Sequence record: MN840485.1 | Reading direction: 5' to 3' (one strand) | DNA length: 45,917 nucleotides | From: Escherichia phage 2725-N35 | The notes under the pieces: model-generated | Databases searched by the model: none | What the model was told of the DNA's origin: nothing | What the model saw: only the letters and a program-made list of their open reading frames with translations | Position numbers and translations under genes: made by a program | In this document: positions 1 through 45,917 of the stretch, in pieces | Layout of the letters: every line of letters begins with the position of its first letter | Position numbering within the stretch: position 1 is the stretch's first letter

Positions 1-983
1 CATCTTTAGCTAGGGCTAACTTCGAAAGAGTAATCTCCATCCATTACATCAATGAGGATGTAACCATCTTCTGTGATGACCAACTCATATTCGTAACCAG
101 TTTTGCGTGATTCGTAGAGAATTTTCCAGTGTAGATAGTAGCCATTTTATTTCTCTCTTTGTGTTTCGTTTCGATGGAGTAACTATACCCCATCTTTTAA
201 AATCGCCTTTAGCAATTCGTGCTATTTTGAAATCATTTCTTTGAATGCTGCAAGAAAACCCTCACGTCCGTAGGCGACTGCCGAGAAACCGCCTGATTCC
301 ATTACACTTTTCAGGAATGCCTTCTGTTCTTCGCTGACTGGACTTGCTTGAGTTTTGCCAGCCCTCTTTAGCTCTATAGCTCCGAAAGGATACTTACCTC
401 GAAGTGATTCAGGAATAAGAAACATACAGTCTGATACGCCTTTTAGAAGCCCCTTAGCCTGGTCTTTTCTTGCTTGACCAATGGTTTTCTTTCCCTCATT
501 CACGCAATGGAAAAATACCATATCTGGGTAGTTATACTTAACCCAATCAGAGCAAAAGATTTGTTCGTCATCCTCTTTAGGGCATGACTTAACCGGACCA
601 GGGTAAAACTCAATGTAATCTTCTTTATCTGTAATCTTCATAATAATTCTCCAAAATTCTTAAACGCTATCACGTCCTTTCCTTTTGCATTCCGGCGATG
701 CGTAACCTGAACTGGCGCACGGAACTTATCTACGTTAGTCATAATCATTCTGGCATTTTTAAGCCTGCCAATTCGCGCCGCTTCCGTGCGATTCTCAATA
801 TGAGCTAAGCAAAAGTTCTTCCAGAGCACACTGCAAACTCGATGGTCTGATTCTGGATTAAAGAACTCCCAAGCGTTAAATCTCTCTCCGTTATGAGCCA
901 TTATATTGTACTTAACTACAATGCCTGTCTGATTCTTACTTAACCCAACTTGAAAATCATAAACACGAAGGTAATCACCACGA
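1..983. repeat. Terminal direct repeat, copy A (matches ~44935..45917); contains the 3' end of the helicase gene, the VRR-NUC gene, one promoter element and the 5' part of a small gene
   Basis: Window start and end are collinear and near-identical; ORF-track proteins at 222..641 and 45156..45575 are identical. Two 2-bp indels between copies: 'gtagaga' at ~115 vs 'gtaga' in copy B, and 'ctttag' at ~5 vs 'ctttgtag' in copy B. Confidence 0.9.
222..641 (-). CDS. VRR-NUC-like (PD-(D/E)XK superfamily) nuclease
   Basis: 139 aa with 'FHCVNEG...', 'GAIELKRAGK' and an E/K-containing core typical of VRR-NUC; start overlaps the helicase stop (ATGA). Confidence 0.6.
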   Translation of the reverse strand: MKITDKEDYIEFYPGPVKSCPKEDDEQIFCSDWVKYNYPDMVFFHCVNEGKKTIGQARKDQAKGLLKGVSDCMFLIPESLRGKYPFGAIELKRAGKTQASPVSEEQKAFLKSVMESGGFSAVAYGREGFLAAFKEMISK

Positions 984-2632
984 CGATACATTTTGCCAGT
1001 CAGGTTAGCATTTGGGTCTTTAAGCATCTCGCCGCATTCCCTGCAAACCTTTGCTGCTATGTCATTGCGAGCGCCACAACCCTTTTTAATTACCGATTTA
1101 GTTTGCGCGTCGGTAATGTCTTCGCAAATTGTGAACTGAAAGAAGTGATCGCACCTAACGCCATCAATCTTATTGCTACAGCGACGAGCGAATGGGGAAT
1201 TTTCATATCCACATTGCGGACACTGACGAACCTCATCGCCACCTTTTCTTGAGGATTTAAACTTCTCAGCCTGAATCTCTTCAATAATTGGGTCAAAGTA
1301 AAGCTCAGCCATATCATCAAGTGCGCCAGCAAAATCCAGCACAAGGTGATCTTCTTTATGAAAACCAGCATCAATATGAGATCTCTTAAGTTTGCGCATC
1401 CCCCTACCAAGAAGCTGAATCATAAGCGTTAGGCTGCCAATCTTGCGTAGTATGACGCTAGTATCCCACAGCGGCTGGTTTACGCCCGTAGTAAGACAAC
1501 CAATCTGGAATATTATTTTGTACTTACCTGTCTGGCAATCAGCTAGAATCTCCCTGCGCTTCCTCTCTCCCGTAGAGTCTGTGATGATGGCGTAAGGGTA
1601 TCCATCTGGTAGTGCCGCAGCAGCCTCATCACAATGGAGTTTGCCAGCGCATGTTACCAATGCAGCGTTACGAGTCTCGAGTATTTTCACAACAAAACCC
1701 ATTATCTTTTGGGTCATTGATTGGTTGTCGTGAATCTTTGCAGCCATTGCATCCATTTCTTTCTTGCTGAAGTCTTTAACGCCATCGCTTCCGTCTGGCG
1801 CAAACTCACTAAGGTCATAACCCAGGTCACCAACTTCACCATAAACAGTAGGAACAACGAAGCCCAAATCAACCAGATAATTTGTTGGCACCTGAATCAC
1901 TGTTTTGCGCCAGAATCCACGGATGTTTGGGTTGCTAACGACGATATGATCGTTGTTACGATACGGGCTGCCAGTAAGACCGAATATACGAAGCTCACGC
2001 CCGTACTTCTCACGACAACGACGTTTCATCTCGGTGATAATTAGCGTGTACTGCGCACGACCAGTACCAAGCAATCCTGTGTTTACGCCATCCTTAAAAA
2101 CCATATCGCCTTTCTTTGTGCTCATTTGCTCAAATGTTTCTTCATTCTCTTCAGCCTCCACGATATCCATGTGATCGACCATGTGACACTCATCTATAGC
2201 GATAACTGCCGGAACATAGTCACCAAGCCCCTTAAACAAGCCGTTGGCTGCCGTACCCTCACTGGCCACTATAGTTGGGTGGTAAACTGATTTGACGTTA
2301 AGGCCAGCGCAATAGACGCTATTACGTATGCCGAAATTACGAAGCTCTTCTGAGTTCTGGCTGATAATCTCTGACTGGCGAGAGAGAACCATATAGGGAA
2401 GCCCAAGCTGCTCCATGCGCTTACCAATCATGGCAAGAATGATTGTCTTACCCGCAGATACTGAAAGGTCTGCGATAAATGGTGCCTCGTACTTGCCAAT
2501 AGCCTTTCCGATTGCATCAAATGTCACGCACTGGAATTCGTAAGGGGTTATCTCTCCAAACTGATAGTCTTTCTGAATCTGTTTGATTCTTTCTTTATCG
2601 AAATTTGCAACCAGCTTCTCGATAGGCAACAT
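638..2632 (-). CDS. SF2 DNA helicase with C-terminal Cys4 zinc ribbon
   Basis: 664 aa; Walker A-like 'SVSAGKT', DExH-like 'IDECH', and C-terminal CPQCG...C..C / CRECG cysteine pairs. Confidence 0.8.
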   Translation of the reverse strand: MLPIEKLVANFDKERIKQIQKDYQFGEITPYEFQCVTFDAIGKAIGKYEAPFIADLSVSAGKTIILAMIGKRMEQLGLPYMVLSRQSEIISQNSEELRNFGIRNSVYCAGLNVKSVYHPTIVASEGTAANGLFKGLGDYVPAVIAIDECHMVDHMDIVEAEENEETFEQMSTKKGDMVFKDGVNTGLLGTGRAQYTLIITEMKRRCREKYGRELRIFGLTGSPYRNNDHIVVSNPNIRGFWRKTVIQVPTNYLVDLGFVVPTVYGEVGDLGYDLSEFAPDGSDGVKDFSKKEMDAMAAKIHDNQSMTQKIMGFVVKILETRNAALVTCAGKLHCDEAAAALPDGYPYAIITDSTGERKRREILADCQTGKYKIIFQIGCLTTGVNQPLWDTSVILRKIGSLTLMIQLLGRGMRKLKRSHIDAGFHKEDHLVLDFAGALDDMAELYFDPIIEEIQAEKFKSSRKGGDEVRQCPQCGYENSPFARRCSNKIDGVRCDHFFQFTICEDITDAQTKSVIKKGCGARNDIAAKVCRECGEMLKDPNANLTGKMYRRGDYLRVYDFQVGLSKNQTGIVVKYNIMAHNGERFNAWEFFNPESDHRVCSVLWKNFCLAHIENRTEAARIGRLKNARMIMTNVDKFRAPVQVTHRRNAKGKDVIAFKNFGELL

Positions 2633-2678
2633 ATCTAAATTCCTATAAAAATTGTCTTGTAGCGTTTAATTGAGTACA

Positions 2679-2722
2679 ATAATACCATCAAATCAGGATG
2701 ACTTTTAACAAAAAATGCTATT
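2679..2722 (-). promoter_or_regulatory. P-box promoter-like element upstream of the helicase operon
   Basis: Minus-strand reading: AATAGCATTTTTTGTTAAAAG, ~21 nt, TATTAT; then ~45 nt leader to the helicase ATG. Confidence 0.5.
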
Positions 2723-2733
2723 GAGGTAATGAA

Positions 2734-3213
2734 ATGAATACAGTCGACAAGCGAACAATTAACGGCAATAACGGAACCATCCGCACCGAAGACAAAAAGC
2801 AACGTAAACGACCTTCAGGCTACTATGTTTTAAAAGATGAAGTAAGAGCCGGGCTACGCGCGCGGCTAGAGATAGTTCTTGATTTCTTCGGCACAAAGGC
2901 GAATATCGCAAAGCAGTTAAAGGTAACACCACAGGCTGTAGAAGAATGGTTTAAGCGCGGTATGATTTCTGCGCGTGGGGCTCAACTTTCTCACAACTAC
3001 TATAAGCGAAATGGAGAAGGTTTTCGCGCTACATTCTGCCGACCAGACCTGCAATTCGACGGCAACGGGAGACCGCTGACACTTCGGTGCAAAAAGCGCC
3101 ATATGCTGCGAGTCGTCACTGAGGCTGAATTAGCCACTAAGCCAGAGTGTCGTTCATGGCGCAAGATAAAATTAGAGAACCAAAAGAAGAAAGAGCAAAA
3201 CAGCACGATTTGA
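2734..3213 (+). CDS. DNA-binding protein with Cro/YdaS-like helix-turn-helix; putative transcriptional regulator
   Basis: 159 aa; 'TKANIAKQLKVTPQAVEEWFKRGMIS' HTH; SD GAGGT upstream of ATG. Confidence 0.55.
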   Translation: MNTVDKRTINGNNGTIRTEDKKQRKRPSGYYVLKDEVRAGLRARLEIVLDFFGTKANIAKQLKVTPQAVEEWFKRGMISARGAQLSHNYYKRNGEGFRATFCRPDLQFDGNGRPLTLRCKKRHMLRVVTEAELATKPECRSWRKIKLENQKKKEQNSTI

Positions 3214-3268
3214 TAAACAATGGCACTTTGCATTATGTATAGTGCCTTTATTGTTTATGGAGGTAATT

Positions 3269-4195
3269 ATGAGTCACAATGATAAGAACGAAGTGATAGC
3301 CAAGATGAAAGGGATGTGGAGTGAGTTCTACTCATCGCATCTTGGATGGACAAAGGAGAATCTCAGCAAGAAACATGGTCCGTGCCCTTACTGCTTTGGC
3401 AAGGATAGGTTTCGCTTCACTGATGAGTTAGGTCAAGAAAAGGGAAATGGCGCAGCAATATGCAACCAGTGTGGAAATGATTCTGGTGTTGGTTGGGTAA
3501 TGAAGTGTTCTGGAATGAGTTATAGTGAAACAATAGATACGCTTGGTGATTGGCTGAATCTCGTTCCAGTAGAGGTTATATCAAAAGCAAACAAAAGAGC
3601 TTCAAGAACATCACCATACAAAATGGGCGCTCAGATTGATCACGAAAGATGCTTAGAGATAATGGAAAGGACGGAAAGAGTAGAATCAACTCCTCTCAGT
3701 ACATACGAGGGTATCTATAGCGAGTTCGGTTTTGATGTTGGCAGGACGAAATCAGGTGAATTAATCCACGCAGTTCCGTGCTTTATGGCTTATAGCGACG
3801 GTATATCAGAAGAAATGTGTAATGTAATGTTTATCAATGAAGAGGGAGATGTTAGTTATGCTGCAAAAGATTATACTCGCCAGTCTATTTCTGTTATTGG
3901 TTCCCTTAAGGATGATGAGTACGCTTATCTGGTCGATAATCTCATTGACGGCTATCATGTTCACATTGCTACTGGCAACCGCTGCGTGCTTGTTTGCCAC
4001 TCCAGTTACAACATGGAAATGGTTGCTTACGCGCTTAGAAACTACAAGTTACGCATCGCTTGTACTCGCAGCGATTTTGATTTACTCGCCGTTGCTGACG
4101 ATCGCAATCTTGATGTTGTAATGCCAAATAATGATAACCACTTCAAATCAGGAATAAGAAAGCGAATATACAAGGCGAGCGAATTACTAGACTAA
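3269..4195 (+). CDS. DNA primase (zinc-finger type), putative
   Basis: 'CPYCFGKDRF...CNQCGN' zinc-binding motif; sits next to the helicase; start moved to the ATG preceded by GGAGG (track ORF begins at GTG 3242). Confidence 0.55.
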   Translation: MSHNDKNEVIAKMKGMWSEFYSSHLGWTKENLSKKHGPCPYCFGKDRFRFTDELGQEKGNGAAICNQCGNDSGVGWVMKCSGMSYSETIDTLGDWLNLVPVEVISKANKRASRTSPYKMGAQIDHERCLEIMERTERVESTPLSTYEGIYSEFGFDVGRTKSGELIHAVPCFMAYSDGISEEMCNVMFINEEGDVSYAAKDYTRQSISVIGSLKDDEYAYLVDNLIDGYHVHIATGNRCVLVCHSSYNMEMVAYALRNYKLRIACTRSDFDLLAVADDRNLDVVMPNNDNHFKSGIRKRIYKASELLD

Positions 4196-4216
4196 CCTCC
4201 TTCGGGAGGTTTTTTT
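4196..4216 (+). terminator. Rho-independent terminator after primase
   Basis: CCTCC-ttcg-GGAGG hairpin followed by T7. Confidence 0.8.
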
Positions 4217-4221
4217 ATGAC

Positions 4222-4258
4222 TCAAAGATGCTACAATCCACTTTAGCAATTCGTGCTA
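4222..4258 (+). promoter_or_regulatory. Extended -10 promoter (TGcTACAAT) followed by an inverted copy of the P-box upstream motif; candidate operator
   Basis: gaTGCTACAATccacTTTAGCAATTCGTGCTATTTT immediately upstream of the tail fibre gene. Confidence 0.45.
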
Positions 4259-4282
4259 TTTTACAAATGGAGACTCTACACA

Positions 4283-6817
4283 ATGGCAATTTATGACTCA
4301 GGAACAGCTTCTCTAGCAGCAAGTGGTGAGGTGACTGGCGTCGGGACAACATGGAAAGCACCTCTTACACTGATTCGTGTAGGTGCAACCATTGTATTTA
4401 AAACTGAACCAGTACAGATTTACACCATCTCAGAAATTATCAGCGATACGCAGATTAATGTTTACAACCCTAACTCCGAAACTGTTCCTGCTGGAACTGG
4501 TTACGCTATCCTTGCGCATGATGGAATTACCGTTCAGGGATTGGCTCAGGATGTAGCAGAGACTTTGCGTTACTACCAGTCTAAGGAGACATCCATCGAA
4601 GGATTGCTGCAATTTATTGGTCAAGACACTTTCGACTGGCCTCGCTTCGAGCAACTTGCAAATCAATCAATCACTGGAGCTGCGGAGGCGCTTGCTAGTC
4701 AGGTTACTGCCGCAGAGAGTGCTTCTACTGCTGTTAGCGCAAGAGACGCAACAACATCAGCGAGAGATGCTACTATTGAGGCAATTAATAGTGCTGGTGA
4801 TGCCAGCACGCTGGTTACTCTTGCTAATATTGGTATTGGTACATCATCACAGCCGCAGATAAGTGCGATTGACTGGCAGACGTATGATTTCAAGTCAATG
4901 TCTAGCTTCACAACGACGCTGCAGTCGATGAGTAACTTGCCTGCGGGGTTGAATTTTGCAACCGGAAACCCATACCTTTTTGTTACAGTTCTTTCATCAA
5001 GGTCTGTCGCAGGGACTGTATCGGCAAAGGTTCAAGTTTCAACAAGGGCCGATAACGACAACAACACAAGAGTTTACGACGTTTACGTAAATGGGAACGT
5101 CGGGTCTAGGGTTTTTTCTGTAAGAGAGAATCTTAGCCTTGTTTCAAACTCAACAACACCCGACGGAGGTGTAACTGCGGATAGAATCAGAAGCAGACTT
5201 GATATTTACTCAAAGAGTGAGACTGATGGGGTTGTAGATGCTCTTAAAAACTTCAAGCTTAATAATGTTTCATCAGTAGTTAGAAGTGTGGAATCAAAAC
5301 TTGGTGACTTTGTTAACGTCATGGATTTTGGTGCTACAAACAATGGTACTTTAGTTCCTCTTTCATCTAAATTTTCGACAATTGAGGATGCGCGGTTTGT
5401 TTATCCATTTGCATCAAACCTTAACGAGTCACTTGACGCAGTTGCGCTTCAGGCGGCGGTTAATACTGGCAAAACGGTATACATACCAAAAGGATTTATG
5501 TTTATTAACAGGACTGTAAGGATTGGCAACAGCACGAGAATTATTGGTGAGGGGACAAGCCAAATAAACAGGGCGCAAACATTTATATCAGTTGATGGAA
5601 ACATAAACCTGTTTGCCTTGGTTCAGGGTGGTGCTGAAAACATAAGAATGTATCAAGTATTTATTGAAGGACTTTACATTTTTTATAACCCAGGAACTAC
5701 ACCGACCGTAGCATCAGGGAATGATCAAAAGATAGCATTCAACTTTGTTTCTAATGTTGGTTCTGCCACAGGGCTAGAAAATTCATGTATCAAAGATTGC
5801 ACAGTTCATGGAGCGTGGGGTTGCTACCTTGATACTACTGGAACGTATCAAACAAAGCTGCAAAACGTATGGGCAAGGAACTGTAGAAACGGATTCATTA
5901 AAGCCACAGGAACTACAATTCTTATGGAAACATGCTACGCATCTGGCTGCGTTTCTCCTTTTGAATTTGGTTCAGTAATGAGTGTGACAATGATTAACTG
6001 CGCAATGGATGCCAGTAATATATCATCAACATCAGGTTCTTATGGTGGGGCTGGAATTAACTTCATCAACAGCCATAGTGTAAACATACTAGGGATGGAC
6101 GTCGAAGGTAACATTATTGACACCAACGGTTCTCAGGATTGCTGCCTTATTAGGTTTAATAACTCAAATGGCAGGATTTCTGGACTAACGTCATGGAAAA
6201 ACGAGGTTAGAACAACTGGAGGTGGTTCTGGTGGTGTGGTTTCATATATCAAGGCCTCTGGAACGTCTCACGTCATTATTGACTCGTCTGAGGATGATAT
6301 TAATGATAGCGGATTGGTTTACACTGGAACTGGTGGATATCCAGTAACAATTTACGCGGCAGATTCGGCGTCAAGGATTGATATTCTCAGCGGTAGGTTC
6401 CAGTCAGCTAAAGGGGGCTCCCCTTCGATATCGGTTGTTAGTCAGGGCAATGTGAACTGGTTTACTGAGCCTATGGGTGGTTCTATTGCTGGTGGTTATA
6501 AGCAGACATACTCATCAGAAGGATTGAGGACTAATGGTGTTTATACGGATAAAGGTTCAAAGGTGGTACAGGCAAGCGTTCCAACTGGGCTATTTGAATT
6601 ACCAAACTCACCAGGCTTGTACAAGGTTTGTACCTGGGTGGCTAATGCTGGAACAAACTATAGCGTCATAGCTGACGTTCTATTTGATGGAGCCACATCA
6701 TCAATTACAGTCACTAAGACGGCAGCATTTACAACACTGGATGTTAGTTCAAGGACTGTCAGTATAACTGCACGGGGTGCAGCCACTTACAAATGGACTT
6801 ACACTAAAATAGGTTAA
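4283..6817 (+). CDS. Tail fibre/tailspike protein with predicted right-handed beta-helix (possible depolymerase) domain
   Basis: 845 aa; N-terminus 'MAIYDSGTASLAASGEVTGVGTTWKAPLTLIRVGATIVFK' as in T1/T5-type fibre anchors; central region rich in N/G/T/S beta-helix-like repeats. Confidence 0.65.
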   Translation: MAIYDSGTASLAASGEVTGVGTTWKAPLTLIRVGATIVFKTEPVQIYTISEIISDTQINVYNPNSETVPAGTGYAILAHDGITVQGLAQDVAETLRYYQSKETSIEGLLQFIGQDTFDWPRFEQLANQSITGAAEALASQVTAAESASTAVSARDATTSARDATIEAINSAGDASTLVTLANIGIGTSSQPQISAIDWQTYDFKSMSSFTTTLQSMSNLPAGLNFATGNPYLFVTVLSSRSVAGTVSAKVQVSTRADNDNNTRVYDVYVNGNVGSRVFSVRENLSLVSNSTTPDGGVTADRIRSRLDIYSKSETDGVVDALKNFKLNNVSSVVRSVESKLGDFVNVMDFGATNNGTLVPLSSKFSTIEDARFVYPFASNLNESLDAVALQAAVNTGKTVYIPKGFMFINRTVRIGNSTRIIGEGTSQINRAQTFISVDGNINLFALVQGGAENIRMYQVFIEGLYIFYNPGTTPTVASGNDQKIAFNFVSNVGSATGLENSCIKDCTVHGAWGCYLDTTGTYQTKLQNVWARNCRNGFIKATGTTILMETCYASGCVSPFEFGSVMSVTMINCAMDASNISSTSGSYGGAGINFINSHSVNILGMDVEGNIIDTNGSQDCCLIRFNNSNGRISGLTSWKNEVRTTGGGSGGVVSYIKASGTSHVIIDSSEDDINDSGLVYTGTGGYPVTIYAADSASRIDILSGRFQSAKGGSPSISVVSQGNVNWFTEPMGGSIAGGYKQTYSSEGLRTNGVYTDKGSKVVQASVPTGLFELPNSPGLYKVCTWVANAGTNYSVIADVLFDGATSSITVTKTAAFTTLDVSSRTVSITARGAATYKWTYTKIG

Positions 6818-6818
6818 T

Positions 6819-6849
6819 AAAAAAAGGCCCCGAAAGGGGCCTTATCTTT
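6819..6849. terminator. Bidirectional rho-independent terminator between convergent tail fibre and SSB genes
   Basis: A7-GGCCCC-gaaa-GGGGCC-TTATCTTT. Confidence 0.8.
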
Positions 6850-6853
6850 GATA

Positions 6854-7282
6854 TCAGAACGGGATATCGTCGTTGAATTGCTGTTGTTGCTGTGGCTGTG
6901 GCTGATATTGCTGTTGTGGCTGCCGCTGTGGCTGTTGCTTAGGCTTCTGCTGGCTGCCAGAATCCACGCGCTGACTAAACTCAAGTCGTGGGTTGTTCAT
7001 GTTAATCGTTACGTAAGTCTTACCATCTTTATCTCGAACATCAACAGCCAGACTTTCGGCGCTAACGCTAACAACCTTACCCTCTTGAAATGCTTCATTG
7101 TACCAATCTAGCATTGACTCTTTCGCGAAGAAGACTGCGCGATAGTTACTATACTGAGTCTGACCATCTTTATCTTTGTATCGCTCACTCAAATCAACCG
7201 CAAACATTTTCCAGGTACCATTAGCATTCTGACCTTCTTTAGTGAATGGAGCGCGGCGAATCTGACCAGTAATTACGTGCAT
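6854..7282 (-). CDS. ssb: Single-stranded DNA-binding protein
   Basis: OB-fold-like N-terminus, Q/P-rich linker, C-terminal acidic tail ending DDIPF. Confidence 0.9.
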   Translation of the reverse strand: MHVITGQIRRAPFTKEGQNANGTWKMFAVDLSERYKDKDGQTQYSNYRAVFFAKESMLDWYNEAFQEGKVVSVSAESLAVDVRDKDGKTYVTINMNNPRLEFSQRVDSGSQQKPKQQPQRQPQQQYQPQPQQQQQFNDDIPF

Positions 7283-7323
7283 GTTTTTATCTCTCTATTG
7301 TTGGGGCCTAAGCCCCTCTTAAA

Positions 7324-7974
7324 CTAGAATGTGTCGATTTGTTGTGATTCTACTTCATTCTTTTCTTTATCACTACTTTTTTCTGCAACTTTCTTAGGCG
7401 TTGCTGGGTTAAAGCCAGTCATTGCATTAGCTTCGATTTCTGCTTTTCGCTCGATAATGTGAGGTTCAAAAACCTTCCATCCTGCCGCATCAAGTGATTG
7501 TTTGGCCTCTTTCCATACATTACGAAGCTCATCAAGAGTGTTGCATTTCTCGAGTTCTCGCTTGAAATCCTTAACACCCTTAGCGGCGAGATTGCCATCA
7601 TCATCTGCCTGGCTGAGACCTAAAGCTGCCGTTATTCCGTAACGTCGAGCATATGTTAATGCTGAGCCGTAACCTTGAGCATCATTCTTGCTGATTGGTA
7701 CAATCATTAAGAAGCTAACCCACTCTCCAGATTCTGCGTGAAATAGCTTTGTCTCAACCTTTAGTAGTCCATTTGCTTCGCTATCAATTACGCTCTGAAA
7801 CATCACAAGACCACATTCTTCAAGGCCAGGCTCTACAGCGGCAAGAACATCATCAAGAGTACTATATCTGTTCTTGAGGTGAGAGTTCTGCTTCGACTTT
7901 TCAGCCTTCGCAAATAGCGATTTAGCGGTGTGCAGCGCGTTTAAAATTGATTTGCATGATTCTGAAATTTGCAT
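7324..7974 (-). CDS. erf: Erf-family single-strand annealing recombinase
   Basis: 'GSALTYARRYGITAALGL...DDDGN' matches the P22 Erf signature 'SSYARKY..NGLFGIDD'. Confidence 0.8.
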   Translation of the reverse strand: MQISESCKSILNALHTAKSLFAKAEKSKQNSHLKNRYSTLDDVLAAVEPGLEECGLVMFQSVIDSEANGLLKVETKLFHAESGEWVSFLMIVPISKNDAQGYGSALTYARRYGITAALGLSQADDDGNLAAKGVKDFKRELEKCNTLDELRNVWKEAKQSLDAAGWKVFEPHIIERKAEIEANAMTGFNPATPKKVAEKSSDKEKNEVESQQIDTF

Positions 7975-8003
7975 CTTTAACCTCGTTCGTTGTTGATGGG
8001 ATA

Positions 8004-8050
8004 ATCATACCCCGCATTTTAATTTTGTCTTTAGCAATTCGTGCTGTTTA
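8004..8050 (-). promoter_or_regulatory. P-box promoter upstream of the erf-ssb operon
   Basis: AACAGCACGAATTGCTAAAG, 22 nt, TATGAT; 29-nt leader to erf ATG. Confidence 0.6.
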
Positions 8051-8224
8051 AATTTCTTTATACTTCCTCATATCCCACTCAGTAACATCTAAATCAATCT
8101 CTGTTGCGCCCATTGCATAACCTGGCCACACATCATTCTCTTTGCACTTCTTGTAAGTGGCAAGCGCCTCTAAGTACATCCTGCGACCAACCCTCAGTTG
8201 CTCTTCTGTAATATTATAAAGCAT
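8048..8224 (-). CDS. Small hypothetical protein (58 aa, below ORF-track cutoff)
   Basis: ORF MLYNITEEQLRVGRR...; stop lies inside the P-box motif; weak RBS. Confidence 0.3.
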   Translation of the reverse strand: MLYNITEEQLRVGRRMYLEALATYKKCKENDVWPGYAMGATEIDLDVTEWDMRKYKEI

Positions 8225-8262
8225 TGGTAAGTAAGGCTCTTCTTTCTCGATTGCAAGCAGCC

Positions 8263-9012
8263 TTACTTTTGTTTCTCTTTTTCATTAAAAGCTCTAACAA
8301 AAACATCGTTCTGAAGCGCCATTTTTGCAAGATAACCGTGCTTAAATGCAAGCCTTCCAAACTCCTGAGGTGATGCGCTGGCTGTCGTTTTCAGATCGGT
8401 AATACACACCACGCCGTCAACAACGTCAACATGGTCAATTCGAATCTTAACGCCGACGCCGAGAATCTCACCGAAGATTGATAACTCTTTCTGCGCCGTC
8501 TCACTATTCACGATTGCATTGTATGCCGGAATATTGCAAAGAACCTCACGCATAGCCACAACTTTGTCATAGTCTGCTGCGCTAACTAGCTCCTTACCCT
8601 CCACAAGCGCTTGAGCGCTTTCCAGCTGATCAATTAGCCACTTAATGGGCCAGTCCTCGCCAGAACGATACATCATCTCTACAAGCTCGCTATAGCCCTT
8701 CCCTGATGTTCCAGCCACACCGACTTTTTTAAGTGCTGCTGCTAATCCTGCCTGGCTTGTAATTAAGCCTTCAATCGCGTCAAGGTCTGCTGCTCGCAAA
8801 TACTCCTTGTCGAATACATCTTGTTCGAGAATCATGCAGTGAGATAAGGTACCAAACTTAAGCGCCTTGCTATCGCTATTGCGTTGCTTGAACTTCCACT
8901 TAGCTGGTGATCCTTGGATAATCTCGACAAGTGAGCTGCCGGAGATATGATCTTGCTCTGAGTGGTAATCCTCGTTGCTTAGCTCCTCTCGTGTGTAAAC
9001 CCTGAAAGTCAT
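8263..9012 (-). CDS. PD-(D/E)XK exonuclease (YqaJ/lambda-Exo-like), putative partner of Erf
   Basis: 249 aa; 'IRIDHVDVVDGVVCITDLKTT' D...D/E-x-K motif; lies upstream of erf. Confidence 0.6.
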   Translation of the reverse strand: MTFRVYTREELSNEDYHSEQDHISGSSLVEIIQGSPAKWKFKQRNSDSKALKFGTLSHCMILEQDVFDKEYLRAADLDAIEGLITSQAGLAAALKKVGVAGTSGKGYSELVEMMYRSGEDWPIKWLIDQLESAQALVEGKELVSAADYDKVVAMREVLCNIPAYNAIVNSETAQKELSIFGEILGVGVKIRIDHVDVVDGVVCITDLKTTASASPQEFGRLAFKHGYLAKMALQNDVFVRAFNEKEKQK

Positions 9013-9206
9013 TTTATTTTCACCTCAACATTTCTCGTTGAAACAGTAACAGGAACTTCACTACAACCCATAAGTGCTTTCGCTAAATCAGAACATGTAG
9101 TTGTTATATTTATCTCCCTTCCTGTGCTAAATTTTACCCTTAATCTTACCTCAGGATCTTTCTCGTCGTTGTATGGTGACTTATTTATGTCTATAAAAGC
9201 CTTCAT
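9009..9206 (-). CDS. Hypothetical small protein
   Basis: 65 aa ORF in operon context, 4-nt overlap with downstream gene. Confidence 0.45.
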   Translation of the reverse strand: MKAFIDINKSPYNDEKDPEVRLRVKFSTGREINITTTCSDLAKALMGCSEVPVTVSTRNVEVKIK

Positions 9207-9209
9207 ATT

Positions 9210-9404
9210 TTATTCCTTAACCTTAACCACTTTAACAGACTTCAAATCTTCTTCAGTGAAGTAACCAGTCAGCACATCTCGGGCTTCTTCTTTAGTCTCG
9301 AATCTGTCAGCCTCTTTCTTATCTGTTGTGTACCCAGCAGGTCCACCAAAGTAGCAGTCGCCGAACAGTGCGTTGTTTTTCTCTTTGATAATGTAGTAGG
9401 TCAT
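9210..9404 (-). CDS. Hypothetical small protein
   Basis: 64 aa ORF, first gene after divergent region A. Confidence 0.45.
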   Translation of the reverse strand: MTYYIIKEKNNALFGDCYFGGPAGYTTDKKEADRFETKEEARDVLTGYFTEEDLKSVKVVKVKE

Positions 9405-9424
9405 TTCTCTATCTCTATGGTTGT

Positions 9425-9480
9425 TTGCTTTCGATTGGTTAACTATATATTCGGCACCGTAGCCAGTCCAATTGGTTTTG
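9425..9480 (-). promoter_or_regulatory. Degenerate P-box promoter for the 9404-leftward operon
   Basis: Minus reading: ...GCAAAACCAATTGG, 22 nt, TATATAGTTAACCAATCGAAAGC leader. Confidence 0.4.
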
Positions 9481-9711
9481 CCAATCGTTGATTCAATTTT
9501 ACGCGTTAATCATTGTAATTCCGTGTAGGTATTGCCGCTAGTTACGTTTCTTGGCATCTCAGCCCAGCTATAGCTCAATGTAACTAGTGTGTATGTCGTG
9601 TATATCATTTATTGCTGAGGGTGCATTGGTATAGCAGCCGCGCAATACTGTATAAATCCACATGATATTAAAATTATAACCGGAACACTCTATAGAAGTG
9701 GTTACATGATA

Positions 9712-9775
9712 TACACAGTAATATATATAATAATAATAATAAGAGTAAAAGGTTGTTATATATAGATATTTTAAT
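9712..9775. repeat. AT-rich element with (TAA)n microsatellite, copy 1 (copy 2 at ~36306..36372)
   Basis: acacagtaatatatataataataataataagagtaaaaggttgttatatatagatatt; ~90% identical to copy 2. Confidence 0.8.
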
Positions 9776-9867
9776 GTAACTAATGCGTAAATTAGCGTAA
9801 CAGAGCGTATATCATTTTCCGCGGATGAGATTGTATACATCGAGTTACATCGGTTACGTGTATGCAA

Positions 9868-9935
9868 TAGCACGAATAGCTAAAGACATTCCGCACTGAC
9901 GGTTGTATTATTACTACATCGAAACGAAACAACTT
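9868..9935 (+). promoter_or_regulatory. P-box promoter for the lipoprotein/receptor-binding protein operon
   Basis: AATAGCACGAATAGCTAAAG, 23 nt, TATTAT, TACTACATCGAAACGAAAC leader. Confidence 0.55.
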
Positions 9936-9950
9936 AATAAGGAATACAAA

Positions 9951-10196
9951 ATGACTAACTTCATCAAATCAGCAATCATAGCGGCGGCAGTAATCATGAC
10001 GGTAGGTTGTTCTTCTGGTCCTCGACCTGATGGGTGGTGTGCAACACAAGCAAACGGCGTGTGCGTAGCTAAGTGGAAAGGCGGTGTAGTTGTTCCGGCT
10101 GGTGATGTTGATATTCGCTACGCTGGCATTGAAAGCAAATCTGGCGGCGGTTACGGCGGTTCTGTTGCAGATCACGGCAGTAAGGAGTGGAAATAA
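9951..10196 (+). CDS. Small lipoprotein; candidate superinfection-exclusion factor
   Basis: Signal peptide with lipobox (...IMTVGC SSG); SD AAGGA; track ORF trimmed to this ATG. Confidence 0.6.
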
Positions 10197-11158
10197 TGCC
10201 GCAGGGTATATTGATTGACCTCAATGACGGAAGACCAGCGATGGAAATCACGGCAGGATTAAGGGCACCTGCTGTGACTGGATCAATAAATACCAATGGA
10301 CTTTCAACCCCAGCAATCTCGTGGGATTTTGGATTGACAATGTCTCCTGGCTCTACGGCTTTCTGCCTACCAACGAAGGCAGTCCACGTTGACGCTTACG
10401 ATGTTATACCCGAAGTTTATTACATGAACGGGTTTCAAAAGGTAAATGACGGAACTGGCAGGATAACTCTCAGCAACTTCAATGGTGCTAATGGTCGAAT
10501 AATTGACTTTGCTGGTAATTGCTTTGAGATACTACCGGCTTCACCCTCATCAAGTCCTGGAATACTTGTTGAGAACTCAACTGATTTCCTTGCTATATCA
10601 AGCAACTCGCGTCTAATGTCTGCGGCCTGGGTTGGTGGCATACAGGTTAACGGTGCAGCATCGCTACCAGTTAGCGGAATACCATTCGGCAAGTGGGATA
10701 ATCCAAACGTATCACTTGAATCAGATGGATCAACAATATGGTGTAGGGATATAACCTACGGAGGTACAGATGATGTTGCGGCAAGTACCCATGTTCAGCT
10801 GGTGATATTCAGGAATGAACCACCACCAGCAGGGCCCGGGCTCACAATGTCAAATAGTTCTGGTCAGATTGTTTTTTCAAGTGTTCGCCGCCCATTCGTT
10901 CTTGGTGGATTTATACAAATAAGCAATGGATATCAGTCAATAAATGGTGGTTTCTTCCCGCTGCTTAGGTGCGGCGCTACGACTAGAGTTACCGGAGGGT
11001 ATAACAACTTACGATACAAGGGTGTTTGCATGTCTGGAGGCTCCGTTAGGGCTGTTCCTGGATCTGTAATAGGTAACTACTCAACTCAGACAGGCGCTCA
11101 GTTTCCTTTCGACACGAACATATCAATGGCACTTCCATTTATCCCAAACTTCTACTAA
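10196..11158 (+). CDS. Putative receptor-binding or distal tail protein
   Basis: 321 aa; ATG overlaps the lipoprotein stop (TAATG); convergent on the J-like gene. Function inferred from context only. Confidence 0.4.
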   Translation: MPQGILIDLNDGRPAMEITAGLRAPAVTGSINTNGLSTPAISWDFGLTMSPGSTAFCLPTKAVHVDAYDVIPEVYYMNGFQKVNDGTGRITLSNFNGANGRIIDFAGNCFEILPASPSSSPGILVENSTDFLAISSNSRLMSAAWVGGIQVNGAASLPVSGIPFGKWDNPNVSLESDGSTIWCRDITYGGTDDVAASTHVQLVIFRNEPPPAGPGLTMSNSSGQIVFSSVRRPFVLGGFIQISNGYQSINGGFFPLLRCGATTRVTGGYNNLRYKGVCMSGGSVRAVPGSVIGNYSTQTGAQFPFDTNISMALPFIPNFY

Positions 11159-11159
11159 A

Positions 11160-11189
11160 AGAAAAGCCCCAATTAAGGGGCTTTATTTA
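11160..11189. terminator. Bidirectional terminator between the putative receptor-binding protein gene and the J-like gene
   Basis: GCCCC-aattaa-GGGGC flanked by T-runs on both strands. Confidence 0.75.
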
Positions 11190-14100
11190 TTACCACACTC
11201 CAACTACCACTCTTCCTCCGTTCGGTAAGTTTACAGTGATTCCGTTATTGTTAATCTGAACCGTGTTATTGGTTCCGTTAAAAGCAAAGTTACCATTGTT
11301 AGCGTAAAGATTGCCCCTTACAGTTGTGTTATTGAACTCTGACGCACCACTTTTCAGTATCGCCCATCCCTGAGAGCCTGCTACATAATCATTTGATGAA
11401 ATTATATTACCAATCTTAGCGTTAGTAATTGAGCCATCGCCGATTACTGCGCTTTGGATGATTACGTTTCCGTTCTCGACAACGAAGGGGAGCTGCCACT
11501 GACCGGAACCAGAACCAATGCCGTTACTGATTGCGAATCTGTTTGCGTCAAAGATGAACTGACTGCGAACATTCCCACCAGTACCAACAAGTTCCATACT
11601 CATGCCTGATGAATAAGTCTGTCCATTGTATTTCAGGCCAAGACTAATTCCGTACTGTACACCAGTTGACGTGGCATTAGAGAAAGCATCCAGCTTCTGG
11701 TTTAGAGCTGCCTCGTTATTACCAACCCTTGCGCTCAAAGCCGTGTCGGCTGTCGCTCTTGCCTCTGTCTCTGTGGCTAGCGCTGTTTCAATTGTTGTAA
11801 TCTGACCAACAACCTCATCATCAATCTGCGCTTTAAGCTGCGTAAGAGCCTCTACACGCGCCTGAGTTTCATCAGCTATGAGATTAACAGCCTGAACATA
11901 TTCAGCCTTACGCTTACCGTTCTCCTTGGTCATGCGGCGAACATCGGCATCATTAGCTAATGAATTCTCAAGAATTGACTCTGCCTGATTCTGAATATCC
12001 TGGTTCTTTTGAATCGCATTCTGCTCTAGGTATTTAAAACCATCCGAGCCTTCAATATCAACCTTGATATAATCGTTGATGATGTTGGCGTCGTCAGTAC
12101 TCATTCCTCTTGCGAAGGCAGACCAATCAGACGTATTTCCGATTCTGTCGATCAATCTTGCGCGATACCAAATCACCTTGCCTGGCTGAATTGGCGTGTG
12201 CCAGTACTCATAGGCTGGATAAGGCAGTAACGTCAGTAAGCTTGCGTTATCAGGATTGTAAGTGCCGTCACCATTATCAGGGACCTGCTGAAGTTCAGTG
12301 TAAGCAGTGTCACCAGAACCCTCAGGGAAACCCCACTTAACACGGATGCCAAATACCTCATCTGTTGATGCCGTGATAACAGTAGGTGCCGATGGACGAC
12401 CAATCTTGCCAGTTAGCGATACGGTTACAATGCCAGACCAGGCAGACACGTTTTCAGTATCTGATACGCTGCGAACCCTAACGTCATAGATTCCTGCGTA
12501 AATACCTTCAATATCAACTTCTGTGCTAGCTGTTCTTGGTACGTTAATCCAGTTACCATTTTCTTTCCTCCATTGAACATTATATGTTTTAGCGTATGGC
12601 GCCTTATCCCATCCTATAACCATCGTCTCAACTGACAACCCTTGAACAACCTTACTGTAGCTTGATACGGTCAGGTTTTCTGGTGGCGATAGTCTGTCAG
12701 GCTCAACAATTGAAGTCGGGCGGTCAACAATGTTAACGCCGTAGTCAATCTCATCATACTTGTTCGGGTCATACTCTACTGCGGTAATTGTATACTGGAA
12801 TGAATCCGAACCGTCAGAATCTGCTTTTTGAATCCCGGTCACAACGTATTGCTGAAGAGCAAGATTATCCTTATCGATTGCGAATACAGTGTCAGGCTGA
12901 GCTAAAAAACTGAAAGCAGTGTTAAGGTTGATTGTTCTTCCATCCTCCGAAACGCTGGCAATAGTTCTTGCCTCTGGACTTCCGTCTGGCTTGTTCAGAA
13001 GAATTCTGTCACCAGGCGCTGCGTCAACTTTAAAAGGGGTAAAAACCTGCAACCCCTGAACTGACTCAATACGACCGGAAAGGTTTAACTGATAGTTGCT
13101 AGACCATGCGGCGTCATTGACCGCAATTACCTCGCCAATCATCGGAATCATACCTTCCAACCCTGTAGTGAAGCTGATAGTTTCGCTTCTCAGGTTTGTT
13201 TTCAGGAGCCATCTGCCACGTCTGTTTGCTTCACTTCTGCGAGTGCATCCAATCGCAGTTAAATCTACAGGGTTAAATCCAAAACGACGAGTTGCCTCTA
13301 ATTCAAATACCGGCTCAACATCCTGTTGATAGTTGTTCTCTACATCATCAAACTGGACGTTTGCCGTGGTGTAAAGGCTTTTATCACTGGCAAAGGTTCG
13401 ACTGAACAATCCGTTTACAACGTTATCATTGGTGAAGATGTAAGATGGGTTGCGAGGCTTATCAACCACGATACCAATCTTTTCACCGTCATAGAAAGTC
13501 AGACCACGGAAGATTGAGCAGATATCACGAATTAGCGTGTAGGCCTCAACCTTGTTTTGCACAACCATATCGCAAAGGTAACGCGGCTCTAAACCACCCT
13601 TACCATCCGGAACCATCTGGTCACAGAATTGCGCGGCTTCATACAAGCCCCATTTATCAATCTCTACACCCAACTCTCGCTGGTCAAGCCCATAGCGTCG
13701 GTTTGTCACCAGGTCATAGAGAACCCATGCCGGGTTATTCGACCATGCCATCTTGAATAAGCCATTCCATGTCCCGCTGTAAGTCCTTGTCTCCGTGTCG
13801 TAGTTTGTCGGTACCTGAATTAGCTTCCAACGCTTCTTTATTGAGATTGTCGGGATGCCGTTAGGGAACAAGTCAGAACCAAACTCAACATAGACCAGAG
13901 CCGTAAGCGGGTAGCGGAATTTGGCGTCGATTACTTCCTGATAGGTTGTAATCTGCATACCATTGACCAGCGTACTGCTTGTTGAATCGGGTGTAATCTT
14001 GCGGATTCGAACCAGTGCGCTATCAAATTCAGCCGGAAGGTTCACGCGAATGCTGCGGTCATAACCTGTAGTTGTCTTGCCGTTAGCAACTCCGCGAGTG

Positions 14101-14615
14101 TATTCCTGATATGCTCCACCATTAACAGACAGGTCAATTGCGTACTCACAAGTTGTTCCGTTCAGGTCTCCATTGCTTTCTTGCTTAACCAGTCTAGGCC
14201 AATATAGCTTTACACGAATCGCTGATAGCTGAGTATTGTTAACCGCAATGATGTACGGGGTATCGTTCTTGATTTCTCTGGATGCCTGAATCTCTGAGTT
14301 AGCACCGTCAAGCCCGGCGATATAATCCTGATACTGCGTGCCGGCACGGAACTCAGCGCGAACACCTTCGTAGTTGTAGCTACCATCCTGGTTTTGCACC
14401 GGAACGTCGGCAAGGTATAAATCTTTCATTGAGAAATTGGGGTCAACCTCACCATCAGCAACCGCCAAAAGAACCTTAACCTTGTTTAGTGAAATGAGGT
14501 TATCTTCCTGCTCCACTGGTTGATGCTGCTTCTGGCTACCACCTTTAGCACCATAAATCTTAATATCTTCAGCCATATCACAAAGCCTCATGTTTGTTTT
14601 GATCATTTGTGCCAT
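11190..14615 (-). CDS. Tail tip/central fibre protein, lambda gpJ-like (host specificity protein)
   Basis: 1141 aa; conserved gpJ region 'YPLTALVYVEFGSD...IQVPTNYDTETRTYSGTWNGLFK..AWSNNPAWVLYDL'. Confidence 0.9.
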   Translation of the reverse strand: MAQMIKTNMRLCDMAEDIKIYGAKGGSQKQHQPVEQEDNLISLNKVKVLLAVADGEVDPNFSMKDLYLADVPVQNQDGSYNYEGVRAEFRAGTQYQDYIAGLDGANSEIQASREIKNDTPYIIAVNNTQLSAIRVKLYWPRLVKQESNGDLNGTTCEYAIDLSVNGGAYQEYTRGVANGKTTTGYDRSIRVNLPAEFDSALVRIRKITPDSTSSTLVNGMQITTYQEVIDAKFRYPLTALVYVEFGSDLFPNGIPTISIKKRWKLIQVPTNYDTETRTYSGTWNGLFKMAWSNNPAWVLYDLVTNRRYGLDQRELGVEIDKWGLYEAAQFCDQMVPDGKGGLEPRYLCDMVVQNKVEAYTLIRDICSIFRGLTFYDGEKIGIVVDKPRNPSYIFTNDNVVNGLFSRTFASDKSLYTTANVQFDDVENNYQQDVEPVFELEATRRFGFNPVDLTAIGCTRRSEANRRGRWLLKTNLRSETISFTTGLEGMIPMIGEVIAVNDAAWSSNYQLNLSGRIESVQGLQVFTPFKVDAAPGDRILLNKPDGSPEARTIASVSEDGRTINLNTAFSFLAQPDTVFAIDKDNLALQQYVVTGIQKADSDGSDSFQYTITAVEYDPNKYDEIDYGVNIVDRPTSIVEPDRLSPPENLTVSSYSKVVQGLSVETMVIGWDKAPYAKTYNVQWRKENGNWINVPRTASTEVDIEGIYAGIYDVRVRSVSDTENVSAWSGIVTVSLTGKIGRPSAPTVITASTDEVFGIRVKWGFPEGSGDTAYTELQQVPDNGDGTYNPDNASLLTLLPYPAYEYWHTPIQPGKVIWYRARLIDRIGNTSDWSAFARGMSTDDANIINDYIKVDIEGSDGFKYLEQNAIQKNQDIQNQAESILENSLANDADVRRMTKENGKRKAEYVQAVNLIADETQARVEALTQLKAQIDDEVVGQITTIETALATETEARATADTALSARVGNNEAALNQKLDAFSNATSTGVQYGISLGLKYNGQTYSSGMSMELVGTGGNVRSQFIFDANRFAISNGIGSGSGQWQLPFVVENGNVIIQSAVIGDGSITNAKIGNIISSNDYVAGSQGWAILKSGASEFNNTTVRGNLYANNGNFAFNGTNNTVQINNNGITVNLPNGGRVVVGVW

Positions 14616-14623
14616 TCTACACT

Positions 14624-14649
14624 AAATAAAAAACCCGCACTAGGCGGGT
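14624..14649 (-). terminator. Intra-operon hairpin with T-run between the I-like and J-like genes
   Basis: ACCCGC-ctagt-GCGGGT then T6AT3 on the minus strand. Confidence 0.5.
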
Positions 14650-14656
14650 ATGATAT

Positions 14657-15229
14657 TTAAGCAATGTCTTCACTATATGAACCCGCACTAAACACAGAAC
14701 CGCCAACCGTTCGATATCCATACGGAAGACAAACTGGATAACCAGCAGCTACAGTGTTCACAGCCGAGCCAAATGCATATGACGCCCTGTTACTTGTCTG
14801 GTTGCTCTGGTCTTTCAATCCAGTAGCTTGAGGTGATAGCAACTGAGCTACGCCGCCAGCAGCAAGAGAGATACCTGCACCAACAAGGTAGTATTGCTGG
14901 AATACAACACCAACAACGATTAGTGCGGCACCAAGTATTGTCTGAAATAACCCTCCAGACTTACGACCTTGTGGAATTGGCAAGATGCGTATCTCCTGAA
15001 CGGCACTAAAATCAGCAATTCGATGCTCGTTCACATTTTTACCATCCACAAAAATAGCATATCTTGTGTTTTGCCCTACATGGCTATTCATGAACTCTTT
15101 GAAGGATGGAATCTGAGAACAAAGCGCTCGCATTGCTTCTGGCACGCTACTCACTGCCATTTGGTGAACCTTGCCAAACCTCCTACCTAGAGACAGGCCT
15201 AACTTAATATCAATCAGTTTCTGGGTCAT
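14657..15229 (-). CDS. Tail assembly protein, lambda gpI-like
   Basis: 190 aa, position between K-like and J-like genes, hydrophobic G/A-rich segment. Confidence 0.65.
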   Translation of the reverse strand: MTQKLIDIKLGLSLGRRFGKVHQMAVSSVPEAMRALCSQIPSFKEFMNSHVGQNTRYAIFVDGKNVNEHRIADFSAVQEIRILPIPQGRKSGGLFQTILGAALIVVGVVFQQYYLVGAGISLAAGGVAQLLSPQATGLKDQSNQTSNRASYAFGSAVNTVAAGYPVCLPYGYRTVGGSVFSAGSYSEDIA

Positions 15230-15968
15230 AACTTACATCCTCTGGTAAATCCTTATGGCGAACAATTCGCACTGTTCTTTCGCGCCAGTAATCGGAGTAG
15301 ATATCAATGGAACTCATTTTACCATAAAGATGGTGAATGAATCTGTTGTTGCCAATGTAGATTCCTGCGTGGTTTGTCACCTCACTTTGCACCTGCATCA
15401 TAATCATTGAGCCAATAGGAATATCCGAATTTTTTACCAGCTCAAAGCCTTCCTTGATCCAGTTGTCGTCATAGATATTTTCGCTGTACTTCTTCTCCCA
15501 CCATGGGTAATTAACGCGATAGTCATTCAGTTTGACTCCGTATTTCTTGTGGAATGCCATTACCAGCCCCCAGCAATCGAAGCTACCCAACCCCCATGGT
15601 CGACCAATCAGTGGCATGGTTGATGGCTCAAGAATCCGCATGTCTCCCTCCGGGATACTTACGATAACGTAAGGAATCTCGCATTCATTACAGCTGCAAA
15701 TATCCGCAGGACTGGGCCTTGTTGTCGCTCCGTCACCAGTGTGAGAGTGGACTACGTAAACAATAGATTCATTGTGAGCCAATTCAAAGAGAACATCTGC
15801 ATACTCATTTGAGTCAAGCAGGAATTCATTCTCCGGGTCTTTGCTTGCGTTTGTTATCCTGTGATACTTCTGCGCCCTACCCTTCTGCGTGACAACTCCA
15901 CAGCACTCATGCGGGTAAACTTCCTTTGCGTGCTGGAAGATTTCCAGTTTAACTTTTGGTGTTAACAT
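15210..15968 (-). CDS. Tail tip protein, lambda gpK-like (MPN/JAB + NlpC/P60 domains)
   Basis: 'VVHSHTGDG' JAMM-like motif, Cys/His peptidase-like C-terminal half; conserved position. Confidence 0.8.
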   Translation of the reverse strand: MLTPKVKLEIFQHAKEVYPHECCGVVTQKGRAQKYHRITNASKDPENEFLLDSNEYADVLFELAHNESIVYVVHSHTGDGATTRPSPADICSCNECEIPYVIVSIPEGDMRILEPSTMPLIGRPWGLGSFDCWGLVMAFHKKYGVKLNDYRVNYPWWEKKYSENIYDDNWIKEGFELVKNSDIPIGSMIMMQVQSEVTNHAGIYIGNNRFIHHLYGKMSSIDIYSDYWRERTVRIVRHKDLPEDVSYDPETD

Positions 15969-15977
15969 TGTTCCCCC

Positions 15978-16733
15978 TTAGCTCTGATTCGCTTTAGCTT
16001 GAAGGCTTGCTGCTGCGCATCCACCAAATGAAAGCTGGTTATTCTCTCCAAATCTAATCTTACAGCTATTAACTGTTCCGGCGCAGAAATCTAGAGACGG
16101 ATCACTGACCGGGTTGTCGTCTTTGTCAAAATAACGATTGCCAGCGTAGTCGCATCCATTACCGCTGCGATACCAACCCCTAGAAGCCCAATAGCAAACA
16201 GACTGAACAAGTCTTGCGGGGATATAAATACCATCCATATCCATCGGGCTGCTTAGCTCAAACGATGCGGTCTTGTAGTCAACCTGCTTCGGTCGCTCAA
16301 TAAAGTAAACGAATCTGCGATAGTCACCGTCAGCAATGCTTCCATCCTCATTGATGTTATCGCGCGTAGTAATCCAGATTGTAACCTTAGCTTTAACAAG
16401 TCCGTTGTATGTTCGGATTAACGCACTAATACGCTGGTCAACGTTTGATACCGTTAATGTAACCTTATTGGCCTTTCCGTCAGAAGTCATATTTATGCCA
16501 GAGATTCCAAATGGTCTAGGCCCGTACTCTTCACCACGAAATGTGATGGTTTTCTCTGGTAGTGGCTCGCCATTCATTTGAGCCAGCATGATTTCTTCTG
16601 GAGTGTATGAGATGTTCTCATTGTGGAACGAATAAACGAGACCCCCGAAGGACGTGCCGTCAACCTGGATTAGTGTCACAATCTCACCAGGGAAAAGGCT
16701 TTGCAACTGATTTTCAAACTTTGGACTTAACAT
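15978..16733 (-). CDS. Minor tail protein, lambda gpL-like
   Basis: Position and size; C-terminal Cys cluster; start set at ATG with GGAG SD (track uses upstream TTG at 16748). Confidence 0.65.
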   Translation of the reverse strand: MLSPKFENQLQSLFPGEIVTLIQVDGTSFGGLVYSFHNENISYTPEEIMLAQMNGEPLPEKTITFRGEEYGPRPFGISGINMTSDGKANKVTLTVSNVDQRISALIRTYNGLVKAKVTIWITTRDNINEDGSIADGDYRRFVYFIERPKQVDYKTASFELSSPMDMDGIYIPARLVQSVCYWASRGWYRSGNGCDYAGNRYFDKDDNPVSDPSLDFCAGTVNSCKIRFGENNQLSFGGCAAASLQAKANQS

Positions 16734-16750
16734 ATATTTCTCCAACAAAA

Positions 16751-16767
16751 AGCCCCATATAGGGGCT
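16751..16767 (-). terminator. Intra-operon hairpin with T-run between the M-like and L-like genes
   Basis: GCCCC-tatat-GGGGC then TTTTTGTT. Confidence 0.45.
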
Positions 16768-16771
16768 TAGT

Positions 16772-17122
16772 TTAACGCATTGAGCTAAAAACTTCTACGA
16801 ATTGCATGTTTACAGTCTGAACTTCGCTACTAATTGGTGTAACTGAAATGCTATCCTGCTGAATAACAAACATAGAAGTATCACCTTGCGGTGTTTTCCA
16901 GAAGAATGGTGTGATGATGTGATTGAAGCAGAAATCCATAACCTCACGCCAGTCCTTGTTTGTATAGGTCATCTGGTAGCTGCGCTTATTACTGCGGTAG
17001 CCCCCTGTTCCTCTTTGCTCAAAACCATTGCCAAAGCTAACAATACGAACATTGTTTGTATTGGAAAATGCAGCTCCACCATTCTGGATTTGTGTACACC
17101 ATGTAAAATTATCTATTGCCAT
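16772..17122 (-). CDS. Minor tail protein, lambda gpM-like
   Basis: 116 aa, immediately downstream of the tape measure gene. Confidence 0.6.
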   Translation of the reverse strand: MAIDNFTWCTQIQNGGAAFSNTNNVRIVSFGNGFEQRGTGGYRSNKRSYQMTYTNKDWREVMDFCFNHIITPFFWKTPQGDTSMFVIQQDSISVTPISSEVQTVNMQFVEVFSSMR

Positions 17123-17133
17123 AAAAATCCTTA

Positions 17134-17147
17134 GGGGCCGAAGCCCC
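17134..17147 (-). terminator. Intra-operon hairpin between the tape measure and M-like genes
   Basis: GGGGC-ttcg-GCCCC followed by taaggattttt and ATG. Confidence 0.4.
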
Positions 17148-17152
17148 GTTAA

Positions 17153-20134
17153 TTAGTTAAATCCGCGCAGGTACTGATAAGCTCTGCCACCCTGCTGGAA
17201 AGACTGAGAAATCTCTTCAGCTACAATTGCCTTAACGCCATTTTGCAGCGCCTTGGCCTGCTCTGGGTCACTTCCAATTCCACTATTAACGTTAACCGTA
17301 ATTCCACTAACATTAACATCTGTGCCTCCAGAAACCAAGCCACCATTTGCATAGCCAGAGGGACCACCAACGACACCACCGTTTGCGTAACCTTTCATTA
17401 GAGCGTAAAGGTTCTTAACACCGATTCGACTAGTTGCTTCTTTTGTGAATACAAACTCACCACGGTGTACGGTTCCTGCTGGTTGGTATTTCCCTCCATT
17501 ACCAGTATAACCACCGTTAGCGAATCCACCACCAATCGCAGATGCGATAGAGCCAATCGCGCCACCAGTACCACCAAAGCTACTTAAACTAGACTCGATA
17601 GCCTTAACAATAAGAAGCTGAGCCGCAATCTTAGCAATCTGTTTAAGGATGTTAACAGTGAACTCTCTGAAGTTAGTTTCACCAGTTGTTACAAGGTCAG
17701 TAATCTGGTCAGTAATGCCTTCAAATACTGTGGTGGTTAAACTTCCAGCAATTGAGAATGCATCCGTCGCGCTCTCAGCCCAATTAGCAAAGGATTGGTT
17801 CACACCAGCAAGCCAGTTTTCACGTAGCGCATCTTCCTGAGCATAAAAGTTACGTCTTGCCTCGAGAAGCTGCTGAAAATCCACGTCATCAATTGCGCCA
17901 CCAGCATTAACCTGATTGGACTGAAGAGCCTGAATCTCTTTGGCTCTCTGTTGTTCACGAGAAGATAGACCAGCCCCCAAATCAATGTTTTTTGCTTCGT
18001 TGTTAATCTGAAGAATCTTCTTGCGGTTATCTTCAGCTAACTTATTGGCTCGCTCCTGCAAAACAATCTGATCACCCAATTCAGCCTTCTGCCTGGCCAA
18101 CTCAAGAACTTTATCCTTTTCAATTAGAAGTCTTGCTTGCTCTTTGGTAATTGAGCCATCAAGTTGCCTCTGCTCAAGAATCCTGAATTTAGCCTCCTCC
18201 TGAAGATACTGCTTGCGCTCATTGCTTATTACTGCGCCAATATCCCTATTTTCCTGAAGTACCTTGAGTTGGGCCTGAAGCGCTAGAACGCCAGATTCAT
18301 AACCAATTGTTAAATCTATTTGCTCCTTAACCCTACTATTTTCTTCTTTCCTGTTCTTCTTGATCGCATCAAGCTCATCCTGAAGCGCCTTCTTCCTTTT
18401 TGCAAATTCCTCATCAGTACCTGACTGCTCATTGGTATTCTGATTTTCTCTGCGAGTAACGTAACCAAGCTCTCCCTCTCTGATTCTGGCATCTCGCTCC
18501 TTGATAGACTTCTCTAGCTCAAGGTTTTGCTTCTTGGCGGCATCGATAATCTTCTGCTGCCCCTTGATAACATCATCACCAACGCCATCAAGACCAGGAA
18601 TGTTCTGCAATGCCTGAGTTGCGCTAATTACGAATTCACCAATCAGCGCATCACCCTGATTAATGAAGACCCTGATCTGCTCAATTGTTCCGGCGATTAC
18701 GTCAACAAACAGGTTTAGAGCCCCAACCGTTCTACGGCTAATTGCATCCCAGATATCAGAGATGTACTTTCTGAAATCATTCCAGGCTAGCTCAAGCGGA
18801 GTTAACTGCTCTGCTATGTCGTTAAGGTTGGCTTCCTGCGACTTGCTGAAAATGTCAATTGCGGCGGTAACAGCCTCAACCTCTCCCTTTGTCTTCCTAA
18901 GGTTTTCAATTGTCGTCAACTGCCCCTGAGTGAGGAAGTTAAAGCGCTTATCCAAATCAACCAATCCCTGTATTGGGTCGCTAGCAATCTGGTTGTAGTA
19001 ACCAGTAATTTCCTTTGCATCCTTACCTGTCAACTGCGCCCATCTTGCGGTTGATTTAGTAATCTTGTCAATCTGCGTCAGCGTAAGGTTTCCTTGCTCA
19101 ACAAGGCTCGTTGCGATGCTAGTCACAAGTCCCCTAGTGGCTCCTGTTGCATCAGAAACAGAACTAACCAACTCTCTAACCTGCGAGATTGATGCTATTG
19201 TAGAGTTGTTGGAGAACGCAATTGCGGAGTTTAACGCCCTGAATTCACTTTCAGCCTGAGCCGCACCAACACCAAGAGCTACAAGCGCCCCACCCAAAAC
19301 ACCAACAGCAACATTGAATGGATTTAAGGCTGCAAGCGCGAATCTAAATGTGTTGCCAATACCGCCAAAGCTATCCTTAATCTGCCCACCCTGCTGGATT
19401 GCAATAAGCCAAACAGGCATGCCGCTAGCTAATGACGTGGTAATATCAGTTATCTGTGCCGGAAGCATCCTGATAGCATTCCTGTATTGACCGGCACTTA
19501 ATCCTGATCTCAGAAACGCCTTACTTTGGTTTGCTAATTGAACATTAGCCCTCTCTGAAGCCTCTGCGATTCTGTCAATAATAGGTGCTGCCTGAGAGCT
19601 TACGCCAAGCTGAGAAGCCTGTAACTTTAAGTACTCCTCACGCGTCAATGTTGCCGCTTGAGCCTGTCGCTCAAGTGAAGCAATGAATCTATCAGCTTCA
19701 GCCTTTGCCTTTGCCTTATCCTTTGCGGCTTGAGCTGCCGCCCTACCCTCTTCAGTTAGTGCCGCACGTGAACGGGCGAGCTTTGCATTCTGCGTTTCAA
19801 GAGCCTCGCCTAAGCGGAAAAACTCCTCATCAGGAACTACGCCAGCAGCAAATGCCTTATCAAGTCCTACAGCCGCCTCTTGCAGCTTACGGAACTTTGC
19901 CGCAGTTGGATCAATAGCAGTTTGCAATTTAGCTAAAGATGCTTGTTGCTCAGCAAGTGCGTGAGCGGTATCTCTAGCCTGGTTTTTCGCAACCTGCTCA
20001 GCATTGACGAACTCACTAATACCGGAAGCGGCTTGCTGGTTGGCCTGTCTGAACTTCTGTAGGGATTGCGTACCCCTGTCTACCTGAGATACGTCTACGG
20101 CTAGTGTGATTCCGGCTAATTCATTTGTTGCCAT
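17153..20134 (-). CDS. Tail tape measure protein
   Basis: 993 aa, long coiled-coil-rich (A/Q/E/K/L) sequence, located between the chaperones and the tip genes. Confidence 0.85.
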   Translation of the reverse strand: MATNELAGITLAVDVSQVDRGTQSLQKFRQANQQAASGISEFVNAEQVAKNQARDTAHALAEQQASLAKLQTAIDPTAAKFRKLQEAAVGLDKAFAAGVVPDEEFFRLGEALETQNAKLARSRAALTEEGRAAAQAAKDKAKAKAEADRFIASLERQAQAATLTREEYLKLQASQLGVSSQAAPIIDRIAEASERANVQLANQSKAFLRSGLSAGQYRNAIRMLPAQITDITTSLASGMPVWLIAIQQGGQIKDSFGGIGNTFRFALAALNPFNVAVGVLGGALVALGVGAAQAESEFRALNSAIAFSNNSTIASISQVRELVSSVSDATGATRGLVTSIATSLVEQGNLTLTQIDKITKSTARWAQLTGKDAKEITGYYNQIASDPIQGLVDLDKRFNFLTQGQLTTIENLRKTKGEVEAVTAAIDIFSKSQEANLNDIAEQLTPLELAWNDFRKYISDIWDAISRRTVGALNLFVDVIAGTIEQIRVFINQGDALIGEFVISATQALQNIPGLDGVGDDVIKGQQKIIDAAKKQNLELEKSIKERDARIREGELGYVTRRENQNTNEQSGTDEEFAKRKKALQDELDAIKKNRKEENSRVKEQIDLTIGYESGVLALQAQLKVLQENRDIGAVISNERKQYLQEEAKFRILEQRQLDGSITKEQARLLIEKDKVLELARQKAELGDQIVLQERANKLAEDNRKKILQINNEAKNIDLGAGLSSREQQRAKEIQALQSNQVNAGGAIDDVDFQQLLEARRNFYAQEDALRENWLAGVNQSFANWAESATDAFSIAGSLTTTVFEGITDQITDLVTTGETNFREFTVNILKQIAKIAAQLLIVKAIESSLSSFGGTGGAIGSIASAIGGGFANGGYTGNGGKYQPAGTVHRGEFVFTKEATSRIGVKNLYALMKGYANGGVVGGPSGYANGGLVSGGTDVNVSGITVNVNSGIGSDPEQAKALQNGVKAIVAEEISQSFQQGGRAYQYLRGFN

Positions 20135-20154
20135 CTAAGCCTCCATAATAGAAA

Positions 20155-20180
20155 ACCCGCCGAAGCGGGTTATTTTTTTC
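20155..20180. terminator. Hairpin between the chaperone and tape measure genes, with a strong T-run on the plus (antisense) strand
   Basis: ACCCGC-cgaa-GCGGGT followed by TATTTTTTT on the plus strand. Confidence 0.45.
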
Positions 20181-20481
20181 TCAGGTTATCCATCATCTCA
20201 AGAGCCTTAGCTTCAAGGATGCGTAAATCGCTGAGCACCAATTCTTCTTCAGAGACATTATACACTCTAAAGAGGAAATTTAGCACGTTGTAATCCATCC
20301 CTGTAGCTCCGTTAGCTCCGACTCTCCACTGCGTAGCCATTGAACAATAAATGTCCCACGCTTTCATCATGTTTTCGTCGAAGTTTAAAACTTCAGGCTC
20401 TTCGTCTTCGTAATCAGAGCGGCGCATCCCAATAGCTTCCAGTTCGGCATCAGTTGGCTCTGACTGGTACTGTAGATACAC
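20170..20481 (-). CDS. Tail assembly chaperone, downstream (gpT-like) frame
   Basis: Overlaps the upstream chaperone ORF by 32 nt; no ATG at its 5' end (track starts at GTG), consistent with expression as a frameshift fusion. Confidence 0.55.
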   Translation of the reverse strand: MYLQYQSEPTDAELEAIGMRRSDYEDEEPEVLNFDENMMKAWDIYCSMATQWRVGANGATGMDYNVLNFLFRVYNVSEEELVLSDLRILEAKALEMMDNLRKK

Positions 20482-20803
20482 CGCTCGTTTTAGTTTTTAC
20501 TCGCTGACCAGCAAGTGCTTGCATATAAGCCGTGGTCAGTGCAACGGTTGAAGCTGGGAACAGGTCGGAGAACTCATTAACGTTATCCTCGTTGTATTCC
20601 TCTTCCAAATCCCAATCAGAAGCAATTGCCATAATAAGCTCTTTGGTGCTCAAGTCTTCCTTGTTAAGCAATTCCTGAAGTTCAGAAGTCTTCTTGTGCT
20701 TAACTGTAAAAATAACCTCTACATCCTGGTCGTTAGCCAGCTTGAATTTTACTGGTAGCTTGAAGTCTGGCAGTGCCGCCAGTGAAAGTTTGAACTTTGC
20801 CAT
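20450..20803 (-). CDS. Tail assembly chaperone (gpG-like)
   Basis: 117 aa acidic protein directly upstream of the tape measure gene, downstream of the major tail gene. Confidence 0.65.
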   Translation of the reverse strand: MAKFKLSLAALPDFKLPVKFKLANDQDVEVIFTVKHKKTSELQELLNKEDLSTKELIMAIASDWDLEEEYNEDNVNEFSDLFPASTVALTTAYMQALAGQRVKTKTSGVSTVPVRAN

Positions 20804-20842
20804 TTTTGTTAATCCTCTTATTGTTTGTGAGTATGTATTCTA

Positions 20843-21091
20843 TTACTTAGTGTTTTCTTTTGCAATATTAGCAGCCGAGTCCTTGCAGACCTCTTTGCCA
20901 TATTTCATGATTTGGTCAACTTTACCACCTACAAGTTCCTGGCATGCTCGCTCAGCTTTAGCGAACTCAACAGTATATTTGTTTGCCTTGATATTTGCAT
21001 CAGCCTCACCAGTTGGGTTAACAATCTGAACCACTGCATAAAAAGCAACCAGAACTGCAGCAAGCTTGATGATGTTTTTAACGTTATTCAT
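20843..21091 (-). CDS. Moron: small secreted or membrane-anchored protein
   Basis: 82 aa; N-terminal hydrophobic segment IIKLAAVLVAFYAVVQIV; own P-box promoter and an upstream terminator; inserted between the major tail and chaperone genes. Confidence 0.6.
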   Translation of the reverse strand: MNNVKNIIKLAAVLVAFYAVVQIVNPTGEADANIKANKYTVEFAKAERACQELVGGKVDQIMKYGKEVCKDSAANIAKENTK

Positions 21092-21109
21092 TTCTTTAAT
21101 CTCTCATTT

Positions 21110-21170
21110 CGTTTCGATGAGTTAACTATACAGGAAGATTGGATTAACGCTTTAGCAAAAAGTGCTATGC
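21110..21170 (-). promoter_or_regulatory. P-box promoter for the moron gene
   Basis: ATAGCACTTTTTGCTAAAG, 22 nt, TATAGTTAACTCATCGAAACGAAATGAG. Confidence 0.6.
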
Positions 21171-21175
21171 AATAA

Positions 21176-21201
21176 AAAACCCTCCGAAGAGGGTTTGTGT
21201 T
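21176..21201 (-). terminator. Terminator after the major tail protein gene
   Basis: ACCCTC-ttcg-GAGGGT then T6. Confidence 0.75.
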
Positions 21202-21858
21202 TTAAACTTCCGCTGCAACTGAGGACAGCCGACCATGAATGGATACAGCGATGGATACCGTTTCGATTTCGTTTACGCCGATAGTTGGCGTGTCGTTGAA
21301 AGCGATAGTGCCGGACTGCAAGCGCATTTCACTGGCGCGAGGAACAAACAGACGAATCGCAACAACCTGTCCTGACTCATCATAGTTACGCAGAACCGGA
21401 TAGACCGGGTTGGTGTACTCGTGAGCGAAGGTGAAGGTGTTCGTTACCGCAGACTTATAAGTAGGAATCTGCTGTTCACGGTCACTAGAAAGACACTGGA
21501 AGTTAACGAATTGCTGTTCGCCACCATCAGTAGATACATCCTGAACACAAGGAACTTCGAACCATGAAGTGATCTTAACAACTTCACCAGTTAAACCGGC
21601 CGGGAACTTGGTGGTGCTGGAGGTGTCAATACCTTCAACAGTTACTGACGTATCAGTGATTGCAGTCACTCGAACTTGCTTGTAAGCCAGAAGCGTTGAA
21701 GCAGAAGAGGTGAAAAGCAGGTAATCACCAACGACCAAACCAGAAGCGTTAGATACAGTTAAAACAGGGGTAACTGCGTTAGAAATTGCAGTTACGTCAA
21801 TCGCATCACCGCGAGAGCCTTCTACGAACACCTGAGTGCCGTTTGATAAATGAGCCAT
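21202..21858 (-). CDS. Major tail protein
   Basis: 218 aa, position (lambda gpV equivalent), followed by a strong terminator. Confidence 0.7.
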   Translation of the reverse strand: MAHLSNGTQVFVEGSRGDAIDVTAISNAVTPVLTVSNASGLVVGDYLLFTSSASTLLAYKQVRVTAITDTSVTVEGIDTSSTTKFPAGLTGEVVKITSWFEVPCVQDVSTDGGEQQFVNFQCLSSDREQQIPTYKSAVTNTFTFAHEYTNPVYPVLRNYDESGQVVAIRLFVPRASEMRLQSGTIAFNDTPTIGVNEIETVSIAVSIHGRLSSVAAEV

Positions 21859-21873
21859 GTATTTTTCCTTTTG

Positions 21874-22275
21874 TTAGTCTAGACGAACATAAAAACGAAC
21901 CGGGATAAACCACCCAGATTTGGATTTGATAACCGGGTTAACAATTCCAGACTCATAAATGGTCCCGCTGTCAAGCATTGTACCATCAACGATAGATTCT
22001 GCCAATTGATTAGCGATTTGTCTCGGCTTATCAATACCAGTACCAGGGCTGAAGAAAACAGAAATTTGCACCATTCCAACGTAGTATTTGCACTTCCTGC
22101 TTAGCCCGTAGGTTACAGTGTCAACCTCTGTGTAGTCGTACTTAAGCCAGATTGAGCCGTCAGCAGGGGGAGTAAATGCAGTATTCTCCCACGCAACTGG
22201 ATACCTGACTGGAAATTCATTTACCAACAAATCGTTGACGAATTTCCTTGCTGCTAATGATAATTTATATTGCAC
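21874..22275 (-). CDS. Tail terminator protein (gpU-like), putative
   Basis: 133 aa directly upstream of the major tail gene. Confidence 0.45.
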   Translation of the reverse strand: MQYKLSLAARKFVNDLLVNEFPVRYPVAWENTAFTPPADGSIWLKYDYTEVDTVTYGLSRKCKYYVGMVQISVFFSPGTGIDKPRQIANQLAESIVDGTMLDSGTIYESGIVNPVIKSKSGWFIPVRFYVRLD

Positions 22276-22702
22276 GACGAGCCTCCTCTACAGCTTCCTG
22301 GAAATACCTGCCAAGCCTCGCTTGCACCACGCCCAAAACACCAGACGGAGCCTGATTTGAAGCTCCATACTCAAGGTTGGCTGCGTAATCAAGTCGGTTA
22401 GTAATATAAATAACACTAGTGGCTTTTGAATTGGCTACTGCTCTGGCTTGTCTGGCGAGATATGTTTTTGTCTGCCCGCCAGTCTGATCGTACTCATTCA
22501 GAGACTGCTGGGCTGGTGAGTTTGCGGTAATTTGCCAGTTAGCCTTGAATCTACCAGTGTCGACAGGGGAAAGGTCCACAATTGCGTTGGCTGTCTTGGT
22601 AACCGTGTTGGCGACTACAATTTCAAATCCCTTATCTGCTCTGTTAATCCAGTCAGCAATAGATTTCTCAAAAGTAGCAACGCTTCCAATATTTCTAGCC
22701 AT
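22265..22702 (-). CDS. Tail completion/neck protein, putative
   Basis: Start trimmed to ATG (MARNIG...) with GGTGG SD; position in the connector module. Confidence 0.4.
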   Translation of the reverse strand: MARNIGSVATFEKSIADWINRADKGFEIVVANTVTKTANAIVDLSPVDTGRFKANWQITANSPAQQSLNEYDQTGGQTKTYLARQARAVANSKATSVIYITNRLDYAANLEYGASNQAPSGVLGVVQARLGRYFQEAVEEARRAI

Positions 22703-23066
22703 AAGTAGCCACCCTACGAAGAATCGGTCTGTAACCAACCACTGTACCAGTTGGTTTAACTGGTCGCGGATCAACAACAACAAAAGTCTCGCCATCAACT
22801 TTAATCTGATAACCCTGCTTAATTTCCGCCTGTGCTGTGAAGATTCCGCGCTTATCGCCAAACTGGATAAACTCGCCATCAATATCTCGCGTCTTGATTT
22901 CTCGCACTAAGCCTTTTAGCTGGAATGTTTGCGCTGGCACTTCTACTTCAACGCCATTGACGATTTTAACATATCCAGCACCAGTGCTCATCTCGTAGAC
23001 GCCATTGGCATCACTAAAGAAGTTAATTCCAGCGCGAGTGATTGATTCAATTTCGTTGTAGTTCAT
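22695..23066 (-). CDS. Head-tail adaptor protein, putative
   Basis: Position; ATGA overlap with the upstream gene. Confidence 0.35.
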   Translation of the reverse strand: MNYNEIESITRAGINFFSDANGVYEMSTGAGYVKIVNGVEVEVPAQTFQLKGLVREIKTRDIDGEFIQFGDKRGIFTAQAEIKQGYQIKVDGETFVVVDPRPVKPTGTVVGYRPILRRVATYG

Positions 23067-23464
23067 CGGCAACCGCACCCACCGCCACGAGCGGAAGTAA
23101 TCAGTCCAAAGCCGCCACCTTTCTTGCGGAGAAGTGATTTGTACATACGGCCCCAGGAGGAAGATGATAAATCACCTTGGATTGCTGATTGGTTATCATA
23201 GGTGATAGAGAATTCACCGCTAAGTGCATAACTTGCCATTCTACGGCTGTATGTCTCAAGGCCTTCATTCTCACCCTTAAAAGCGCCATCAGAAAGCATC
23301 AGGTGTAATGCATAAAGGCCCACAGCGCGATCTGCATCATTACCAAGCTTACTCTCACATACGTAGAGACGTGCCAAATCGATCCACACATTAATTGATT
23401 CGTCATCCACTGCCTTGAGCGCAGGAACAAGTGAGCGCATAAACGCCAAAATTGCATCATTCAT
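23063..23464 (-). CDS. Head-tail connector (gp6-like), putative
   Basis: Position downstream of the capsid gene; start set at ATG with GGAG SD (track starts at TTG). Confidence 0.35.
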   Translation of the reverse strand: MNDAILAFMRSLVPALKAVDDESINVWIDLARLYVCESKLGNDADRAVGLYALHLMLSDGAFKGENEGLETYSRRMASYALSGEFSITYDNQSAIQGDLSSSSWGRMYKSLLRKKGGGFGLITSARGGGCGCR

Positions 23465-23505
23465 ATTAACTCCATACAATAAAGGACGCCGAAGCGCCCT
23501 GTTTG

Positions 23506-23751
23506 TTATTTGTACTCGTTGCCAGTCTCAGCTTCGGAGATGGTTTTCGGTTCTTTGCGCTTTTTCTTGCTAACAATTTCTTGCGCGATCTGTTTGGTTG
23601 TTTTTGCGTCACCCTCAATGGTTAGCTTACCCTCTGCAATTAAACGCTTGAGTCCGTCGCAAATTACATCAACCTCGAAAGTGTCACCAGGCAGATATTT
23701 CTCACCCTTATAAACGATAAGGCAAGCGCCAGTGTGTTCTAAACGAATCAT
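23506..23751 (-). CDS. Hypothetical small structural-module protein
   Basis: 81 aa ORF between the capsid and connector genes. Confidence 0.4.
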   Translation of the reverse strand: MIRLEHTGACLIVYKGEKYLPGDTFEVDVICDGLKRLIAEGKLTIEGDAKTTKQIAQEIVSKKKRKEPKTISEAETGNEYK

Positions 23752-23812
23752 TTTTGTCTCCTTTGTTTATCTGATTGAGTGATTATAACTCAACAAATCC
23801 ATTTGGTACAGA

Positions 23813-23843
23813 CGTAAAAAAGCCCTACGAAGAGGGCCATTTA
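23813..23843 (-). terminator. Terminator after the major capsid gene
   Basis: GCCCTC-ttcg-(T)AGGGC then T6. Confidence 0.7.
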
Positions 23844-24785
23844 TTACTCGTAGGTAATGCCTTTCATTACTGCCATCGTCAGAGGACGATATAAAATCAA
23901 ACCTGTAGCCTTAGAGGTTACGGGGTACTTAAAGTGCAAGTCCTTAGGTTGACCAGGAAGCACATTGGTAGCCTCTGGAATCTCGATAGACATATTGAGC
24001 GGGTTCTTCTCAAATGCCAGGGCAGCCTTACCACCTGCGCCATCGTAGTTATCCAGGAACTGAAGATAACGCAGATTGATACCAGAGTTGTTGGTAGCGA
24101 ACAGCTGAGCGTAACTGATAGAGGTGTTAGGAACCAGCTCTTGCATCAGGCGGCGAGCGGAAGCAGGTAGCAAGATATCAGTTGCGGTGTGAGTTCCATT
24201 AGTCGAAGTCTCGATTGCATCAATAAGTGCGGTAATATCAGTCATGGCGGCAGCTGCGGAGTTCCACGTACCAGCAACAACGTTGTTTATGTTCGGGTGG
24301 TCGAATACGCTAGGAATGCCGTGCGGAGCAGAGCCAGACCAAACCAGTTTGTCCAGCAGGTTATCGTGCGCTTCGAAAGCCAGTGCTTGCTTGCGAGTTG
24401 ACAGAGACTGACCAGTTGCGGCGCCTGCTTTAATTTCATCGGTAGAAATCAGGAATGCGTTACCGAAACGGAACACTTTACCTTGTTTCTCGGTCATGAA
24501 AGCGTCAACCAGCGGCAAGTCGTCAGAGTAATCAGCGATAATCTGAGCGATACCAACACCATCAAATTCTGGGTATTCGAAATATTTCGCATGACCAGGG
24601 ATTTCATTGGTCACAGGGAAGATATTAACAACGGAGTTGTCTGCATATTCTTTTTCGTAAGCTCGTGCCAGATTGGCGGTCAGTTGCTTAACAGTCCAGA
24701 TACCAGCGGCATCTGCTTTCTCTACGCCCATTTGCTCGAGGTGAGCGGTGATTTTTGCTTGTTCTGCATCAAATTTAATGGCCAT
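23844..24785 (-). CDS. Major capsid protein, putative
   Basis: 313 aa; position between the head morphogenesis and connector genes; flanked by a terminator. Confidence 0.55.
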   Translation of the reverse strand: MAIKFDAEQAKITAHLEQMGVEKADAAGIWTVKQLTANLARAYEKEYADNSVVNIFPVTNEIPGHAKYFEYPEFDGVGIAQIIADYSDDLPLVDAFMTEKQGKVFRFGNAFLISTDEIKAGAATGQSLSTRKQALAFEAHDNLLDKLVWSGSAPHGIPSVFDHPNINNVVAGTWNSAAAAMTDITALIDAIETSTNGTHTATDILLPASARRLMQELVPNTSISYAQLFATNNSGINLRYLQFLDNYDGAGGKAALAFEKNPLNMSIEIPEATNVLPGQPKDLHFKYPVTSKATGLILYRPLTMAVMKGITYE

Positions 24786-24877
24786 TCTTTATTGTTCCTT
24801 TTCAGTTAGGTGTCTACGAGCTTATTATACAGTAGGGCGACCGCAAATCAATAGATAAGTTAGCTGCCCATAATGTG

Positions 24878-25567
24878 TTAGCTCGCGATAATCTTAGCTA
24901 CTCGAAGCTGCGCCAGGAGGTCGTTTACTTTAGTGACTACTGCGTTAACTGCCGCAGTAGCCGAGGTGGCAACTGCTTCCGCGTCAGCACCTGTCACAGT
25001 CTGACTCACAACGTTAGCGACAGCCGCGCCAGCAACAAACTTGTTTCCAGGCATGGCGTTTTTCGCTCCAGCACCGATCTGGATAACGCCAGCCTCAGTG
25101 GTGCTTGCGGCAGGAAGGCTGGCTACAGGAACGACACCACCAATGTTAGCCAGCGTCTTATTTCCAGCCATAGCTTGGTTTGCGCCAGTGCCAACAATCG
25201 GTGCAAAAGTGGCTGGTTTTCCGGTCACGTCACCCCAAGCTACTGAAACAGATCCGCCCGAACTTCCTTTATATGCATAAGCAAATAGCTGACCAGCATC
25301 AAGACTCAGGCTTGATGTATCAATGGTGAATCCGTCATCAGATGCTTCCTCGATAGCGTCGAACAACTTACGCATACTTGTGGAAGTGATCACCTTAGCT
25401 TCAGTGATTGAGCTATCAGCGCCCTTAGCAACAACGATGGAATATGACTGTGAGCCATTTACCGTGATTTTACTTACTGGCTGAAAGCCTGCCGTGATTG
25501 CCGCTTGCAGCAGTGTATTGAATCGACCGCTATCTGCACTGATAGCCTTAACTTCTGTGTAAGCCAT
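24878..25567 (-). CDS. Head-module structural protein (possible decoration/fibre-like protein)
   Basis: 229 aa; A/G/V-rich C-terminal half with 'WGDVTGKPATFAP' motif; role uncertain. Confidence 0.3.
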   Translation of the reverse strand: MAYTEVKAISADSGRFNTLLQAAITAGFQPVSKITVNGSQSYSIVVAKGADSSITEAKVITSTSMRKLFDAIEEASDDGFTIDTSSLSLDAGQLFAYAYKGSSGGSVSVAWGDVTGKPATFAPIVGTGANQAMAGNKTLANIGGVVPVASLPAASTTEAGVIQIGAGAKNAMPGNKFVAGAAVANVVSQTVTGADAEAVATSATAAVNAVVTKVNDLLAQLRVAKIIAS

Positions 25568-25624
25568 GATTTATCTCCTTTTCTAAGTGAGAATTGAATA
25601 TAACATAGGCGTAATTTGATTACA

Positions 25625-25660
25625 AAAAAACCTCCCGAAGGAGGCTTTATATATCTTAAT
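25625..25660 (-). terminator. Terminator-like hairpin after the 25663..26184 gene
   Basis: CCTCC-ttcg-GGAGG then T7. Confidence 0.6.
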
Positions 25661-25662
25661 TA

Positions 25663-26184
25663 TTAAACAGCGACAGTTGAGTCTGCTGATTGAATCAACT
25701 GAACCTCAACCATTGCACCATCAACGCTTTCACCTTGCTTAATTGGGTCAGCGCCGCCAGCGTAAGCCGACACATAGCCACCAGCAAATGTAAAACCAGT
25801 TTCCCAGGTAGTGGTAGCAGCCTCAGCAGCAACAACGCCACTCGCGTTTACGTAAACCTTACTACCAAAAACTGGCGCAGCCGCTAGAGTTGTACGAACC
25901 CAGATTCGACCGTGTGTCATCACGTTAACCGCTTCATTTACGCGAGCGGTGCCATCTGGAGTCTCATAATGAGATTTAACAACAACACCGTAAGGTTTAA
26001 CTGGTGTGCCAGTCACAGCAGGAAGCCCAACAACTTTGTGACCATCTACAGGCTGAGCGGATGTAACGCCAACAAAAGTGCCAACCGGAATGGCTGCTGC
26101 GCCGCCAACTACGCAAGCGCCGTCGATGTTGTACAGAGAAGTATCAGAAACCATACCAGCCAGTGCTACGGAACGAATTGCCAT
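25663..26184 (-). CDS. Head-module protein (possible decoration or scaffold-like)
   Basis: 173 aa, G/A/V-rich; position only. Confidence 0.3.
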   Translation of the reverse strand: MAIRSVALAGMVSDTSLYNIDGACVVGGAAAIPVGTFVGVTSAQPVDGHKVVGLPAVTGTPVKPYGVVVKSHYETPDGTARVNEAVNVMTHGRIWVRTTLAAAPVFGSKVYVNASGVVAAEAATTTWETGFTFAGGYVSAYAGGADPIKQGESVDGAMVEVQLIQSADSTVAV

Positions 26185-26196
26185 GTTTATAACTCC

Positions 26197-27291
26197 TTAT
26201 TTCTTAATTTTAGCTAAACGAGCACGTGGGTCTAATTTCTTAGGCTCATCGGCGCTGTCAGATTTGTCGGAAGCAGTAGTTGCTTTACGTACTTCAGCCA
26301 TTTTATCAGATTCTTTGGCAATGTCGAATGCCGCGTCGATGTATGCGTCAGACTTCTCACTAACATCAAGACCGGAGACTTCTTTAACGTAAGCAACTTT
26401 AATGCCTTTAGCATCCAGACCGTCAGCCTTAACACCAGCCTCAGCAGCAACAGCAACCAGAGCGGCTAGGGCATCAGCATCAGCTTTCGCTTTAGCAACG
26501 GCAGCTTCGATTTCAGCTGGCATTGCATCTACTTTAGCTTTCAGAGAATCGCGCTCTGCGATTGCAGTGTCAGCCTTTGCGTTCAGTGCTTCGATGTGAG
26601 AAGCGATTTCCGGGGCAACTTCAAATTCCTGTGCTCCGTCGAGTTTAATCTTAATCATTTTCTGTTTATCCTCTTTATTGATATCAACGTCAGTAGTATA
26701 CGGGTTTTCCTGTTGAGCGTCAAAATTTAACTTTGCCACCTGAGCTCTTCCTTTGTATACCAGTGCGACATGGTTTACTTTAATTTCAGTCTGCAGCGCA
26801 TCGAATCTAACCCAGTCAGAAGGAATTTCATCCTGTGATTGATACTCACCGTCTAGCTTGTACTCACCAGTTTCGTTACTACCCCAGCCTTTAGACTCAA
26901 CGTCAACAGTTGAGTACCCTACGGATAGCTCACCAGCAATGCCATTTTTTGCCTTCTCGATTGATTCCTTGTCATAAATAGTTAGTGGAACAATAACATT
27001 TGAATCTTCACGCATTGCTGAGCCAGATACCGCCCCTACAACGACCTCTTTAGCATTCTCTGAGTTAACAAAAACATGACCTAAGGTAATTGGCTTACCC
27101 TGATAACTAGCCAGAGAATCATGCTTAAATACCTCTGAGGCTGGTCTAAATTCTCTGCGTTCTTTGCCATCTGGAAGGTAGTAGGTTTGCACCCCGACGC
27201 GTGCAACAATCGGGGTATCAACCAGAAAGCCGTTTTCATCAAATCTAGCTTTCACCTTCGCGCTGTCATAGCGCAATTTCTTCATTAACAA
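26197..27291 (-). CDS. Head morphogenesis protein (possible prohead protease/scaffold fusion)
   Basis: 364 aa directly downstream of portal; C-terminal A/K/E-rich coiled-coil-like region. Confidence 0.45.
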   Translation of the reverse strand: MLMKKLRYDSAKVKARFDENGFLVDTPIVARVGVQTYYLPDGKERREFRPASEVFKHDSLASYQGKPITLGHVFVNSENAKEVVVGAVSGSAMREDSNVIVPLTIYDKESIEKAKNGIAGELSVGYSTVDVESKGWGSNETGEYKLDGEYQSQDEIPSDWVRFDALQTEIKVNHVALVYKGRAQVAKLNFDAQQENPYTTDVDINKEDKQKMIKIKLDGAQEFEVAPEIASHIEALNAKADTAIAERDSLKAKVDAMPAEIEAAVAKAKADADALAALVAVAAEAGVKADGLDAKGIKVAYVKEVSGLDVSEKSDAYIDAAFDIAKESDKMAEVRKATTASDKSDSADEPKKLDPRARLAKIKK

Positions 27292-28534
27292 CCTCCGTCT
27301 CTGTGATTAATTCCGATTCCTCGGCCTGGATATCGCCATCACCAATCTTAATTTCTGGTGCGATAGTGCGTAGTGTATCACGGGCTTCGTTAGTATCCAT
27401 AGCGCCAGATGCAATTAGCGTCGCGATGCTGCTTACGTTCTTCTCAAGAATCTCAGCCTTATCCTTGCTTGACTCCTGAGCTAAGGGATAAAACTCAACT
27501 GACCACTCTTCTACATTTACGATGAACGGGATTAAGAACCCAAGAATAGGAAGCAACTCAGAGTTACGTTTGCGGTCAACTAGCTTATGGAATGTCTCAA
27601 GGGCTGTATTCTGGCTTGATGACACACCACCAACGTTCTTGTTTTTCAGGATGATTTCATGGATACCGCTCAGGGCAACGATTCTATCGAACTTCTTATC
27701 CAGGAACGCATCGATCCCGCCAATATCGGAGTTGAGAATGCTGTATTCTTCAGATTCCGCATCGATACCAATCGCCTGGCCTACGCCGCTATTGTTGTCA
27801 ACCTGTGCAAGTCTCAATCGAGCTGCACCAAATCCTTCGCTATCATCACATAACTCAGCCAGACCTTTCGCCTTCCACACCGCCTGCTGCTTGCGCTTCA
27901 GTAACTGCGTAGCAAGTCGTTCACAGTTGGTGTAATCCTTAATTGAGTCAAGAATGTCACTGGATAGAACGCTACGGCCCCAGCCATCATTTTGCCGACG
28001 CATTACGTTAGGAATTCGCTCACCATCTATGATATGAATGCGGCTATAATGCACATCGTAGAACATATCGCTTTCGTTTGTGGTGATGCGATAGGTTAGG
28101 GGATTACCAAAACGTGCGTTGCGTGGATTCTCCTCTCGAGTTTGTACTTTCACCTGCGTGCGGTCGTAAACACGAACGGTTTCAAGTTCTGCGCCTTCTC
28201 TTACCGGGCTTGTTAGAGATCTATTGTCTTTGACGATAGCCACAATAGCAGAACCGCCGAACAATCTAGCCCACGACCAGGCTTCGTTGATGTGCTTTGT
28301 CAGCTCCAGGTAGTCCCAACGAGACCAAAATGCTGGCTCATCATCAATACCATCAATGTGGAATCCTGCCGCTAATGCTGTCTCAGGGATTGTGTCGATA
28401 ATTCTACGTACCAGCGCATTATTCGCATAAAGAGAAGCCAGGATTGTAGGCTCCTGATTCTGTAAGCTCCCGTAAATCTCACTACCATCACTGCCGCCGA
28501 GAAAGATATTGGCGTAGCTGTCTGTCTTTACCAT
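27266..28534 (-). CDS. Portal protein
   Basis: Size and position downstream of terminase; start trimmed to ATG (MVKTD...) after the upstream hairpin. Confidence 0.7.
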   Translation of the reverse strand: MVKTDSYANIFLGGSDGSEIYGSLQNQEPTILASLYANNALVRRIIDTIPETALAAGFHIDGIDDEPAFWSRWDYLELTKHINEAWSWARLFGGSAIVAIVKDNRSLTSPVREGAELETVRVYDRTQVKVQTREENPRNARFGNPLTYRITTNESDMFYDVHYSRIHIIDGERIPNVMRRQNDGWGRSVLSSDILDSIKDYTNCERLATQLLKRKQQAVWKAKGLAELCDDSEGFGAARLRLAQVDNNSGVGQAIGIDAESEEYSILNSDIGGIDAFLDKKFDRIVALSGIHEIILKNKNVGGVSSSQNTALETFHKLVDRKRNSELLPILGFLIPFIVNVEEWSVEFYPLAQESSKDKAEILEKNVSSIATLIASGAMDTNEARDTLRTIAPEIKIGDGDIQAEESELITETEVVNEEIAL

Positions 28535-28551
28535 TGCATTTCTCCAATAAA

Positions 28552-28575
28552 AAAGCCCCATGTGGGGGCTAGTTT
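28552..28575 (-). terminator. Hairpin with T-run upstream of portal
   Basis: GCCCCC-acat-GGGGC then T5. Confidence 0.5.
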
Positions 28576-28591
28576 ATCACACGGTTTTTGA

Positions 28592-28966
28592 TTACTCGAA
28601 TTTTACTTCGAACTTGATTGATGATGTATCAACCCCACTAGATTCAAAGTCCTTGACGCATAATAGCGTATCGTCGAACTTTACCTTAGTAACCACTTCG
28701 CCATTGATGTAATATCTAAACTCGGGTTTTTTATCGGCGCTAGGATGCATGGATGCGCACTCAGTTTCAGTTACAAAATGATCCTCATTGATTAGTTTAA
28801 ACTTGTAGAACGTTCCGTTTTTAATACAACGTTCAGTATCATTATCATCGCAAAGACCAATAAATCCATCACCAAGATCGTAAAAATCGTACTCTCTTCC
28901 CGGCGTGAATTCACAACACTCGTCATAAGTGTTTCCAAGATATAAAGCCTTTGATTTGTTTTTCAT
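28592..28966 (-). CDS. Moron: Cys-rich small protein between TerL and portal
   Basis: 124 aa with several Cys; own P-box promoter upstream, hairpin downstream. Confidence 0.55.
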   Translation of the reverse strand: MKNKSKALYLGNTYDECCEFTPGREYDFYDLGDGFIGLCDDNDTERCIKNGTFYKFKLINEDHFVTETECASMHPSADKKPEFRYYINGEVVTKVKFDDTLLCVKDFESSGVDTSSIKFEVKFE

Positions 28967-28989
28967 TTGCCTTTTCTCCTCTTGTTTGT

Positions 28990-29045
28990 GTGAAGTAACT
29001 ATACGCCATCCGTGGCTCTAGCGTTTAGCAATTCGTGCTATTTAA
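28990..29045 (-). promoter_or_regulatory. P-box promoter for the 28592..28966 moron
   Basis: AAATAGCACGAATTGCTAAAC, 22 nt, TATAGTTACTTCACACAAAC; the TerL stop codon (TAG) lies within the motif. Confidence 0.6.
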
Positions 29046-30609
29046 TTCCCGCTATGCGCATTAGTCGCGCTTTGGGGTCATCTGAGATATTGAGAACAAG
29101 GTTTACCGCCATTGTCATGGTATCAATTTGGTCGTCGTGCTTATGCGAGTCGTCTGCAGTGAAAGCCGCAATCTCAGTGAGTAATCCGCTTAGCCACGGT
29201 GCTGACTCCGGAAGAACGACGTTACCAGCCTTAATCTGTGGCAATGCGCTCATTACCCTAGTTAGCTTGTCGTTATCCGGTACGTATGGCTCTATCGGTG
29301 TTCGCATAACCCTGCCAGCTGATTGAATAAGGCCGATACCAGACGCTTTCTTCTCGATAATAATCTTTCGGAGGATACCATCCGACTGACTGGTTGCCCT
29401 TGATTTCTTCTCGAAGTCCAGTAGTTCAGCTTCCAATTCCGGCGCTTCCCACTTACCTCTGCGCTGGTCTATCAGGTAAATCCTAGCATCCTTATAGCCC
29501 CATAACTGAAGCACGGAGAAGTCACTATAACTCTTTGTGGTCATCGCAGTATCGCAAGTTATGAATCTATAATCGTACTTGGCTGGAGGCCTGAATGTAT
29601 CACTAAGACGCTGGAACCAGTCTACGTTAATCAGATTGCCACCAAGTGCTACAGGTTCTTGTTGATACTGACTTAGGAAAGTGTACGGGTCAGCATCCCA
29701 CATAGCCATCAAGTCTTCTATTGATTCCTTTGCCGGAAAGTAGCTGTAATACTTAACTCCATCCCGCTCTACGAATGGCGAAGAAAGAACATCATCAATA
29801 AATTGTTGCTTAATCCAATCAGGAAGCGTGTCTACGTAATCCTCTGTGACTATGGCTGGAACTTTCACTACGTCGAACTTGATGCCCATTTGTCCAGACT
29901 CCATGAAGTGGCTAGTATCCAGAACATGAAGTCTTTGCTGAACTGCAAGTATTGGCGTTTCCTTTCCCTTTACTGAGCTAGCTCGACGTGAACGAATTGT
30001 GTTCTTGAGAAGCATATTGACAGCCTCTCTTCTTACATTACTTAGCGCGTCATCAGGTTTTAGTGGGTCATCCAGCATTATGCAACCACTATAATCGTCA
30101 GTCATGTAGCCACCCCTACTTCCCGTCACCTGTCCAGCCATCGCCTTAGATATAGACTCAAACCTAACTTTGCCACTCTCATCCAGCACCTGAATCTCGT
30201 CATCCCTGCATGTTCCAAAGGTGCAAGGCCAAAGCTCCTGGAACTCCTTTGACTTAATTAGGTCACGGACGCGCTTGGAGTTGCGCTTAACCAATGAGTC
30301 AGAGAATGACAAACTAAGATTCCTGACCTTCTTAATCTTAATCATGCTATACACAGGGAAGTGAATGCTAAAAAGTTCGGTTTTGGCAGATCCAGGAGCT
30401 ATGTTTATGATGGTGTCCTTTCTCTTTCCCTCAAGAATCTCATCTATAACACGGCATAGGTACTTAGTATGCCAATTCATTTTGAATCTCTCGCCCTGAG
30501 TTATCTGGAAGAAACACCGCAAGAACCACTCGAAACTATGCTCAGAGATGGCCTTGATAGCCATTTTTTCTGCATACGTCAGTTCATCCCACACGATTAA
30601 ATCACTCAT
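29038..30609 (-). CDS. Terminase large subunit
   Basis: Walker A-like 'IAPGSAKT', Walker B 'CIMLDDP', C-terminal nuclease-like region; start chosen at ATG after GGAGG (track ORF extends to 30690, overlapping the HNH gene). Confidence 0.85.
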   Translation of the reverse strand: MSDLIVWDELTYAEKMAIKAISEHSFEWFLRCFFQITQGERFKMNWHTKYLCRVIDEILEGKRKDTIINIAPGSAKTELFSIHFPVYSMIKIKKVRNLSLSFSDSLVKRNSKRVRDLIKSKEFQELWPCTFGTCRDDEIQVLDESGKVRFESISKAMAGQVTGSRGGYMTDDYSGCIMLDDPLKPDDALSNVRREAVNMLLKNTIRSRRASSVKGKETPILAVQQRLHVLDTSHFMESGQMGIKFDVVKVPAIVTEDYVDTLPDWIKQQFIDDVLSSPFVERDGVKYYSYFPAKESIEDLMAMWDADPYTFLSQYQQEPVALGGNLINVDWFQRLSDTFRPPAKYDYRFITCDTAMTTKSYSDFSVLQLWGYKDARIYLIDQRRGKWEAPELEAELLDFEKKSRATSQSDGILRKIIIEKKASGIGLIQSAGRVMRTPIEPYVPDNDKLTRVMSALPQIKAGNVVLPESAPWLSGLLTEIAAFTADDSHKHDDQIDTMTMAVNLVLNISDDPKARLMRIAGIK

Positions 30610-31114
30610 CTTTCCTCCCATGGTTTTTATGATACCCAAGAATAAATTCAGCCCTCGCCCTGACAATCGACGCGTCGTGAATATTATCAAAGAATCCCAA
30701 GTGAATATTCTCTCCGTCCTTTTTTATTTGAGCCGCATACTTACCAGTCCTGGATACTATGCAGACTCCGGTAACCCCGGTCTTATTCCTCGAATTTATT
30801 GATTGATTCTTTCTATTTTCCTGAATTGTAACTAACCTAAGGTTTTCTATCCTGTTATCATTTCTAACATGATTTATATGGTCAATTTGCATACCTTCTG
30901 GTATTGCTCCGTTATGCATTTCCCAGATTATTCTATGAACCCAATATTTTTTACCCGGCATGTTTACCCTAACATACCCTAGGCTTTTATCAATGCCGCC
31001 AACCTCTTTCCCTATGAATCTTCGCTGTATCCTTCTCCTTCCAAGCTTCTCGCTATCGTAATCTTTCCAGTAAATCTTCCCATCTTTGTATTCAAAATAA
31101 TCATGCCAATTCAT
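30602..31114 (-). CDS. HNH endonuclease (homing-endonuclease-like)
   Basis: 'IDHINHVRNDNRIENLRLVTIQENRKNQ' HNH motif; inserted between terS and terL. Confidence 0.8.
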   Translation of the reverse strand: MNWHDYFEYKDGKIYWKDYDSEKLGRRRIQRRFIGKEVGGIDKSLGYVRVNMPGKKYWVHRIIWEMHNGAIPEGMQIDHINHVRNDNRIENLRLVTIQENRKNQSINSRNKTGVTGVCIVSRTGKYAAQIKKDGENIHLGFFDNIHDASIVRARAEFILGYHKNHGRKDE

Positions 31115-31182
31115 ATCGCCACCTCGTTAGTTTGTTGGGCCCATTATCTCATTGATTGGGCCTCTTCTTTTAACAATAATTG

Positions 31183-31689
31183 CTATAACTTACTAATAAC
31201 AGACTCCAGCGCTTCCTTCATGCTATCAACGTCGTTAGCTGTGGAGTTGTTGCTAATGGTAATCTCCTGCGGCTTATCAATCCCTAGCTCTTTACCAACG
31301 ATTGTGGAGTTGATGATGCCTGCAACGCCAAGCTGATACTTCTGCTCGTAAATTACGTTATCAATAAATTCCATCACATCAGAGTATCCAGCCTCTGTAC
31401 GCCAGCGTGCGAATCTATTGATGTTAACACCCATGAAGAGCGCCAGACCTGTTAATGTGAATACTCGAGGCTTGTGCACTAAACTCTCGCTAACCACGCC
31501 CTGGAATGCCGCCGTCTCAATGGCTTTGATTGCCTCATTCTCAGCCCATGAAAAGTATCTCACTGCAAAGTCAAATACCTCCTCTGGAGTGCACTTGCGG
31601 TTGATTGCCACCATAGCAATATCGCCATACTTCTTGTTATAAAGCGCCTTGAAATTTCCATCACCCATCTTTAATGCTGCTTTGCTCAT
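31183..31689 (-). CDS. Terminase small subunit, putative
   Basis: 168 aa directly upstream of HNH/TerL; first gene after a strong promoter. Confidence 0.6.
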   Translation of the reverse strand: MSKAALKMGDGNFKALYNKKYGDIAMVAINRKCTPEEVFDFAVRYFSWAENEAIKAIETAAFQGVVSESLVHKPRVFTLTGLALFMGVNINRFARWRTEAGYSDVMEFIDNVIYEQKYQLGVAGIINSTIVGKELGIDKPQEITISNNSTANDVDSMKEALESVISKL

Positions 31690-31699
31690 TTAATCCTCC

Positions 31700-31730
31700 T
31701 TTGTTGAGGTCAGATTATACCATATTGCAG
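31700..31730 (-). promoter_or_regulatory. sigma70-like extended -10 promoter (TGgTATAAT) for the packaging/late operon
   Basis: Minus reading: tgcaataTGGTATAATctgacctcaacAAAGGAGGattaaATG. Confidence 0.55.
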
Positions 31731-31732
31731 AC

Positions 31733-31760
31733 GAAAAAAAGCCCTCAAGCGAGGGCTAAA
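31733..31760 (-). terminator. Rho-independent terminator ending the tRNA/small-gene transcript
   Basis: AGCCCTCGCTTGAGGGCT then T7 on the minus strand. Confidence 0.75.
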
Positions 31761-31801
31761 AACAACGAGAGAAACGAAACTTAACGAGGGTATAACACTT
31801 T

Positions 31802-31984
31802 TTACTTTCGCTCACGAACGTAAGCTACCAGGAATTTGTGAGTGTCATGGTCAGCACCTGACATCCCTTTTACTTTCGCTACCGCATCCTCAGCGCTGAT
31901 TGCGGCAACTGACGCGATGTAATCTTGAGTGCAATTCTTGCACGAGCGGCCCATTAAGCGAATGGACAGTTTCACATCCCACAT
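31802..31984 (-). CDS. Hypothetical small protein
   Basis: 60 aa; strong SD AAGGAG 7 nt upstream; immediately follows the tRNA. Confidence 0.55.
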   Translation of the reverse strand: MWDVKLSIRLMGRSCKNCTQDYIASVAAISAEDAVAKVKGMSGADHDTHKFLVAYVRERK

Positions 31985-31999
31985 AATGAACTCCTTTAT

Positions 32000-32077
32000 T
32001 GGCGCTCCGCACTGGATTCGAACCAGTAACCTACGACTTAGAAGGTCGTTGCTTCTGTCCTGTTGAGCTAGCAGAGC
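32000..32077 (-). tRNA. tRNA-Arg(UCU): tRNA-Arg (anticodon UCU) with encoded CCA
   Basis: Minus-strand GCTCTGC...ACGAC-CTTCTAA-GTCGT...ACTGG-TTCGAAT-CCAGT-GCGGAGC-G-CCA: 7-bp acceptor, 5-bp anticodon stem with UCU, canonical T-arm. D-arm is irregular. Confidence 0.75.
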
Positions 32078-32445
32078 ATTTTAATGAGTCCCGGTTACGG
32101 CTCCGGGGCTGCCTGATACAGCCGCTTAATCTGCCTATTTGCGCTAGGTCTTAATGCCGCATACGCTACTTAATGAGCAACGGACTTACCGTGTAGTGCG
32201 CTCCGTGCGCCGTTCCATCTTGGATGGCTGTGTTCTACGTGGTTAATGTTAGATGGTTCCGCTCAGTGATGCAAGCTCTTTTTAACAATCTCCATCTAAC
32301 CGATTAAAAAGTAAGCCCAAGCAACCAGCCCTGCGATAAACCAGATTGCTAACTCACTCATAGATAACCCACAATTTTCAGACTTAGCACAACACACCCC
32401 AGGATTAGAGCTGCGCATAATATGAAAATTACATATCCTATTAAG

Positions 32446-32685
32446 TTACTCATAAAGGCTATTCCCATTCTCGTCATGACCAACGCGACCCTTAAGATAC
32501 CCACTCGTCCAAACAAAGCGATCTCGACTAATGATTGTAAACACTGGTTCCCACATCTTTGAGATCAATGCCGCAACCTGCCTATCATCCTTGCGCTGCT
32601 TTGGTGATAACTTGCTGTACTCCTCGTTCAACTTTGCGGCCTGACGCTTAACCACGTTAAAGTGTGCCTCTGATAATCCGAACAT
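32446..32685 (-). CDS. Hypothetical protein
   Basis: 79 aa ORF in an early operon. Confidence 0.5.
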   Translation of the reverse strand: MFGLSEAHFNVVKRQAAKLNEEYSKLSPKQRKDDRQVAALISKMWEPVFTIISRDRFVWTSGYLKGRVGHDENGNSLYE

Positions 32686-32688
32686 TAT

Positions 32689-32838
32689 TTAATATCCTCT
32701 TTAAATGTCTCAATAACCAGTTTAACTTGAAGATAATCACCATCACACTCAAACTCCTTACCGTAAATCTCATTGAGGTAAATAAGGTCATCAATAAACT
32801 CTTCTTCATATTGGAAGCCAAATACATGTTTCATTCTC
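32689..32838 (-). CDS. Hypothetical small protein (~49 aa)
   Basis: ORF MKHVFGFQYEEEF... directly downstream of a P-box promoter; coordinates approximate. Confidence 0.35.
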
Positions 32839-32854
32839 AATCTCTCGTTGTGTT

Positions 32855-32915
32855 GATAAGGTAATTATATGCCATCCGTGGCACCTGCGTTTAGCAATTA
32901 GTGCTATTTATAGAA
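32855..32915 (-). promoter_or_regulatory. P-box promoter
   Basis: AAATAGCACTAATTGCTAAAC, 22 nt, TATAATTACCTTATCAACAC. Confidence 0.6.
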
Positions 32916-33067
32916 TGACTTAACAAAAGCCTCTGGCGTAACACCTTGCTTGTACGGCTTGATTAAATCCTTAATGATGAACCAGTGAAAGGTTTTCATA
33001 TCAAAGACCAGTCGTTCACATTCGATAACATATTCAGTGAAGCTCATTCTTTCTTCTCCTGTTCCAT
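32904..33067 (-). CDS. Hypothetical small protein (MSFTEYVIECERL...)
   Basis: ATG overlaps the stop of the upstream small ORF (ATGA); the track's 32904..33194 ORF is a GTG-started fusion across frames. Confidence 0.4.
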
Positions 33068-33204
33068 CCCCGTTTGCGCCATCCACATTTGCTCCAGCTC
33101 GTAGTAAGCCATCGCCTCTTCGCCCGTTTTGGCTTCGTCCTGCATTCGCTTGCACCACTCTACTGGGCTTTCCTGCATTTCCATGATGAATCACCTTACT
33201 TAAA
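33064..33204 (-). CDS. Hypothetical small protein (MEMQESPVEW...)
   Basis: ATG with AGGTGA SD; acidic 46-aa ORF; coordinates approximate. Confidence 0.35.
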
Positions 33205-33235
33205 TTATTGTTAGTTAGAATGCGCTTTAGGCGCT

Positions 33236-33418
33236 TTAAATTCGGTTCAATTGCTCTAGAATTTCGTAAGCCAGCTCTCGAGCCTGCTCTTCGGTTAAGT
33301 GGATTGTGTGAACCTGTGGCTCTTTACGCATTCCGCAAGCCTGGGCAATGATGAATGTGGCATATCCGTCGAAGTGATTAGCTTGTAGCTTAGGCTCTGA
33401 TTGGTGAAACTTGGTCAT
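33236..33418 (-). CDS. Hypothetical small protein
   Basis: 60 aa, first ORF after a P-box promoter. Confidence 0.5.
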   Translation of the reverse strand: MTKFHQSEPKLQANHFDGYATFIIAQACGMRKEPQVHTIHLTEEQARELAYEILEQLNRI

Positions 33419-33429
33419 TCTTGTAACCT

Positions 33430-33495
33430 CTCATTGTTTCGATGGGGTAACTATAACAAATTACCCCAATTCTGCTTTAGTAATTCGTGCTACTT
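33430..33495 (-). promoter_or_regulatory. P-box promoter
   Basis: AGTAGCACGAATTACTAAAG, 22 nt, TATAGTTACCCCATCGAAACAATGAGAG. Confidence 0.6.
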
Positions 33496-33636
33496 GTATT
33501 CTTGAGTTACTTCACAGTACTTAATTGTTCCACCAAGAACCGCCTGCTGCTTGAGTGCATCAATCAGTGATTCATAAACCCGAACATGCTTAACGCTGTT
33601 AAACTTTCCAGTGTAGTAAGTGTGGACGTAAATCAT
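33490..33636 (-). CDS. Hypothetical small protein (~48 aa)
   Basis: [15 protein letters not shown]...; ATGA overlap with the upstream gene; stop TAG lies in the P-box. Confidence 0.35.
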   Translation of the reverse strand: MIYVHTYYTGKFNSVKHVRVYESLIDALKQQAVLGGTIKYCEVTQEYK

Positions 33637-33857
33637 TTCTTTGTCGCCTTATCCCAGTCAGCCAGGTATGCAGCATTGACGCTAAGCGCCTCGTACTGAC
33701 GTGATGACTCGAAGTCACTGACGTCGAACTGCTGGTTGTTGATTTGCTTGACAATCTCTTTAGCAACACGCATTTGCTCAAATGGGCTGGAGTTACTGAA
33801 TTGAGCTATGCTCTTAAGGATTGTGGCATCTTTATCTGACAGGTTAATCGTAATCAT
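33633..33857 (-). CDS. Hypothetical protein
   Basis: 74 aa ORF. Confidence 0.5.
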
Positions 33858-33964
33858 TTTCCAAATACTCCCTTAGTCTTCAGATTGTGGCGATAGAACT
33901 GCATGATGTGACCATTGTGGTGATTGCTTGATGGATATTGCTTCATCTCTATTTCCTCTCGTTT

Positions 33965-34025
33965 GGTGTGAACTAACTATAACAAAACCAGCCGGAGCGG
34001 GTTTAGCAATTCGTGCTATTTGCCA
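33965..34025 (-). promoter_or_regulatory. P-box promoter
   Basis: AAATAGCACGAATTGCTAAAC, 22 nt, TATAGTTAGTTCACACCAAACGAGAGG. Confidence 0.6.
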
Positions 34026-34276
34026 TTCTGTAGTTGGTTACCCGACTCATAAATCACCCTCTGTCCATAAAGCTCTTTAGCCTTCTGCAAAGACTCAATC
34101 GAATCATTAAGATCAGTCAGATAATCCTTGTGACCACGCAAACCCATGCAAAGCATCTTCTTTATTGCATGCTGCGTCGCTGGGTCAGTTACACCAAACG
34201 CATCAAGTACGCGATAAACATCCACTGTTGTTACTGTGCCATCAATGCCAATAATTTTACGGTCGTACTTGCTCAT
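34016..34276 (-). CDS. Hypothetical protein
   Basis: 86 aa; stop TAG embedded in the P-box. Confidence 0.5.
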   Translation of the reverse strand: MSKYDRKIIGIDGTVTTVDVYRVLDAFGVTDPATQHAIKKMLCMGLRGHKDYLTDLNDSIESLQKAKELYGQRVIYESGNQLQNGK

Positions 34277-34409
34277 ACCTTAATCCTCGTTATTGTGCCG
34301 CCATGCGTCTTAAGCATGAGATTTGCGTATTTTTCGTCTACATAGTGCAGGAGCATATCAATACCCCTGCTACTGAATTTATGTTCGTATATCGTCACTT
34401 AACTTCCAT

Positions 34410-34475
34410 TCATGTGGTTGATGCTGGGGATTATACCAGTCAGTATGAATCCCCTTTTATCAATTCGTGCGATCT
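34410..34475 (-). promoter_or_regulatory. P-box promoter (variant upstream box) with perfect TATAAT
   Basis: GATCGCACGAATTGATAAAAG, 22 nt, TATAAT; long (~130 nt) leader. Confidence 0.55.
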
Positions 34476-34720
34476 GTCTGAACTGTTTCTTGTTTCATGG
34501 CCCTGCCGGACCTGTACTCACTCTGAGTACTGCCATGGCAATTTGTGTAGTAGATTGCTCTATCGCCATCTCGGAATCGGTAGGCGGTACATCCATCCAC
34601 TGTGAATAGACGCTCCACATTGAATTCACCTGACTTAATCTGAACCTCCGGTGCCTTCTCGCAACCAGTAAGAGCAATCATTGCCGCAATAATGGTCATG
34701 CATGTCATTAAACGTTTCAT
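34460..34720 (-). CDS. Small lipoprotein; candidate Cor-like receptor-blocking/exclusion protein
   Basis: 86 aa; signal peptide with lipobox 'IALTGC'. Confidence 0.55.
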   Translation of the reverse strand: MKRLMTCMTIIAAMIALTGCEKAPEVQIKSGEFNVERLFTVDGCTAYRFRDGDRAIYYTNCHGSTQSEYRSGRAMKQETVQTDRTN

Positions 34721-34923
34721 TGCTTCTCCACCTCGTCCGCCGCCAGGATTAATGCCGACGCCAATTTGCGCGCCTTATCAGGACTGTAGTGCATCAGCAT
34801 CTGGCCGCCCCCATCGTCATCCGGATCAAAGTCCAGATATACAACGTCTTCTCCGCAAGCGCTTTTTGTGATTCCGACCTCAGCTTCGTCAAAGTGAACA
34901 TCTTCAATACGAAAATTTCCCAT
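34717..34923 (-). CDS. Hypothetical acidic small protein
   Basis: Start trimmed to an ATG downstream of the P-box -10 (alternative ATG at 34929); D/E-rich. Confidence 0.45.
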   Translation of the reverse strand: MGNFRIEDVHFDEAEVGITKSACGEDVVYLDFDPDDDGGGQMLMHYSPDKARKLASALILAADEVEKQ

Positions 34924-34944
34924 CTTCATTTCCTCTTTGTTGTC

Positions 34945-35005
34945 GATGTGGTAATCATATCCGATTACCCGATACATTGTTTAGCAATTCGTGCTATTTA
35001 GCACT
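34945..35005 (-). promoter_or_regulatory. P-box promoter
   Basis: AAATAGCACGAATTGCTAAAC, 22 nt, TATGATTACCACATCGACAACAAAGAGG. Confidence 0.6.
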
Positions 35006-35296
35006 TTAATCAATAAGACTTAAATTCAAAGCATGCAAGGCTTCTGTGCTGTTTTCATATCTATCGCCATCAAATACCCAGCTAGCACCATCCTTTGATT
35101 TGTATATCAACCCCTCGGTCTTTGCCTCTATGAATGTGTATGATTCCCTTTCCGTAACCACCTTTCGATACCCCTTTACTCCTCTTGATTTTCTTGATGA
35201 AAGGTATCTGATAACTCTCTCGCACCGATCCTCTTGAAAGCCATGCATATCCCAAATCGCCATCCTGAAGTGCTTGATTAGTGATTCTGTGTTCAT
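35006..35296 (-). CDS. Hypothetical protein
   Basis: Track ORF 35006..35341 begins upstream of the promoter -10; start moved to an internal ATG (uncertain). Confidence 0.4.
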   Translation of the reverse strand: MNTESLIKHFRMAIWDMHGFQEDRCERVIRYLSSRKSRGVKGYRKVVTERESYTFIEAKTEGLIYKSKDGASWVFDGDRYENSTEALHALNLSLID

Positions 35297-35324
35297 TTCA
35301 CTGTTCCACATTGCTGTTGGTGTG

Positions 35325-35375
35325 GTAATTATGCCATCCATGACATTACCGCGTTAGGCAAAAAGTGCTATTCAC
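35325..35375 (-). promoter_or_regulatory. P-box promoter (AAAAG-type upstream box)
   Basis: GAATAGCACTTTTTGCCTAAC, 22 nt, CATAATTACCACACCAACAG. Confidence 0.55.
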
Positions 35376-35478
35376 CGCTCATGGGTGATTTCATTTCCCA
35401 AAAGCATTCCATCTACGATACAAATCCATAGCCACCTCCACCTCTTCCTCACTGTACCGCAAGTGGTATGGTAGTCTA

Positions 35479-36027
35479 CTACTTAGTCTCCTTAATCATT
35501 TCCTGATAAGCATTAATCATTGTAACAGCGCCCTTAAGTTCTTCACCTTCCAAGCCAGCAACACTTGGTGACAGCTTGAGCAGTCTAGACTTGAACTTTT
35601 CAATGATAGCCGCCTCTTTCTCCGCTTCCTGCTTTTTCTTTTCGCGACTCCCAGTCCAGTGCGCGCCGTTCTCAATGTATATGACCAGGTATTTATCAGC
35701 GCCATCACCGTCGAAGCTACCGGGCCTTGTTTGCTCTCCGTCATCATCAATCCAGATGAACTTATATCTCGCTCGCTTATTAGCATCGCGAAGCTCTGTC
35801 ATTCTCGACACTGTGTTATAGATGTATGAGTTCTTTAGTTCCGGCATCGCCCTATCTGCCAGGTTGAGGATCTCACTAGTCTCTTCGTCATACACCATTT
35901 CAGGGTATTCCTTGCCTCGAACCAGTTTGAATATCTGGCTAACCGGAACTTTAAACTCACCACTCTCGGACACCATCGCGTTGCGCACCATCTCACGGAT
36001 AACTTCACCTAGTGTTACTTTCTGCAT
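35479..36027 (-). CDS. Hypothetical early protein
   Basis: 182 aa; first gene leftward of divergent region B. Confidence 0.5.
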   Translation of the reverse strand: MQKVTLGEVIREMVRNAMVSESGEFKVPVSQIFKLVRGKEYPEMVYDEETSEILNLADRAMPELKNSYIYNTVSRMTELRDANKRARYKFIWIDDDGEQTRPGSFDGDGADKYLVIYIENGAHWTGSREKKKQEAEKEAAIIEKFKSRLLKLSPSVAGLEGEELKGAVTMINAYQEMIKETK

Positions 36028-36039
36028 GTTGATACCTCG

Positions 36040-36110
36040 TTTGTTTTACTTCGTTTCAGTGACTGCTATATTGCCATCTATTTACGTGTCGGTCAATGTA
36101 TATTTTCGTC
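36040..36110 (-). promoter_or_regulatory. Promoter for the 36027-leftward operon (TTGACC -35-like, TATAGC -10-like)
   Basis: Minus reading: ATACATTGACCgacacgtaaatagatggcaaTATAGCagtcactGAAACGAAG; resembles P-box downstream half. Confidence 0.4.
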
Positions 36111-36305
36111 TATTTTATCATGGATACGCTTTTTGCCTCCAGAGGCCCCTCCATTGCTGGTTGTAAATGTGCCGTATCCGATGTGTACAGATTTTTGAAG
36201 CCATTCCCTATATATGTGCCTTTTATTCCTACAATGCCATCCATTTCTGACAGGTGTCAGAATATCTGCGCGGAACATATCAATAATCTCACCAATTACC
36301 GGTAT

Positions 36306-36372
36306 ACACAGTATACATATATATAATAATAATAATAATAATAAAGTAAAAGGTTGATATATATAGATATTA
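36306..36372. repeat. AT-rich element with (TAA)n microsatellite, copy 2
   Basis: acacagtatacatatatataataataataataataaagtaaaaggttgatatatatagatatt; matches copy 1 at ~9712..9775. Confidence 0.8.
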
Positions 36373-36479
36373 TATTGTATATCGTGTGTATATATCGCGT
36401 AAAAACGTAGGTTAGTGGTCACTAACTTTTGTGACGACACTGAGTATACGGAGGATACGCGTATATCCGTGAGGCTCCC

Positions 36480-36660
36480 ATAGATTGGTAAAAATCAACT
36501 TGTATGGTAGTCAATCCATCTTTCATTCACTCACTCACCACTTCATTTCACTTTTCGCAACAATCAAAAACATCATTGCATCTGAAGCAATATTGCTATA
36601 TGCGCAATAATCATGTGAATCATTGCAATATCTGCAACAATCCATAAATCTGACGAATGG
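36480..36660. repeat. Cluster of short direct/inverted repeats (iteron-like) in divergent region B
   Basis: Repeated GCAACAATC, CATTGCA(A)T, palindrome GCAATATTGC, and tcattcac/tcatttcac direct repeats. Confidence 0.5.
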
Positions 36661-36715
36661 CACTTTTTGCTAAAGACATGCGGGGATGGCGAGGATATAG
36701 TTAACTCATCAAAAC
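36660..36715 (+). promoter_or_regulatory. P-box promoter for the rightward small-gene operon
   Basis: AATGGCACTTTTTGCTAAAG, 23 nt, TATAGTTAACTCATCAAAACGAGG. Confidence 0.6.
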
Positions 36716-36727
36716 GAGGGGATAGAA

Positions 36728-36955
36728 ATGAAAGTAAAGGTTATTGATCTTGATTTCTGTGGTGATATTTATGATGACGAGTATGAGTACTATGGCATCA
36801 ATAAAGGCGGTGTGTATGAAGTGGTAACTACTTATCCTGACCTTGAGGCAATTGTAGTGGTTAACAAGTATTGCCGTAATGTTATGCTCTACAATAATGA
36901 GGTTGAGATCTATGAAGAAAAAATAAAGATGAATTACGTAATGAGTGCGCACTGA
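36728..36955 (+). CDS. Small protein, paralog family member 1
   Basis: MKVKVIDLDF...YYGINKGGVYEV; shares MKIK..FD...YYG(I/V).(N/D)G.VY(E/D)V pattern with two downstream ORFs. Confidence 0.55.
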   Translation: MKVKVIDLDFCGDIYDDEYEYYGINKGGVYEVVTTYPDLEAIVVVNKYCRNVMLYNNEVEIYEEKIKMNYVMSAH

Positions 36956-37101
36956 TTGGGCTTAACGAAGATTACACTGACCTTGTGTTGCGCGGAAAGT
37001 TGGACATAGACTTAGCTAAGCAATTCCAGTCAGAAGATGAATTCATGTGCTGCGATGGACTTGGCTGCGTCGAATGCTTACCATTTATTTGAGGATTGAG
37101 A

Positions 37102-37275
37102 TATGAAAATTAAGATTGTTAAGTTTGATACGATTTACACAACAGATTATTACGGCATTGACATTGGCAAAGTTTATGATGTGTTCATGGATTGCATGGA
37201 TGGAAGGGTTGTAATAATTGACGGTACATCTAAGCCGCTTGTTATTCATCCTGGTGAGTTTGAGGTGGTAGAATG
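37102..37275 (+). CDS. Small protein, paralog family member 2 (~58 aa)
   Basis: MKIKIVKFDTIYTTDYYGIDIGKVYDVF...; SD GAGG; coordinates approximate. Confidence 0.45.
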
Positions 37276-37512
37276 AAAATTCGCTGCAATAACGTTATTA
37301 CAAGCACCGACAAGAAAGTATTAACACCATTCGTAAAAGGCTCTGTATACGACGCTGAGCCGCTAATCATTAACGGCAAGACAATCCCGAACGAGTGGTT
37401 GATTAATGGCGCTGAGCGACCTCACAAGCACGATTCTGGGTGGATTGCCATTTCTGGCTGGAAGGTAGGAATGTTTATTCCTGGGATTGCAACTTTTGAT
37501 GAGGTGAAGTGA
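37273..37512 (+). CDS. Hypothetical small protein
   Basis: 79 aa, overlaps neighbours by 4 nt. Confidence 0.5.
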   Translation: MKIRCNNVITSTDKKVLTPFVKGSVYDAEPLIINGKTIPNEWLINGAERPHKHDSGWIAISGWKVGMFIPGIATFDEVK

Positions 37513-37700
37513 TGAAAATTAAATTAATCAGATTTGATTCAAATCACGCAGAAGACGAGAAAGAATTCTACGGAGTGGAGAATGGAGGGGTTTACGAAGT
37601 AATGCGACAGTATGAGTCTGGCGGGGTTAGCGTTAAGACGCCTTCCGGAAAGGAGCTCCCTTTGTTTACGTTCGAGTTTGAATACATTATGGAGGCCTGA
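37509..37700 (+). CDS. Small protein, paralog family member 3
   Basis: MMKIKLIRFDSNHAEDEKEFYGVENGGVYEV... Confidence 0.55.
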   Translation: MMKIKLIRFDSNHAEDEKEFYGVENGGVYEVMRQYESGGVSVKTPSGKELPLFTFEFEYIMEA

Positions 37701-37704
37701 GTAA

Positions 37705-37866
37705 TGCTATTACCATCTGAGATAAATTATTTCGATCTTGAGGTCGTAAGTGCCTATAGCGGAAAGGGCTGGCCTTGTGGAGATTGGTTCCGAGAGGACT
37801 TGCTAGAGAGTCACGAGATTATGCTTAAGGCGATAGAAAAAGCACGAAATAGCACGAATTGCTAAA
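37705..37866 (+). CDS. Hypothetical small protein (~53 aa)
   Basis: ORF MLLPSEINYFDLEV...; stop codon is the TAA of the next P-box (TTGCTAA); coordinates approximate. Confidence 0.35.
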
Positions 37867-37905
37867 TCCATACGTGGCTTTTCCTGTATATTAACCTCAT
37901 CGAAA
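37850..37905 (+). promoter_or_regulatory. P-box promoter
   Basis: AAATAGCACGAATTGCTAAAT, 22 nt, TATATTAACCTCATCGAAACGGGAG. Confidence 0.6.
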
Positions 37906-37918
37906 CGGGAGATGTAAA

Positions 37919-38098
37919 ATGAAAGTTTACTTACTTAATGCTTATACTGACTATGACGGTTTTGAAATTTGTGGTGTTTTTGATACAGAGGAGCTAGCTG
38001 AATTACAAAAGAATATACTAATAGGCATCGATATAGAACGTGGTTATGGTCCTGATTATTATCTCATTGAAGAATTTGACGTTAAGGTAGCGATTTAA
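37919..38098 (+). CDS. Hypothetical small protein (59 aa)
   Basis: ORF MKVYLLNAYTDYDGFEICG...; SD GGGAG; TAATG overlap with the next gene. Confidence 0.45.
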   Translation: MKVYLLNAYTDYDGFEICGVFDTEELAELQKNILIGIDIERGYGPDYYLIEEFDVKVAI

Positions 38099-38262
38099 TG
38101 TTCGACAATTTTTATGACGCAATGGAAGAGGCAGTATGCCGCGCGTCACTTGATGGAAAGATTTACGGTTTAGTCCAGAAGGTTGATAGGATTGTTGTGC
38201 GAATCGTGCGCAAATCAGTACCAAACAAATTCATGTGGACAACGAAGAGATTAACAAAATGA
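38098..38262 (+). CDS. Hypothetical small protein (54 aa)
   Basis: ORF MFDNFYDAMEEAVCRA...; ATGA overlap with the next gene. Confidence 0.4.
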   Translation: MFDNFYDAMEEAVCRASLDGKIYGLVQKVDRIVVRIVRKSVPNKFMWTTKRLTK

Positions 38263-38648
38263 CTAGTACACCTACTAAAAACTTCATTAGCAAAGAAAAC
38301 GTATTATACAAGGCTCGCGTTAAAAAGGTTCACCAATGGGTTAATGGTGTCCCTGAGGAGGTTGAGTTTGAGCAAATTAAGAAGAATGGCAAATGGATTA
38401 ACCTGGAAGAACGTGGAAAGTATATCAAGACCAAAACTATTTACTGCACAAAGGTTAACCAAAAGTCAGAACTTAAAAAATACTTTAAAGAAGGGAAACG
38501 CTATCAGGTGGCACTTCATGCTGGTCTTGGTCAGTCTGCCGGTTATATTTACGATGAAGATGGTAATGCCTGGCAGCTTTACCGCAGCGAGGACGTTGGT
38601 TTTTACACTCTTTGCCAGACTTACTTATTTGAAGCTCAATACATGTAA
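38259..38648 (+). CDS. Hypothetical protein
   Basis: Track ORF 38235..38648 trimmed to the ATG coupled to the upstream stop. Confidence 0.45.
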   Translation: MTSTPTKNFISKENVLYKARVKKVHQWVNGVPEEVEFEQIKKNGKWINLEERGKYIKTKTIYCTKVNQKSELKKYFKEGKRYQVALHAGLGQSAGYIYDEDGNAWQLYRSEDVGFYTLCQTYLFEAQYM

Positions 38649-38700
38649 ATAGCACAAATTGATAATGCTTTATAAGAGGTCGTTGATATAATGGCCTCTC
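38645..38700 (+). promoter_or_regulatory. P-box promoter (variant upstream box) with perfect TATAAT
   Basis: AAATAGCACAAATTGATAATG, 22 nt, TATAAT. Confidence 0.55.
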
Positions 38701-38722
38701 AAAAACAATACGGAGATAAGTA

Positions 38723-40306
38723 ATGTTTGATTTCAACGAAGATAAACTATCTGTTGAGCAGGTTATGGCAATTGCTGCTGCGGACAATCTTCCACCTCTG
38801 CGCGTCGCTATTAATGCTAATGGCTATCGCCAGTCTCAATCATTCTGGAAAGCGCCAGTCGAGATTGATGCAGCTAATGACAAGTATCCCGTAATCTCAC
38901 TCGGTAATGACATTGATGTTGTTGGGAAGCTGTCATCTAACATCGCTCGCTCAGTTCAGTTTCCTGAGTCTTCAGCATACATGCACTTCCTTGGGTGTAT
39001 TTCAGCCGCCATGCTTGGTCGATTCACTGTTGAGTACCACGGAACTCAGCAGCCAACATCTCTTTACGTAGTAACCAGTCAGCCACCATCCACAGGTAAA
39101 TCAGCAATTAACTCGCTTTCTATTGCGCCAATGATTGCTGAGACTGAGCGGCTTAATGAAGTGCGAAAGCGTGAGCGTAAAAAGATTATGGCAAAGCTGT
39201 CTGCATTATCCAAAGAGATGAAGCAGGAAAAGTCACCATCAGAGATGGCGTCTCTCTTTGAGGAGAAAGAGGATTTAGAGGAGAAGCTGGAAAAGATGTG
39301 CGATATCGTATTTCCAGTGTCAGATACCACTCCGGAAGGTCTTGCACGAATAAACAACCGCCAGGGTAACTTTGCTGTAATCTCGGATGAAGCAACTAGC
39401 GTCAACTCACTTCTTGGCATGACCTATGGTGACGGCTCTAAGAAAACGAACAGCGAGCTCGTACTCAAGGCGTGGGATGCTGGTAACGTGTCCATTGCGC
39501 GTGCGAACGCAGAAAACAACATGAGCTTCGTTGCTATGGGATGCATCTCTGTAATTGCGCAAGATGAGACAATAAACGCAATCATGAATGCTGGTGCTCG
39601 TGGTATTGGTGTGTCGGAACGTTTTCTACTTGTGCGTGAAAAATCATTCCTTGGCGAGCGTGTATTCGTCGATGAGAATGGAGACTCAACGTATGAGCCA
39701 ATTGATGGTAGCCTGAAGGCTGACTACTTCCGCCTGGTTCACGAAATCATGAGTGAGCAAGATGTTAAGTTGACGGTAAGCAACTCAGCGATGAAATATC
39801 TCAACCGAGCACGTCAGGAAATGGAGCCGCACCTTGCAGACGGCGGTAAGTATTCACACACAATGTTGCGCGGTGCTCTTGGTAAGTTCGATAAGCAGGC
39901 TATCAAGATTGCAGCGGTTCTTCACACGGTGCGTAACTGGTTCAACCCTAGCGGTGGGAGTCCACAGAAATCAAGAGAGATTGAGCTTGATACCATGCAA
40001 GAAGCCGTCATTATGTTTCAGGAACTTAGCAAGACTTATCTTTCATCCGCTAACGCCGCTGGTCACGCTGGCGACAATGCTGAGATGAACAAGTTGATTG
40101 ATATACTAATCAAGCAAGGCAAAAACGGAAAGGGCGTAGTTGGTATTCGCTCGTTGTATGAAGCTGCTCGCAAGGTTAAGCCATTCGAAGCTCAGGCTGG
40201 AGTGATGACGAAGATTAAAGATCACTTGCTGCCAATGCTTGATGAGAAAAACTACACGTGCCTGATTGGTGATAAGGTTTACATTAATCCGCGATTGCTG
40301 GGGTGA
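38723..40306 (+). CDS. P-loop NTPase of unknown function (Walker A/B)
   Basis: 527 aa; Walker A 'SQPPSTGKS', Walker B-like 'FAVISDEA'; a coiled-coil-like insert lies between them. Confidence 0.6.
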   Translation: MFDFNEDKLSVEQVMAIAAADNLPPLRVAINANGYRQSQSFWKAPVEIDAANDKYPVISLGNDIDVVGKLSSNIARSVQFPESSAYMHFLGCISAAMLGRFTVEYHGTQQPTSLYVVTSQPPSTGKSAINSLSIAPMIAETERLNEVRKRERKKIMAKLSALSKEMKQEKSPSEMASLFEEKEDLEEKLEKMCDIVFPVSDTTPEGLARINNRQGNFAVISDEATSVNSLLGMTYGDGSKKTNSELVLKAWDAGNVSIARANAENNMSFVAMGCISVIAQDETINAIMNAGARGIGVSERFLLVREKSFLGERVFVDENGDSTYEPIDGSLKADYFRLVHEIMSEQDVKLTVSNSAMKYLNRARQEMEPHLADGGKYSHTMLRGALGKFDKQAIKIAAVLHTVRNWFNPSGGSPQKSREIELDTMQEAVIMFQELSKTYLSSANAAGHAGDNAEMNKLIDILIKQGKNGKGVVGIRSLYEAARKVKPFEAQAGVMTKIKDHLLPMLDEKNYTCLIGDKVYINPRLLG

Positions 40307-40308
40307 CC

Positions 40309-40395
40309 TATGATTGAATCGATACTATTGATAATACTTGGTTTTGTTGTAACAACTTCGATGCTTCTATTTGTTTTGGCAGTGCTCGGGAGTTA
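40309..40395 (+). CDS. Tiny hydrophobic peptide (~28 aa), possible membrane peptide
   Basis: MIESILLIILGFVVTTSMLLFVLAVLGS; tightly packed between neighbours; coordinates approximate. Confidence 0.3.
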
Positions 40396-40398
40396 ATT

Positions 40399-40734
40399 AT
40401 GTTCATCCTTGACTTGTACCGGTTCTGCGAATCTTACAGCTATTTCACGCGCCAGCATTTGGCGCGATTCATCTACCAACACAAGGACTCCCAGAGATTC
40501 AGCAAGTCGGCAGGCTTATCGCATAGAGAGTTTTGCAGCGCTGCTTCAAAGGAGTTCTGCGCAAAGATGCTTAGTGCAGGTTACATTGATGGTAAGTGCG
40601 GTGAGTTTTCTAGCAATGGTAGCTTGAAGAGGCCATTTGAGTTTAACTTCGAGGCGCTTAACGGGTATCAAAGCAAGTACATAAAAGAGATGATGAATAT
40701 AGGAACAATGACTGACGACGAGTTATTTAGCTAA
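40399..40734 (+). CDS. Hypothetical protein
   Basis: 111 aa, last gene of the rightward operon. Confidence 0.5.
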   Translation: MFILDLYRFCESYSYFTRQHLARFIYQHKDSQRFSKSAGLSHREFCSAASKEFCAKMLSAGYIDGKCGEFSSNGSLKRPFEFNFEALNGYQSKYIKEMMNIGTMTDDELFS

Positions 40735-40736
40735 AA

Positions 40737-40765
40737 ATATAGCCTCCATTAGGAGGCTTTTTTAC
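40737..40765 (+). terminator. Rho-independent terminator ending the rightward operon
   Basis: GCCTCC-atta-GGAGGC then T6. Confidence 0.8.
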
Positions 40766-41138
40766 GTCTTAAGATTGATGCCATGAGAATTAAAACCAGC
40801 AGGCCCATAGCTCCTGTTCCAACCCACGGAAGCGCTGATGATTCGTTATTGGTAATCTCAATCTTTTCGGCTGTGATTGTAGAGGCCTTAATCGAGTTGT
40901 CAGCAGTCTTTTTCCCGCTAGAGCTATCCAGTGATCCGACCTTAGAATCTTTAACCGTGGCTTCACTGGAGCTGCTTGAGTCAACCTTGTTCGTTAACCC
41001 AACTCCAACCTTGTTATTCTCTGCACCAGCCTGCGCACTAATTTCCGGCTTACTGCCAATCAATCCGGTCAGTGCATCAGTCGCTGAACATCCAGATAAA
41101 GCTAAGCACATTACTAACGCTGCAATCCGCTTAAGCAT
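40749..41138 (-). CDS. Unimolecular spanin (u-spanin), putative
   Basis: N-terminal lipoprotein signal 'CLALSGC', Ser-rich periplasmic region, C-terminal transmembrane helix; immediately after the endolysin. Confidence 0.65.
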   Translation of the reverse strand: MLKRIAALVMCLALSGCSATDALTGLIGSKPEISAQAGAENNKVGVGLTNKVDSSSSSEATVKDSKVGSLDSSSGKKTADNSIKASTITAEKIEITNNESSALPWVGTGAMGLLVLILMASILRRKKAS

Positions 41139-41599
41139 AACTTAATCTCCTCATTCCTGCGGTTTACCAAGCCCTTAACCACAACCTTCTTGCCATTAAC
41201 GGTAGCTTTATTCCAAAGACTCAAAGACTTACAACCTTGCTCCACTTTACCCTGGTTGATTAGCCTTACAGCCGTAGACTTCCTCATCGCTGAGCCGCCA
41301 ACATTATAGCTAAAGCTGATTAACGCTGCCCTTGTCTGCGGTGCGATTGTGTAGGTAACTGCATCCTGAACATACTTAGCATGAATCTGGATGTGCTTCT
41401 CCAGTAAGTTCCGGCACTCACTATTGCTGTAGGTCTTACCCCAAACAACGTCAGGGCCAGTAACGCCAGAGCAAACAGTAGGGATTCCAGCAATGTCCAT
41501 GTAAGGCTTGTTTTCCACACCCTCTACGAGCTCAATAATCGGTGCTGCGATGTATATTGCCGCAGCCGTAGCCGCGCTAATTAGCAGCTTCTGCTTCAT
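41114..41599 (-). CDS. SAR endolysin (phage-21 R-like lysozyme)
   Basis: N-terminal signal-anchor-release helix; 'GKTYSNSECRNLL' and 'TRAALISFSYNVGGSAMRKS...INQGK' closely resemble P21 R. Confidence 0.85.
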   Translation of the reverse strand: MKQKLLISAATAAAIYIAAPIIELVEGVENKPYMDIAGIPTVCSGVTGPDVVWGKTYSNSECRNLLEKHIQIHAKYVQDAVTYTIAPQTRAALISFSYNVGGSAMRKSTAVRLINQGKVEQGCKSLSLWNKATVNGKKVVVKGLVNRRNEEIKLCLSGLQR

Positions 41600-41842
41600 T
41601 TACTTACTCCTTATATTGATTGCTGTTTTTAAGTCTCCTGATTCAAGAGCGCGCCGAATCGCCTGGCTATCCTTAAACTTCCAGTAAGCACCCCACGCAC
41701 CAAAAATGATTAAAGCGATAAGGCTGATTATTGCTATAGTCATCTGACCAGTTGCCGCTCCAGTTACCGCTGCCCCTCCAGTTGACGCCGTAGCGGCGTT
41801 GATTACTTCCCTCATGTGATCCTCCATTTGTCTATCTGTCAA
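41600..41842 (-). CDS. Holin (pinholin-like), with possible dual start
   Basis: Three in-frame ATGs (MTDRQ-MEDH-MREV), SD GGAGGA before the third; G/A-rich weak helix followed by a hydrophobic helix. Confidence 0.65.
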   Translation of the reverse strand: MTDRQMEDHMREVINAATASTGGAAVTGAATGQMTIAIISLIALIIFGAWGAYWKFKDSQAIRRALESGDLKTAINIRSK

Positions 41843-41944
41843 TGTTTAAGTTAGTAATAGAATGATACAGCAACCCTGCTCGGAAAAGAAGCATAAAAAG
41901 GGGAGCCAAAAGGCCCCCACTTGTAAAGCTATGTTTTAGATGCG

Positions 41945-42120
41945 CTAGTCTGCGATAATAAATTCAACCAGCGAACCATCAATCGGCGCTAAAATCCACG
42001 TCATATCGTCACCGTAAATCTTGTAATATCCATCCCCTTGATACTCTGCATTGTACGGCTGGTTAACTGTAAATGGCAGCGTTTTGGAGTTGTTTTTGGT
42101 GCAATAAATCATTTTAGTCA
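41945..42120 (-). CDS. Hypothetical small protein (~55-58 aa) upstream of the holin
   Basis: ORF MTKMIYCTKNN... following the P-box promoter; coordinates approximate. Confidence 0.3.
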
Positions 42121-42154
42121 TTTTGTGTTTCCTTGTTTAGTTCATCTCGTTTCT

Positions 42155-42215
42155 ATGTGGTAATTATGCCGCATTTCTACGGCATGCGTTAGGCAAAAAG
42201 TGCTATTAACTAAAC
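42155..42215 (-). promoter_or_regulatory. P-box promoter for the lysis cassette
   Basis: TAATAGCACTTTTTGCCTAAC, 22 nt, CATAATTACCACATAGAAACGAG. Confidence 0.55.
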
Positions 42216-43336
42216 ATTTCCGGGCGGCAAGTAAATCGTCCAATCTCACCAAACTCAGGACTATAAATTATCACCGAAGCCTGTCGGTAAGAGCGATAAC
42301 CTCCGTTAGCACTGTACGCATCTTTCGCTCCAAGCTGGCCGTGTGATTCATCAATACCCAGATTTCCTTCCGTAATAGTTTGATGGTGATAGTGGCCTGA
42401 ATGGGTGTAAACATACTCTGATTCACCAAATGCTTTGCGATGGTCACGAGCCAGTGCTGATAGTCGGGTATCAGGCTTTTTGAGTTCGTGCCCATGGCAG
42501 TAACCAAGCAGTGTCTTCCCAAATTGCGTTACGTGAAGCGCAGCGGGGGACGTATCAACATTAACTCGAGGCTCATCCATATAGAAAGCTGCCATTGCAG
42601 CACGAAGCCAAATCATACCTGAGAGATCGTGGTTACCTGGAATAATCTGAACCTCAACCTCGGCGTGCTTATCAAGCATACGGCTAATTGCTCGACGTGT
42701 CGATCGCACTGCTACGTAAACAAGTTTGTGATAACGGCTATCTTGATCAAGAACATGACGACTGGTTGGTGTTACCGCTTCCATTCCGTCAGAGTGAAGG
42801 AAGTCACCCCCAATCAGCAATACAGCTTTCTTGGAGTTGGGGGCCTTTGCAACCGCGTAATCAAAGTAATCATTAAGAACTCTCTCAGCGATTTCAGTAC
42901 TATAGTTCTCACCACACTCAGCATGATGAGCCATTGCTCCAATGTGGAGGTCGAACACGGGGTAAAGGCTTAAAGTATCTTCCCATAAACCAACCCTTAA
43001 AGCTTTAGCTTTCTCACGCGGCAACTCATCAGTTAGGGCCTGAATTGCCTGAAGCATCATCTCTTCTTGCTTCTCCTTGTCGATATCTGATTTAACCCAC
43101 TGTTGCTTAATCTCGCCATCAGCACCAATTAAGCTGGATACGCCTTTAACTGCATAGCCCTGAGGGATTAAGTTGCTTACATCGCGACCATGCCCTTCGC
43201 CTTGTTTAGCTAATTTACTGCGACGCAATTCAACGTTGCGAATGTTCATTCCGTACTTCTCTGCGATTGCCTTGTTGGTCATGCCATTTGCTAACTCTTC
43301 GCGCAATTGTTCGTTGGTGATTTTTGCGGTTGCCAT
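42206..43336 (-). CDS. HTH domain fused to a calcineurin-like metallophosphoesterase
   Basis: N-terminal 'LANGMTNKAIAEKYGMNIRNVELRRSKL' (LuxR/sigma-r4-like HTH); phosphoesterase motifs DLH, GGDFLH, GNHD, HGH, HSGHYHH. Confidence 0.7.
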   Translation of the reverse strand: MATAKITNEQLREELANGMTNKAIAEKYGMNIRNVELRRSKLAKQGEGHGRDVSNLIPQGYAVKGVSSLIGADGEIKQQWVKSDIDKEKQEEMMLQAIQALTDELPREKAKALRVGLWEDTLSLYPVFDLHIGAMAHHAECGENYSTEIAERVLNDYFDYAVAKAPNSKKAVLLIGGDFLHSDGMEAVTPTSRHVLDQDSRYHKLVYVAVRSTRRAISRMLDKHAEVEVQIIPGNHDLSGMIWLRAAMAAFYMDEPRVNVDTSPAALHVTQFGKTLLGYCHGHELKKPDTRLSALARDHRKAFGESEYVYTHSGHYHHQTITEGNLGIDESHGQLGAKDAYSANGGYRSYRQASVIIYSPEFGEIGRFTCRPEMFS

Positions 43337-43419
43337 TATAGAAGTTCCTTAATTCATTACGATAAAGTATAAGATGGTAAAGCTAAACAGTGGTAACGAT
43401 GCTACTAGTATTAGGCTCG

Positions 43420-43671
43420 TCATTCAACTTCTTTCAACCAGTAGTCTATCACTTCCGCACTAATTGCTAATTTCTGATCAAGGTCAGTCATGCAAAGGTT
43501 TCCGCATGCTGGGGAGTAGTAAATCTGTACCCACTTTCCTTCTTTAGTTTTTGCATTCACATCCACATAGTCAGGAGGAAACCAGTCAGAGATAGGTATC
43601 GCTCTAAACTTCGCTCCACTTTGCCCATATACTAAATCGTAATGCTCTGGCTGAAAATCTAAACCCAACAT
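43420..43671 (-). CDS. Hypothetical protein
   Basis: 83 aa ORF. Confidence 0.45.
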   Translation of the reverse strand: MLGLDFQPEHYDLVYGQSGAKFRAIPISDWFPPDYVDVNAKTKEGKWVQIYYSPACGNLCMTDLDQKLAISAEVIDYWLKEVE

Positions 43672-43673
43672 AC

Positions 43674-43922
43674 TTAATCCTTAGGCTTCGTTATCTTAAA
43701 CTTGAATCCCTCAGATTTAAGGAATTCATTAACATCAATCCTGATACCTGGCTTAACTCTTACGTATTTTCTTGGTCGCTCATCCATGTATGAGAATTTA
43801 CCATTAAAGACAACACTGATATCTTTTATTTCAAAGAAGCGGGATATCTGCTTAATGTCATCTTGCAATCCAGCCTCTCCACAATGCGCCCATACTGCTG
43901 CTCGCCCAGTTTCAACTATCAT
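43674..43922 (-). CDS. Hypothetical protein
   Basis: 82 aa ORF. Confidence 0.45.
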   Translation of the reverse strand: MIVETGRAAVWAHCGEAGLQDDIKQISRFFEIKDISVVFNGKFSYMDERPRKYVRVKPGIRIDVNEFLKSEGFKFKITKPKD

Positions 43923-44044
43923 AAGCCGTAGGCCATTTTCATGTATTCTTTAGCGCACATCCAGCAATAATCAGAGCCAGTTTTTACAGCATCATTTGCG
44001 TATATCTGTGCGATCTCAAACATCTCTCTGTCTACAATTTTCAT
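43919..44044 (-). CDS. Hypothetical small protein (41 aa)
   Basis: ORF MKIVDREMFEIAQ...; ATGA-coupled to the downstream gene. Confidence 0.3.
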   Translation of the reverse strand: MKIVDREMFEIAQIYANDAVKTGSDYCWMCAKEYMKMAYGL

Positions 44045-44115
44045 CTCTTAATCCTATGTGTTGTTGATGTGCTTAATATAATCCATACGTGGATTTGAGT
44101 TTTAACAAAAAGTGC
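44045..44115 (-). promoter_or_regulatory. P-box promoter (AAAAG-type)
   Basis: GAATAGCACTTTTTGTTAAAAC, 22 nt, TATATTAAGCACATCAACAACAC. Confidence 0.55.
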
Positions 44116-44309
44116 TATTCAACTAAGAAGCTAACTTCTTTTCCATTCGAATCTCTACACCCGTAATACCCGTCACCTTGATAACTAACGAACCAATAGC
44201 ATCCATTATCGCTCAATACTGTTATTGCGCCATCTGAATTAAAGATAATTTCGTAATCTTCAAGTAGAGTAAAGAAACCATTTGCTTTTACACAAGTTGC
44301 ATTAATCAT
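44115..44309 (-). CDS. Hypothetical small protein
   Basis: 64 aa ORF. Confidence 0.45.
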   Translation of the reverse strand: MINATCVKANGFFTLLEDYEIIFNSDGAITVLSDNGCYWFVSYQGDGYYGCRDSNGKEVSFLVE

Positions 44310-44506
44310 CTCACAATCTCCACATCTAATTTTGAAACACTAACAACAATACCCGCATCGTTTTTAACGATGTATCTATCTGAGTCTGCGGAAATTTCAA
44401 GAACAAAATAGCTATTCCCGCGCTTTAGAAGGTACTCATCAATATCCATCCGTGGGGTGTTGTTTCTTGGCTTAAACGTAACAACGAACGGTCTATTATT
44501 AATCAT
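44306..44506 (-). CDS. Hypothetical small protein
   Basis: Start trimmed to the ATG overlapping the upstream stop. Confidence 0.45.
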   Translation of the reverse strand: MINNRPFVVTFKPRNNTPRMDIDEYLLKRGNSYFVLEISADSDRYIVKNDAGIVVSVSKLDVEIVR

Positions 44507-44724
44507 AAGAAATCCTCCGGGCAATCTTTCTTCATTTCTTCGATATCAGCAACCATACGGTCGCGCCACGTTTCGATATCAGTGTTCAGGTAATCTTCTT
44601 CAAAGCTATAGTCCAATGACTCAGCAAGATCGTATGAGTTTGGTTGATATCCTGCTTTATTTAACTCCTGCATTGCCATTAATTTAAATACTTCCCATTG
44701 ATTATCAAATGTAAAAATTGCCAT
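44503..44724 (-). CDS. Hypothetical acidic small protein
   Basis: 73 aa ORF. Confidence 0.45.
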   Translation of the reverse strand: MAIFTFDNQWEVFKLMAMQELNKAGYQPNSYDLAESLDYSFEEDYLNTDIETWRDRMVADIEEMKKDCPEDFL

Positions 44725-44882
44725 TATTCCGATACCTCCAATCCATCAACCAGCTTAATTGGAACAACAACCTCACACCCACCATCAATTACGAAAACAA
44801 ACTTATCAATGTATTGTGAGAATGTATTGAAGAAGAACGTTGAATCCTCCCCAGTTTTCCAGTTTACAATTGCCTCTCTCAT
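44724..44882 (-). CDS. Hypothetical small protein (52 aa)
   Basis: ORF MREAIVNWKTGED...; ATGA-coupled to the upstream gene. Confidence 0.3.
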   Translation of the reverse strand: MREAIVNWKTGEDSTFFFNTFSQYIDKFVFVIDGGCEVVVPIKLVDGLEVSE

Positions 44883-45079
44883 TCTGATACCTCATCAAAT
44901 TTTTCGCCAAATTCGTTTTTAACAGTTTCTAAATCATCTTTGTAGCTAGGGCTAACTTCGAAAGAGTAATCTCCATCCATTACATCAATGAGGATGTAAC
45001 CATCTTCTGTGATGACCAACTCATATTCGTAACCAGTTTTGCGTGATTCGTAGAATTTTCCAGTGTAGATAGTAGCCAT
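44879..45079 (-). CDS. Hypothetical small protein
   Basis: Start set at ATG (MATIYTGKFY...) 30 nt downstream of the P-box -10; track ORF extends to 45127. Confidence 0.45.
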   Translation of the reverse strand: MATIYTGKFYESRKTGYEYELVITEDGYILIDVMDGDYSFEVSPSYKDDLETVKNEFGEKFDEVSE

Positions 45080-45116
45080 TTTATTTCTCTCTTTGTGTTT
45101 CGTTTCGATGGAGTAA

Positions 45117-45162
45117 CTATACCCCATCTTTTAAAATCGCCTTTAGCAATTCGTGCTATTTT
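45117..45162 (-). promoter_or_regulatory. P-box promoter (archetype; duplicated at ~182..228)
   Basis: AAAATAGCACGAATTGCTAAAGG, 22 nt, TATAGTTACTCCATCGAAACGAAAC; VRR-NUC stop TAG lies inside the box. Confidence 0.6.
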
Positions 45163-45575
45163 GAAATCATTTCTTTGAATGCTGCAAGAAAACCCTCACG
45201 TCCGTAGGCGACTGCCGAGAAACCGCCTGATTCCATTACACTTTTCAGGAATGCCTTCTGTTCTTCGCTGACTGGACTTGCTTGAGTTTTGCCAGCCCTC
45301 TTTAGCTCTATAGCTCCGAAAGGATACTTACCTCGAAGTGATTCAGGAATAAGAAACATACAGTCTGATACGCCTTTTAGAAGCCCCTTAGCCTGGTCTT
45401 TTCTTGCTTGACCAATGGTTTTCTTTCCCTCATTCACGCAATGGAAAAATACCATATCTGGGTAGTTATACTTAACCCAATCAGAGCAAAAGATTTGTTC
45501 GTCATCCTCTTTAGGGCATGACTTAACCGGACCAGGGTAAAACTCAATGTAATCTTCTTTATCTGTAATCTTCAT
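45156..45575 (-). CDS. VRR-NUC-like nuclease (duplicate of 222..641 within the terminal repeat)
   Basis: Identical 139-aa translation. Confidence 0.6.
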   Translation of the reverse strand: MKITDKEDYIEFYPGPVKSCPKEDDEQIFCSDWVKYNYPDMVFFHCVNEGKKTIGQARKDQAKGLLKGVSDCMFLIPESLRGKYPFGAIELKRAGKTQASPVSEEQKAFLKSVMESGGFSAVAYGREGFLAAFKEMISK

Positions 45576-45917
45576 AATAATTCTCCAAAATTCTTAAACG
45601 CTATCACGTCCTTTCCTTTTGCATTCCGGCGATGCGTAACCTGAACTGGCGCACGGAACTTATCTACGTTAGTCATAATCATTCTGGCATTTTTAAGCCT
45701 GCCAATTCGCGCCGCTTCCGTGCGATTCTCAATATGAGCTAAGCAAAAGTTCTTCCAGAGCACACTGCAAACTCGATGGTCTGATTCTGGATTAAAGAAC
45801 TCCCAAGCGTTAAATCTCTCTCCGTTATGAGCCATTATATTGTACTTAACTACAATGCCTGTCTGATTCTTACTTAACCCAACTTGAAAATCATAAACAC
45901 GAAGGTAATCACCACGA
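45572..45917 (-). CDS. Helicase gene, 3' portion (duplicate, truncated by the window end)
   Basis: Translation identical to the C-terminus of the 638..2632 product. Confidence 0.6.
   Translation of the reverse strand, partial: RGDYLRVYDFQVGLSKNQTGIVVKYNIMAHNGERFNAWEFFNPESDHRVCSVLWKNFCLAHIENRTEAARIGRLKNARMIMTNVDKFRAPVQVTHRRNAKGKDVIAFKNFGELL

Follow-up and report, generated by a model that had tools for sequence, protein, structure and literature searches.

Predicted terminators at conserved late-gene junctions of the T1-like coliphage 2725-N35 and their possible role in partial termination

Terminators in the late regions of described phages

An intrinsic (Rho-independent) terminator consists of a GC-rich stem of ~5-12 bp with a short loop and a U-rich tract immediately 3' of it. 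T7 has a partial terminator, T-phi, after its major capsid gene 10, and filamentous phages have a terminator after gene VIII. The late operon of lambda is transcribed by the host polymerase from one promoter with the help of the processive antiterminator Q, and structures of Q antitermination have reportedly been published. The late region of T1 has been described as a series of 'transcriptons', modules flanked by terminators with RpoD promoters within (Roberts et al., 2004, as summarised in PMC11447400). The T1 RefSeq record NC_005833 annotates rho-independent terminators at nine syntenic late junctions, namely before the portal gene and after gp49, gp47 (capsid), gp46, gp41 (major tail), gp39 (chaperone), gp37 (M), gp34 (I), and gp33 (J), and the record of Citrobacter phage Sazh has terminators annotated at the same junctions. 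T1-like genomes have been reported with 18-21 terminators each, with 21 intergenic ones in TLS and 18-21 in the AHP24 group (PMC11447400, PMC4070988). Neither RNA 3'-end maps nor transcriptomes of T1-like phages were found in the literature searched.

Escherichia phage 2725-N35 (MN840485.1) is a T1-like coliphage of the Drexlerviridae, subfamily Braunvirinae, with ~94% identity to Veterinaerplatzvirus T145P1. Its late genes lie on the minus strand. About 15 strong terminators were predicted across the window, by which the whole stretch of 45,917 nt is meant. The sets of TLS, the AHP24 group, and Sazh are all software predictions. The layout resembles the T1 transcriptons in that predicted terminators occupy T1's syntenic junctions with host-type promoter-like sites between them. 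In contrast to T1, the stem sequences are unrelated, an extra hairpin lacking a U-tract stands between the tape measure and M genes where the T1 genes abut, the major tail gene is followed by a phage-specific repeat promoter where T1 has a simple -10 box, and the T1 promoter at the M/L junction is lost. The likeness to T-phi and the gene VIII terminator lies in a leaky terminator behind the most abundant structural gene, which would cut transcription of the low-copy genes downstream; however, T7 relies on a single such site and on an RNA polymerase of its own, whereas 2725-N35 would use the host polymerase and about ten sites, several with restart promoters. With lambda it shares host polymerase and an extended, identically ordered set of head and tail genes, but no Q-like protein was detected and many internal promoter-like sites were. 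A hairpin a few nucleotides past a stop codon also recalls lambda tR2 under a trailing ribosome (Li et al., 2016, PMC4824070); that repression was demonstrated on a reporter with a single lambda terminator, and only the placement is shared by 2725-N35.

Hairpins at the late-gene junctions and their conservation

All nine hairpins that an earlier note on this DNA had listed within 14620-28590 were present on the minus (coding) strand, and the folding-energy check it had proposed returned -9.0 to -13.4 kcal/mol for them, with z from -1.9 to -4.2 against shuffles (Table 1). The T-run it had assigned to each hairpin was found at eight of the nine sites, with at least 5-6 T within the first 8-9 nt after the stem. 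These eight have GC-rich stems of 6-9 bp, loops of 4-6 nt, and an adjacent T-run, and qualify on all sequence criteria as canonical intrinsic terminators. The ninth, between the tape measure and M genes, is not classed as a terminator because no U-tract adjoins its stem: the stem is followed directly by UAAGGA, the RBS of M, and TTTTT comes only after TAAGGA. A cUUCGg tetraloop, described as frequent, occurs in five of the nine (25648, 23500, 21196, 20171, and 17147; a degenerate CUUCGU is found at 23838), and the placement of several hairpins just upstream of the next RBS was likewise confirmed, with the RBS directly after the T-run. With the tape measure/M and after-J hairpins included, stems have 5-9 pairs, 4-5 of them GC, and energies range from -9.0 to -13.9 kcal/mol.

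The statement that nearly every junction carries a hairpin is too broad for the late region as a whole (10 of 23 junctions) and describes well the junctions with a spacer of at least 20 nt (9 of 13); most of the remaining late junctions are overlapping or abutting genes. A strict scan of the coding strand of 14620-28590 (stems with 6 or more pairs, 4 or more of them GC, and 5 or more T in 8) returned nine sites, one of them intragenic (22368-22345), compared with 0.95 +/- 1.07 in 200 dinucleotide shuffles. The ten junction hairpins are all intergenic, begin -2 to 21 nt past a stop codon (21, 14, 5, 5, 5, -2, 5, 3, 7, and 5 nt; -2 to 7 nt in eight of them), and show a strong strand asymmetry, the T-run always being 3' of the stem on the coding strand. 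Three sites have peculiarities: the U-tract of hairpin 23483..23500 is interrupted (UUAUUGU) and followed by GGAG and the next gene start, hairpin 20154..20171 contains the upstream stop codon within its stem and has GGAGG and a start codon downstream, and the after-J terminator has a bidirectional shape and faces a convergent gene. The same type of hairpin was also found outside this interval, before the small terminase gene (31757-31740), after J (11184-11163), and in the early regions (4194-4211, 6824-6843, 40741-40758, and 41918-41901), and four stem sequences (GCCCC, CCCGC, CCTCC, and CCCTC) recur around the genome.

Conservation in relatives, whose lack the earlier note had named as grounds for refutation, was evident: the same junctions carry a hairpin and a T-run in 14 other Drexlerviridae. 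Across the 15 genomes, this holds in nearly all for the junctions after the cement, capsid, gp46-like, major tail, chaperone, M, I, and J genes, and at these eight junctions the stem sequences turn over between genomes while the position of the U-tract stays; most of these hairpins are absent from two outgroups outside the family. The capsid terminator reads GCCCUC-UUCG-GAGGGC in relatives and has a T1 counterpart at 16107-16137, hairpin 23483..23500 has one at 16445-16470, and the major-tail terminator was present in each of the 17 genomes examined, the stems being unrelated in sequence. At the three alignable junctions, compensatory changes affect 4 of 7 pairs (chaperone/tape measure), 3 of 7 (I/J), and 4 of 7 (M/L). 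The tape measure/M hairpin is confined to Braunvirinae and Rogue1, and an HNH gene takes its place in JeanPiccard and ECH1. Relatives carry HNH endonuclease genes at the tape measure/M, capsid/gp46, and L/K junctions. Judged from sequence, the late hairpins with T-runs are real, family-conserved terminator structures of an ordinary kind that was previously annotated in T1.

Table 1. Predicted terminators, hairpins, and promoter-like sites in and around the late region of 2725-N35, in the direction of late transcription
Feature	Position	Strand	Description
Terminator with -10 box before small terminase gene	31714..31757	-	hairpin 31757-31740; -10 TATAAT 31719-31714
Phage-specific promoter motif	31169..31186	-	5' of HNH endonuclease gene 30602..31114
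Phage-specific promoter motif	29024..29041	-	palindrome TAGCA-N5-TGCTA; 5' of gene 28592..28966
Terminator before portal gene	28554..28570	-	AGCCCC-CACAT-GGGGCT then TTTTTT, GGAG, start codon; -11.4 kcal/mol; 21 nt between stop of gene 28592..28966 and stem; annotated in T1 at same junction
Promoter-like site	26300..26327	-	TCGACA-16-TGnTAAAAT; within protease gene, 115 nt 5' of cement gene
Terminator after cement gene 25663..26184	25627..25648	-	AAAGCCTCC-UUCG-GGAGGUUUU then UUU; -13.3 kcal/mol, z -4.2
Sigma-70-like promoter	25597..25625	-	TTGTAA-17-TGtTATATT; directly after cement terminator; consensus match only
Promoter-like site	24824..24851	-	TTGATT-16-TATAAT; 38 nt 5' of major capsid gene
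Terminator after major capsid gene	23821..23838	-	GGCCCU-CUUCGU-AGGGCU then UUUUUU; -9.0 kcal/mol
Terminator-like hairpin after gene 23506..23751	23483..23500	-	AGGGCGC-UUCG-GCGUCCU; -12.2 kcal/mol; connector region
Promoter-like site	21977..22005	-	TTGGCA-17-TGnTACAAT; within tail-terminator gene, 118 nt 5' of major tail gene
Terminator after major tail gene	21177..21196	-	AAACCCUC-UUCG-GAGGGUUU then UUU; -11.5 kcal/mol
Phage-specific promoter motif	21125..21168	-	ATAGCACTTTTTGCTAAA, 20 nt, TATAGT; between major-tail terminator and gene 20843..21091
Terminator, tape-measure chaperone/tape measure	20154..20171	-	AACCCGC-UUCG-GCGGGUU then UUCUAUU; -11.8 kcal/mol
Hairpin, tape measure/M	17134..17147	-	GGGGC-UUCG-GCCCC; -11.0 kcal/mol, z -1.9
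Terminator, M/L	16750..16768	-	AAGCCCC-UAUAU-GGGGCUU then UUUGUU, GGAG, start codon; -13.4 kcal/mol
Terminator, I/J	14633..14649	-	ACCCGC-CUAGU-GCGGGU then UUUUU; -9.7 kcal/mol
-10-like box	14614..14619	-	TAGAAT; 13 nt past I/J terminator
Terminator after J, end of late block	11163..11184	-	AAAGCCCC-UUAAUU-GGGGCUUU; -13.9 kcal/mol

Promoter-like sites within the late region

The earlier note had treated the region as one late operon, a description that was not borne out, as conserved promoter-like sites occur at several places inside it, together with a phage-specific promoter motif in three copies. The late promoter calls are consensus matches whose support is their positional conservation. 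Of 15 Drexlerviridae genomes, 14 have an equivalent extended -10 upstream of the cement gene (gene 25663..26184, a Phage_cement match in Pfam), between -114 and -190. All 15 have TTGnnn-16-TAnnAT between -38 and -53 of the capsid gene, and 14 have an extended -10 upstream of the major tail gene, between -113 and -118. The cement, major capsid, and major tail genes are each placed between a conserved promoter-like site and a directly following terminator. The sigma-70-like site behind the cement terminator would drive gene 24878..25567, of which no homolog was found in 16 relatives.

At some sites, promoter-like elements overlap or adjoin the predicted terminators. The I/J and M/L hairpins contain a -35-like TTG(C/T)GC in the loop and 3' arm, for which the T-run would be the spacer. 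Among the Drexlerviridae genomes that have an I/J terminator, nearly all show a TA(T/G/C)AAT box 9-13 nt past its T-run, and those alignment columns are invariant. The small terminase hairpin has a -35-like TTGAGG in its loop and 3' arm, which is 18 nt from a weaker -10, TATGGT, and pairs with this box and not with TATAAT. The phage-specific motif, TAGCA-N5-TGCTA, occurs in ~20 copies with constant spacing to a TATAGT box, and the transcribed leader of these promoters, CATCGAAAC, is conserved among them; only three are located in the late region, all 5' of accessory genes. The same promoter repeat has been described in TLS (PMC11447400).

Partial termination and alternative roles of the hairpins

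Three roles had been offered for the hairpins, namely partial termination setting transcript stoichiometry, antitermination, and RNA stabilisation or processing, and the first fits best given the promoter-terminator bracketing of three abundant genes and the essential genes directly past terminators. The late hairpins are probably Rho-independent terminators for the host RNA polymerase that split the late region into short transcription units and are leaky at several sites. These units would be partly overlapping. Cement, major capsid, and major tail are the proteins of which the most copies are needed; most transcripts from their three promoters would end at the terminator behind the gene, and a minority of polymerases would go on into the low-copy connector, chaperone and tape measure, and tail-tip genes. 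At five or six sites (before portal, the connector genes, the tape measure gene, and L-K-I; possibly M and J), an essential gene comes next and no promoter was found ahead of it, which requires the terminator to be leaky. The U-tracts of these sites do not stand out as weaker than the ones at promoter-followed sites, and hairpin sequence alone therefore fails to explain graded leakiness. The source of the leak is likely position, as a ribosome finishing the upstream gene could block folding of a stop-proximal hairpin; for lambda tR2 in E. coli, a stop codon 5 bp from the hairpin lowered termination efficiency from ~0.9 to <0.1 (PMC4824070). Genome compaction alone could also have caused the short stop-to-stem distances. 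The hairpin structures, their excess over shuffles, their conservation with compensatory changes, the conserved promoter-like sites, and the spacing from stop codon to stem are direct observations, from which I infer termination itself, its efficiency, the effect of the ribosome, and the link to protein stoichiometry.

The same read-through sites could be accommodated by efficient terminators together with a phage protein or RNA that renders RNA polymerase termination-resistant, as with lambda Q and N or the put RNA of HK022. Several sites are indeed strong (6-7 U, -11 to -13 kcal/mol, an A-tract upstream) and yet are followed by promoter-less essential genes, more than 30 small early proteins fall into PHROG families of unknown function, and the leader shared by the ~20 phage-specific promoters would be a candidate element. 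However, the search for a Q-like antiterminator that the earlier note had proposed gave no Q- or N-type or other antiterminator family for 40 proteins compared with PHROGs and 10 with Pfam; the only regulator matched among the scanned proteins was a Cro-like helix-turn-helix protein, and a tRNA was the only Rfam match at the gathering threshold. Conserved promoters directly before abundant genes would be superfluous for a single antiterminated transcript, the conserved-leader promoters precede accessory genes in the late region, and hairpins 0-7 nt past a stop codon are expected to be leaky without any factor, which together make antitermination improbable. A role mainly in RNA stability, with the hairpins acting as barriers to 3'-5' exonucleases after endonucleolytic processing or as protective 3' caps and not as polymerase stops, is unlikely as well. 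It draws on the extra-stable cUUCGg tetraloops at five sites and on the tape measure/M hairpin, which is identical in Braunvirinae and Rogue1 while the tape measure proteins share only 56% identity, but the U-tract kept directly 3' of the stem at eight junctions despite stem turnover counts against it, because a U-tract is needed for termination and not for an exonuclease barrier. T7-type RNase III sites comprise roughly at least 20 bp of dsRNA, usually with an internal loop, and the stems here fall well below that length, at 5-9 bp; with a longest stem of 9 bp, T7-style processing was ruled out, while 3'-end protection remains plausible as a side effect. Transcripts released at the terminators would carry a very stable 3'-terminal hairpin, in many cases a cUUCGg one, and this should impede 3' exonucleases. 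The U-tract-less tape measure/M hairpin does not fit the partial-terminator model, and mRNA 3'-end protection is its only obvious, and plausible, option. Finally, the hairpins might be DNA-level features, either boundaries of mobile cassettes or palindromic hot spots of recombination or homing, as variable or inserted genes adjoin them (the homolog-less gene 24878..25567 and the HNH genes at three junctions in relatives) and four stem sequences recur. This is very improbable in view of the strand asymmetry, the pairing kept via G-U and compensatory changes, which is relevant only in RNA, and the hairpins at junctions without variation in gene content.

The reading of the hairpins as leaky host-polymerase terminators can be combined with the interleaved promoter elements. 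Rather speculatively, the terminator hairpins may double as promoter parts, forming compact stop-and-restart modules with the -35 in the hairpin, the T-run as spacer, and the -10 9-13 nt on, and a ribosome-gated leak may set virion stoichiometry without an antiterminator; separately, the TAGCA-N5-TGCTA promoters may be activator-dependent, perhaps under the single Cro-like regulator.

The T1 annotation has included orthologous terminators since 2004, and their prediction in T1-like genomes is routine, which leaves little that is new in the finding itself. What the comparison adds is that positional conservation, stem turnover, and compensatory changes show selection on these terminator predictions across a phage family. 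It also provides a testable layout for a phage group for which no transcript map was found in the literature searched: promoter-gene-terminator cassettes for three abundant virion proteins, and stop-proximal, putatively leaky terminators elsewhere. Such a layout is relevant for the engineering of T1-like therapeutic phages and as a source of compact parts for expression control.

Hairpins at the late-gene junctions

The late block lies on the minus strand. Its first gene encodes the small terminase (31689) and its last the J-like tip protein (11190), and its gene order is that of T1 and Rtp. Megablast of 14000-29000 against phage records (134 hits) returned Veterinaerplatzvirus T145P1 as the best match at ~94% identity, followed by Rtp-, ACG-M12- and BASEL-type phages at 86-90%; the annotated relatives belong to the Drexlerviridae, subfamily Braunvirinae. 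The window ends (1-983 and 44935-45917) match at 99.6% over 985 bases with few mismatches, no exact repeat between them being found, which suggests terminal redundancy or an assembly running past the genome end.

Every junction between consecutive late genes was extracted and scanned for a hairpin followed by a T-run, and all nine hairpins listed in an earlier note were recovered, all on the coding strand (see table). Their stems comprise 5-9 pairs, including 4-5 GC pairs, and close loops of 4-6 nt; the loop is cUUCGg in five of the nine, and that at 23838, after capsid, is one base off the UUCG loop of relatives. Minimum free energies ranged from -9.0 to -13.4 kcal/mol (z -1.9 to -4.2) over the nine sites. 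A strict scan found 9 coding-strand sites in the region against 0.95 ± 1.07 in 200 dinucleotide-preserving shuffles, and a looser scan 27 against 15.8 ± 3.5, which rules out chance or base composition as their source.

Two parts of the original description needed narrowing. The T-run directly adjoins the stem at eight sites, but at tape measure/M it is preceded by UAAGGA, the ribosome-binding site of M. The claim that nearly every junction carries a hairpin holds for spacers of at least 20 nt (9/13) but not for all 23 late junctions, the rest of which are mostly overlapping or abutting genes. Similar hairpins occur before the small terminase gene, after J and in early regions. An Rfam scan of the whole window at gathering thresholds identified a tRNA alone and no family for the hairpins; at the position of this tRNA gene (56 bits), relatives are annotated with tRNA-Arg. 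Judged by sequence, the hairpins with an adjoining T-run are canonical intrinsic terminators.

This is already known in so far as orthologs of these terminators are annotated in T1, whose RefSeq record marks the same nine syntenic junctions with the feature 'rho-independent transcriptional termination site', as does the record of Citrobacter phage Sazh. For TLS, 21 intergenic terminators were described in a paper that also presents the T1 late region as terminator-flanked 'transcriptons' (PMC11447400), and for four T1-like phages 18-21 per genome were listed (PMC4070988). All of these sets are software predictions. A search of the accessible literature for 3'-end mapping or transcriptomes of T1-like phages or Drexlerviridae yielded none, the lone RNA-seq paper naming the family having sequenced a T5-like phage.

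Coordinates of hairpins, promoter-like sites, repeat copies and neighbouring genes
Feature	Coordinates	Strand	Remarks
Hairpin before portal	28570-28554	minus	T-run runs straight into next ribosome-binding site
Hairpin after cement gene 25663..26184	25648-25627	minus	promoter-like element follows
Hairpin after capsid	23838-23821	minus	promoter-like element follows
Hairpin, connector region	23500-23483	minus	T-run runs straight into next ribosome-binding site
Hairpin after major tail	21196-21177	minus	promoter-like element follows
Hairpin chaperone/tape measure	20171-20154	minus	T-run runs straight into next ribosome-binding site
Hairpin tape measure/M	17147-17134	minus
Hairpin M/L	16768-16750	minus	T-run runs straight into next ribosome-binding site
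Hairpin I/J	14649-14633	minus	promoter-like element follows
Hairpin before small terminase gene	31757-31740
Hairpin after J	11184-11163
Cement promoter-like site	26327-26300	minus	extended -10, inside protease gene; -114 to -190, 14/15 genomes
Promoter-like site of structural gene	25625-25597	minus	directly after cement terminator
Major capsid promoter-like site	24851-24824	minus	-38 to -53 before start, all 15 genomes
Major tail promoter-like site	22005-21977	minus	extended -10, inside tail-terminator gene; -113 to -118, 14/15 genomes
Repeat ATAGCACnnnTTGnTAAA, examples	208-225, 4242-4259, 21151-21168, 29024-29041, 34002-34019, 45142-45159	minus
Repeat ATAGCACnnnTTGnTAAA, example	37849-37866	plus
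Structural gene (229 residues)	24878-25567	minus	phrog_1954
HNH endonuclease gene	30602-31114	minus	Pfam HNH_3
tRNA gene	32003-32077	minus
Portal start region	28534-28561	minus
J start region	14573-14615	minus

Conservation across the Drexlerviridae

Late regions of 16 relatives were fetched, comprising two more distant siphoviruses as outgroups and 14 Drexlerviridae that span at least five subfamily-level lineages (T1, Rtp, Rogue1, Sazh, Ec_L1, tonn, JohannLBurckhardt, a Webervirus-like Klebsiella phage and others), and junctions were anchored on the stop codon of the orthologous gene. Nearly all of the Drexlerviridae genomes carry a hairpin with a T-run after the cement, capsid, gp46-like (the gene after capsid), major tail, chaperone, M, I and J genes, and most of these hairpins are absent from both outgroups. 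Gene-end calls based on tblastn overshot the capsid stop in T1, K50evo20 and JohannLBurckhardt, so the apparent gaps there are artefacts; the T1 capsid junction carries an annotated terminator despite its gap in this comparison.

Stem sequences at one junction are often wholly different between genomes. After major tail they read AAACCCUC/GAGGGUUU here, GGGGGC/CCCCC in T1, AGCCCC/GGGGCU in Rogue1 and GGCGGGGC/GCCUCGCC in AttikonH6, i.e. they have been replaced rather than mutated. Because these stems differ completely, MAFFT was unable to align the junction and no family-wide consensus emerged from RNAalifold; it was scored by per-genome hairpin detection, and covariation tests were kept for the three alignable junctions. 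There, RNAalifold found compensatory changes at 4/7 pairs (chaperone/tape measure), 3/7 (I/J) and 4/7 (M/L). Lack of conservation in relatives, one of the refuting outcomes named in the earlier note, is thus contradicted, and the pattern is that expected of an RNA structure and adjoining U-tract kept by selection. The hairpins were described correctly, and they are under selection.

Putative promoters within the late region

The region had been taken for a single late operon, a premise that proved wrong. Scanning 220 nt upstream of orthologous genes in 15 Drexlerviridae genomes revealed three positionally conserved sigma-70-like sites, ahead of major capsid, major tail and cement, the last gene being identified by a Pfam Phage_cement match. 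Since each of the three is flanked by a conserved promoter and terminator, the three most abundant virion proteins would be encoded in promoter-gene-terminator units, and the late region is, on this predicted layout, not one operon. The interval that separates the capsid promoter from the cement-gene terminator contains a gene for a 229-residue virion structural protein, with a promoter-like site of its own; it had no tblastn match in the 16 relatives, the 94%-identical ones included, and the slot holds different genes in other Drexlerviridae.

Some terminators and promoters overlap. Where Drexlerviridae genomes have the I/J terminator, its T-run is nearly always followed 9-13 nt later by a TA(T/G/C)AAT box. 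In T1, K50evo20, Sazh, JohannLBurckhardt and LF82-40 this box is preceded at 17 nt by a -35-like TTGCGC or TTGCGG situated within the hairpin's loop and 3' arm. M/L has the same hairpin-embedded layout outside the Braunvirinae, the element common to I/J and M/L in T1 and four other relatives being TTG(C/T)GC, with a conserved -10 following 17 nt downstream. Ahead of the small terminase gene (31714-31757), TTGAGG occupies the hairpin loop, with a weaker -10, TATGGT, at 18 nt and TATAAT 5 nt on (31719-31714). With a -35-like element inside the hairpin, terminator and promoter share DNA, and the term transcripton as used by the T1 authors may refer to this arrangement. Calling starts at the first ATG probably makes portal and J too long: the portal ATG at 28561 is inside the terminator loop and that of J at 14615 within a -10-like TAGAAT. 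More suitable starts, preceded by GGAG or GAGG ribosome-binding sites, are found at ~28534 and ~14575, respectively.

A further element is the repeat ATAGCACnnnTTGnTAAA, present at about 21 sites in the window (23 matches against 6.3 expected), whose function is listed as unknown in the TLS paper describing it (PMC11447400). It contains the palindrome TAGCA-N5-TGCTA, its intergenic copies are all oriented with transcription, and aligned copies are followed 19-20 nt downstream by a TATAgT box and then a conserved leader, TTAcCnCATCGAAAC. With this box and leader it looks like a phage-specific promoter, and, since the spacing is too long for -35/-10 and the palindrome is centred near -42, like an activator-dependent one. 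In several copies (33493, 34997, 31186, 225/45159) an inverted repeat pairs the spacer upstream of the -10 with a conserved TTACC just after it, as in GGGGTAA-N10-TTACCCC at the copy starting 33493; its upstream arm would fall ahead of the point where transcription begins, which would confine any role to the DNA. Three copies lie in the late region, and all of them precede accessory genes, namely 28592..28966, 20843..21091 and the HNH endonuclease gene, which sits between the small and large terminase genes. The large terminase ORF call overlaps this HNH gene by 89 nt, and its start is therefore probably further downstream.

Proposed roles of the hairpins, including leaky termination

Among the three roles offered for the hairpins, partial termination setting transcript stoichiometry is the best supported, while dependence on antitermination found no support. 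PHROGs (40 proteins) and Pfam (10 proteins) searches detected no Q-, N- or other antiterminator family, and the sole regulator found was the Cro-like helix-turn-helix protein of 2734..3213. The PHROGs scans left many small early proteins of unknown function, which could hide a novel antitermination factor, but nothing requires one and the idea is unsupported. RNase III sites were ruled out by the shortness of the stems. Bidirectional terminators acting against antisense transcription were rejected as the main role, as only the chaperone site has a good plus-strand T-run. Protection of 3' ends is an expected by-product of termination; for the hairpin at tape measure/M, where a U-tract is absent, no other role is obvious. 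Its sequence is the same in Braunvirinae and Rogue1 although their tape measure proteins share only 56% identity, and JeanPiccard and ECH1 have in its place an HNH endonuclease gene with a repeat promoter. HNH genes also occur at other terminator-bearing junctions in relatives.

To return to partial termination, several hairpins do, as had been noted, lie directly upstream of the next gene's ribosome-binding site; these are the ones before portal, the connector genes, tape measure and L. Such terminators must let some polymerases pass, because no promoter lies between them and the essential genes that they precede. Weaker U-tracts at sites that must be read through were considered, but this was true at the 23500 site and not in general, and the idea was dropped; since U-tracts are not systematically weaker, hairpin sequence alone cannot explain the leak. 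The position of the hairpin relative to the stop codon may do so. Counted from the stop codon, the stems begin at 21, 14, 5, 5, 5, -2, 5, 3, 7 and 5 nt, with similar spacing across the family. The termination efficiency of lambda tR2 in E. coli fell from ~0.9 to <0.1 when the stop codon was brought to within 5 bp of the terminator, and removing translation restored it (PMC4824070). By analogy, I infer that the phage terminators may be gated by the ribosome as it completes the gene upstream.

What the first reader, a model, noticed from the sequence alone, without database searches (positions are those of the whole stretch)
20843..21201. Moron with its own promoter and terminator inside the tail operon, encoding a small secreted/membrane protein
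Between the major tail protein gene and the tail chaperone genes there is an 82-aa ORF with an N-terminal hydrophobic helix, preceded by a promoter-like element and by the terminator of the major tail gene. Independent transcription units inside structural operons are typical morons. Small envelope-targeted proteins at this position often mediate superinfection exclusion or receptor modification.
Basis: partly seen in the sequence, partly recalled or inferred. Interest (0 to 1): 0.6.

Follow-up and report, generated by a model that had tools for sequence, protein, structure and literature searches.

The report
Small exported accessory protein in tail operon
A T1-like E. coli phage carries a real 82-codon gene for a small exported protein between its tail-tube and tail-chaperone genes, with its own phage-type promoter but no terminator; the function is untested, and the setup most resembles known phage genes that block entry of rival phages.

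Summary
The window is a complete Braunvirinae (T1/Rtp-like) coliphage genome with its tail genes on the minus strand. Between the major tail protein gene (21202-21858) and the tail assembly chaperone gene (start 20803) lie four things:
- a strong terminator (21177-21196);
- a perfect copy of the family's repeated 'DR' promoter-like module (21151-21168, with TATAGT at 21125-21130);
- an 82-codon ORF (20843-21091);
- no terminator after the ORF.

The ORF is under purifying selection (dN/dS 0.03-0.31) and belongs to an orphan family (phrog_22925) found only in Braunvirinae. It has an N-terminal signal peptide or membrane anchor. A 96%-identical orthologue is reported positive by SignalP and TMHMM. 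The roughly 50-residue helical tail carries two invariant cysteines.

In about 55 other phage loci with the same tail module, the gap between these two genes is 53-125 nt, too short to hold a gene. Phage Rtp has an unrelated lipoprotein gene behind the same leader.

So this is a moron-like cargo slot for envelope proteins, but not a full promoter-gene-terminator moron. Receptor masking is unlikely: there is no lipobox, an Rtp45-type exclusion lipoprotein is encoded elsewhere in the window, and the slot gene does not track the receptor used. The best guess is receptor-independent exclusion at DNA entry, as in HK97 gp15. This is untested.

The parts
21177..21196 (-). Intrinsic terminator of the major tail (tube) protein gene: an 8-bp stem, a UUCG loop and a U-tract running to about 21168. 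It forms the upstream boundary of the slot. It is not the small ORF's own terminator.
   Evidence: -11.5 kcal/mol, z = -3.8. Invariant in nine Braunvirinae. Most other loci printed show a hairpin plus T-run at the same place (read by eye). Annotated as a terminator in T1 and EC3a.
21151..21168 (-). DR element ATAGCACTTTTTGCTAAA, a member of the Drexlerviridae 21-nt direct repeat family (T subtype). Its arms form a palindrome, TAGCA-N5-TGCTA. By my placement from the -10 hexamer it is centred near -42.
   Evidence: about 21 copies in the window; zero mismatches here. The repeat is published as aaATAGCACnnnTTGnTAAAA, function unknown (PMC11447400). It is the only copy inside the 11190-28500 morphogenesis block.
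21125..21130 (-). -10-like hexamer TATAGT, 22 nt after the TTGCTA of the DR. The predicted transcription start is near 21118, the A of ATCGAAACGA.
   Evidence: 20 of 21 DR copies have a hexamer matching at least 5 of 6 positions at 22 +/- 1 nt. Conserved as TATAGT, TATATT or TATTAT in relatives. The start position is inferred and has not been mapped.
21092..21118 (-). Conserved 5' leader ATCGAAACGAAATGAGAGATTAAAGAA, with the phage-typical Shine-Dalgarno-like GAGAGA at 21100-21105.
   Evidence: The same leader precedes rtp34 in Rtp and several other DR-driven genes in the window.
20843..21091 (-). ORF82 (82 aa, stop codon included), family phrog_22925. Residues 1-32 form a signal peptide or signal anchor. 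Residues 33-82 form a basic helical domain (predicted pI 9.0) with invariant Cys50 and Cys69.
   Evidence: SignalP and TMHMM results reported for MSK_000011, which tblastn places at 96.3% identity.
20996..21091 (-). Codons 1-32. The n-region carries K5 and K9. The hydrophobic core is L10-V24. The c-region is NPTGEADA, with a likely signal peptidase I site after A32 (position -3 is A/S/T/V and position -1 is A in the close homologues).
   Evidence: In the distant pairs this part has lower dN than the mature part (0.16 versus 0.51-0.55), but dS is also lower.
20837..20865 (-). Sigma-70-like promoter TTGCAA-17-TAGAAT, overlapping the last codons and the stop codon of ORF82 and pointing into the chaperone gene.
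   Evidence: 9 of 12 positions, which alone is at chance level. It is, however, conserved as TTG(C/T)AA-17-TA(G/C/T)AAT in all ORF82-bearing phages, including those about 57% identical in protein. Annotated as a phiSITE promoter in EC3a. Absent behind rtp34 in Rtp.
20154..20171 (-). The next terminator downstream, after the chaperone G/T genes and before the tape measure gene. It is the probable 3' end of the ORF82-chaperone transcription unit.
   Evidence: -11.8 kcal/mol, z = -3.0. Terminators are annotated at the equivalent place in T1 and EC3a.

Best explanation
ORF82 is a genuine accessory gene specific to the Braunvirinae lineage of T1-like phages. It occupies a cargo slot between the terminator of the tail tube gene and the tail chaperone gene.

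Shown from sequence:
- The slot holds no gene in the other sampled phage loci with this tail module.
- In Braunvirinae the slot starts with a conserved copy of the phage's own DR promoter-like module and leader.
- The cargo behind that leader is exchangeable. It is ORF82 in Guelphvirus, Veterinaerplatzvirus and Christensenvirus phages, and an unrelated lipoprotein in Rtpvirus.
- No terminator follows, so ORF82 would be the first cistron of a short unit, ORF82-chaperone G/GT, bounded by two terminators.
- The chaperone also keeps a conserved sigma-70-like promoter at the 3' end of ORF82.

Inferred:
- The product is inserted via Sec with its N-terminus in the cytoplasm.
- A roughly 50-residue basic two- or three-helix domain faces the periplasm, either released by signal peptidase after Ala32 or left anchored. 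It is probably stabilised by a Cys50-Cys69 disulfide.

Most likely function, not shown: in the infected cell the protein acts in the envelope independently of the receptor, probably by blocking DNA entry or tape-measure channel formation by superinfecting related phages. This would be analogous to HK97 gp15 and would complement the receptor-masking Rtp45-type lipoprotein encoded next to the receptor-binding protein gene.
For: - Gene reality: phrog_22925 match (E 2e-55); 39 homologue clusters; dN/dS 0.03-0.31; protein identical to the EC3a orthologue.
- Export: hydropathy and charge distribution; published SignalP and TMHMM positives for MSK_000011, 96.3% identical by tblastn; two cysteines invariant down to 47% identity; AF2 gives a helix at 2-24 plus helices at 30-54 and 57-81 (low confidence).
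- Slot: the gene-to-gene gap is 53-125 nt outside Braunvirinae and 392-556 nt inside. The leader is identical in Rtp up to the start codon, and homology resumes just upstream of the chaperone ribosome-binding site. rtp34 has the lipobox LLAGC. CY1 carries an extra 46-aa hydrophobic ORF.
- Promoter: DR statistics and fixed geometry and the conservation footprint. A DR module also precedes the Rtp45-like exclusion lipoprotein gene at 9867.
- Receptor independence: the same ORF82 occurs in a FepA phage (IME253) and an LptD phage (JeanPiccard), whereas the LptD phage AugustePiccard has rtp34 (PMC8594841).
- Analogy: HK97 gp15 is a small inner-membrane protein encoded beside the chaperone and tape measure genes. 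It blocks genome entry in a tail-dependent way without touching the receptor (PMC3594210). The tape measure protein here is lambda/HK97-like (PF06791 plus PF09718).
Against: - There are no expression or phenotype data for any family member. I found none in the papers searched.
- There is no detectable homology to gp15/YebO, Imm, Sp, SieA or anything else.
- The function of the DR element is unproven. Its authors list a repressing 'stoperator' role as one option.
- The structural model has low confidence (pLDDT 63). In a simple hairpin, Cys50 and Cys69 would not face each other.
- Cleaved versus anchored topology is unresolved.
- All functional inference rests on position, targeting signals and analogy. 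With only a few independent lineages, the decoupling from receptor type is suggestive rather than statistical.
Confidence: 0.4

Rival explanations
1. Receptor-masking exclusion or receptor modification, as in Cor, Llp and Rtp45. ORF82 would bind the outer-membrane receptor from the periplasm and prevent adsorption. This is the reading the first reader favoured.
For: The protein is exported and small with conserved cysteines, like Rtp45, which has a Cys30-Cys38 disulfide. The counterpart in the Rtp slot is a lipoprotein.
Against: - The signal region of ORF82 contains no lipobox or cysteine.
- The window already encodes an Rtp45-type lipoprotein beside the receptor-binding protein gene.
- Known exclusion proteins of this type co-vary with the receptor-binding locus (PMC8594841). 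ORF82 is 92-95% conserved between a FepA phage and an LptD phage, and two LptD phages carry different slot genes.
Confidence: 0.07
2. A periplasmic or membrane factor that serves the phage's own cycle rather than exclusion. Examples are a lysis-timing regulator (like the T4 RI antiholin) or a protector of the envelope until lysis.
For: The architecture (N-terminal membrane segment plus a small helical periplasmic domain) resembles what I recall of T4 RI; that comparison was not tested here. ORF82's DR is of the T subtype (ATAGCACTTTTTG), the same subtype that precedes the lysis cassette at 42206, and also the helicase gene at 2721.
Against: The lysis cassette is elsewhere in the window (about 40749-42110): only the endolysin at 41114-41599 is confirmed here, by a lysozyme domain, while the holin and spanin are assigned by synteny with the Rtp annotation. 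No homology to RI. The family is absent from most Drexlerviridae, which share the same type of lysis cassette. DR subtypes have no demonstrated link to timing.
Confidence: 0.12
3. A host-takeover or counter-defence factor that targets a host inner-membrane or periplasmic protein, for example neutralising a membrane-bound abortive-infection or defence effector.
For: It is a lineage-specific, exchangeable small gene behind the same promoter module as many small ORFs of unknown function in the window. It has slightly lower GC than its neighbours (0.40 versus 0.44-0.48).
Against: Nothing specific points this way. There are no PADLOC or Pfam hits. Known anti-defence proteins are mostly cytoplasmic (my own recollection, not checked here).
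Confidence: 0.15
4. A tail assembly or virion component, suggested by its position between the tube and chaperone genes.
For: Its position inside the tail module, and co-transcription with the chaperone genes because no terminator intervenes.
Against: It carries a Sec-type signal and conserved cysteines. In Rtp the slot holds a lipoprotein, which cannot be a virion part. The slot holds no gene in about 55 loci with the homologous tail module.
Confidence: 0.06
5. A spurious or decaying ORF. The conserved DNA would then be only the regulatory region for the chaperone genes.
For: No function is known, and the Shine-Dalgarno sequence is weak (GAGAGA).
Against: dN/dS is 0.03-0.31, with dS reaching saturation. 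The length is conserved at 82 aa across 57-100% identity. GAGAGA-type ribosome-binding sites are typical of this phage's DR-driven genes.
Confidence: 0.02

Closest known systems
HK97 gp15 moron (Juhala et al. 2000; Cumby et al. 2012; review PMC3594210)
   Same: Both are small proteins with an N-terminal membrane segment. Both are encoded by extra DNA inside a lambda-type siphophage tail operon, directly beside the chaperone genes. Both are absent from close relatives and independent of the receptor. Both phages have a lambda-H-like tape measure protein.
   Different: There is no sequence similarity: no YebO or any other Pfam hit, and the exhaustive search recovers only the family itself. gp15 lies between the chaperone and tape measure genes, whereas ORF82 lies between the tube and chaperone genes. 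HK97 is temperate and gp15 is expressed from the prophage, whereas this phage family is virulent. ORF82 has no terminator of its own and uses a phage-specific DR promoter module. Exclusion activity is untested here.
Rtp45 / T5 Llp / Cor-type superinfection-exclusion lipoproteins
   Same: They are small exported phage proteins of T1/T5-like coliphages. Rtp45 is disulfide-bonded. In this window the Rtp45 homologue is also driven by a DR module.
   Different: Those proteins are lipoproteins, are encoded next to the receptor-binding protein gene, and are matched to a specific receptor. ORF82 has no lipobox, lies 10 kb away in the tail-tube region, and is uncoupled from receptor type.
rtp34 of phage Rtp (uncharacterised lipoprotein)
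   Same: It occupies exactly the same slot, with an identical terminator, DR and leader up to the ATG. It is also exported and also restricted to a Braunvirinae genus.
   Different: The sequence and size are unrelated (128 aa). It is a lipoprotein with a lipobox. It lacks the sigma-70-like promoter at its 3' end.
Drexlerviridae 21-nt direct repeats and T1 'transcriptons' (PMC11447400, which cites Roberts et al. 2004)
   Same: The element upstream of ORF82 is a consensus member, lying in the direction of transcription with its 5' end 77 nt (21168 to 21091) upstream of the start codon. The unit is bounded by rho-independent terminators, as described for the T1 late region.
   Different: The published description leaves the function open (stoperator, enhancer or UP-like element). 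Three points here are my own reading: the fixed 22-nt distance to a -10 hexamer, the palindromic arms, and the centre near -42.
T4 Spackle (Sp) and Imm
   Same: From my own recollection, not tested here: these are small exported or membrane proteins of a virulent phage that block a post-adsorption step of superinfection.
   Different: There is no homology. Spackle's target is a tail lysozyme, and Pfam finds no muralytic domain in this phage's tape measure protein.

Membership tests
Moron (as defined by Juhala/Hendrix and in PMC3594210) | Extra DNA inserted between two genes that are adjacent in related phages | tested here: met
   The gap from the tail tube stop codon to the chaperone start codon is 53-125 nt in about 55 non-Braunvirinae loci, including T1, phiJLA23 and Klebsiella K50. 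It is 392-556 nt in all Braunvirinae.
Moron (as defined by Juhala/Hendrix and in PMC3594210) | Its own promoter | tested here: inconclusive
   A perfect DR plus TATAGT module is present and conserved. No DR module has been shown experimentally to be a promoter, and the generic sigma-70 scan is negative here.
Moron (as defined by Juhala/Hendrix and in PMC3594210) | Its own terminator downstream of the gene | tested here: not met
   The 39-nt spacer to the chaperone start codon contains no hairpin. The only nearby terminators are the ancestral ones after the tube gene and after the chaperone genes.
Moron (as defined by Juhala/Hendrix and in PMC3594210) | Base composition different from the flanking genes | tested here: inconclusive
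   GC is 0.402 (GC3 0.373), against 0.44 for the genome, 0.478 for the tube gene and 0.436 for the chaperone gene. This is a modest shift over only 249 nt.
Moron (as defined by Juhala/Hendrix and in PMC3594210) | Expressed from a repressed prophage to benefit the lysogen | not testable with these tools
   Drexlerviridae such as TLS and MSK are described as virulent (PMC11447400, PMC8421802), so the criterion does not apply as written.
HK97 gp15 / YebO family | Sequence homology to gp15/YebO | tested here: not met
   No Pfam family matches at E <= 0.1. The exhaustive profile search of 1.84 billion representatives returns only the family's own cluster.
HK97 gp15 / YebO family | Inner-membrane location and a tail-dependent block of genome entry | not tested
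   Only the N-terminal hydrophobic segment and the positive-inside charge pattern are seen.
Cor / Llp / Rtp45 exclusion lipoproteins (PF24052 and relatives) | Lipoprotein signal with a lipobox cysteine | tested here: not met
   The signal region MNNVKNIIKLAAVLVAFYAVVQIVNPTGEADA contains no cysteine. By contrast, the window's Rtp45 homologue has ...MTVGC.
Cor / Llp / Rtp45 exclusion lipoproteins (PF24052 and relatives) | Encoded in the receptor-binding protein locus and co-varying with the receptor | tested here: not met
   It lies 10 kb from the receptor-binding protein locus. The same protein occurs in a FepA phage and an LptD phage.
phrog_22925 (unknown function) | Full-length profile match | tested here: met
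   E 2e-55, residues 1-82 matched to profile positions 1-82 of 82.
Sec-dependent exported protein (signal peptide or type II anchor) | n-h-c tripartite N-terminus with small residues at positions -3 and -1 | tested here: met
   K5 and K9; hydrophobic core L10-V24; P26; A30-D31-A32 followed by N33, with -3 = A/S/T/V and -1 = A in the close homologues. SignalP 4.1 and TMHMM positives are reported for MSK_000011. Whether the peptide is cleaved or stays as an anchor is unresolved.
Drexlerviridae DR element (aaATAGCACnnnTTGnTAAAA) | Match to the consensus, intergenic, in the direction of transcription, about 76 nt upstream of a start codon | tested here: met
   Zero mismatches at 21168-21151(-). 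The 5' end of the DR is 77 nt (21168 to 21091) from the ATG (consensus).

The most novel reading that the evidence does not exclude
ORF82 and rtp34 mark a previously undescribed 'envelope cargo slot' in virulent Braunvirinae phages. Its interchangeable exported proteins would provide a second, receptor-independent layer of superinfection exclusion, blocking tape-measure-mediated DNA entry. They would be expressed from an activator-dependent DR promoter, with a palindromic site centred near -42 that is possibly bound by the phage's Cro-like regulator encoded at 2734-3213. If so, ORF82 would be a new protein family with HK97-gp15-like activity in a lytic phage.
Probability: 0.25. Interest if true: 0.55.

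Novelty: new member of a known kind. Interest (0 to 1): 0.38.

Why it matters
Small exported phage proteins are a proven source of exclusion mechanisms, as with Llp, Cor, Rtp45, Sp, Imm and gp15. This family is uncharacterised. It is present in at least 81 sequenced coliphages, including the BASEL phage JeanPiccard, so it is easy to test.

The comparative result gives a clean natural experiment. The slot holds no gene in most of the sampled loci and is filled by two unrelated exported proteins behind an identical leader in Braunvirinae. It also offers a defined site where cargo genes are tolerated in T1-like phages, which is useful for phage engineering.

The analysis adds geometry to the enigmatic Drexlerviridae direct repeats: a fixed 22-nt distance to a -10 hexamer, palindromic arms and a centre near -42. 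This turns their function into a directly testable promoter/activator hypothesis. None of this is surprising in kind. It extends known themes to a new family.

Tried and rejected
- Generic sigma-70 scan of the leader. It found nothing between 21092 and 21176, and overall counts were at chance level (11 found versus 10.4 expected). I replaced it with the phage-specific DR analysis.
- Pfam, PADLOC and PDB sequence searches with ORF82 or its alignment. No hits, even at permissive thresholds.
- Exhaustive profile search of 1.84 billion representative proteins. It returned only the family's own cluster, so there are no remote homologues to use.
- AlphaFold2 with a 16-sequence alignment. Mean pLDDT was 63. 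Foldseek against PDB and BFVD gave only non-significant helical matches (best E 1.1 and 2.3), which I treated as meaningless.
- RNA fold of the leader, to look for a regulatory structure. Not different from shuffled sequences (z = -0.9).
- Literature searches for Drexlerviridae transcriptomes or Braunvirinae virion proteomes. Nothing usable turned up.
- A Spackle-like lysozyme-inhibitor reading. I set it aside because Pfam finds no muralytic domain in the tape measure protein and there is no homology.
- The idea that the N-terminal segment is under stronger selection than the mature domain. I softened this because dS is also lower there.
Full report
**What the window is**

[quoted passage not shown] Bases 1-983 repeat at 44935-45917, so the window is a whole genome of about 44.9 kb with overlapping ends.

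The structural genes run on the minus strand:
- major capsid protein, 23844-24785;
- tail terminator, 21874-22275 (PF13554);
- major tail tube protein, 21202-21858 (PF08813, E 1e-65);
- the small ORF, 20843-21091;
- tail assembly chaperone, from 20803 (PF08748);
- the DUF1799 'T' part, 20170-20481;
- tape measure protein, 17153-20134 (PF06791 plus PF09718).

**Checking the observation**

The ORF encodes MNNVKNIIKLAAVLVAFYAVVQIVNPTGEADANIKANKYTVEFAKAERACQELVGGKVDQIMKYGKEVCKDSAANIAKENTK.

It is a real gene:
- It matches phrog_22925 (unknown function) over its full length, E 2e-55.
- It has 39 homologue clusters among 5.8 billion proteins. Where a long contig is on record it is phage-sized, 42-49 kb; most of the rest are on short fragments.
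- Nine distinct alleles give pairwise dN/dS of 0.03-0.31, with dS up to saturation.
- Length is conserved at 82 aa down to 57% identity. One 88-aa variant occurs in ACG-M12.

The terminator directly after the tube gene has an 8-bp stem, a UUCG loop and a U-tract (-11.5 kcal/mol, z = -3.8). It is invariant in Braunvirinae.

**The promoter-like element**

The generic sigma-70 scan finds nothing in the 85-nt leader. The leader does, however, contain ATAGCACTTTTTGCTAAA. This motif recurs about 21 times in the window:
- the exact 13-mer occurs four times;
- at two or fewer mismatches there are 10 copies, against 2.0 +/- 1.4 in shuffles;
- the 18-nt pattern at three or fewer mismatches gives 23 copies, against 5.5 in shuffles.

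It is the published Drexlerviridae direct repeat, aaATAGCACnnnTTGnTAAAA. That repeat was found 21 times in phage TLS, about 76 nt upstream of start codons and in the direction of transcription. Its function is unknown; the authors suggest a stoperator, an enhancer or an UP-like element (PMC11447400).

My table adds geometry. In 20 of 21 copies, a hexamer matching TATAAT at 5 or more of 6 positions follows 22 +/- 1 nt after TTGnTA. The commonest hexamer is TATAGT, and it is followed by a conserved 'TAcc.cATCGAAAC' start region. The ORF82 copy is a textbook member: zero mismatches, a 22-nt spacer, TATAGT, then ATCGAAACGA.

Reading the sequence directly, the repeat has palindromic arms (TAGCA-N5-TGCTA). 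Placed relative to the -10 hexamer, its centre falls near -42, and the hexamer at the -35 position is poor (AAAGCG). This is the geometry of a class II activator-dependent promoter. That is my inference, not a tested result.

Across nine relatives, the terminator, the DR, the -10 hexamer and the leader are conserved. The DR-to-(-10) spacer changes in sequence but not in length, which is a classic promoter footprint.

Within the main morphogenesis block (11190-28500) this is the only DR.

**No terminator of its own**

Only 39 nt, without a hairpin, separate the ORF stop codon from the chaperone start codon. The next terminator is at 20171-20154, after the chaperone genes.

A sigma-70-like promoter, TTGCAA-17-TAGAAT, overlaps the ORF's last codons (20865-20837). 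On its own it is a chance-level match. It is retained, however, as TTG(C/T)AA-17-TA(G/C/T)AAT in all ORF82-bearing phages, including those only about 57% identical in protein. The chaperone gene therefore probably keeps its own promoter.

The likely architecture is: tube gene - terminator | P(DR) - ORF82 - [P(sigma-70)] - chaperone G/GT - terminator | tape measure gene. This fits the 'transcripton' picture proposed for the T1 late region.

**Comparative anatomy of the slot**

I fetched 63 loci by chaperone homology and added annotated records. Then I measured the gap between the tube stop codon and the chaperone start codon in each.
- In the about 55 non-Braunvirinae loci (T1/Tunavirinae, Rogunavirinae, Klebsiella phages and more distant relatives) the gap is 53-125 nt. 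There were three -5 nt overlaps, and one 199-nt case that appears to be a truncated match. None holds an ORF.
- Most of these gaps show a GC-rich hairpin plus T-run directly after the tube gene. I judged this by eye from the printed sequences.
- Rogunavirinae then have TGtTATAAT. The T1 group has a DR on the opposite strand.
- In every Braunvirinae locus (tube protein at least 85% identical) the gap is 392-556 nt and begins with a forward DR at 0-1 mismatch.

The cargo differs between genera:
- ORF82 occurs in Guelphvirus, Veterinaerplatzvirus, Christensenvirus and unclassified phages: 81 of 50,697 phage records.
- rtp34, an unrelated 128-aa lipoprotein (MKAIIAIMATLLLAGC...), occurs in Rtp, MM01, AugustePiccard and RobRod40.
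- CY1 has an additional unannotated 46-aa ORF with two hydrophobic stretches ahead of its ORF82 homologue.

Homology between Rtp and the window runs through the leader up to the start codon and resumes just upstream of the chaperone ribosome-binding site. The exchangeable unit is therefore essentially the ORF itself.

**The protein**

The n-region (K5, K9), the hydrophobic core (L10-V24), the helix-breaking P26 and the A30-x-A32 motif form a Sec-type signal. Position -3 is A/S/T/V and position -1 is A in the close homologues. Acidic residues follow the hydrophobic segment, which fits an N-in/C-out orientation.

The MSK genome paper lists MSK_000011 as positive in both SignalP 4.1 and TMHMM. 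That gene is the 82-aa ORF at 5578-5826 between the MSK tube and chaperone genes, and tblastn puts the MSK sequence at 96.3% identity to ORF82. Whether the peptide is cleaved or remains as an anchor cannot be settled here.

In distant pairs, the first 32 codons change less at the protein level than the rest (dN 0.16 versus 0.51-0.55). Their dS is also lower, so I do not read this as extra constraint.

The mature part (50 aa, 5.5 kDa, pI 9.0) is predicted helical (30-54 and 57-81), at low confidence (pLDDT 63). Cys50 and Cys69 are invariant in every variant, down to 47% identity. In so small a helical protein this suggests a periplasmic disulfide.

No remote homologue or fold match exists.

**What it probably does**

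Nothing here measures function, so what follows is inference.

Both cargo types are exported. Neither can be a virion part (a lipoprotein cannot be one), and the homologous tail module works without either gene in other phages. These are therefore accessory proteins acting in the infected cell's envelope.

Receptor masking, the function of Rtp45, Llp and Cor, is unlikely for ORF82 for three reasons:
- It has no lipobox.
- The window already encodes an Rtp45 homologue (9951-10196, PF24052, E 1e-38) immediately upstream of its receptor-binding protein gene. That gene pair is also driven by a DR module. Rtp45 is the structurally characterised LptD-blocking exclusion factor.
- The slot gene is uncoupled from receptor type. 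IME253 (FepA) and JeanPiccard (LptD) both carry ORF82 at 92-95% identity, while AugustePiccard (LptD) carries rtp34.

The closest functional analogue is HK97 gp15. It is a small inner-membrane protein encoded by extra DNA beside the chaperone and tape measure genes of a lambda-type tail operon. It blocks genome entry in a tail-dependent, receptor-independent way.

I therefore favour a post-adsorption exclusion role, at roughly 0.3-0.4. Lysis or envelope regulation, counter-defence and a structural role are less likely alternatives.

**Is it a moron?**

- Inserted between genes that are adjacent in relatives: yes.
- Own promoter: probably, at sequence level only.
- Own terminator: no.
- Distinct base composition: marginal (GC 0.40 versus 0.44-0.48).
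- Prophage expression: not applicable to a virulent family.

It is best described as a moron-like cargo gene embedded as the first cistron of a pre-existing transcription unit.

**Novelty**

The gene is annotated 'hypothetical protein' in the five annotated records opened and in the feature lists of the tblastn hits. In the papers I searched and opened I found no description of the slot, of its alternative exported cargos, or of the promoter geometry. In kind, though, this is a new member of a familiar class: small accessory envelope proteins of phages.

Interest is moderate. It is easy to test with BASEL phages, but it is not surprising.

Noticed in passing
window: 225(-), 2721(-), 3200(+), 4259(-), 8047(-), 9867(+), 21168(-), 29041(-), 31186(-), 32907(-), 33493(-), 34019(-), 34473(-), 34997(-), 35371(-), 36657(+), 37849(+), 38649(+), 42206(-), 44118(-), 45159(-): There are about 21 copies of the Drexlerviridae direct repeat. 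In 20 of 21, a TATAGT/TATAAT-like hexamer follows 22 +/- 1 nt after TTGnTA, and then a conserved ATCGAAAC start region. The repeat has palindromic arms (TAGCA-N5-TGCTA) centred near -42, which suggests a class-II activator site. A candidate binder is the Cro-like helix-turn-helix protein encoded at 2734-3213 (weak PF14549 hit).
   Followed up: partly
L003 (T1) about 2745-2765; L028, L040-L053: In T1 and all sampled Tunavirinae, the gap between the tube-gene terminator and the chaperone gene holds a DR on the opposite strand. In T1 it has its own TAAGAT 22 nt away, pointing back into the tube gene. This would be an antisense promoter or an orientation-independent protein-binding site. It is conserved across at least 14 loci.
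   Followed up: partly
window 4242-4259(-): A reversed DR (zero mismatches) sits at the start of the 854-aa ORF 4253-6817(+), which by synteny with Rtp is the tail-fibre gene. It abuts the terminator that follows the upstream ORF 3242-4195(+), the primase gene by the same synteny. It is the only DR copy without a good -10 hexamer, and it resembles the T1 arrangement.
   Followed up: no
window 20484-20504 (A-run near 20497): The chaperone gene ends in GUAAAAACUAA here, but in GUAAAAAACUAA in EC3a, Rtp, IME253 and vv26174I. The missing A removes the normal stop codon (giving 117 aa instead of 104). It also destroys the A-AAA-AAC heptamer that would give the -1 shift into the DUF1799 'T' frame. 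This is probably a homopolymer sequencing error. If real, the G-T fusion could not be made.
   Followed up: partly
window 1-983 versus 44935-45917: The two ends of the window are 99.6% identical, with 4 gap positions. One is a 2-nt indel that changes the reading frame of the first small ORF after the DR at 225/45159. This is terminal redundancy or an assembly overlap containing sequencing errors. The unit genome is about 44.9 kb.
   Followed up: partly
L008 (phage CY1) 1342-1482(+): There is an unannotated 46-aa ORF, MILIGMLTAFFYYATGLTFWVSLGAAIGTYFVSALLALIVRALRNR, with two hydrophobic stretches and an AGAGG Shine-Dalgarno sequence. It lies between the DR leader and the ORF82 homologue, making it a second small membrane-protein gene in the same slot.
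   Followed up: partly
window 9951-10196(+) and 10187-11158(+): A homologue of the Rtp45 superinfection-exclusion lipoprotein (PF24052, E 1e-38; lipobox TVGC) lies directly upstream of a receptor-binding protein 39% identical to Rtp44. Both are behind the DR at 9867.
   Followed up: yes
phage records PP134917.1 and MG065688.1: Records labelled 'Pseudomonas phage PsgS01F' and 'Campylobacter phage A110b' are 89-92% identical to this E. coli Braunvirinae region. The host labels are probably wrong, or the records derive from contaminants.
   Followed up: no
window 21092-21118(-) and other DR leaders: DR-driven genes share a GAGAG(A/G) Shine-Dalgarno-like motif about 9-10 nt before the ATG. In the ORF82 leader it lies inside a conserved mini-frame, ATG-AGA-GAT-TAA. 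The leader shows no significant RNA structure.
   Followed up: partly

Follow-up and report, generated by a model that had tools for sequence, protein, structure and literature searches.

An optional and mobile accessory gene, with its own copy of a T1-like repeat module, at the terminase–portal junction of Escherichia phage 2725-N35

Between the large terminase gene (terL) and the portal gene of Escherichia phage 2725-N35, a T1-like coliphage of the Drexlerviridae, lies a 124-codon gene which is probably a moron in the broad sense: a real and dispensable accessory-gene cassette, horizontally mobile, that belongs to T1-like phages. The DNA analysed, referred to as the window, is the whole stretch of 45,917 nucleotides (MN840485.1), and every feature of the terL–portal junction is on its minus strand (Table 1). 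The cassette comprises one copy of a family-wide module and the 124-codon gene, placed between the terL stop and the terminator which precedes portal. The module has a palindromic box, 37 nt from the start of which comes a -10-like hexamer; a leader of some 25 nt and a strong ribosome-binding site complete it. The product is expected to be a soluble, acidic, two-domain protein, and its most likely role would be in phage–host or phage–phage conflict inside the infected cell, not as a virion building block.

Table 1. Features of the terL–portal junction of phage 2725-N35 (window coordinates).
Feature	Position	Strand	Details
terL, large terminase	29038..30609	-	Pfam Terminase_6C; phrog_38 at 4.7e-107; upstream neighbour
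Repeat box TAGCACGAATTGCTAAA, palindrome TAGCA-N5-TGCTA	29024..29040	-	T1-like 'direct repeat' element
Short inverted repeat GCCA-CGGA-TGGC	29005..29016	-	in the spacer from box to -10-like hexamer; kept in homologues' leaders
-10-like hexamer TATAGT	28998..29003	-	37 nt past box start; TATAGT, TATATT or TATAAT in homologous leaders
Ribosome-binding site GAGGAG	28976..28981	-	9 nt before ATG; kept across all homologous leaders
124-aa ORF	28592..28966	-	ATG 28966, TAA 28594-28592; GenBank QHJ72675.1, hypothetical protein
N-terminal domain, residues 5-59	28790..28954	-	predicted five-stranded SH3-like beta-barrel; highly variable across phages
Linker, residues 60-82	28721..28789	-	predicted disordered, variable length; pLDDT <50 for residues 62-78; alignment indels here
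C-terminal domain, residues 83-124	28595..28720	-	predicted beta-hairpin, helix, strand; conserved motifs YYING, SSIKFEVKFE
TGaTAAACT, extended -10-like motif	28571..28579	-	abuts terminator stem upstream; kept at empty junctions; backbone
Intrinsic terminator	28548..28570	-	stem AGCCCC/GGGGCT, loop CACAT, then TTTTTT
Portal ribosome-binding site GGAG	28545-28542	-	
Portal gene	27266..28534	-	Phage_portal_3 4.6e-66, phrog_146; ATG 28534 from sequence; downstream neighbour

The open reading frame was proposed in a preliminary description of this DNA and holds up well: it is located on the minus strand between terL and portal, and its frame is kept in homologues. It belongs to a small family, phrog_14592, which it matches at full length (E = 1e-31 over residues 5-124). 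A search of 5.8 billion protein sequences returned matches at E <= 0.001 in 66 clusters at 90% identity, whilst a family search of 1.84 billion proteins returned 35 matching representatives. The reading frame is intact in the 63 divergent full-length members that were aligned, and dN/dS is about 0.25-0.7 in those domain comparisons with unsaturated dS. Judged on this conservation, the ORF is a real gene, and its GAGGAG reads as a strong ribosome-binding site. Gene decay was considered on account of frameshifted copies in phiEB49, ACG-M12 and locus L072, and was set aside; the break in phiEB49 and ACG-M12 falls in an A-run of old assemblies, and terL is broken too in L072. The terL start (ATG 30609) was taken from the sequence, the longest ORF call reaching TTG 30690.

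Comparison of the junction in related genomes, which the preliminary description had called for, identifies the gene as extra DNA. Close relatives such as DTL, FP and Msk have an empty terL–portal junction, and in DTL and others terL meets the terminator directly, with a gap of 52 nt. The gene is absent from many close relatives in which portal and terL are near-identical, and amongst portal-bearing loci of IMG/VR the gap is 52-102 nt in about 40 of 56, with a family member in five only. It thus sits between genes which are adjacent in related genomes, and it differs from its flanks in base composition: its G+C content is 37.3%, versus 45.4% for terL and 47.1% for portal, within the lowest 4% of 375-nt windows. 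A foreign origin is suggested by a G+C content below that of the flanks. No paralogue of the protein is encoded within the window, a small early ORF being similar at chance level only. The arrangement had been considered unusual, an impression that does not survive the comparison, as the junction is a recurrent insertion spot occupied by the 124-aa gene, by an HNH endonuclease gene, or by both. Moreover, the family occurs in three genomic contexts. At a second site, in JulesPiccard and in independent contigs, the leader and ORF lie between two minor tail genes with similar flanks; the minor-tail junction of 2725-N35 is the empty version of this site, and there too TAAACT stands directly upstream of a terminator. 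In a Vequintavirinae-like phage the homologue adjoins the DNA polymerase gene, among small genes, and is preceded by a perfect TTGACA-17-TATAAT. By these comparisons the 124 codons form an optional gene that is both mosaic and mobile and has a low G+C content.

The 124-aa protein (14.3 kDa, pI 4.7) has no hydrophobic or transmembrane segments. Scans against Pfam, NCBIfam and PADLOC gave zero matches, no homologue of known function was found for the family, and a PDB sequence search with the family profile returned only chance-level matches to the A118 integrase (E ~0.6). An AF2 model from 15 sequences was poor in the C-domain, and the 63-sequence alignment gave a confident one, with pLDDT per 10-residue block of 87-95 over residues 81-120 and 79 over residues 121-124. 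No structural match to the C-domain was identified with Foldseek, the best E-value against the PDB being 0.07. Four residues (N88, F97, I117 and E120) are invariant in the family alignment. The C-domain comes in two allelic types which assort independently of the N-domain, and the resulting mosaics can be marked: identity to the N- and C-terminal segments is 38% and 87% respectively in L002, and 79% and 64% in L060. The fast-evolving N-domain, with its predicted SH3-like fold, would be the target binder, with the conserved C-domain as the constant part, mediating partner binding or self-association.

Upstream of the gene, a promoter-like element had been described whose upstream box overlaps the terL stop codon. 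The overlap is exact, the TAG of the box being the stop codon TAG (29040-29038), and the element is real as a repeated module. At up to 2 mismatches the window contains 21 copies of the box, where 1.76 are expected and none of 100 shuffles reaches 21, and each copy is on the same strand as the ORF called after it. In 19 of the 21 copies a -10-like hexamer, with at least 5/6 matches to TATAAT, is found at an offset of 36-38 from the box (37 in 16). The other copies precede genes for a helicase, a primase, an Erf-like protein, an HNH endonuclease and a lipoprotein, and many small genes; none in the window precedes an identified virion gene. The module is kept upstream of homologues of the 124-aa protein. 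In distant Drexlerviridae, the box at the terL stop is retained at the empty junction, where it precedes portal, so that it may predate the gene and is not limited to non-virion genes. Compensatory changes in the spacer stem are seen in two related leaders, that of the tail junction (GACA/TGTC) and that of the HNH gene (GCTCA/TGAGC). The stability of the complete leader, folded as RNA, is unremarkable (z = -1.4).

The box corresponds to a repeat known from TLS, T1, Rtp and Rogue1, for which the 2004 T1 genome paper is cited (PMC11447400). In TLS it is a 21-nt element with the direct-repeat consensus aaATAGCACnnnTTGnTAAAA, the role of which was left open, a stoperator, an enhancer site or an UP-like element having been proposed (PMC11447400). 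It is intergenic, follows the direction of transcription, lies about 76 nt upstream of the start codon and is present in many copies per genome (PMC11447400). At the terL–portal junction AAATAGCACGAATTGCTAAAC (29043-29023, minus strand) agrees with the TLS consensus, and the published placement is reproduced, with the box starting 74 nt before the ATG and 21 copies in the window.

Downstream, the hairpin with T-run noted before portal is a strong intrinsic terminator, but it is an element of the phage backbone, also present at junctions without the gene. Its 6-bp stem has 5 G-C pairs and a loop of 5 (AGCCCC-CACAT-GGGGCT, 28570-28554), and its folding energy of -14.6 kcal/mol (z = -4.4) is equalled by none of 200 shuffles. 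It is found at the empty junctions of relatives too, where it stands between terL and portal. The adjoining TGaTAAACT scores higher as a sigma-70-like site than anything else in the junction (99.9th percentile). All transcripts of the 124-aa gene would end at this backbone terminator, and the gene would be the last cistron of a terS-HNH-terL unit.

The proposal that the gene has its own promoter is upheld in so far as it has its own copy of a genome-wide promoter-like module; the sigma-70 spacing rule fails, however, and the activity is putative. The arrangement TTGCTA-22 nt-TATAGT lies outside the canonical spacing of 16-18 nt (at most 15-19), a sigma-70 consensus scan of the leader gave zero matches, and the best PWM candidate in it, TAAACG-18-TATAGT, is at chance level, being equalled or beaten by 359 other same-strand positions. 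The module is beyond chance as a repeat, yet it is not a canonical sigma-70 promoter. A literature search found no transcript maps or data for T1-like phages. A palindrome centred at about -42 is the geometry of activator-dependent promoters. Here transcription would start at the A at 28991, which is preceded by C, giving a leader of 25 nt; the centre of the box would then be some 42 bp upstream, as in promoters at which a dimeric activator overlaps the -35 region. On this anatomy, with its 37-nt offset and its palindrome near -42, the 21-copy T1-like repeat would be an activator-type promoter family, and the module of the 124-aa gene a probable extra source of its transcription. A possible, if less favoured, alternative is that the module is an operator or "stoperator", an enhancer or UP-like site, or a signal for RNA processing or stability, with the gene co-transcribed with terL and not autonomous. 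This would account for the over-long 22-nt gap and the empty scan, and for the finding that 12 of 20 modules have a significant inverted repeat on or close to the -10-like hexamer, a feature which suits protein binding or RNA structure. Furthermore, the minus strand has no terminator-like site from the one upstream of terS (31757-31740) to the one after the ORF, so that read-through from terL is to be expected in any case. The same alternatives have been named for TLS, in which just three sigma-70-like intergenic promoters were found (PMC11447400). Against them stand the near-consensus hexamer, which in 19 of 21 copies keeps a constant distance from the box, the conserved CA at the expected start and the short leader, which have the look of a promoter family, and the fit of the box centre to activator-dependent promoters. 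An RNA hairpin formed by the box itself is further opposed by the variation in its stem, which consists of mismatches and G-U-compatible transitions with no compensatory changes.

Concerning the gene itself, it is unlikely, albeit worth weighing, that the 124-aa protein is a virion-associated or assembly accessory (a decoration or neck protein, or a packaging helper) encoded by the last gene of a packaging operon, its C-domain anchored to a conserved virion partner and its variable N-domain exposed. Such a conserved anchor with a variable domain is typical of decoration proteins, and the gene is sited in the head and packaging module, with a second insertion between tail genes. The family is also named "virion structural protein" in RefSeq and PHROGs, whilst the depositors' GenBank records read "hypothetical protein". 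No experimental basis for the label was traced in a literature search: the ACG-M12 paper contains no proteomics, and a search for Drexlerviridae cryo-EM structures gave nothing relevant. The same RefSeq name is carried by a frameshifted portal fragment in JK06, which makes the label look positional. Two published virion proteomics tables for T1-like phages, in which the small protein of AHP24-type phages is ORF12/13, not the portal-adjacent gene, and the proteins of Rogue1 are gp21, gp22 and gp29, list other proteins only; this argues weakly against a virion role, these being band-excision studies of phages which may themselves be without the gene. The absence of the gene from near relatives with almost the same portal and terL also argues against it; conserved presence in a structural-module context is not what the relatives show. 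In addition, one homologue is preceded by a consensus sigma-70 promoter and lies next to the DNA polymerase gene of a Vequintavirinae-like phage, where the virion partners would differ. It is less probable still that homing-endonuclease traffic accounts for the gene as its cargo or relic, spread by neighbouring HNH genes with no benefit of its own. An HNH gene occupies the same junction alone in L005, L017, L037 and L055, and lies directly upstream of a family member in AugustePiccard and RobRod40; the HNH gene of AugustePiccard has a related leader, with aaaTAGCAC after the coding sequences of terL and HNH alike, and in the window the HNH gene that separates terS from terL has a degenerate module and a similarly low G+C content. 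Most family members, however, have no adjacent HNH gene, and the reading frame is maintained across wide divergence. The HNH nuclease motif is built on conserved histidines, which the 124-aa protein lacks. The preliminary description also stressed cysteines, and there are indeed six in 124 residues (positions 17, 18, 39, 47, 70 and 103), including one CC pair, but this richness is a property of this allele only. Each cysteine occurs in 5-26 of the 63 members, no column is conserved, some members are cysteine-free, CxxC spacing is absent and AF2 gives both domains common folds, of the beta and alpha/beta kinds. A cysteine-ligand protein is effectively refuted by the lack of conserved cysteine ligands across the 63 members, and a small zinc or redox protein is hardly credible.

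The reading preferred here, that of a dispensable and mobile accessory gene, suggests from context that the protein acts in conflict. It is conceivable, though distinctly speculative, to extend this and to regard the module with its small gene as a portable unit, inserted at "TAAACT + terminator" marks and exchanged even with unrelated phages, the 124-aa family being a conflict protein. It would then be, for example, a counter-defence factor or decoy, the N-domain diversifying against a host or rival target whilst the C-domain holds a fixed partner. Several BASEL phages (Bas01, Bas03) carry the family, which could thus easily be screened for a part in counter-defence or exclusion. The name "virion structural protein" is probably misleading, and "optional accessory gene" would be better. 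Late operons with accessory genes inside them are already established, as is the terminator punctuation of the T1 late region, so that little surprise is to be expected among phage specialists, and the points made for biology are modest.

A number of parallels can be drawn with known systems. Small SH3-like phage proteins are known, amongst them Gp54 of the Drexlerviridae phage Bas11 (PDB 9axb), to which the 124-aa protein bears a predicted resemblance in fold only, sequence similarity being undetectable. DUF7244 and DUF6501 are weakly linked to the N-domain motif through the repeat proteins P0077 and P0079. Like Gp54, they are without the conserved C-domain, and the likeness in fold is silent on function. 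As regards the T1-like direct repeat, the box of 2725-N35 fits the published consensus, and the late region is likewise split by rho-independent terminators. Here, by contrast, the box is seen as one half, the upstream one, of a longer module with the -10-like hexamer at a fixed offset of about 37 nt, and this module accompanies an accessory gene to a second site.

The moron concept of Hendrix and colleagues was developed for lambdoid and HK97-like phages, and in its classical form it concerns genes expressed from the prophage. The 124-aa gene resembles those morons in being an extra gene between genes adjacent in relatives, of deviant composition, with a promoter-like signal upstream and a terminator downstream. 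It differs in that 2725-N35 belongs to the T1-like phages, which have been described as virulent (PMC11447400), and so lacks prophage expression; no integrase gene is among the window genes examined. Furthermore, the signal is a copy of the phage's own repeat and not a foreign sigma-70 promoter, and the terminator pre-exists at the empty site. A further parallel is the cor superinfection-exclusion lipoprotein gene, annotated in JulesPiccard, another accessory gene within the late region. The window has a lipoprotein gene with a repeat module (9951-10196, plus strand), to which PHROGs assigns no function and which is called cor-like here on its predicted lipoprotein signal and position. Yet the product of cor is a lipoprotein known to act in exclusion, and cor itself is read in the direction opposite to the tail genes, whereas the 124-aa protein is predicted to be cytoplasmic and its gene is co-oriented with its neighbours.

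The product of the 124-aa gene has the same sequence as QHJ72675.1 from Escherichia phage 2725-N35. The gene lies on the minus strand, which holds all morphogenesis genes of the window. The records nearest to the window belong to Rtp-like Drexlerviridae, among them Veterinaerplatzvirus T145P1 at 95% nucleotide identity. The ORF runs from an ATG at 28966 to a TAA at 28594-28592, with a GAGGAG ribosome-binding site 9 nt 5' of the ATG, and its G+C content is 37.3% versus 45-47% in the flanks. Downstream stands the hairpin AGCCCC-CACAT-GGGGCT-TTTTTT (-14.6 kcal/mol, z = -4.4), and none of 200 shuffles is equally stable. The ORF, upstream promoter-like element and hairpin with T-run named in the preliminary description were all found, on the minus strand. 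The HNH gene between terS and terL runs at its 3' end into the start of terL; its repeat module (31185) is degenerate and its G+C content low (38.8%). CEB_EC3a, DTL and similar relatives lack this gene.

Features of the terL-portal neighbourhood and of other sites in the window; gene starts in the neighbourhood are taken from sequence reading
Feature	Position	Strand	Match or sequence
terS	31183-31689	-	GP3_package
HNH endonuclease	30602-31114	-	HNH_3
terL	29038-30609	-	Terminase_6C, phrog_38
Box at terL stop	29040-29024	-	TAGCACGAATTGCTAAA
Module hexamer	29003-28998	-	TATAGT
ORF (124 aa)	28592-28966	-	phrog_14592
TAAACT motif, terL-portal	28571-28579	-	TGaTAAACT
Terminator	28570-28548	-	
Portal	27266-28534	-	Phage_portal_3, 4.6e-66
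Prohead protease	26197-27291	-	phrog_530
82-aa gene	20843-21091	-	phrog_22925
TAAACT motif, minor-tail junction	16769-16775	-	
81-aa lipoprotein gene	9951-10196	+	

A survey of the terL-portal junction covered 56 portal-bearing IMG/VR loci together with phage records. The junction is empty in about 40 of the 56 loci, where a gap of 52-102 nt holds the terminator hairpin only, whilst a family member occupies it in five IMG/VR loci (gap 458-488 nt). The empty site of DTL reads ...AAATAG-CCGTGATAAACT-AAGCCCCTATATGGGGC-TTTTTT-ATTGGAGAAA..ATG and the window junction ...AAATAG-[CACGAATT ... TCAAAAA]-CCGTGTGATAAACT-AGCCCCCACATGGGGC-TTTTTT-ATTGGAGAAA..ATG. By this comparison the terminator and the TGnTAAACT motif ahead of it are backbone, the insert consisting of leader and ORF. 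The TAAACT of this motif is a -10-like hexamer directly 5' of the terminator stem, and recurs so placed at the minor-tail junction. At the terL-portal site the preceding TG makes it an extended -10-like motif, conserved at the empty junctions of relatives; transcription initiated from it would begin within the stem, and such transcripts would therefore escape the terminator.

Two further contexts were found. In JulesPiccard a paralogue, bas03_0023, lies between the Phage_min_tail and Phage_tail_L genes, an arrangement which recurs in independent metagenome contigs. Its flanks have the same layout as at terL-portal: TTAAATAGCACTTTTTGCTAAAC, a hairpin (GACA-TGGA-TGTC), TATATT, leader and ribosome-binding site precede it, and TGtTAAACT, then a terminator and ATTGGAGAAA, follow. 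In the window this site is empty, with the stop codon within TTAAACT, then the terminator, and no box. This second site is the decisive comparison: the box, present with the gene and absent from the empty site, does move with the gene, and the cassette of module and ORF lands immediately 5' of a TAAACT-terminator mark that was already there. The third context is a 140-kb Vequintavirinae-like contig, along with two further contigs, in which a full-length homologue (37% identity) is separated by a few small genes from the DNA polymerase gene upstream of it, with a perfect TTGACA-17-TATAAT directly 5'. Two T1-type modules follow it immediately (4420-4436 and 4654-4670 of locus L081), the second carrying a GCCA..TGG hairpin and AAACAAGAGGAG leader; their presence in a phage of another family suggests transfer of T1-like cassettes as a block. 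No cultured Vequintavirinae record matches the 124-aa protein. The gene has thus passed from one phage family to another, and into a non-structural neighbourhood. In a 43-kb metagenome contig (L063/L069, 2082-3260) an unrelated 139-aa ORF rather than terL precedes the family member, and only the first part of the portal follows (tblastn match from 3003; 84-aa ORF 3003-3257) before unrelated genes, reflecting either rearrangement or misassembly.

The box opens with the TAG that ends terL. It is a palindromic repeat (TAGCA-N5-TGCTA) that occurs 21 times in the window where 1.76 occurrences are expected (at most two mismatches), 21 being reached in none of 100 shuffles. Every copy is oriented as the ORF after it, and in 19 of the 21 a hexamer with at least five of six matches to TATAAT lies 36-38 nt past the box start, the offset being exactly 37 in 16. 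A conserved TAcc.CAtc.AaAc, the ribosome-binding site and the ATG follow, the start codon lying 68-88 nt from the box (74 nt for the ORF). This excess and the fixed offset make the element a genuine repeated signal rather than a chance match. Examples lie at 224(-), 8046(-), 21167(-), 32906(-), 33492(-), 34996(-), 37850(+) and 45158(-).

A canonical sigma-70 promoter is ruled out for the ORF module: TTGCTA within the box is separated from TATAGT by 22 nt, a consensus scan of the leader reported nothing, and the top candidate with 15-19-nt spacing, TAAACG-18-TATAGT, is equalled or bettered in position-weight score at 359 other same-strand positions. With this fixed offset the centre of the palindrome lies about 42 bp 5' of the start that the hexamer implies (A at 28991, after C). 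This is the geometry of promoters needing a dimeric activator that overlaps the -35 region, and we infer from the sequence that the module fits a promoter of this kind; a literature search for transcript maps of T1-like phages returned none. Modules in the window precede two helicases, a primase, an Erf-like annealing protein, the HNH gene, the lipoprotein gene and many small ORFs besides the 124-aa gene; no identified virion gene stands behind any of them. The same box lies at the terL stop, in front of the portal, in distant Drexlerviridae, so the module cannot be equated with 'early'. Four such loci with empty junctions (L018, L020, L024 and L033, around 2900-3000) have TATAAT or TACAAT only 6 nt after the retained box, and in L033 GACAAT stands in the loop of the terminator hairpin, with the canonical offset (37).

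The protein (14.3 kDa, pI 4.7) is hydrophilic, without a hydrophobic segment. Its sole family match is phrog_14592; Pfam, NCBIfam and PADLOC gave none. The family is small, with 33 matching phage records, 66 clusters at 90% identity and 35 representatives among 1.84 billion proteins. In the AlphaFold2 prediction, run on a 63-sequence alignment, residues 5-59 form a five-stranded N-domain (pLDDT ~70-85), residues 62-78 a disordered linker, and residues 83-124 a confidently modelled C-domain of beta-hairpin, helix and strand (block pLDDT 87-95 over 81-120), for which no structural match was identified. The FTxGKxY...DDxG motif of the N-domain is weakly linked to DUF7244 and DUF6501 via tandem-repeat proteins found by profile. 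The gene has a mosaic structure. Its leader and downstream flank share 70-90% identity from phage to phage; the segments for the N- and C-domain vary independently of each other (38%/87% identity in L002, 79%/64% in L060), and C-domains of two types occur in combination with two types of N-domain. A dN/dS of ~0.25-0.7, where dS is unsaturated, indicates fast but constrained evolution. The members in phiEB49 (L001 2495-2520) and ACG-M12/ECH1 (P0057) are frameshifted in an A-run after ...EFINKK, which may be true inactivation, homopolymer sequencing error or slippage.

Taken together, the gene and its repeat module probably form an optional, horizontally mobile accessory cassette. Transcripts of the ORF would arise by read-through out of terL, the minus strand having shown no terminator-like site from 31757 to 28570, and probably also from the ORF's own module, and would end at the backbone terminator; the protein would probably act in the infected cell, not in the particle. 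It is unlikely to be a non-essential virion or assembly accessory protein, although RefSeq and PHROGs name the family 'virion structural protein' (depositors: hypothetical). No experiment behind this label was found: the ACG-M12 paper contains no proteomics, and the proteins reported in the proteomics of Rogue1 and of the AHP24 group are different ones. JK06 bears the same label on a frameshifted N-terminal piece of the portal (cf. phrog_15615), which suggests naming by position.

A role for the module as operator or processing signal rather than promoter is a lesser possibility, not exclusive of the preceding readings. It is doubtful that the gene is a hitch-hiker of HNH traffic. In the junction survey the two stand together in AugustePiccard and RobRod40, and an HNH endonuclease alone fills the terL-portal junction in L005, L017, L037 and L055 (gap 589-633 nt). 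Least credible by far is a cysteine-ligand protein. The protein was at first described as Cys-rich, yet none of its six cysteines is conserved (each in 5-26 of 63 members, some having none at all), so this is a property of the 2725-N35 allele and not a family trait.

The spacer hairpin shows compensatory changes between copies (GCCA/TGGC, GACA/TGTC and, in an HNH leader, GCTCA/TGAGC), and the leader as RNA shows no unusual folding stability. Inverted repeats abutting or enclosing the -10-like hexamer (offsets 17-49 from the box) are significant in 12 of 20 modules (mean z = -2.2) and differ per copy, as in GGGGTAA...TTACCCC at 33492 and GGGGAT...ATCCCC at 34472. The small late-region 82-aa gene, probably the 'first moron' of the preliminary description, has a hydrophobic N-terminus and a box at 21167 directly behind the terminator 21196-21177. 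The 81-aa lipoprotein gene (signal ...VGC; box at 9868(+)), on the strand opposite the tail genes, has a late-region position similar to that of the cor superinfection-exclusion gene annotated in JulesPiccard. At the window ends (1-250 and 44880-45185) a module is duplicated together with ~9 codons from the start of the following gene (boxes 224 and 45158), the coding sequences diverging after MATIYTGKF; this could be terminal redundancy or partial duplication. Several small early-region ORFs (43900-45130(-); 64, 72 and 82 aa) have patterns resembling the SH3-like N-domain motif (Y.G....F..G..YE...DG..I.D..G), their similarity to the 124-aa protein being at chance level (E = 3.6).

Accessory genes inserted among late genes, T1 late regions punctuated by terminators and the repeat itself are already known, and databases list the gene's product as hypothetical. 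New are the survey of the junction, both further contexts and the mosaic two-domain anatomy. Of the 21 sites at which the TLS reannotation places a 21-nt direct repeat (consensus aaATAGCACnnnTTGnTAAAA), 18 are intergenic; the repeat is oriented along transcription ~76 nt ahead of start codons and is present also in T1, Rtp and Rogue1, and the paper names stoperator, enhancer-binding site and UP-like element as roles, choosing none (PMC11447400). The fixed box-to-hexamer geometry, as read from the sequence, is new beyond this. The T1 late region was earlier described as 'transcriptons' bounded by rho-independent terminators (PMC11447400). The window resembles that layout, with minus-strand terminator-like sites ahead of terS (31757) and portal (28570) and further ones at 25648, 23838, 23500, 21196, 20171, 16768, 14649 and 11184.

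Follow-up and report, generated by a model that had tools for sequence, protein, structure and literature searches.

A putative free-standing HNH-AP2 homing endonuclease gene between the small and large terminase genes of an Rtp-like coliphage

What is an HNH endonuclease gene doing between the two terminase genes of a coliphage? The preliminary description of this DNA left two answers, a mobile homing endonuclease or a nuclease needed for packaging. Terminase neighbourhoods are a recognised hotspot of homing endonuclease genes (HEGs), and homing endonucleases with HNH at the N-terminus and AP2 at the C-terminus are well established from phages, cyanobacteria and protists (PMC10448857). A megablast search with the region identified the window (the whole stretch of DNA analysed, 45,917 nucleotides) as an Rtp-like coliphage of the Drexlerviridae/Braunvirinae, the nearest database relatives being ~92% identical here. 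We consider it likely, with a probability of roughly 80%, that the gene is a free-standing HNH-AP2 HEG lodged in the terS-terL intergenic slot of a headful-packaging E. coli siphophage. Cleavage activity, target site and actual homing are only inferred, and a literature search on Rtp-like phages found no report of cleavage or homing for any allele of the slot. The features on which the argument turns are the following.

31183..31689, minus strand: terS, the upstream flank (small terminase, P22 gp3-like; Pfam GP3_package 9.7e-13, phrog_606 4.3e-56)
31115..31182, minus strand: cassette leader, 68 nt from the terS stop to the HNH ATG
30602..31114, minus strand: putative free-standing HNH-AP2 homing endonuclease gene, allele 'A', 170 aa
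30602..30609, minus strand: ATGAGTGA overlap of the HNH 3' end and the terL 5' end, 8 nt (terL start 30609-30607, HNH stop 30604-30602)
29038..30609, minus strand: terL, the downstream flank (large terminase, 523 aa from ATG 30609; phrog_38 4.6e-107, Terminase_6C 8.8e-08)

The profile matches of the two flanking genes bear out the claim that the HNH gene lies between terS and terL; 3' of terL come a small virion protein gene and then the portal. The reported 89-nt overlap of terL with the HNH gene is another matter. It is arithmetically right for the longest terL ORF, which begins at a TTG at 30690, but biologically it is an artefact of longest-ORF calling. ATG 30609 (MSDLIVWDEL...) aligns with the annotated terL starts of Rtp, SU57, DTL and BEK2 and with the calls on metagenomic contigs, and in HNH-less relatives the homology to the window starts exactly at this codon. 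Since both coincide with ATG 30609, the real overlap is of 8 nt, the HNH stop codon TGA being formed by terL nucleotides 6-8, an ordinary case of translational coupling. The start is preceded by GGAGGAAAG, and within CATGGGAGGAAAGATGAGTGATTTAATC there is a strong Shine-Dalgarno, GGAGGA, 5 nt 5' of the ATG, also in favour of this start; the terL Shine-Dalgarno lies inside the HNH 3' end. Annotations should place the terL start at ATG 30609, for a product of 523 aa, in preference to the upstream TTG; several public records err in the opposite direction, about 120 nt late. The records of FP, TR2 and Rao1 begin terL ~120-130 nt 3' of the conserved ATG, probably an annotation error that the HEG insertion brought about; the annotated terL, of 480 rather than 523 aa in FP and TR1, is separated from the HNH gene by a seemingly non-coding stretch. 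The late-started annotations are as follows.

L001:1502-2944, terL of FP
L014:1232-1896, terL of TR2 (cut at the locus end)
L016:2010-2674, terL of Rao1 (cut at the locus end)

Two further elements were seen upstream of terS. Between a 60-aa ORF (31802..31984) and terS, an intrinsic-terminator-like hairpin, AGCCCTCGCTTGAGGGCT, followed by TTTTTTT, occupies 31740-31757 on the minus strand; transcription arriving from upstream would stop there, just ahead of the terS-HNH-terL operon. A sub-threshold Rfam match to the sRNA AaHKsRNA20 (E 0.56) overlaps this hairpin and is probably merely the terminator. Farther upstream, at 32000-32077 on the same strand, there is a tRNA-Arg(TCT) (ARAGORN; Rfam tRNA 56.3 bits), and SU57, SCS31, RobRod40 and 12210I have a tRNA-Arg annotated at the equivalent place.

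The HNH gene itself, given in the preliminary description as 30602-31114 and 170 aa, was recovered as an ATG-initiated ORF of that extent that includes the motif QIDHINHVRNDNRIENLRLVTIQENRKNQ, and its product matches Pfam HNH_3 (E 7.6e-23, 80.3 bits against a cut-off of 24.8) and the HNH endonuclease family phrog_99 (2.5e-59). Three regions can be told apart in the protein.

aa 1-58: N-terminal beta-hairpin region
about aa 57-103: HNH (H-N-N) nuclease core, with D78-H79, N91 and N103
about aa 113-160: AP2-type DNA-binding domain, assigned from structure and homologues

A search with HNH_3 and AP2 profiles had been proposed as a check, and only the first of them matched: Pfam AP2 gave no match to the isolated C-terminus even at E 10, so that the AP2 assignment draws on the structure and on homologues, among the best 120 full-length of which ~10 carry both Pfam AP2 and HNH_3. 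An alignment of 58 homologues shows no variation at six residues (H60, R61, D78, H79, N91 and N103), and the window protein keeps all of the H-N-N catalytic set. The AF2 model, confident along the whole length, has an I-HmuI-like fold with an AP2 domain. Here are found, then, the beta-beta-alpha-metal core of the HNH_3 type, with its catalytic His and metal-binding Asn residues, and an extra module predicted to bind DNA sequence-specifically over a long target site, as in HNH_3/I-HmuI-like homing endonucleases. A search of 5.8 billion proteins gave one 99%-identical cluster, all others being at most 54% identical to it. No HNH paralogue was found within the window, where 30602..31114 is the sole HNH gene.

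The comparison with characterised nucleases places the gene within a known range. I-HmuI nicks one strand, and its C-terminal DNA-binding modules are helical/helix-turn-helix and not AP2. It is encoded within a group I intron, whereas the window gene stands free in an intergenic slot. In sequence, the window protein is only ~21-27% identical to this enzyme of Bacillus phage SPO1 (PDB 1U3E). The HNH-AP2 HEGs (the family of Magnani et al. 2004; 'IPA-HNH' of phage ICP1, PMC10448857) have the same order of HNH and AP2 and, like the window gene, are free-standing, sporadic and often located near essential genes, the terminase included, at boundaries of genetic exchange (PMC10448857). IPA-HNH is too divergent for Pfam HNH_3 (PMC10448857), whereas the window protein is a canonical HNH_3 member; the Drexlerviridae subfamily would belong with these HEGs by its pattern, homing being putative.

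Other known nucleases in such a position are packaging factors. HK97 gp74, the 80alpha/SLT proteins, GVE2 HNHE and Skunavirus HrdP are likewise HNH-superfamily nucleases beside terminase genes, and a terminase-associated HNH that cooperates with TerL to cut concatemers, and is required for virions, would fit a gene that adjoins the terminase genes, appears to be co-transcribed with them and is translationally coupled to terL. Homing and packaging roles are, moreover, not mutually exclusive for terminase-adjacent HNH genes (Barth et al. 2023, PMC10448857). The packaging nucleases of the gp74 type are described as Zn-binding proteins of ~100-130 aa that are universal and essential in cos clades and non-specific in vitro (PMC3592412). 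The window protein, by contrast, combines HNH_3 with AP2 and is not of the classical HNH family; it has one Cys, zero CxxC motifs and hence none of the Zn-binding CxxC pairs of the small [CxxC]2 proteins. In its clade DNA is packaged by headful (pac) filling, not from cos sites: headful packaging is reported for Rtp, T1, MSK and TR1, and the window is placed with them by its clade and by its P22 gp3-like terS.

Distribution weighs on the same question. The coding-strand alignment of the window, FP and Rtp against SU57, DTL and SCS31 gives a clean indel. At the empty sites terS ends in TAA and is followed by a spacer of 16-19 nt (CAATAAGAGGGTATAACA) and the terL ATG; at the occupied sites there are a terS ending in TAG, the 68-nt leader and an HNH ORF that overlaps the terL ATG. 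In the HNH-less SU57, DTL, SCS31, IME253 and IMM-001 homology resumes at the terL ATG. A query with the empty junction matched 124 phage records, about 12 of which have the cassette leader, and an expansion of ~520-560 nt was seen among these matches in the Rtp and FP/BEK2/BEK3 types only. The site is empty in the Veterinaerplatzvirus set (43 isolates), DTL, SCS31, IME253, Msk and others; in ES the slot is also filled, behind a leader that has diverged, and IMM-001 shows the empty site in the same background. SU57, DTL, SCS31, IME253, IMM-001 and the 43 Veterinaerplatzvirus isolates are thus viable without the slot gene, which is neither universal nor essential in the clade. Together with the protein family, the missing Zn site and headful packaging, this contradicts the packaging alternative, which we regard as highly improbable. 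The comparison with insertion-less relatives that the preliminary description called for has instead revealed sporadic presence and absence at one precise site, as is typical of HEGs, and favours mobility; the universal synteny that was to speak against a mobile element is not what is found, the empty sites being those of viable close relatives.

We also looked in the flanks for positions that would mark carriers. All occupied genomes end terS in TAG and all unoccupied ones in TAA (17 genomes), and apart from the third base of this stop no flank column was diagnostic of occupancy in these genomes, the terL row of 12210I being left out of the comparison. Carrier-specific 'immunity' substitutions fixed in the flanks were thereby discarded as a candidate.

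If the gene is mobile, it should have a history of its own, and the comparison of carriers points in this direction. The window genome is ~85-86% identical to FP, BEK2 and RobRod40 over ~81% of its length, and in these pairs, which involve four A-type genomes that are not independent of each other, the cassette/HNH ORF is 95.7-97.3% identical against a genome median of 86.5-88%, which ranks the HNH gene in the top 0.2-1.2% of all 513-nt genome windows. Both terS and terL are ~89-93% identical. The values between carriers, obtained by Nei-Gojobori analysis, are given below.

HNH (allele A): dS 0.06-0.21, dN/dS 0.03-0.15
terS: dS 0.46-0.67, dN/dS 0.02-0.03
terL: dS 0.38-0.49, dN/dS 0.03-0.06

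The dS of the HNH gene is 2-6x below that of the flanking genes, and in each pair of carriers the cassette is younger than the genes on both sides of it. Because both dS and dN/dS are low, the HNH gene is functional and under purifying selection, and coalesces more recently than the essential genes at its sides. The flanks of the window are 0.89-0.93 identical to those of carriers and 0.86-0.92 to those of empty-site phages; they are no closer to the former than to the latter, and occupancy therefore does not track flank phylogeny. Metagenomic copies of the cassette are apparently one phage sampled repeatedly.

These values also bear on the idea that the gene is what remains of a HEG in decay or without activity, which drift has fixed and which is kept only since its 3' end supplies the ribosome-binding site of terL. 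The cassette has indeed replaced the native terL Shine-Dalgarno (the GAGGG spacer), and an imprecise loss would harm terL expression. A remnant would hardly be expected, however, to have all its catalytic residues intact, an ORF of full length in all carriers, a dN/dS matching that of its essential neighbours and an AF2 model confident throughout, and we give this explanation very little credence.

Mosaic genomes provide a second view of the movement of the cassette. In TR2, CY1 and Rao1, terS is IMM-001-like for ~425 nt (84-94% identity) and then Rtp-like in its last 75-100 nt, and this Rtp-like sequence runs on through the leader and the HNH gene into terL, for at least 600 nt of the latter (88-94% to Rtp/SU57 against 54-70% to IMM-001). 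In ES, terL is IMM-like only beyond ~125 nt. These are two independent mosaics with recombination breakpoints at the cassette, within ~100 nt of it. The same split is visible in the BLAST table of the TR1 paper, where the best match of terS is IMM-001, that of terL is FP and that of the HNH protein is of 47%. A young element within mosaic tracts is what horizontal spread of a HEG would leave, although low dS and mosaic boundaries could also be explained by ordinary homologous recombination without stimulation by a nuclease.

The slot does not always hold the same gene. Four HNH types, with pairwise identities of 28-43%, occupy it in different phages.

Allele A, 170 aa: window, FP, BEK2/3, RobRod40
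Allele B, 158 aa: Rtp (rtp20)
Allele C, 158 aa: JeanPiccard, ES
Allele D, 168 aa: TR1-3, CY1, Rao1

The depositors of BEK2, BEK3, Rao1 and JeanPiccard label the slot gene a homing endonuclease. The window protein is ~50% identical to rtp40 and SU57_00071, encoded at other loci, against 41% to rtp20 of the same slot, and homologues at this level of ~50% are found at other Drexlerviridae loci beside helicase, exonuclease VIII (exoVIII) and tail genes. RobRod40 has four HNH genes against one in the window. Of its extra HNH_3 genes, one follows terL, one separates the tail terminator gene from the major tail gene and one adjoins the primase gene; metagenomic relatives of allele A have an extra HNH_3 gene ~680 nt upstream of terS (L020:745-1248). 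The load of HEGs differs widely among close relatives, and these extra HNH_3 genes are absent from the window.

L013:1636-2112, additional HNH_3 gene of RobRod40
L013:10611-11096, additional HNH_3 gene of RobRod40
L013:29450-29929, additional HNH_3 gene of RobRod40

In three other phages the slot carries small ORFs unrelated to the HNH genes.

L008:1869-2018, BEK6, 49 aa
L009:1860-1955, AugustePiccard, 31 aa
L010:1895-1996, UALMA_PCEc3, 33 aa

The ORFs of AugustePiccard and UALMA_PCEc3 look hydrophobic. All three begin at the usual position of the terL start, with the native spacer kept, and, their translations being unrelated, we do not take them for decayed HNH remnants. As such non-HEG ORFs also sit there, the terS-terL slot is a general hotspot for the insertion of accessory genes. 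This agrees with a more passive origin of the HNH gene, as a 'moron'-like accessory nuclease that entered a permissive hotspot by illegitimate recombination and spread by ordinary homologous recombination, with no site-specific homing into the slot, and that serves, for example, phage or satellite exclusion or the degradation of host DNA. Strong purifying selection is compatible with a function of benefit to the phage, and domains derived from HEGs have been co-opted in conflicts between phages and satellites (PMC10448857). An I-HmuI-like HNH joined to a sequence-specific AP2 is, however, the architecture of a site-specific HEG, the family is scattered beside other essential genes in the manner typical of HEGs, and the young age of the cassette relative to its two flanks, seen in all carrier pairs, and the breakpoints within ~100 nt of it in two independent backgrounds also count against a passive passenger, which makes this origin unlikely in our view.

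The leader is the part of the cassette that the alleles have in common. It holds the HNH Shine-Dalgarno (GAGGTG) and a GGCCCA/TGGGCC inverted repeat and is found in exactly 12 phage records, each time between terS and an HNH gene. Its nucleotide identity is 90-97% among A, B, D and JeanPiccard, with ES below this range, and the first five codons of the ORF (MNWHD) are common to alleles A, B and D. The leader evolves at about the rate of the backbone, while the ORF bodies behind it have been swapped or have diverged. We considered that it could be a promoter, a terminator, a known RNA family or a conserved hairpin, all with negative results: there was no sigma-70 promoter on its coding strand and no match to an Rfam family, its hairpin was not significant against shuffled sequence (z -1.5) and the leader alignment (8 sequences) had 0 covarying pairs.

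There are exactly two copies of the 12-mer ATGAATTGGCAT in the window, both on the minus strand and 634 nt apart, at the start of the HNH gene (31103-31114, MNWH...) and inside terL (30469-30480, ..KMNWH..); shuffled sequences lead one to expect 0.01 matches. A junction scar or duplication was rejected as its origin, MNWxD being the N-terminus across the HNH family, other loci included, and the pair is probably a coincidence, though statistically unusual. It may nevertheless act as recombination microhomology.

A shared leader in front of exchangeable ORFs allows a bolder interpretation, in which the slot is a 'landing pad' of the Braunvirinae. The leader and the first ~20 nt of the ORF would serve as homology arm or regulatory element, at least four HNH-AP2 enzymes (28-43% identity) would compete and displace one another, each perhaps cutting the genomes of rival alleles as well as empty sites, and the resident nuclease would also drive the exchange of terS and terL between genera, as in TR2, whose terS comes from an IMM-001-like phage and whose terL comes from an Rtp-like one. 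We put this forward as a speculation with a small chance of being right; if true, it would offer a tractable coliphage model for competition between HEGs and for HEG-driven mosaicism of the packaging module. A comparable exchange is known from elsewhere: according to Sandegren, Nord and Sjoberg in 2005, free-standing HEGs of T-even phages reportedly swap at one locus, SegH/Hef replacing mobC/mobE. In both cases divergent or non-orthologous endonucleases share one intergenic site between essential genes, and there are empty-site relatives and co-conversion of the flanks. The T-even HEGs are of GIY-YIG or different HNH families and belong to myoviruses, whereas the slot alleles are all HNH_3-AP2 with a common 68-nt leader and common N-terminal codons.

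We return to the homing endonuclease, the mobile alternative of the preliminary description, which is well supported by presence/absence polymorphism, by a cassette younger than its flanks, by breakpoints at the cassette and by an I-HmuI-like fold with AP2. The gene would be transcribed late, together with terS and terL, since the leader has no promoter and a terminator-like hairpin lies upstream of terS, and the Shine-Dalgarno in the leader would serve its translation. The AP2 domain and N-terminal beta-hairpins of the protein would recognise an extended target, for which the intact empty junction (terS stop, spacer and terL start) of a co-infecting HNH-less relative is the likeliest candidate; we infer a target spanning the junction because no flank substitution marks carriers and the insertion itself replaces the spacer. 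The sole diagnostic flank position, TAG or TAA at the terS stop, would fit such a target. The I-HmuI-like HNH site would then nick or cut the empty junction, and recombinational repair from the HNH+ genome would copy the 573-nt cassette with variable lengths of the terS and terL flanks (co-conversion). The carrier genome would be immune since the insertion replaces the spacer, and the cassette would come cheap to the phage, the overlap with terL giving this gene a Shine-Dalgarno and translational coupling.

The gene is thus of a known type of HEG, its near-identical GenBank copies (BEK2/BEK3) being already so annotated, and the locus reveals no new mechanism; the allelic series and the mosaicism of the terminase modules are in keeping with the known tendency of HEGs to lie at boundaries of genetic exchange. 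The slot gene is best annotated as a putative homing endonuclease and not as a packaging factor. The locus is a clear natural case of a HEG at a recombination boundary within an essential phage operon and, because empty sites, four allelic endonucleases and mosaic carriers all exist in cultured coliphages, it could serve as an easy experimental system.

Two database records with a ~82% nucleotide match to the coliphage terminase region are ascribed to other hosts, PP134917.1 (Pseudomonas phage PsgS01F) and MG065688.1 (Campylobacter phage A110b). The record length (44,679 bp) and match statistics of PsgS01F are identical to those of the E. coli phage UALMA_PCEc3 (PQ314493.1), which suggests that the PsgS01F and A110b labels stand for contaminant coliphages or mis-assigned hosts.

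Follow-up and report, generated by a model that had tools for sequence, protein, structure and literature searches.

The window analysed here is the whole 45,917-nucleotide stretch of Escherichia phage 2725-N35 (sequence record MN840485.1), a T1-like E. coli siphovirus (Drexlerviridae, Braunvirinae). Near 32 kb, between the early genes and the packaging genes, where an earlier note made from the letters alone had placed it, lies a tRNA-Arg gene, and the 368 nt upstream of it consist of three parts: two tiny overlapping open-reading frames (ORFs), a putative promoter and a leader RNA (Table 1). Genes at this locus run on the minus strand. As that note had also observed, the region is richer in GC, with 0.50-0.52 at 32000..32300 against 0.35-0.46 in the flanks, but it had not given the strand, and it had missed both small ORFs, the promoter within the stretch and the spread of the element through the phage family. 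The features form, very probably, a self-contained minus-strand transcription unit of ~500 nt that would run from promoter through leader, tRNA-Arg and a 60-aa ORF to a terminator, a reading of the sequence that we hold with high confidence jointly with the history of the locus given below.

Table 1. Features of the tRNA-Arg unit and of the DNA just upstream, in minus-strand order (window positions; hairpins H1-H6 belong to the leader).
Feature	Position	Strand	Remarks
31-aa hydrophobic ORF MSNLIGYVIFILCAALILGCVVLSLKIVGYL	32358..32453	-	ATG overlaps stop of a 79-aa ORF
21-aa hydrophobic ORF MSELAIWFIAGLVAWAYFLIG	32296..32361	-	ATG overlaps stop of the 31-aa ORF
A-rich tract TTAAAAAGAG	32276..32285	-	Just upstream of -35
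Putative sigma-70-type promoter TTGCAT-N17-TAACAT	32246..32274	-	-35 at 32274..32269, -10 at 32251..32246
Structured leader RNA, ~163 nt	32078..~32240	-	Six hairpins, H1-H6; single-stranded 5' end ACGUAGAACACAG; tail ACUCAUUAAAAU abuts tRNA 5' end
H1 CCAUC-CAA-GAUGG	32215..32227	-	Compensatory changes in 4 of 5 pairs (Braunvirinae); at least 9 stem variants family-wide
H2 GCGC-ACGGA-GCGC	32198..32210	-	Inside 16-mer AACGGCGCACGGAGCG, invariant in Braunvirinae; at least 10 different stems in other Drexlerviridae
H3 outer G.CCGU / GCGGC, inner GCU / AGC	32156..32185	-	Braunvirinae-specific expansion
H4 CCUA-GCGCAAA-UAGG	32134..32148	-	Braunvirinae-specific module, absent from IMM-001
H5 GCUGU-AUCAG-GCAGC	32108..32122	-	Conserved AAnCGG before it; compensatory changes in 3 pairs; at least 10 stem variants family-wide
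H6 CCCGG-AGCCGUAA-CCGGG	32090..32107	-	Loop motif CCGUAA conserved family-wide; at least 9 stem variants
tRNA-Arg, anticodon UCU, discriminator G, encoded CCA	32000..32077	-	ARAGORN, Rfam RF00005
60-aa ORF	31802..31984	-	PHROG 2919, CxxC...H; last gene of the unit
Intrinsic terminator	31734..31757	-	7-bp GC-rich stem, then T7; closes the leader-tRNA-ORF unit

The tRNA call of the earlier note, with its position and UCU anticodon, is confirmed by ARAGORN and Rfam. The RF00005 match covers the full-length model at 32077..32003 with 56.3 bits (gathering score 29) and an E-value of 1e-9, whilst ARAGORN reports a single tRNA gene with the anticodon tct at position 36. The CCA that the note had seen is indeed encoded (minus strand 32002..32000 reads CCA, and the gene ends ...GGAGCGCCA at 32000), and no second tRNA is found by Rfam even at E<=10, as the note had judged by eye. 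The tRNA itself is ordinary and is already annotated in relatives (SU57, MSK, EC3a, 12210I); decoding of AGA, a rare codon in E. coli, has been proposed for the tRNA-Arg of SU57 and MSK (PMC7718038, PMC8421802). The same rationale in the earlier note fits the codon usage: in a crude ORF set of the window, AGA outnumbers every other Arg codon (146 of 623, 23%; 11.1 per 1000), with AGG at 7.9 per 1000 codons. The gene shares the canonical cloverleaf, the UCU anticodon and the proposed AGA-decoder role with T4 tRNA-Arg, E. coli argU and the tRNA-Arg of its relatives, shows no essential difference from this phage/host tRNA-Arg(UCU) group and is a member of it; presumably its anticodon arm is nearly identical to that of argU. 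The MSK paper describes Rtp and DTL as having no tRNA-Arg gene; contrary to this, ARAGORN finds one in both.

Downstream, the ribosome-binding site (RBS) of the 60-aa ORF (AAGGAG) lies 6 nt past the tRNA CCA. This ORF has homologues in 788 phage records. Its place is always downstream of the leader, and an equivalent of the terminator is present in T1, W011D and L073, one after the small ORFs in every case.

Upstream, the earlier note had seen ~370 nt without ORFs, in the same transcript as the tRNA. The first point holds for the leader, in which there is no minus-strand ORF of at least 25 aa, but not for the distal 158 nt (32453..32296), which hold the ATGA-coupled 31-aa and 21-aa ORFs. The 21-aa ORF is kept in most Braunvirinae with third-position (coding-type) substitutions and is absent or truncated in SCS31, MM01, CY1, IMM-001 and IME542; the 31-aa ORF is variable among relatives and missing in Rtp, 12210I and OzMSK. 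The second point is not simply so, because a conserved putative promoter (32274..32246) lies inside the stretch. Its -35 TTGCAT and -10 TAnnAT are invariant in 19 sequences, where the spacer varies in sequence and is 17 nt long throughout; in the distant clades, too, the hexamers are conserved and the spacer sequence varies. In the window the promoter matches the consensus at 7 of 12 positions, under the threshold of the scan tool, and was not called. The homologous sites in T1, W011D and L073 were called at 9 of 12 matches (two with an extended TG) as TTGAC(G/C)-N17/18-TAACAT or TAGTAT, and end exactly at the start of the RNA model match described below. From the position of the -10 box, transcription would start at ~32240. 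The A-rich tract, possibly an UP element, is the 5' limit of conservation in all relatives, and upstream insertions in DTL, PCEc3, BEK2 and others stop at it.

Structure of the leader RNA

The leader is 88-92% identical in ~88 Braunvirinae records. We aligned it from 18 Braunvirinae relatives with MAFFT (alignment A2) and derived the consensus structure by RNAalifold and pair counts: 99.1% of cells are paired, 10 pairs carry compensatory changes, and the covariation score of 0.281 compares with a shuffle mean of 0.104 (reached by 0 of 500 shuffles) and with 0.003-0.052 in slid-partner controls. In the family alignment A4, which was fitted to a covariance model, 26 of 31 pairs have compensatory changes and covariation is 0.392, against a shuffle mean of 0.086 and slid-partner controls of at most 0.058. 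Both stems quoted in the earlier note exist, CCCGG-N8-CCGGG at 32107..32090 and the second, here read as GCTGT-N5-GCAGC, at 32122..32108, each with compensatory changes in relatives. Its description of the region as structured is borne out by covariation but not by the single sequence, of which the folding energy is unexceptional against shuffles (z = -0.29; 81 of 200 fold as well), so it is covariation, and covariation only, that carries the claim of structure.

The hairpins differ in their support. H6 covaries at 2 pairs within Braunvirinae and at 5 of 5 family-wide; in H3, U.G changes to U-A or C-G, and G-C to A-U in CY1 and IMM-001; H4 is the weakest helix, with zero covariation. A closing helix, GAG/YUC, in the tRNA-less relatives is only 3 bp long and is broken in the window (CAG). 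Several further candidates were rejected. A coding leader is contradicted by indels (3-80 nt) of lengths not divisible by three and by the limitation of a 10-aa AUG ORF in H1 to one stem variant; from alignment A1, RNAalifold drew a long-range helix that joins the promoter spacer to the linker ahead of H5, which was dropped because the pairing involves untranscribed DNA; a pseudoknot of the H2 loop with the AAUCGG linker and CsrA-type GGA sites, both picked out by eye, are not conserved across clades. A repeated CAUUAAG linker motif is confined to Braunvirinae.

Wobble pairs in the helices are strongly asymmetric, with 31 G.U and 0 A.C, so we read the element as RNA made from the minus strand. 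The same count bears on the idea that the conserved hairpins act as DNA, as an origin, a pac site or a protein-binding array. The region adjoins the packaging genes and in T1-like phages the pac site is only poorly defined (PMC11447400, PMC7718038), which would suit such a role, but the asymmetry is expected for RNA and not for duplex or cruciform DNA, a putative promoter lies directly upstream, and the pac site of TLS was mapped elsewhere by restriction analysis; we consider a DNA element very unlikely.

Distribution and history of the leader and the tRNA slot

A covariance model of the leader (R1) matches the window at 32079..32245 with 183 bits. Within the fetched loci, which were the scope of the search, it has syntenic matches in T1 (between gp58 and gp57, at 33.5 bits), W011D, Phc and TLS, and in 22 of 31 non-Braunvirinae IMG/VR loci, with one copy per genome. 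A tRNA is present in only 1 of these 31 loci; LF82-19, taken from GenBank and outside the 31, has a tRNA-Ser. A composite pattern was found in 44 IMG/VR contigs, almost all of 48-53 kb, and in only 1 in 32 million bacterial contigs, whilst an exact 16-mer search of IMG/VR gave 18 matches, all of them due to chance except for 6 in true Braunvirinae. The leader also gave no blastn match in 5,426 E. coli genomes, and a host origin is therefore rejected.

In T1, TLS and most sampled Drexlerviridae the promoter and leader occur without a tRNA and abut the RBS of a small operon with the 60-aa ORF. Because the same promoter-plus-leader is found in these tRNA-less relatives, we take the leader to be older than the tRNA. 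As the second half of the joint, highly probable reading introduced above, the promoter-plus-leader would be an old, family-wide module of Drexlerviridae at whose 3' end the tRNA was inserted later: in Braunvirinae the tRNA gene would have entered between the 3' tail of the leader (CAUUCAA) and the RBS, and it would have done so independently in a few other lineages. Depending on the lineage, the tRNA at the leader 3' end is Arg-UCU, Arg-CCU or Ser-GCU, and in EC3a and PCEc3 the slot holds two tRNAs, with Ile-UAU following tRNA-Arg. The 3' end has a different form in one clade (L071, L079, L081, L082, L083, L086, L097 and L116), where the last hairpin has a GC stem with a U-run after it, both placed before the RBS. 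This GC-rich terminal hairpin with its U-run, the mark of an intrinsic-terminator attenuator or an Hfq-type small RNA, is present in that clade only; it is absent in the window, where H6 is followed by ACUCAUUAAAAU and then by the tRNA.

This distribution bears on two readings that start from the tRNA. One is that the stretch is a mere 5' precursor leader of the tRNA, carrying processing or spacing signals and having no function of its own, as might be supposed from the tRNA-Arg being present in 22 of 22 Braunvirinae relatives examined with the leader directly abutting its 5' end. Bacterial tRNA leaders are normally short and unconserved, however, and the conservation of the element, with covariation, in tRNA-less T1, TLS, W011D, Phc and others already contradicts this reading, which we regard as highly improbable; processing signals alone, one of three suggestions in the earlier note, fail for the same reason, the element being conserved also where there is nothing to process. 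The other, also suggested there, is that the stretch is a decayed tRNA gene or genes, the remnant of a former array. The pairs of tRNAs in EC3a and PCEc3 and the changing tRNA identities in the slot would agree with a former array, but neither a tRNA nor a tmRNA model matches 32078..32445 at E<=10, ARAGORN finds its one gene only, the hairpins have 4-5 bp and their loops resemble none of the D, anticodon and T arms, the extra tRNAs of relatives lie downstream of tRNA-Arg, outside the leader, and the element is also found in T1-like phages lacking any tRNA. Such decay is barely credible. More widely, no Rfam (15) family matches 32078..32445 at E<=10 and none matches the T1 and L073 versions of the leader at E<=5; on the window, EC3a, T1 and L073, gathering and permissive thresholds alike returned tRNAs only.

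Possible functions of the leader

T1 belongs to the classic phages of Delbruck, and phages like it are notorious for contaminating laboratories and fermentations. The literature searched yielded no transcriptome of any T1-like phage and, for this locus, no report of a promoter, a small RNA or a transcriptome. A 2024 paper on TLS found only three promoters and lists open questions on the control of gene expression (PMC11447400). The tRNA is already known and routine; the promoter before the family-wide leader RNA is unannotated, and a promoter with a covarying leader RNA, conserved from T1 to Rtp, makes a concrete candidate for regulation at the early/late boundary that is open to testing.

We propose that RNase P would cut at the 5' end of the tRNA and so mature it, that the mature tRNA would add decoding of AGA, and probably also of AGG, to a phage rich in both codons, and that the same cut would free the leader as a discrete ~160-nt RNA. 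For the leader itself we favour a protein-binding regulatory leader of the operator or attenuator type that would set the output of the small pre-terminase unit, a role we put forward tentatively and with somewhat less than even confidence. It would be recognised at two places, the invariant unpaired 5' end (CGUARACAnAAGAG) and the CCGUAA loop in the last hairpin. The sequence comparisons show the anatomy, the conservation, and an RNA-level structure with its strand; the transcription start, RNase P release, the stability of the leader and its regulatory role are what we infer. The whole statement, from the anatomy of the unit and the ancient leader with its inserted tRNA to RNase P release and a regulatory leader, we judge slightly likelier to be right than wrong.

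The nearest models for a protein-binding leader are the T4 gene 32 leader and the Mu mom leader with Com, which are likewise conserved, folded 5' leaders ending at an RBS. In the T1-like phages the loop and tail nucleotides of the leader are invariant, which may point to contact with a protein, and a small Cys-containing protein is always encoded downstream. The likeness breaks down in the window, where a tRNA stands between leader and RBS, an arrangement that would not be tolerable for those operators. Insertion of the tRNA would cut such an operator off from the downstream RBS, yet Braunvirinae keep and enlarge the leader; this argues against an operator and favours a role that needs no linkage in cis.

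A stable phage small RNA, trans-acting or protein-sequestering, would be such a role, and of the three suggestions in the earlier note a small RNA is the only one to survive. The single-stranded 5' end would be its seed or binding site, and the 3' end would come from RNase P cleavage at the tRNA in Braunvirinae, from an intrinsic terminator in the one clade, and from mRNA processing in the other phages. Several features agree with this: where the tRNA stands between it and any RBS, the leader persists and has gained H3, H4 and extra modules; the GC stem and U-run before the RBS in the clade described above are classic small-RNA architecture; 14 nt at the 5' end are conserved and unpaired. The T4 species 1 and 2 RNAs and E. 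coli RtT, moreover, are stable RNAs cut from tRNA transcripts. Like them (RtT is RF00391), the leader is a structured non-coding RNA that would be co-transcribed with a tRNA, and the RNase P cleavage that matures the tRNA might also set it free. It differs from them in lying 5' of the tRNA and beginning at the predicted transcription start, in predating the tRNA and in existing without one in most of the family, and it matches neither RF00391 nor another Rfam family in sequence or structure. Against a small RNA stands the fact that in most of the family the leader runs directly into the Shine-Dalgarno with no 3'-end signal; nor does blastn, as a search for sequence similarity, match the leader in E. 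coli genomes. We think this reading rather unlikely.

Beyond the regulatory leader that we prefer, it is possible, if doubtful, that the promoter-plus-leader represents an undescribed class of regulatory RNA of T1-like phages: either an early/late switch by attenuation or antitermination, factor-independent or dependent on a small protein, or a small RNA with three interchangeable routes to its 3' end (RBS junction, terminator, or RNase P at a captured tRNA). Under either version the 3' slot would be a landing pad that recruits different tRNA genes. The leader marks where and how T1-like phages gain tRNA genes, with three identities in one slot immediately 3' of it, and the slot is relevant to the debate about what phage tRNAs are for, codon supplementation or the evasion of defences.

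A last reading concerns the late genes. The leader could act in cis, close to its promoter, as an RNA that makes RNA polymerase terminator-resistant in the manner of HK022 put, or be part of a late promoter like lambda pR'/qut. Its place is the early/late boundary, with terS and terL shortly downstream, the late region of the window has ~9 good minus-strand intrinsic terminators to read through (11 in the T1 annotation), H5 and H6 are adjacent with 0-1 nt between them, and a CTGAyyGG motif in the promoter spacer is conserved together with the initial transcribed sequence. However, the unit has its own strong terminator, terS follows directly with an extended -10 promoter of its own, a cut by RNase P at the inserted tRNA would free the RNA from the polymerase, CTGAnnGG is shifted by 7 nt in Braunvirinae and each genome has only one copy; we consider this quite improbable. 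HK022 putL/putR and the 6S leader of lambda pR' share with the leader a promoter-proximal place, short adjacent hairpins, a position upstream of packaging or late genes and intrinsic terminators beyond; as the window unit ends at its own terminator, in single copy, before a gene with its own promoter, the likeness is one of position and hairpin adjacency only.

Gene order and composition of the locus

The region belongs to the T1-like E. coli siphoviruses (Drexlerviridae, subfamily Braunvirinae) and is matched at 86-93% identity by DTL, CEB_EC3a (EC3a), Rtp and the vB_EcoS-12210I group (12210I), with all genes around the tRNA-Arg locus on the minus strand. The tRNA-Arg(UCU) with DNA-encoded 3' CCA that an earlier note had proposed was called by ARAGORN (anticodon tct) and scored 56.3 bits against RF00005 (threshold 29). 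It is correct but ordinary, a plain member of the phage/host tRNA-Arg(UCU) group; the gene is already annotated in many relatives, is present though unannotated in Rtp and DTL (ARAGORN), and is proposed in two papers to decode AGA in relatives (PMC7718038, PMC8421802). Across a crude set of ORFs from the window, AGA and AGG occur at 11.1 and 7.9 per 1000 codons, AGA being the commonest Arg codon (146 of 623), and both are concentrated in the tail, tape-measure, terL and HNH genes, with none in the capsid-region ORFs. The E. coli frequency of AGA is roughly 2 per 1000 codons, and a codon-supply reading of the tRNA is therefore consistent with the usage in the window, though unproven.

Features of the tRNA-Arg locus in transcription order, the core of the leader RNA and promoters upstream of distant leaders
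Feature	Position	Strand	Remarks
79-aa ORF	32685..32446	-	PHROG 303; first in transcription order
Hydrophobic ORFs, 31 aa and 21 aa	32453..32296	-	ATGA-overlapping
368-nt stretch in question	between 79-aa ORF and tRNA-Arg	-	
Conserved block	32285..32246	-	A-tract, TTGCAT, 17-nt spacer of variable sequence, TAACAT; in every relative
Leader	~32240..32078	-	~163 nt; six hairpins (H1-H6), reaching the first base of the tRNA
Universal core of leader, 5'->3'			single-stranded CGUARACAnAAGAG; H1; H2; AAUCGG then H5; H6 with CCGUAA loop; tail
tRNA-Arg	32077..32000	-	
60-aa ORF	31984..31802	-	PHROG 2919
Intrinsic terminator	31757..31734	-	strong; after 60-aa ORF
terS	31689..31183	-	Pfam GP3_package
HNH_3 endonuclease ORF	30602..31114	-	Pfam PF13392, E 8e-23; between terS and terL, overlaps terL start
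terL	after HNH_3 ORF	-	
Promoter, T1	7587..7616		promoter scan; ends exactly at start of RNA match
Promoter, W011D	1182..1210		promoter scan; ends exactly at start of RNA match
Promoter, relative locus L073	642..670		promoter scan; ends exactly at start of RNA match

The 368-nt stretch upstream of the tRNA is partly coding, and also contains a candidate promoter and a covarying leader RNA. The earlier note was right that it is GC-richer (up to 0.50-0.52) and that it contains two particular stems (32107..32090 and 32122..32108), and wrong that it lacks ORFs, given the 31-aa and 21-aa frames, which probably encode small membrane peptides. The 21-aa ORF (MSELAIWFIAGLVAWAYFLIG) occurs in most Braunvirinae with third-position-type changes, and in Rtp, 12210I and OzMSK it directly overlaps the stop of the 79-aa ORF; over the same DNA the EC3a annotation chooses another frame, a 44-aa 'putative membrane protein'. 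Insertions in relatives end exactly at the upstream edge of the conserved block, for example a roughly 100-aa Cys-rich ORF (CC..H..C..KC motifs) that separates the 21-aa ORF from the promoter in DTL (L003), PCEc3 (L002), BEK2 (L033), T145P1 (L035) and BEK1-1 (L036); a related ORF is annotated as 'transcriptional repressor' in CY1 and IMM-001.

Downstream, a perfect extended -10 element, TGGTATAAT (31722..31714, minus strand), stands 12 nt past the terminator U-run and ~25 nt upstream of the start codon of terS, which therefore probably has its own promoter. The HNH_3 ORF looks like a mobile homing-endonuclease insertion, because terL directly follows terS in DTL, EC3a and 12210I; AGA or AGG accounts for 15 of its 16 Arg codons. 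The late region (14633..31757, minus strand) carries about nine strong intrinsic terminators, like the 'transcripton' layout annotated for T1.

The leader RNA and its putative promoter

The stretch had been described as structured, and comparative pairing and covariation bear this out, whereas folding energy alone does not, the minimum free energy of the leader being no better than that of shuffles (z = -0.29). In 18 Braunvirinae sequences aligned with MAFFT (31 pairs, 554 cells), standard pairs fill 99.1% of cells against 89.5% in column shuffles, both sides change in 10 of the 31 pairs, and covariation scores 0.281, compared with 0.104 for shuffles, 0 of 500 of which reach 0.281; all covariation counts are per sequence and not per evolutionary event. 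When the 3' partners are displaced by 1-3 columns, pairing falls to 24-42% and covariation to at most 0.052. For example, the H1 stem exists as CCAUC/GAUGG, GCCAC/GUGGC, ACCAC/GUGGU and CUAGC/GCUAG, whilst H4, the weakest helix, shows no covariation. Wobble cells comprise 31 G.U and no A.C, and the structure is therefore read in the RNA of the minus strand and not in DNA. A family alignment of 37 sequences, fitted to the model, gave compensatory change in 26 of 31 pairs (covariation 0.392 against 0.086), and for H1, H2, H5 and H6 alike an independent hairpin extraction recovered at least nine distinct stems. H3, H4 and a number of optional hairpin modules were added within Braunvirinae. The motif (C)AUUAA(G), seen only in Braunvirinae, recurs five times in the interhairpin linkers and -10 region of the window (32082..32250, minus strand).

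Upstream of the leader, TTGCAT and T-A-n-n-A-T are invariant in 19 aligned relatives and the spacer between them is variable. Every distant leader match is directly preceded by TTGAC(G/A/C)-N17/18-TAnnnT, often with an extended TG, then 6-7 nt and the conserved 5' end of the RNA. The window site has a weaker -35 (TTGCAT) and falls below the promoter-scan threshold, and its candidate promoter rests on homology and the pattern of conservation. The three promoters to which a re-annotation of TLS is limited all lie away from the leader locus (PMC11447400), and GenBank records annotate no RNA or regulatory feature there.

Distribution and possible role of the leader

R1, a covariance model derived from the Braunvirinae leaders, was run on the loci retrieved for this analysis; it scores the window at 183 bits, and its matches in relatives are always syntenic, upstream of the homologue of the 60-aa ORF. 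T1 itself has a match at 7617..7743 (33.5 bits, E 1e-10) in the unannotated gp58-gp57 gap, and others lie in W011D (Tempevirinae), Enterobacter phage Phc (Eclunavirus) and TLS (L095). Amongst 31 non-Braunvirinae IMG/VR loci, R1 matches 22, and the leader was added by motif search in L081, L082, L091 and L092; ARAGORN found a tRNA in one of the 31 (L068, Arg-UCU). Judged by this distribution, the leader predates the tRNA and is the more widespread of the two. Where phages lack the tRNA, the 3' part of the RNA runs through a hairpin GCGGG-AACCGUAA-CCCGC, AACCAUUC and AGGAG to the start codon of the small ORF that follows, whose identity varies. The window-type leader is present in about 88 phage records and the T1-type in 74 (93-100% identity). 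A composite pattern of promoter, 5' motif and loop hit 44 IMG/VR contigs, almost all of 48-53 kb, and just one locus, without an R1 match, among 32 million contigs of bacteria and archaea. Blastn found no leader in E. coli genomes, and no Rfam family matched any leader version. On comparative grounds, then, the leader is a real covarying RNA, family-wide and so far unannotated in T1-like phages, and the conserved unit is shown to comprise promoter, leader, small ORF(s) and terminator, with structure at the RNA level on the transcribed strand. Locus L108 (IMGVR_UViG_2974601010) has two R1 matches ~300 nt apart (8433..8547 and 8861..9065), where the element may have been duplicated in tandem.

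We propose that host RNA polymerase would initiate near 32240, that RNase P would cut at 32077/32078, maturing the tRNA and freeing a ~160-nt leader RNA, and that the 60-aa ORF would be translated from what is left 3' of the tRNA; the terminator would end the unit and terS would restart from its own promoter. The leader adds a new RNA motif to a classic phage family, its function unproven. Our tentative preference is for a regulatory leader whose invariant unpaired nucleotides are recognised by a protein, as in the protein-operator leaders of T4 gene 32 and Mu mom. In this phage, however, insertion of the tRNA should cut the leader off from RBS and polymerase, which argues against purely cis mechanisms. 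Ranked next, though rather unlikely, is a stable trans-acting or sequestering RNA, of the kind cut from tRNA transcripts as T4 species 1 and 2 and RtT. One Drexlerviridae clade (L071, L079, L081, L082, L083, L086, L097 and L116) ends the leader in a long GC stem and U-run before the RBS, keeping CGUAAGA in the loop; such a hairpin resembles H6 in the form of an intrinsic terminator or attenuator, and fits either a small-RNA gene or attenuation. A put-like antiterminator, recalling promoter-proximal leaders before late genes such as HK022 put and lambda 6S, is improbable, as the unit has a self-contained terminator and terS its own putative promoter. The leader would work like these systems and is at most a candidate member of any of them, and no homology to curated RNA families was found.

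The tRNA slot after the leader

Only some lineages carry a tRNA gene between leader tail and RBS, and the slot directly after the leader holds three identities: Arg-UCU, Arg-CCU in the Christensenvirus-like CY1 (L010), IMM-001 (L011) and TR1 (L060), and Ser-GCU in LF82-19 (L056, fetched separately), LF82-11 and Klebsiella phage KLB19. The shared position of these different genes indicates that tRNA genes have repeatedly been captured or replaced at one site, and the 3' end of the leader would form a defined slot for such capture. An extra tRNA, absent from the window, lies directly downstream of the tRNA-Arg in EC3a (L001, 1804..1902, minus strand) and also in PCEc3; its anticodon is UAU (Ile, reading AUA), and the EC3a copy, missed by ARAGORN, scores 41.3 bits against RF00005 and has an unusually long variable arm of ~27 nt.
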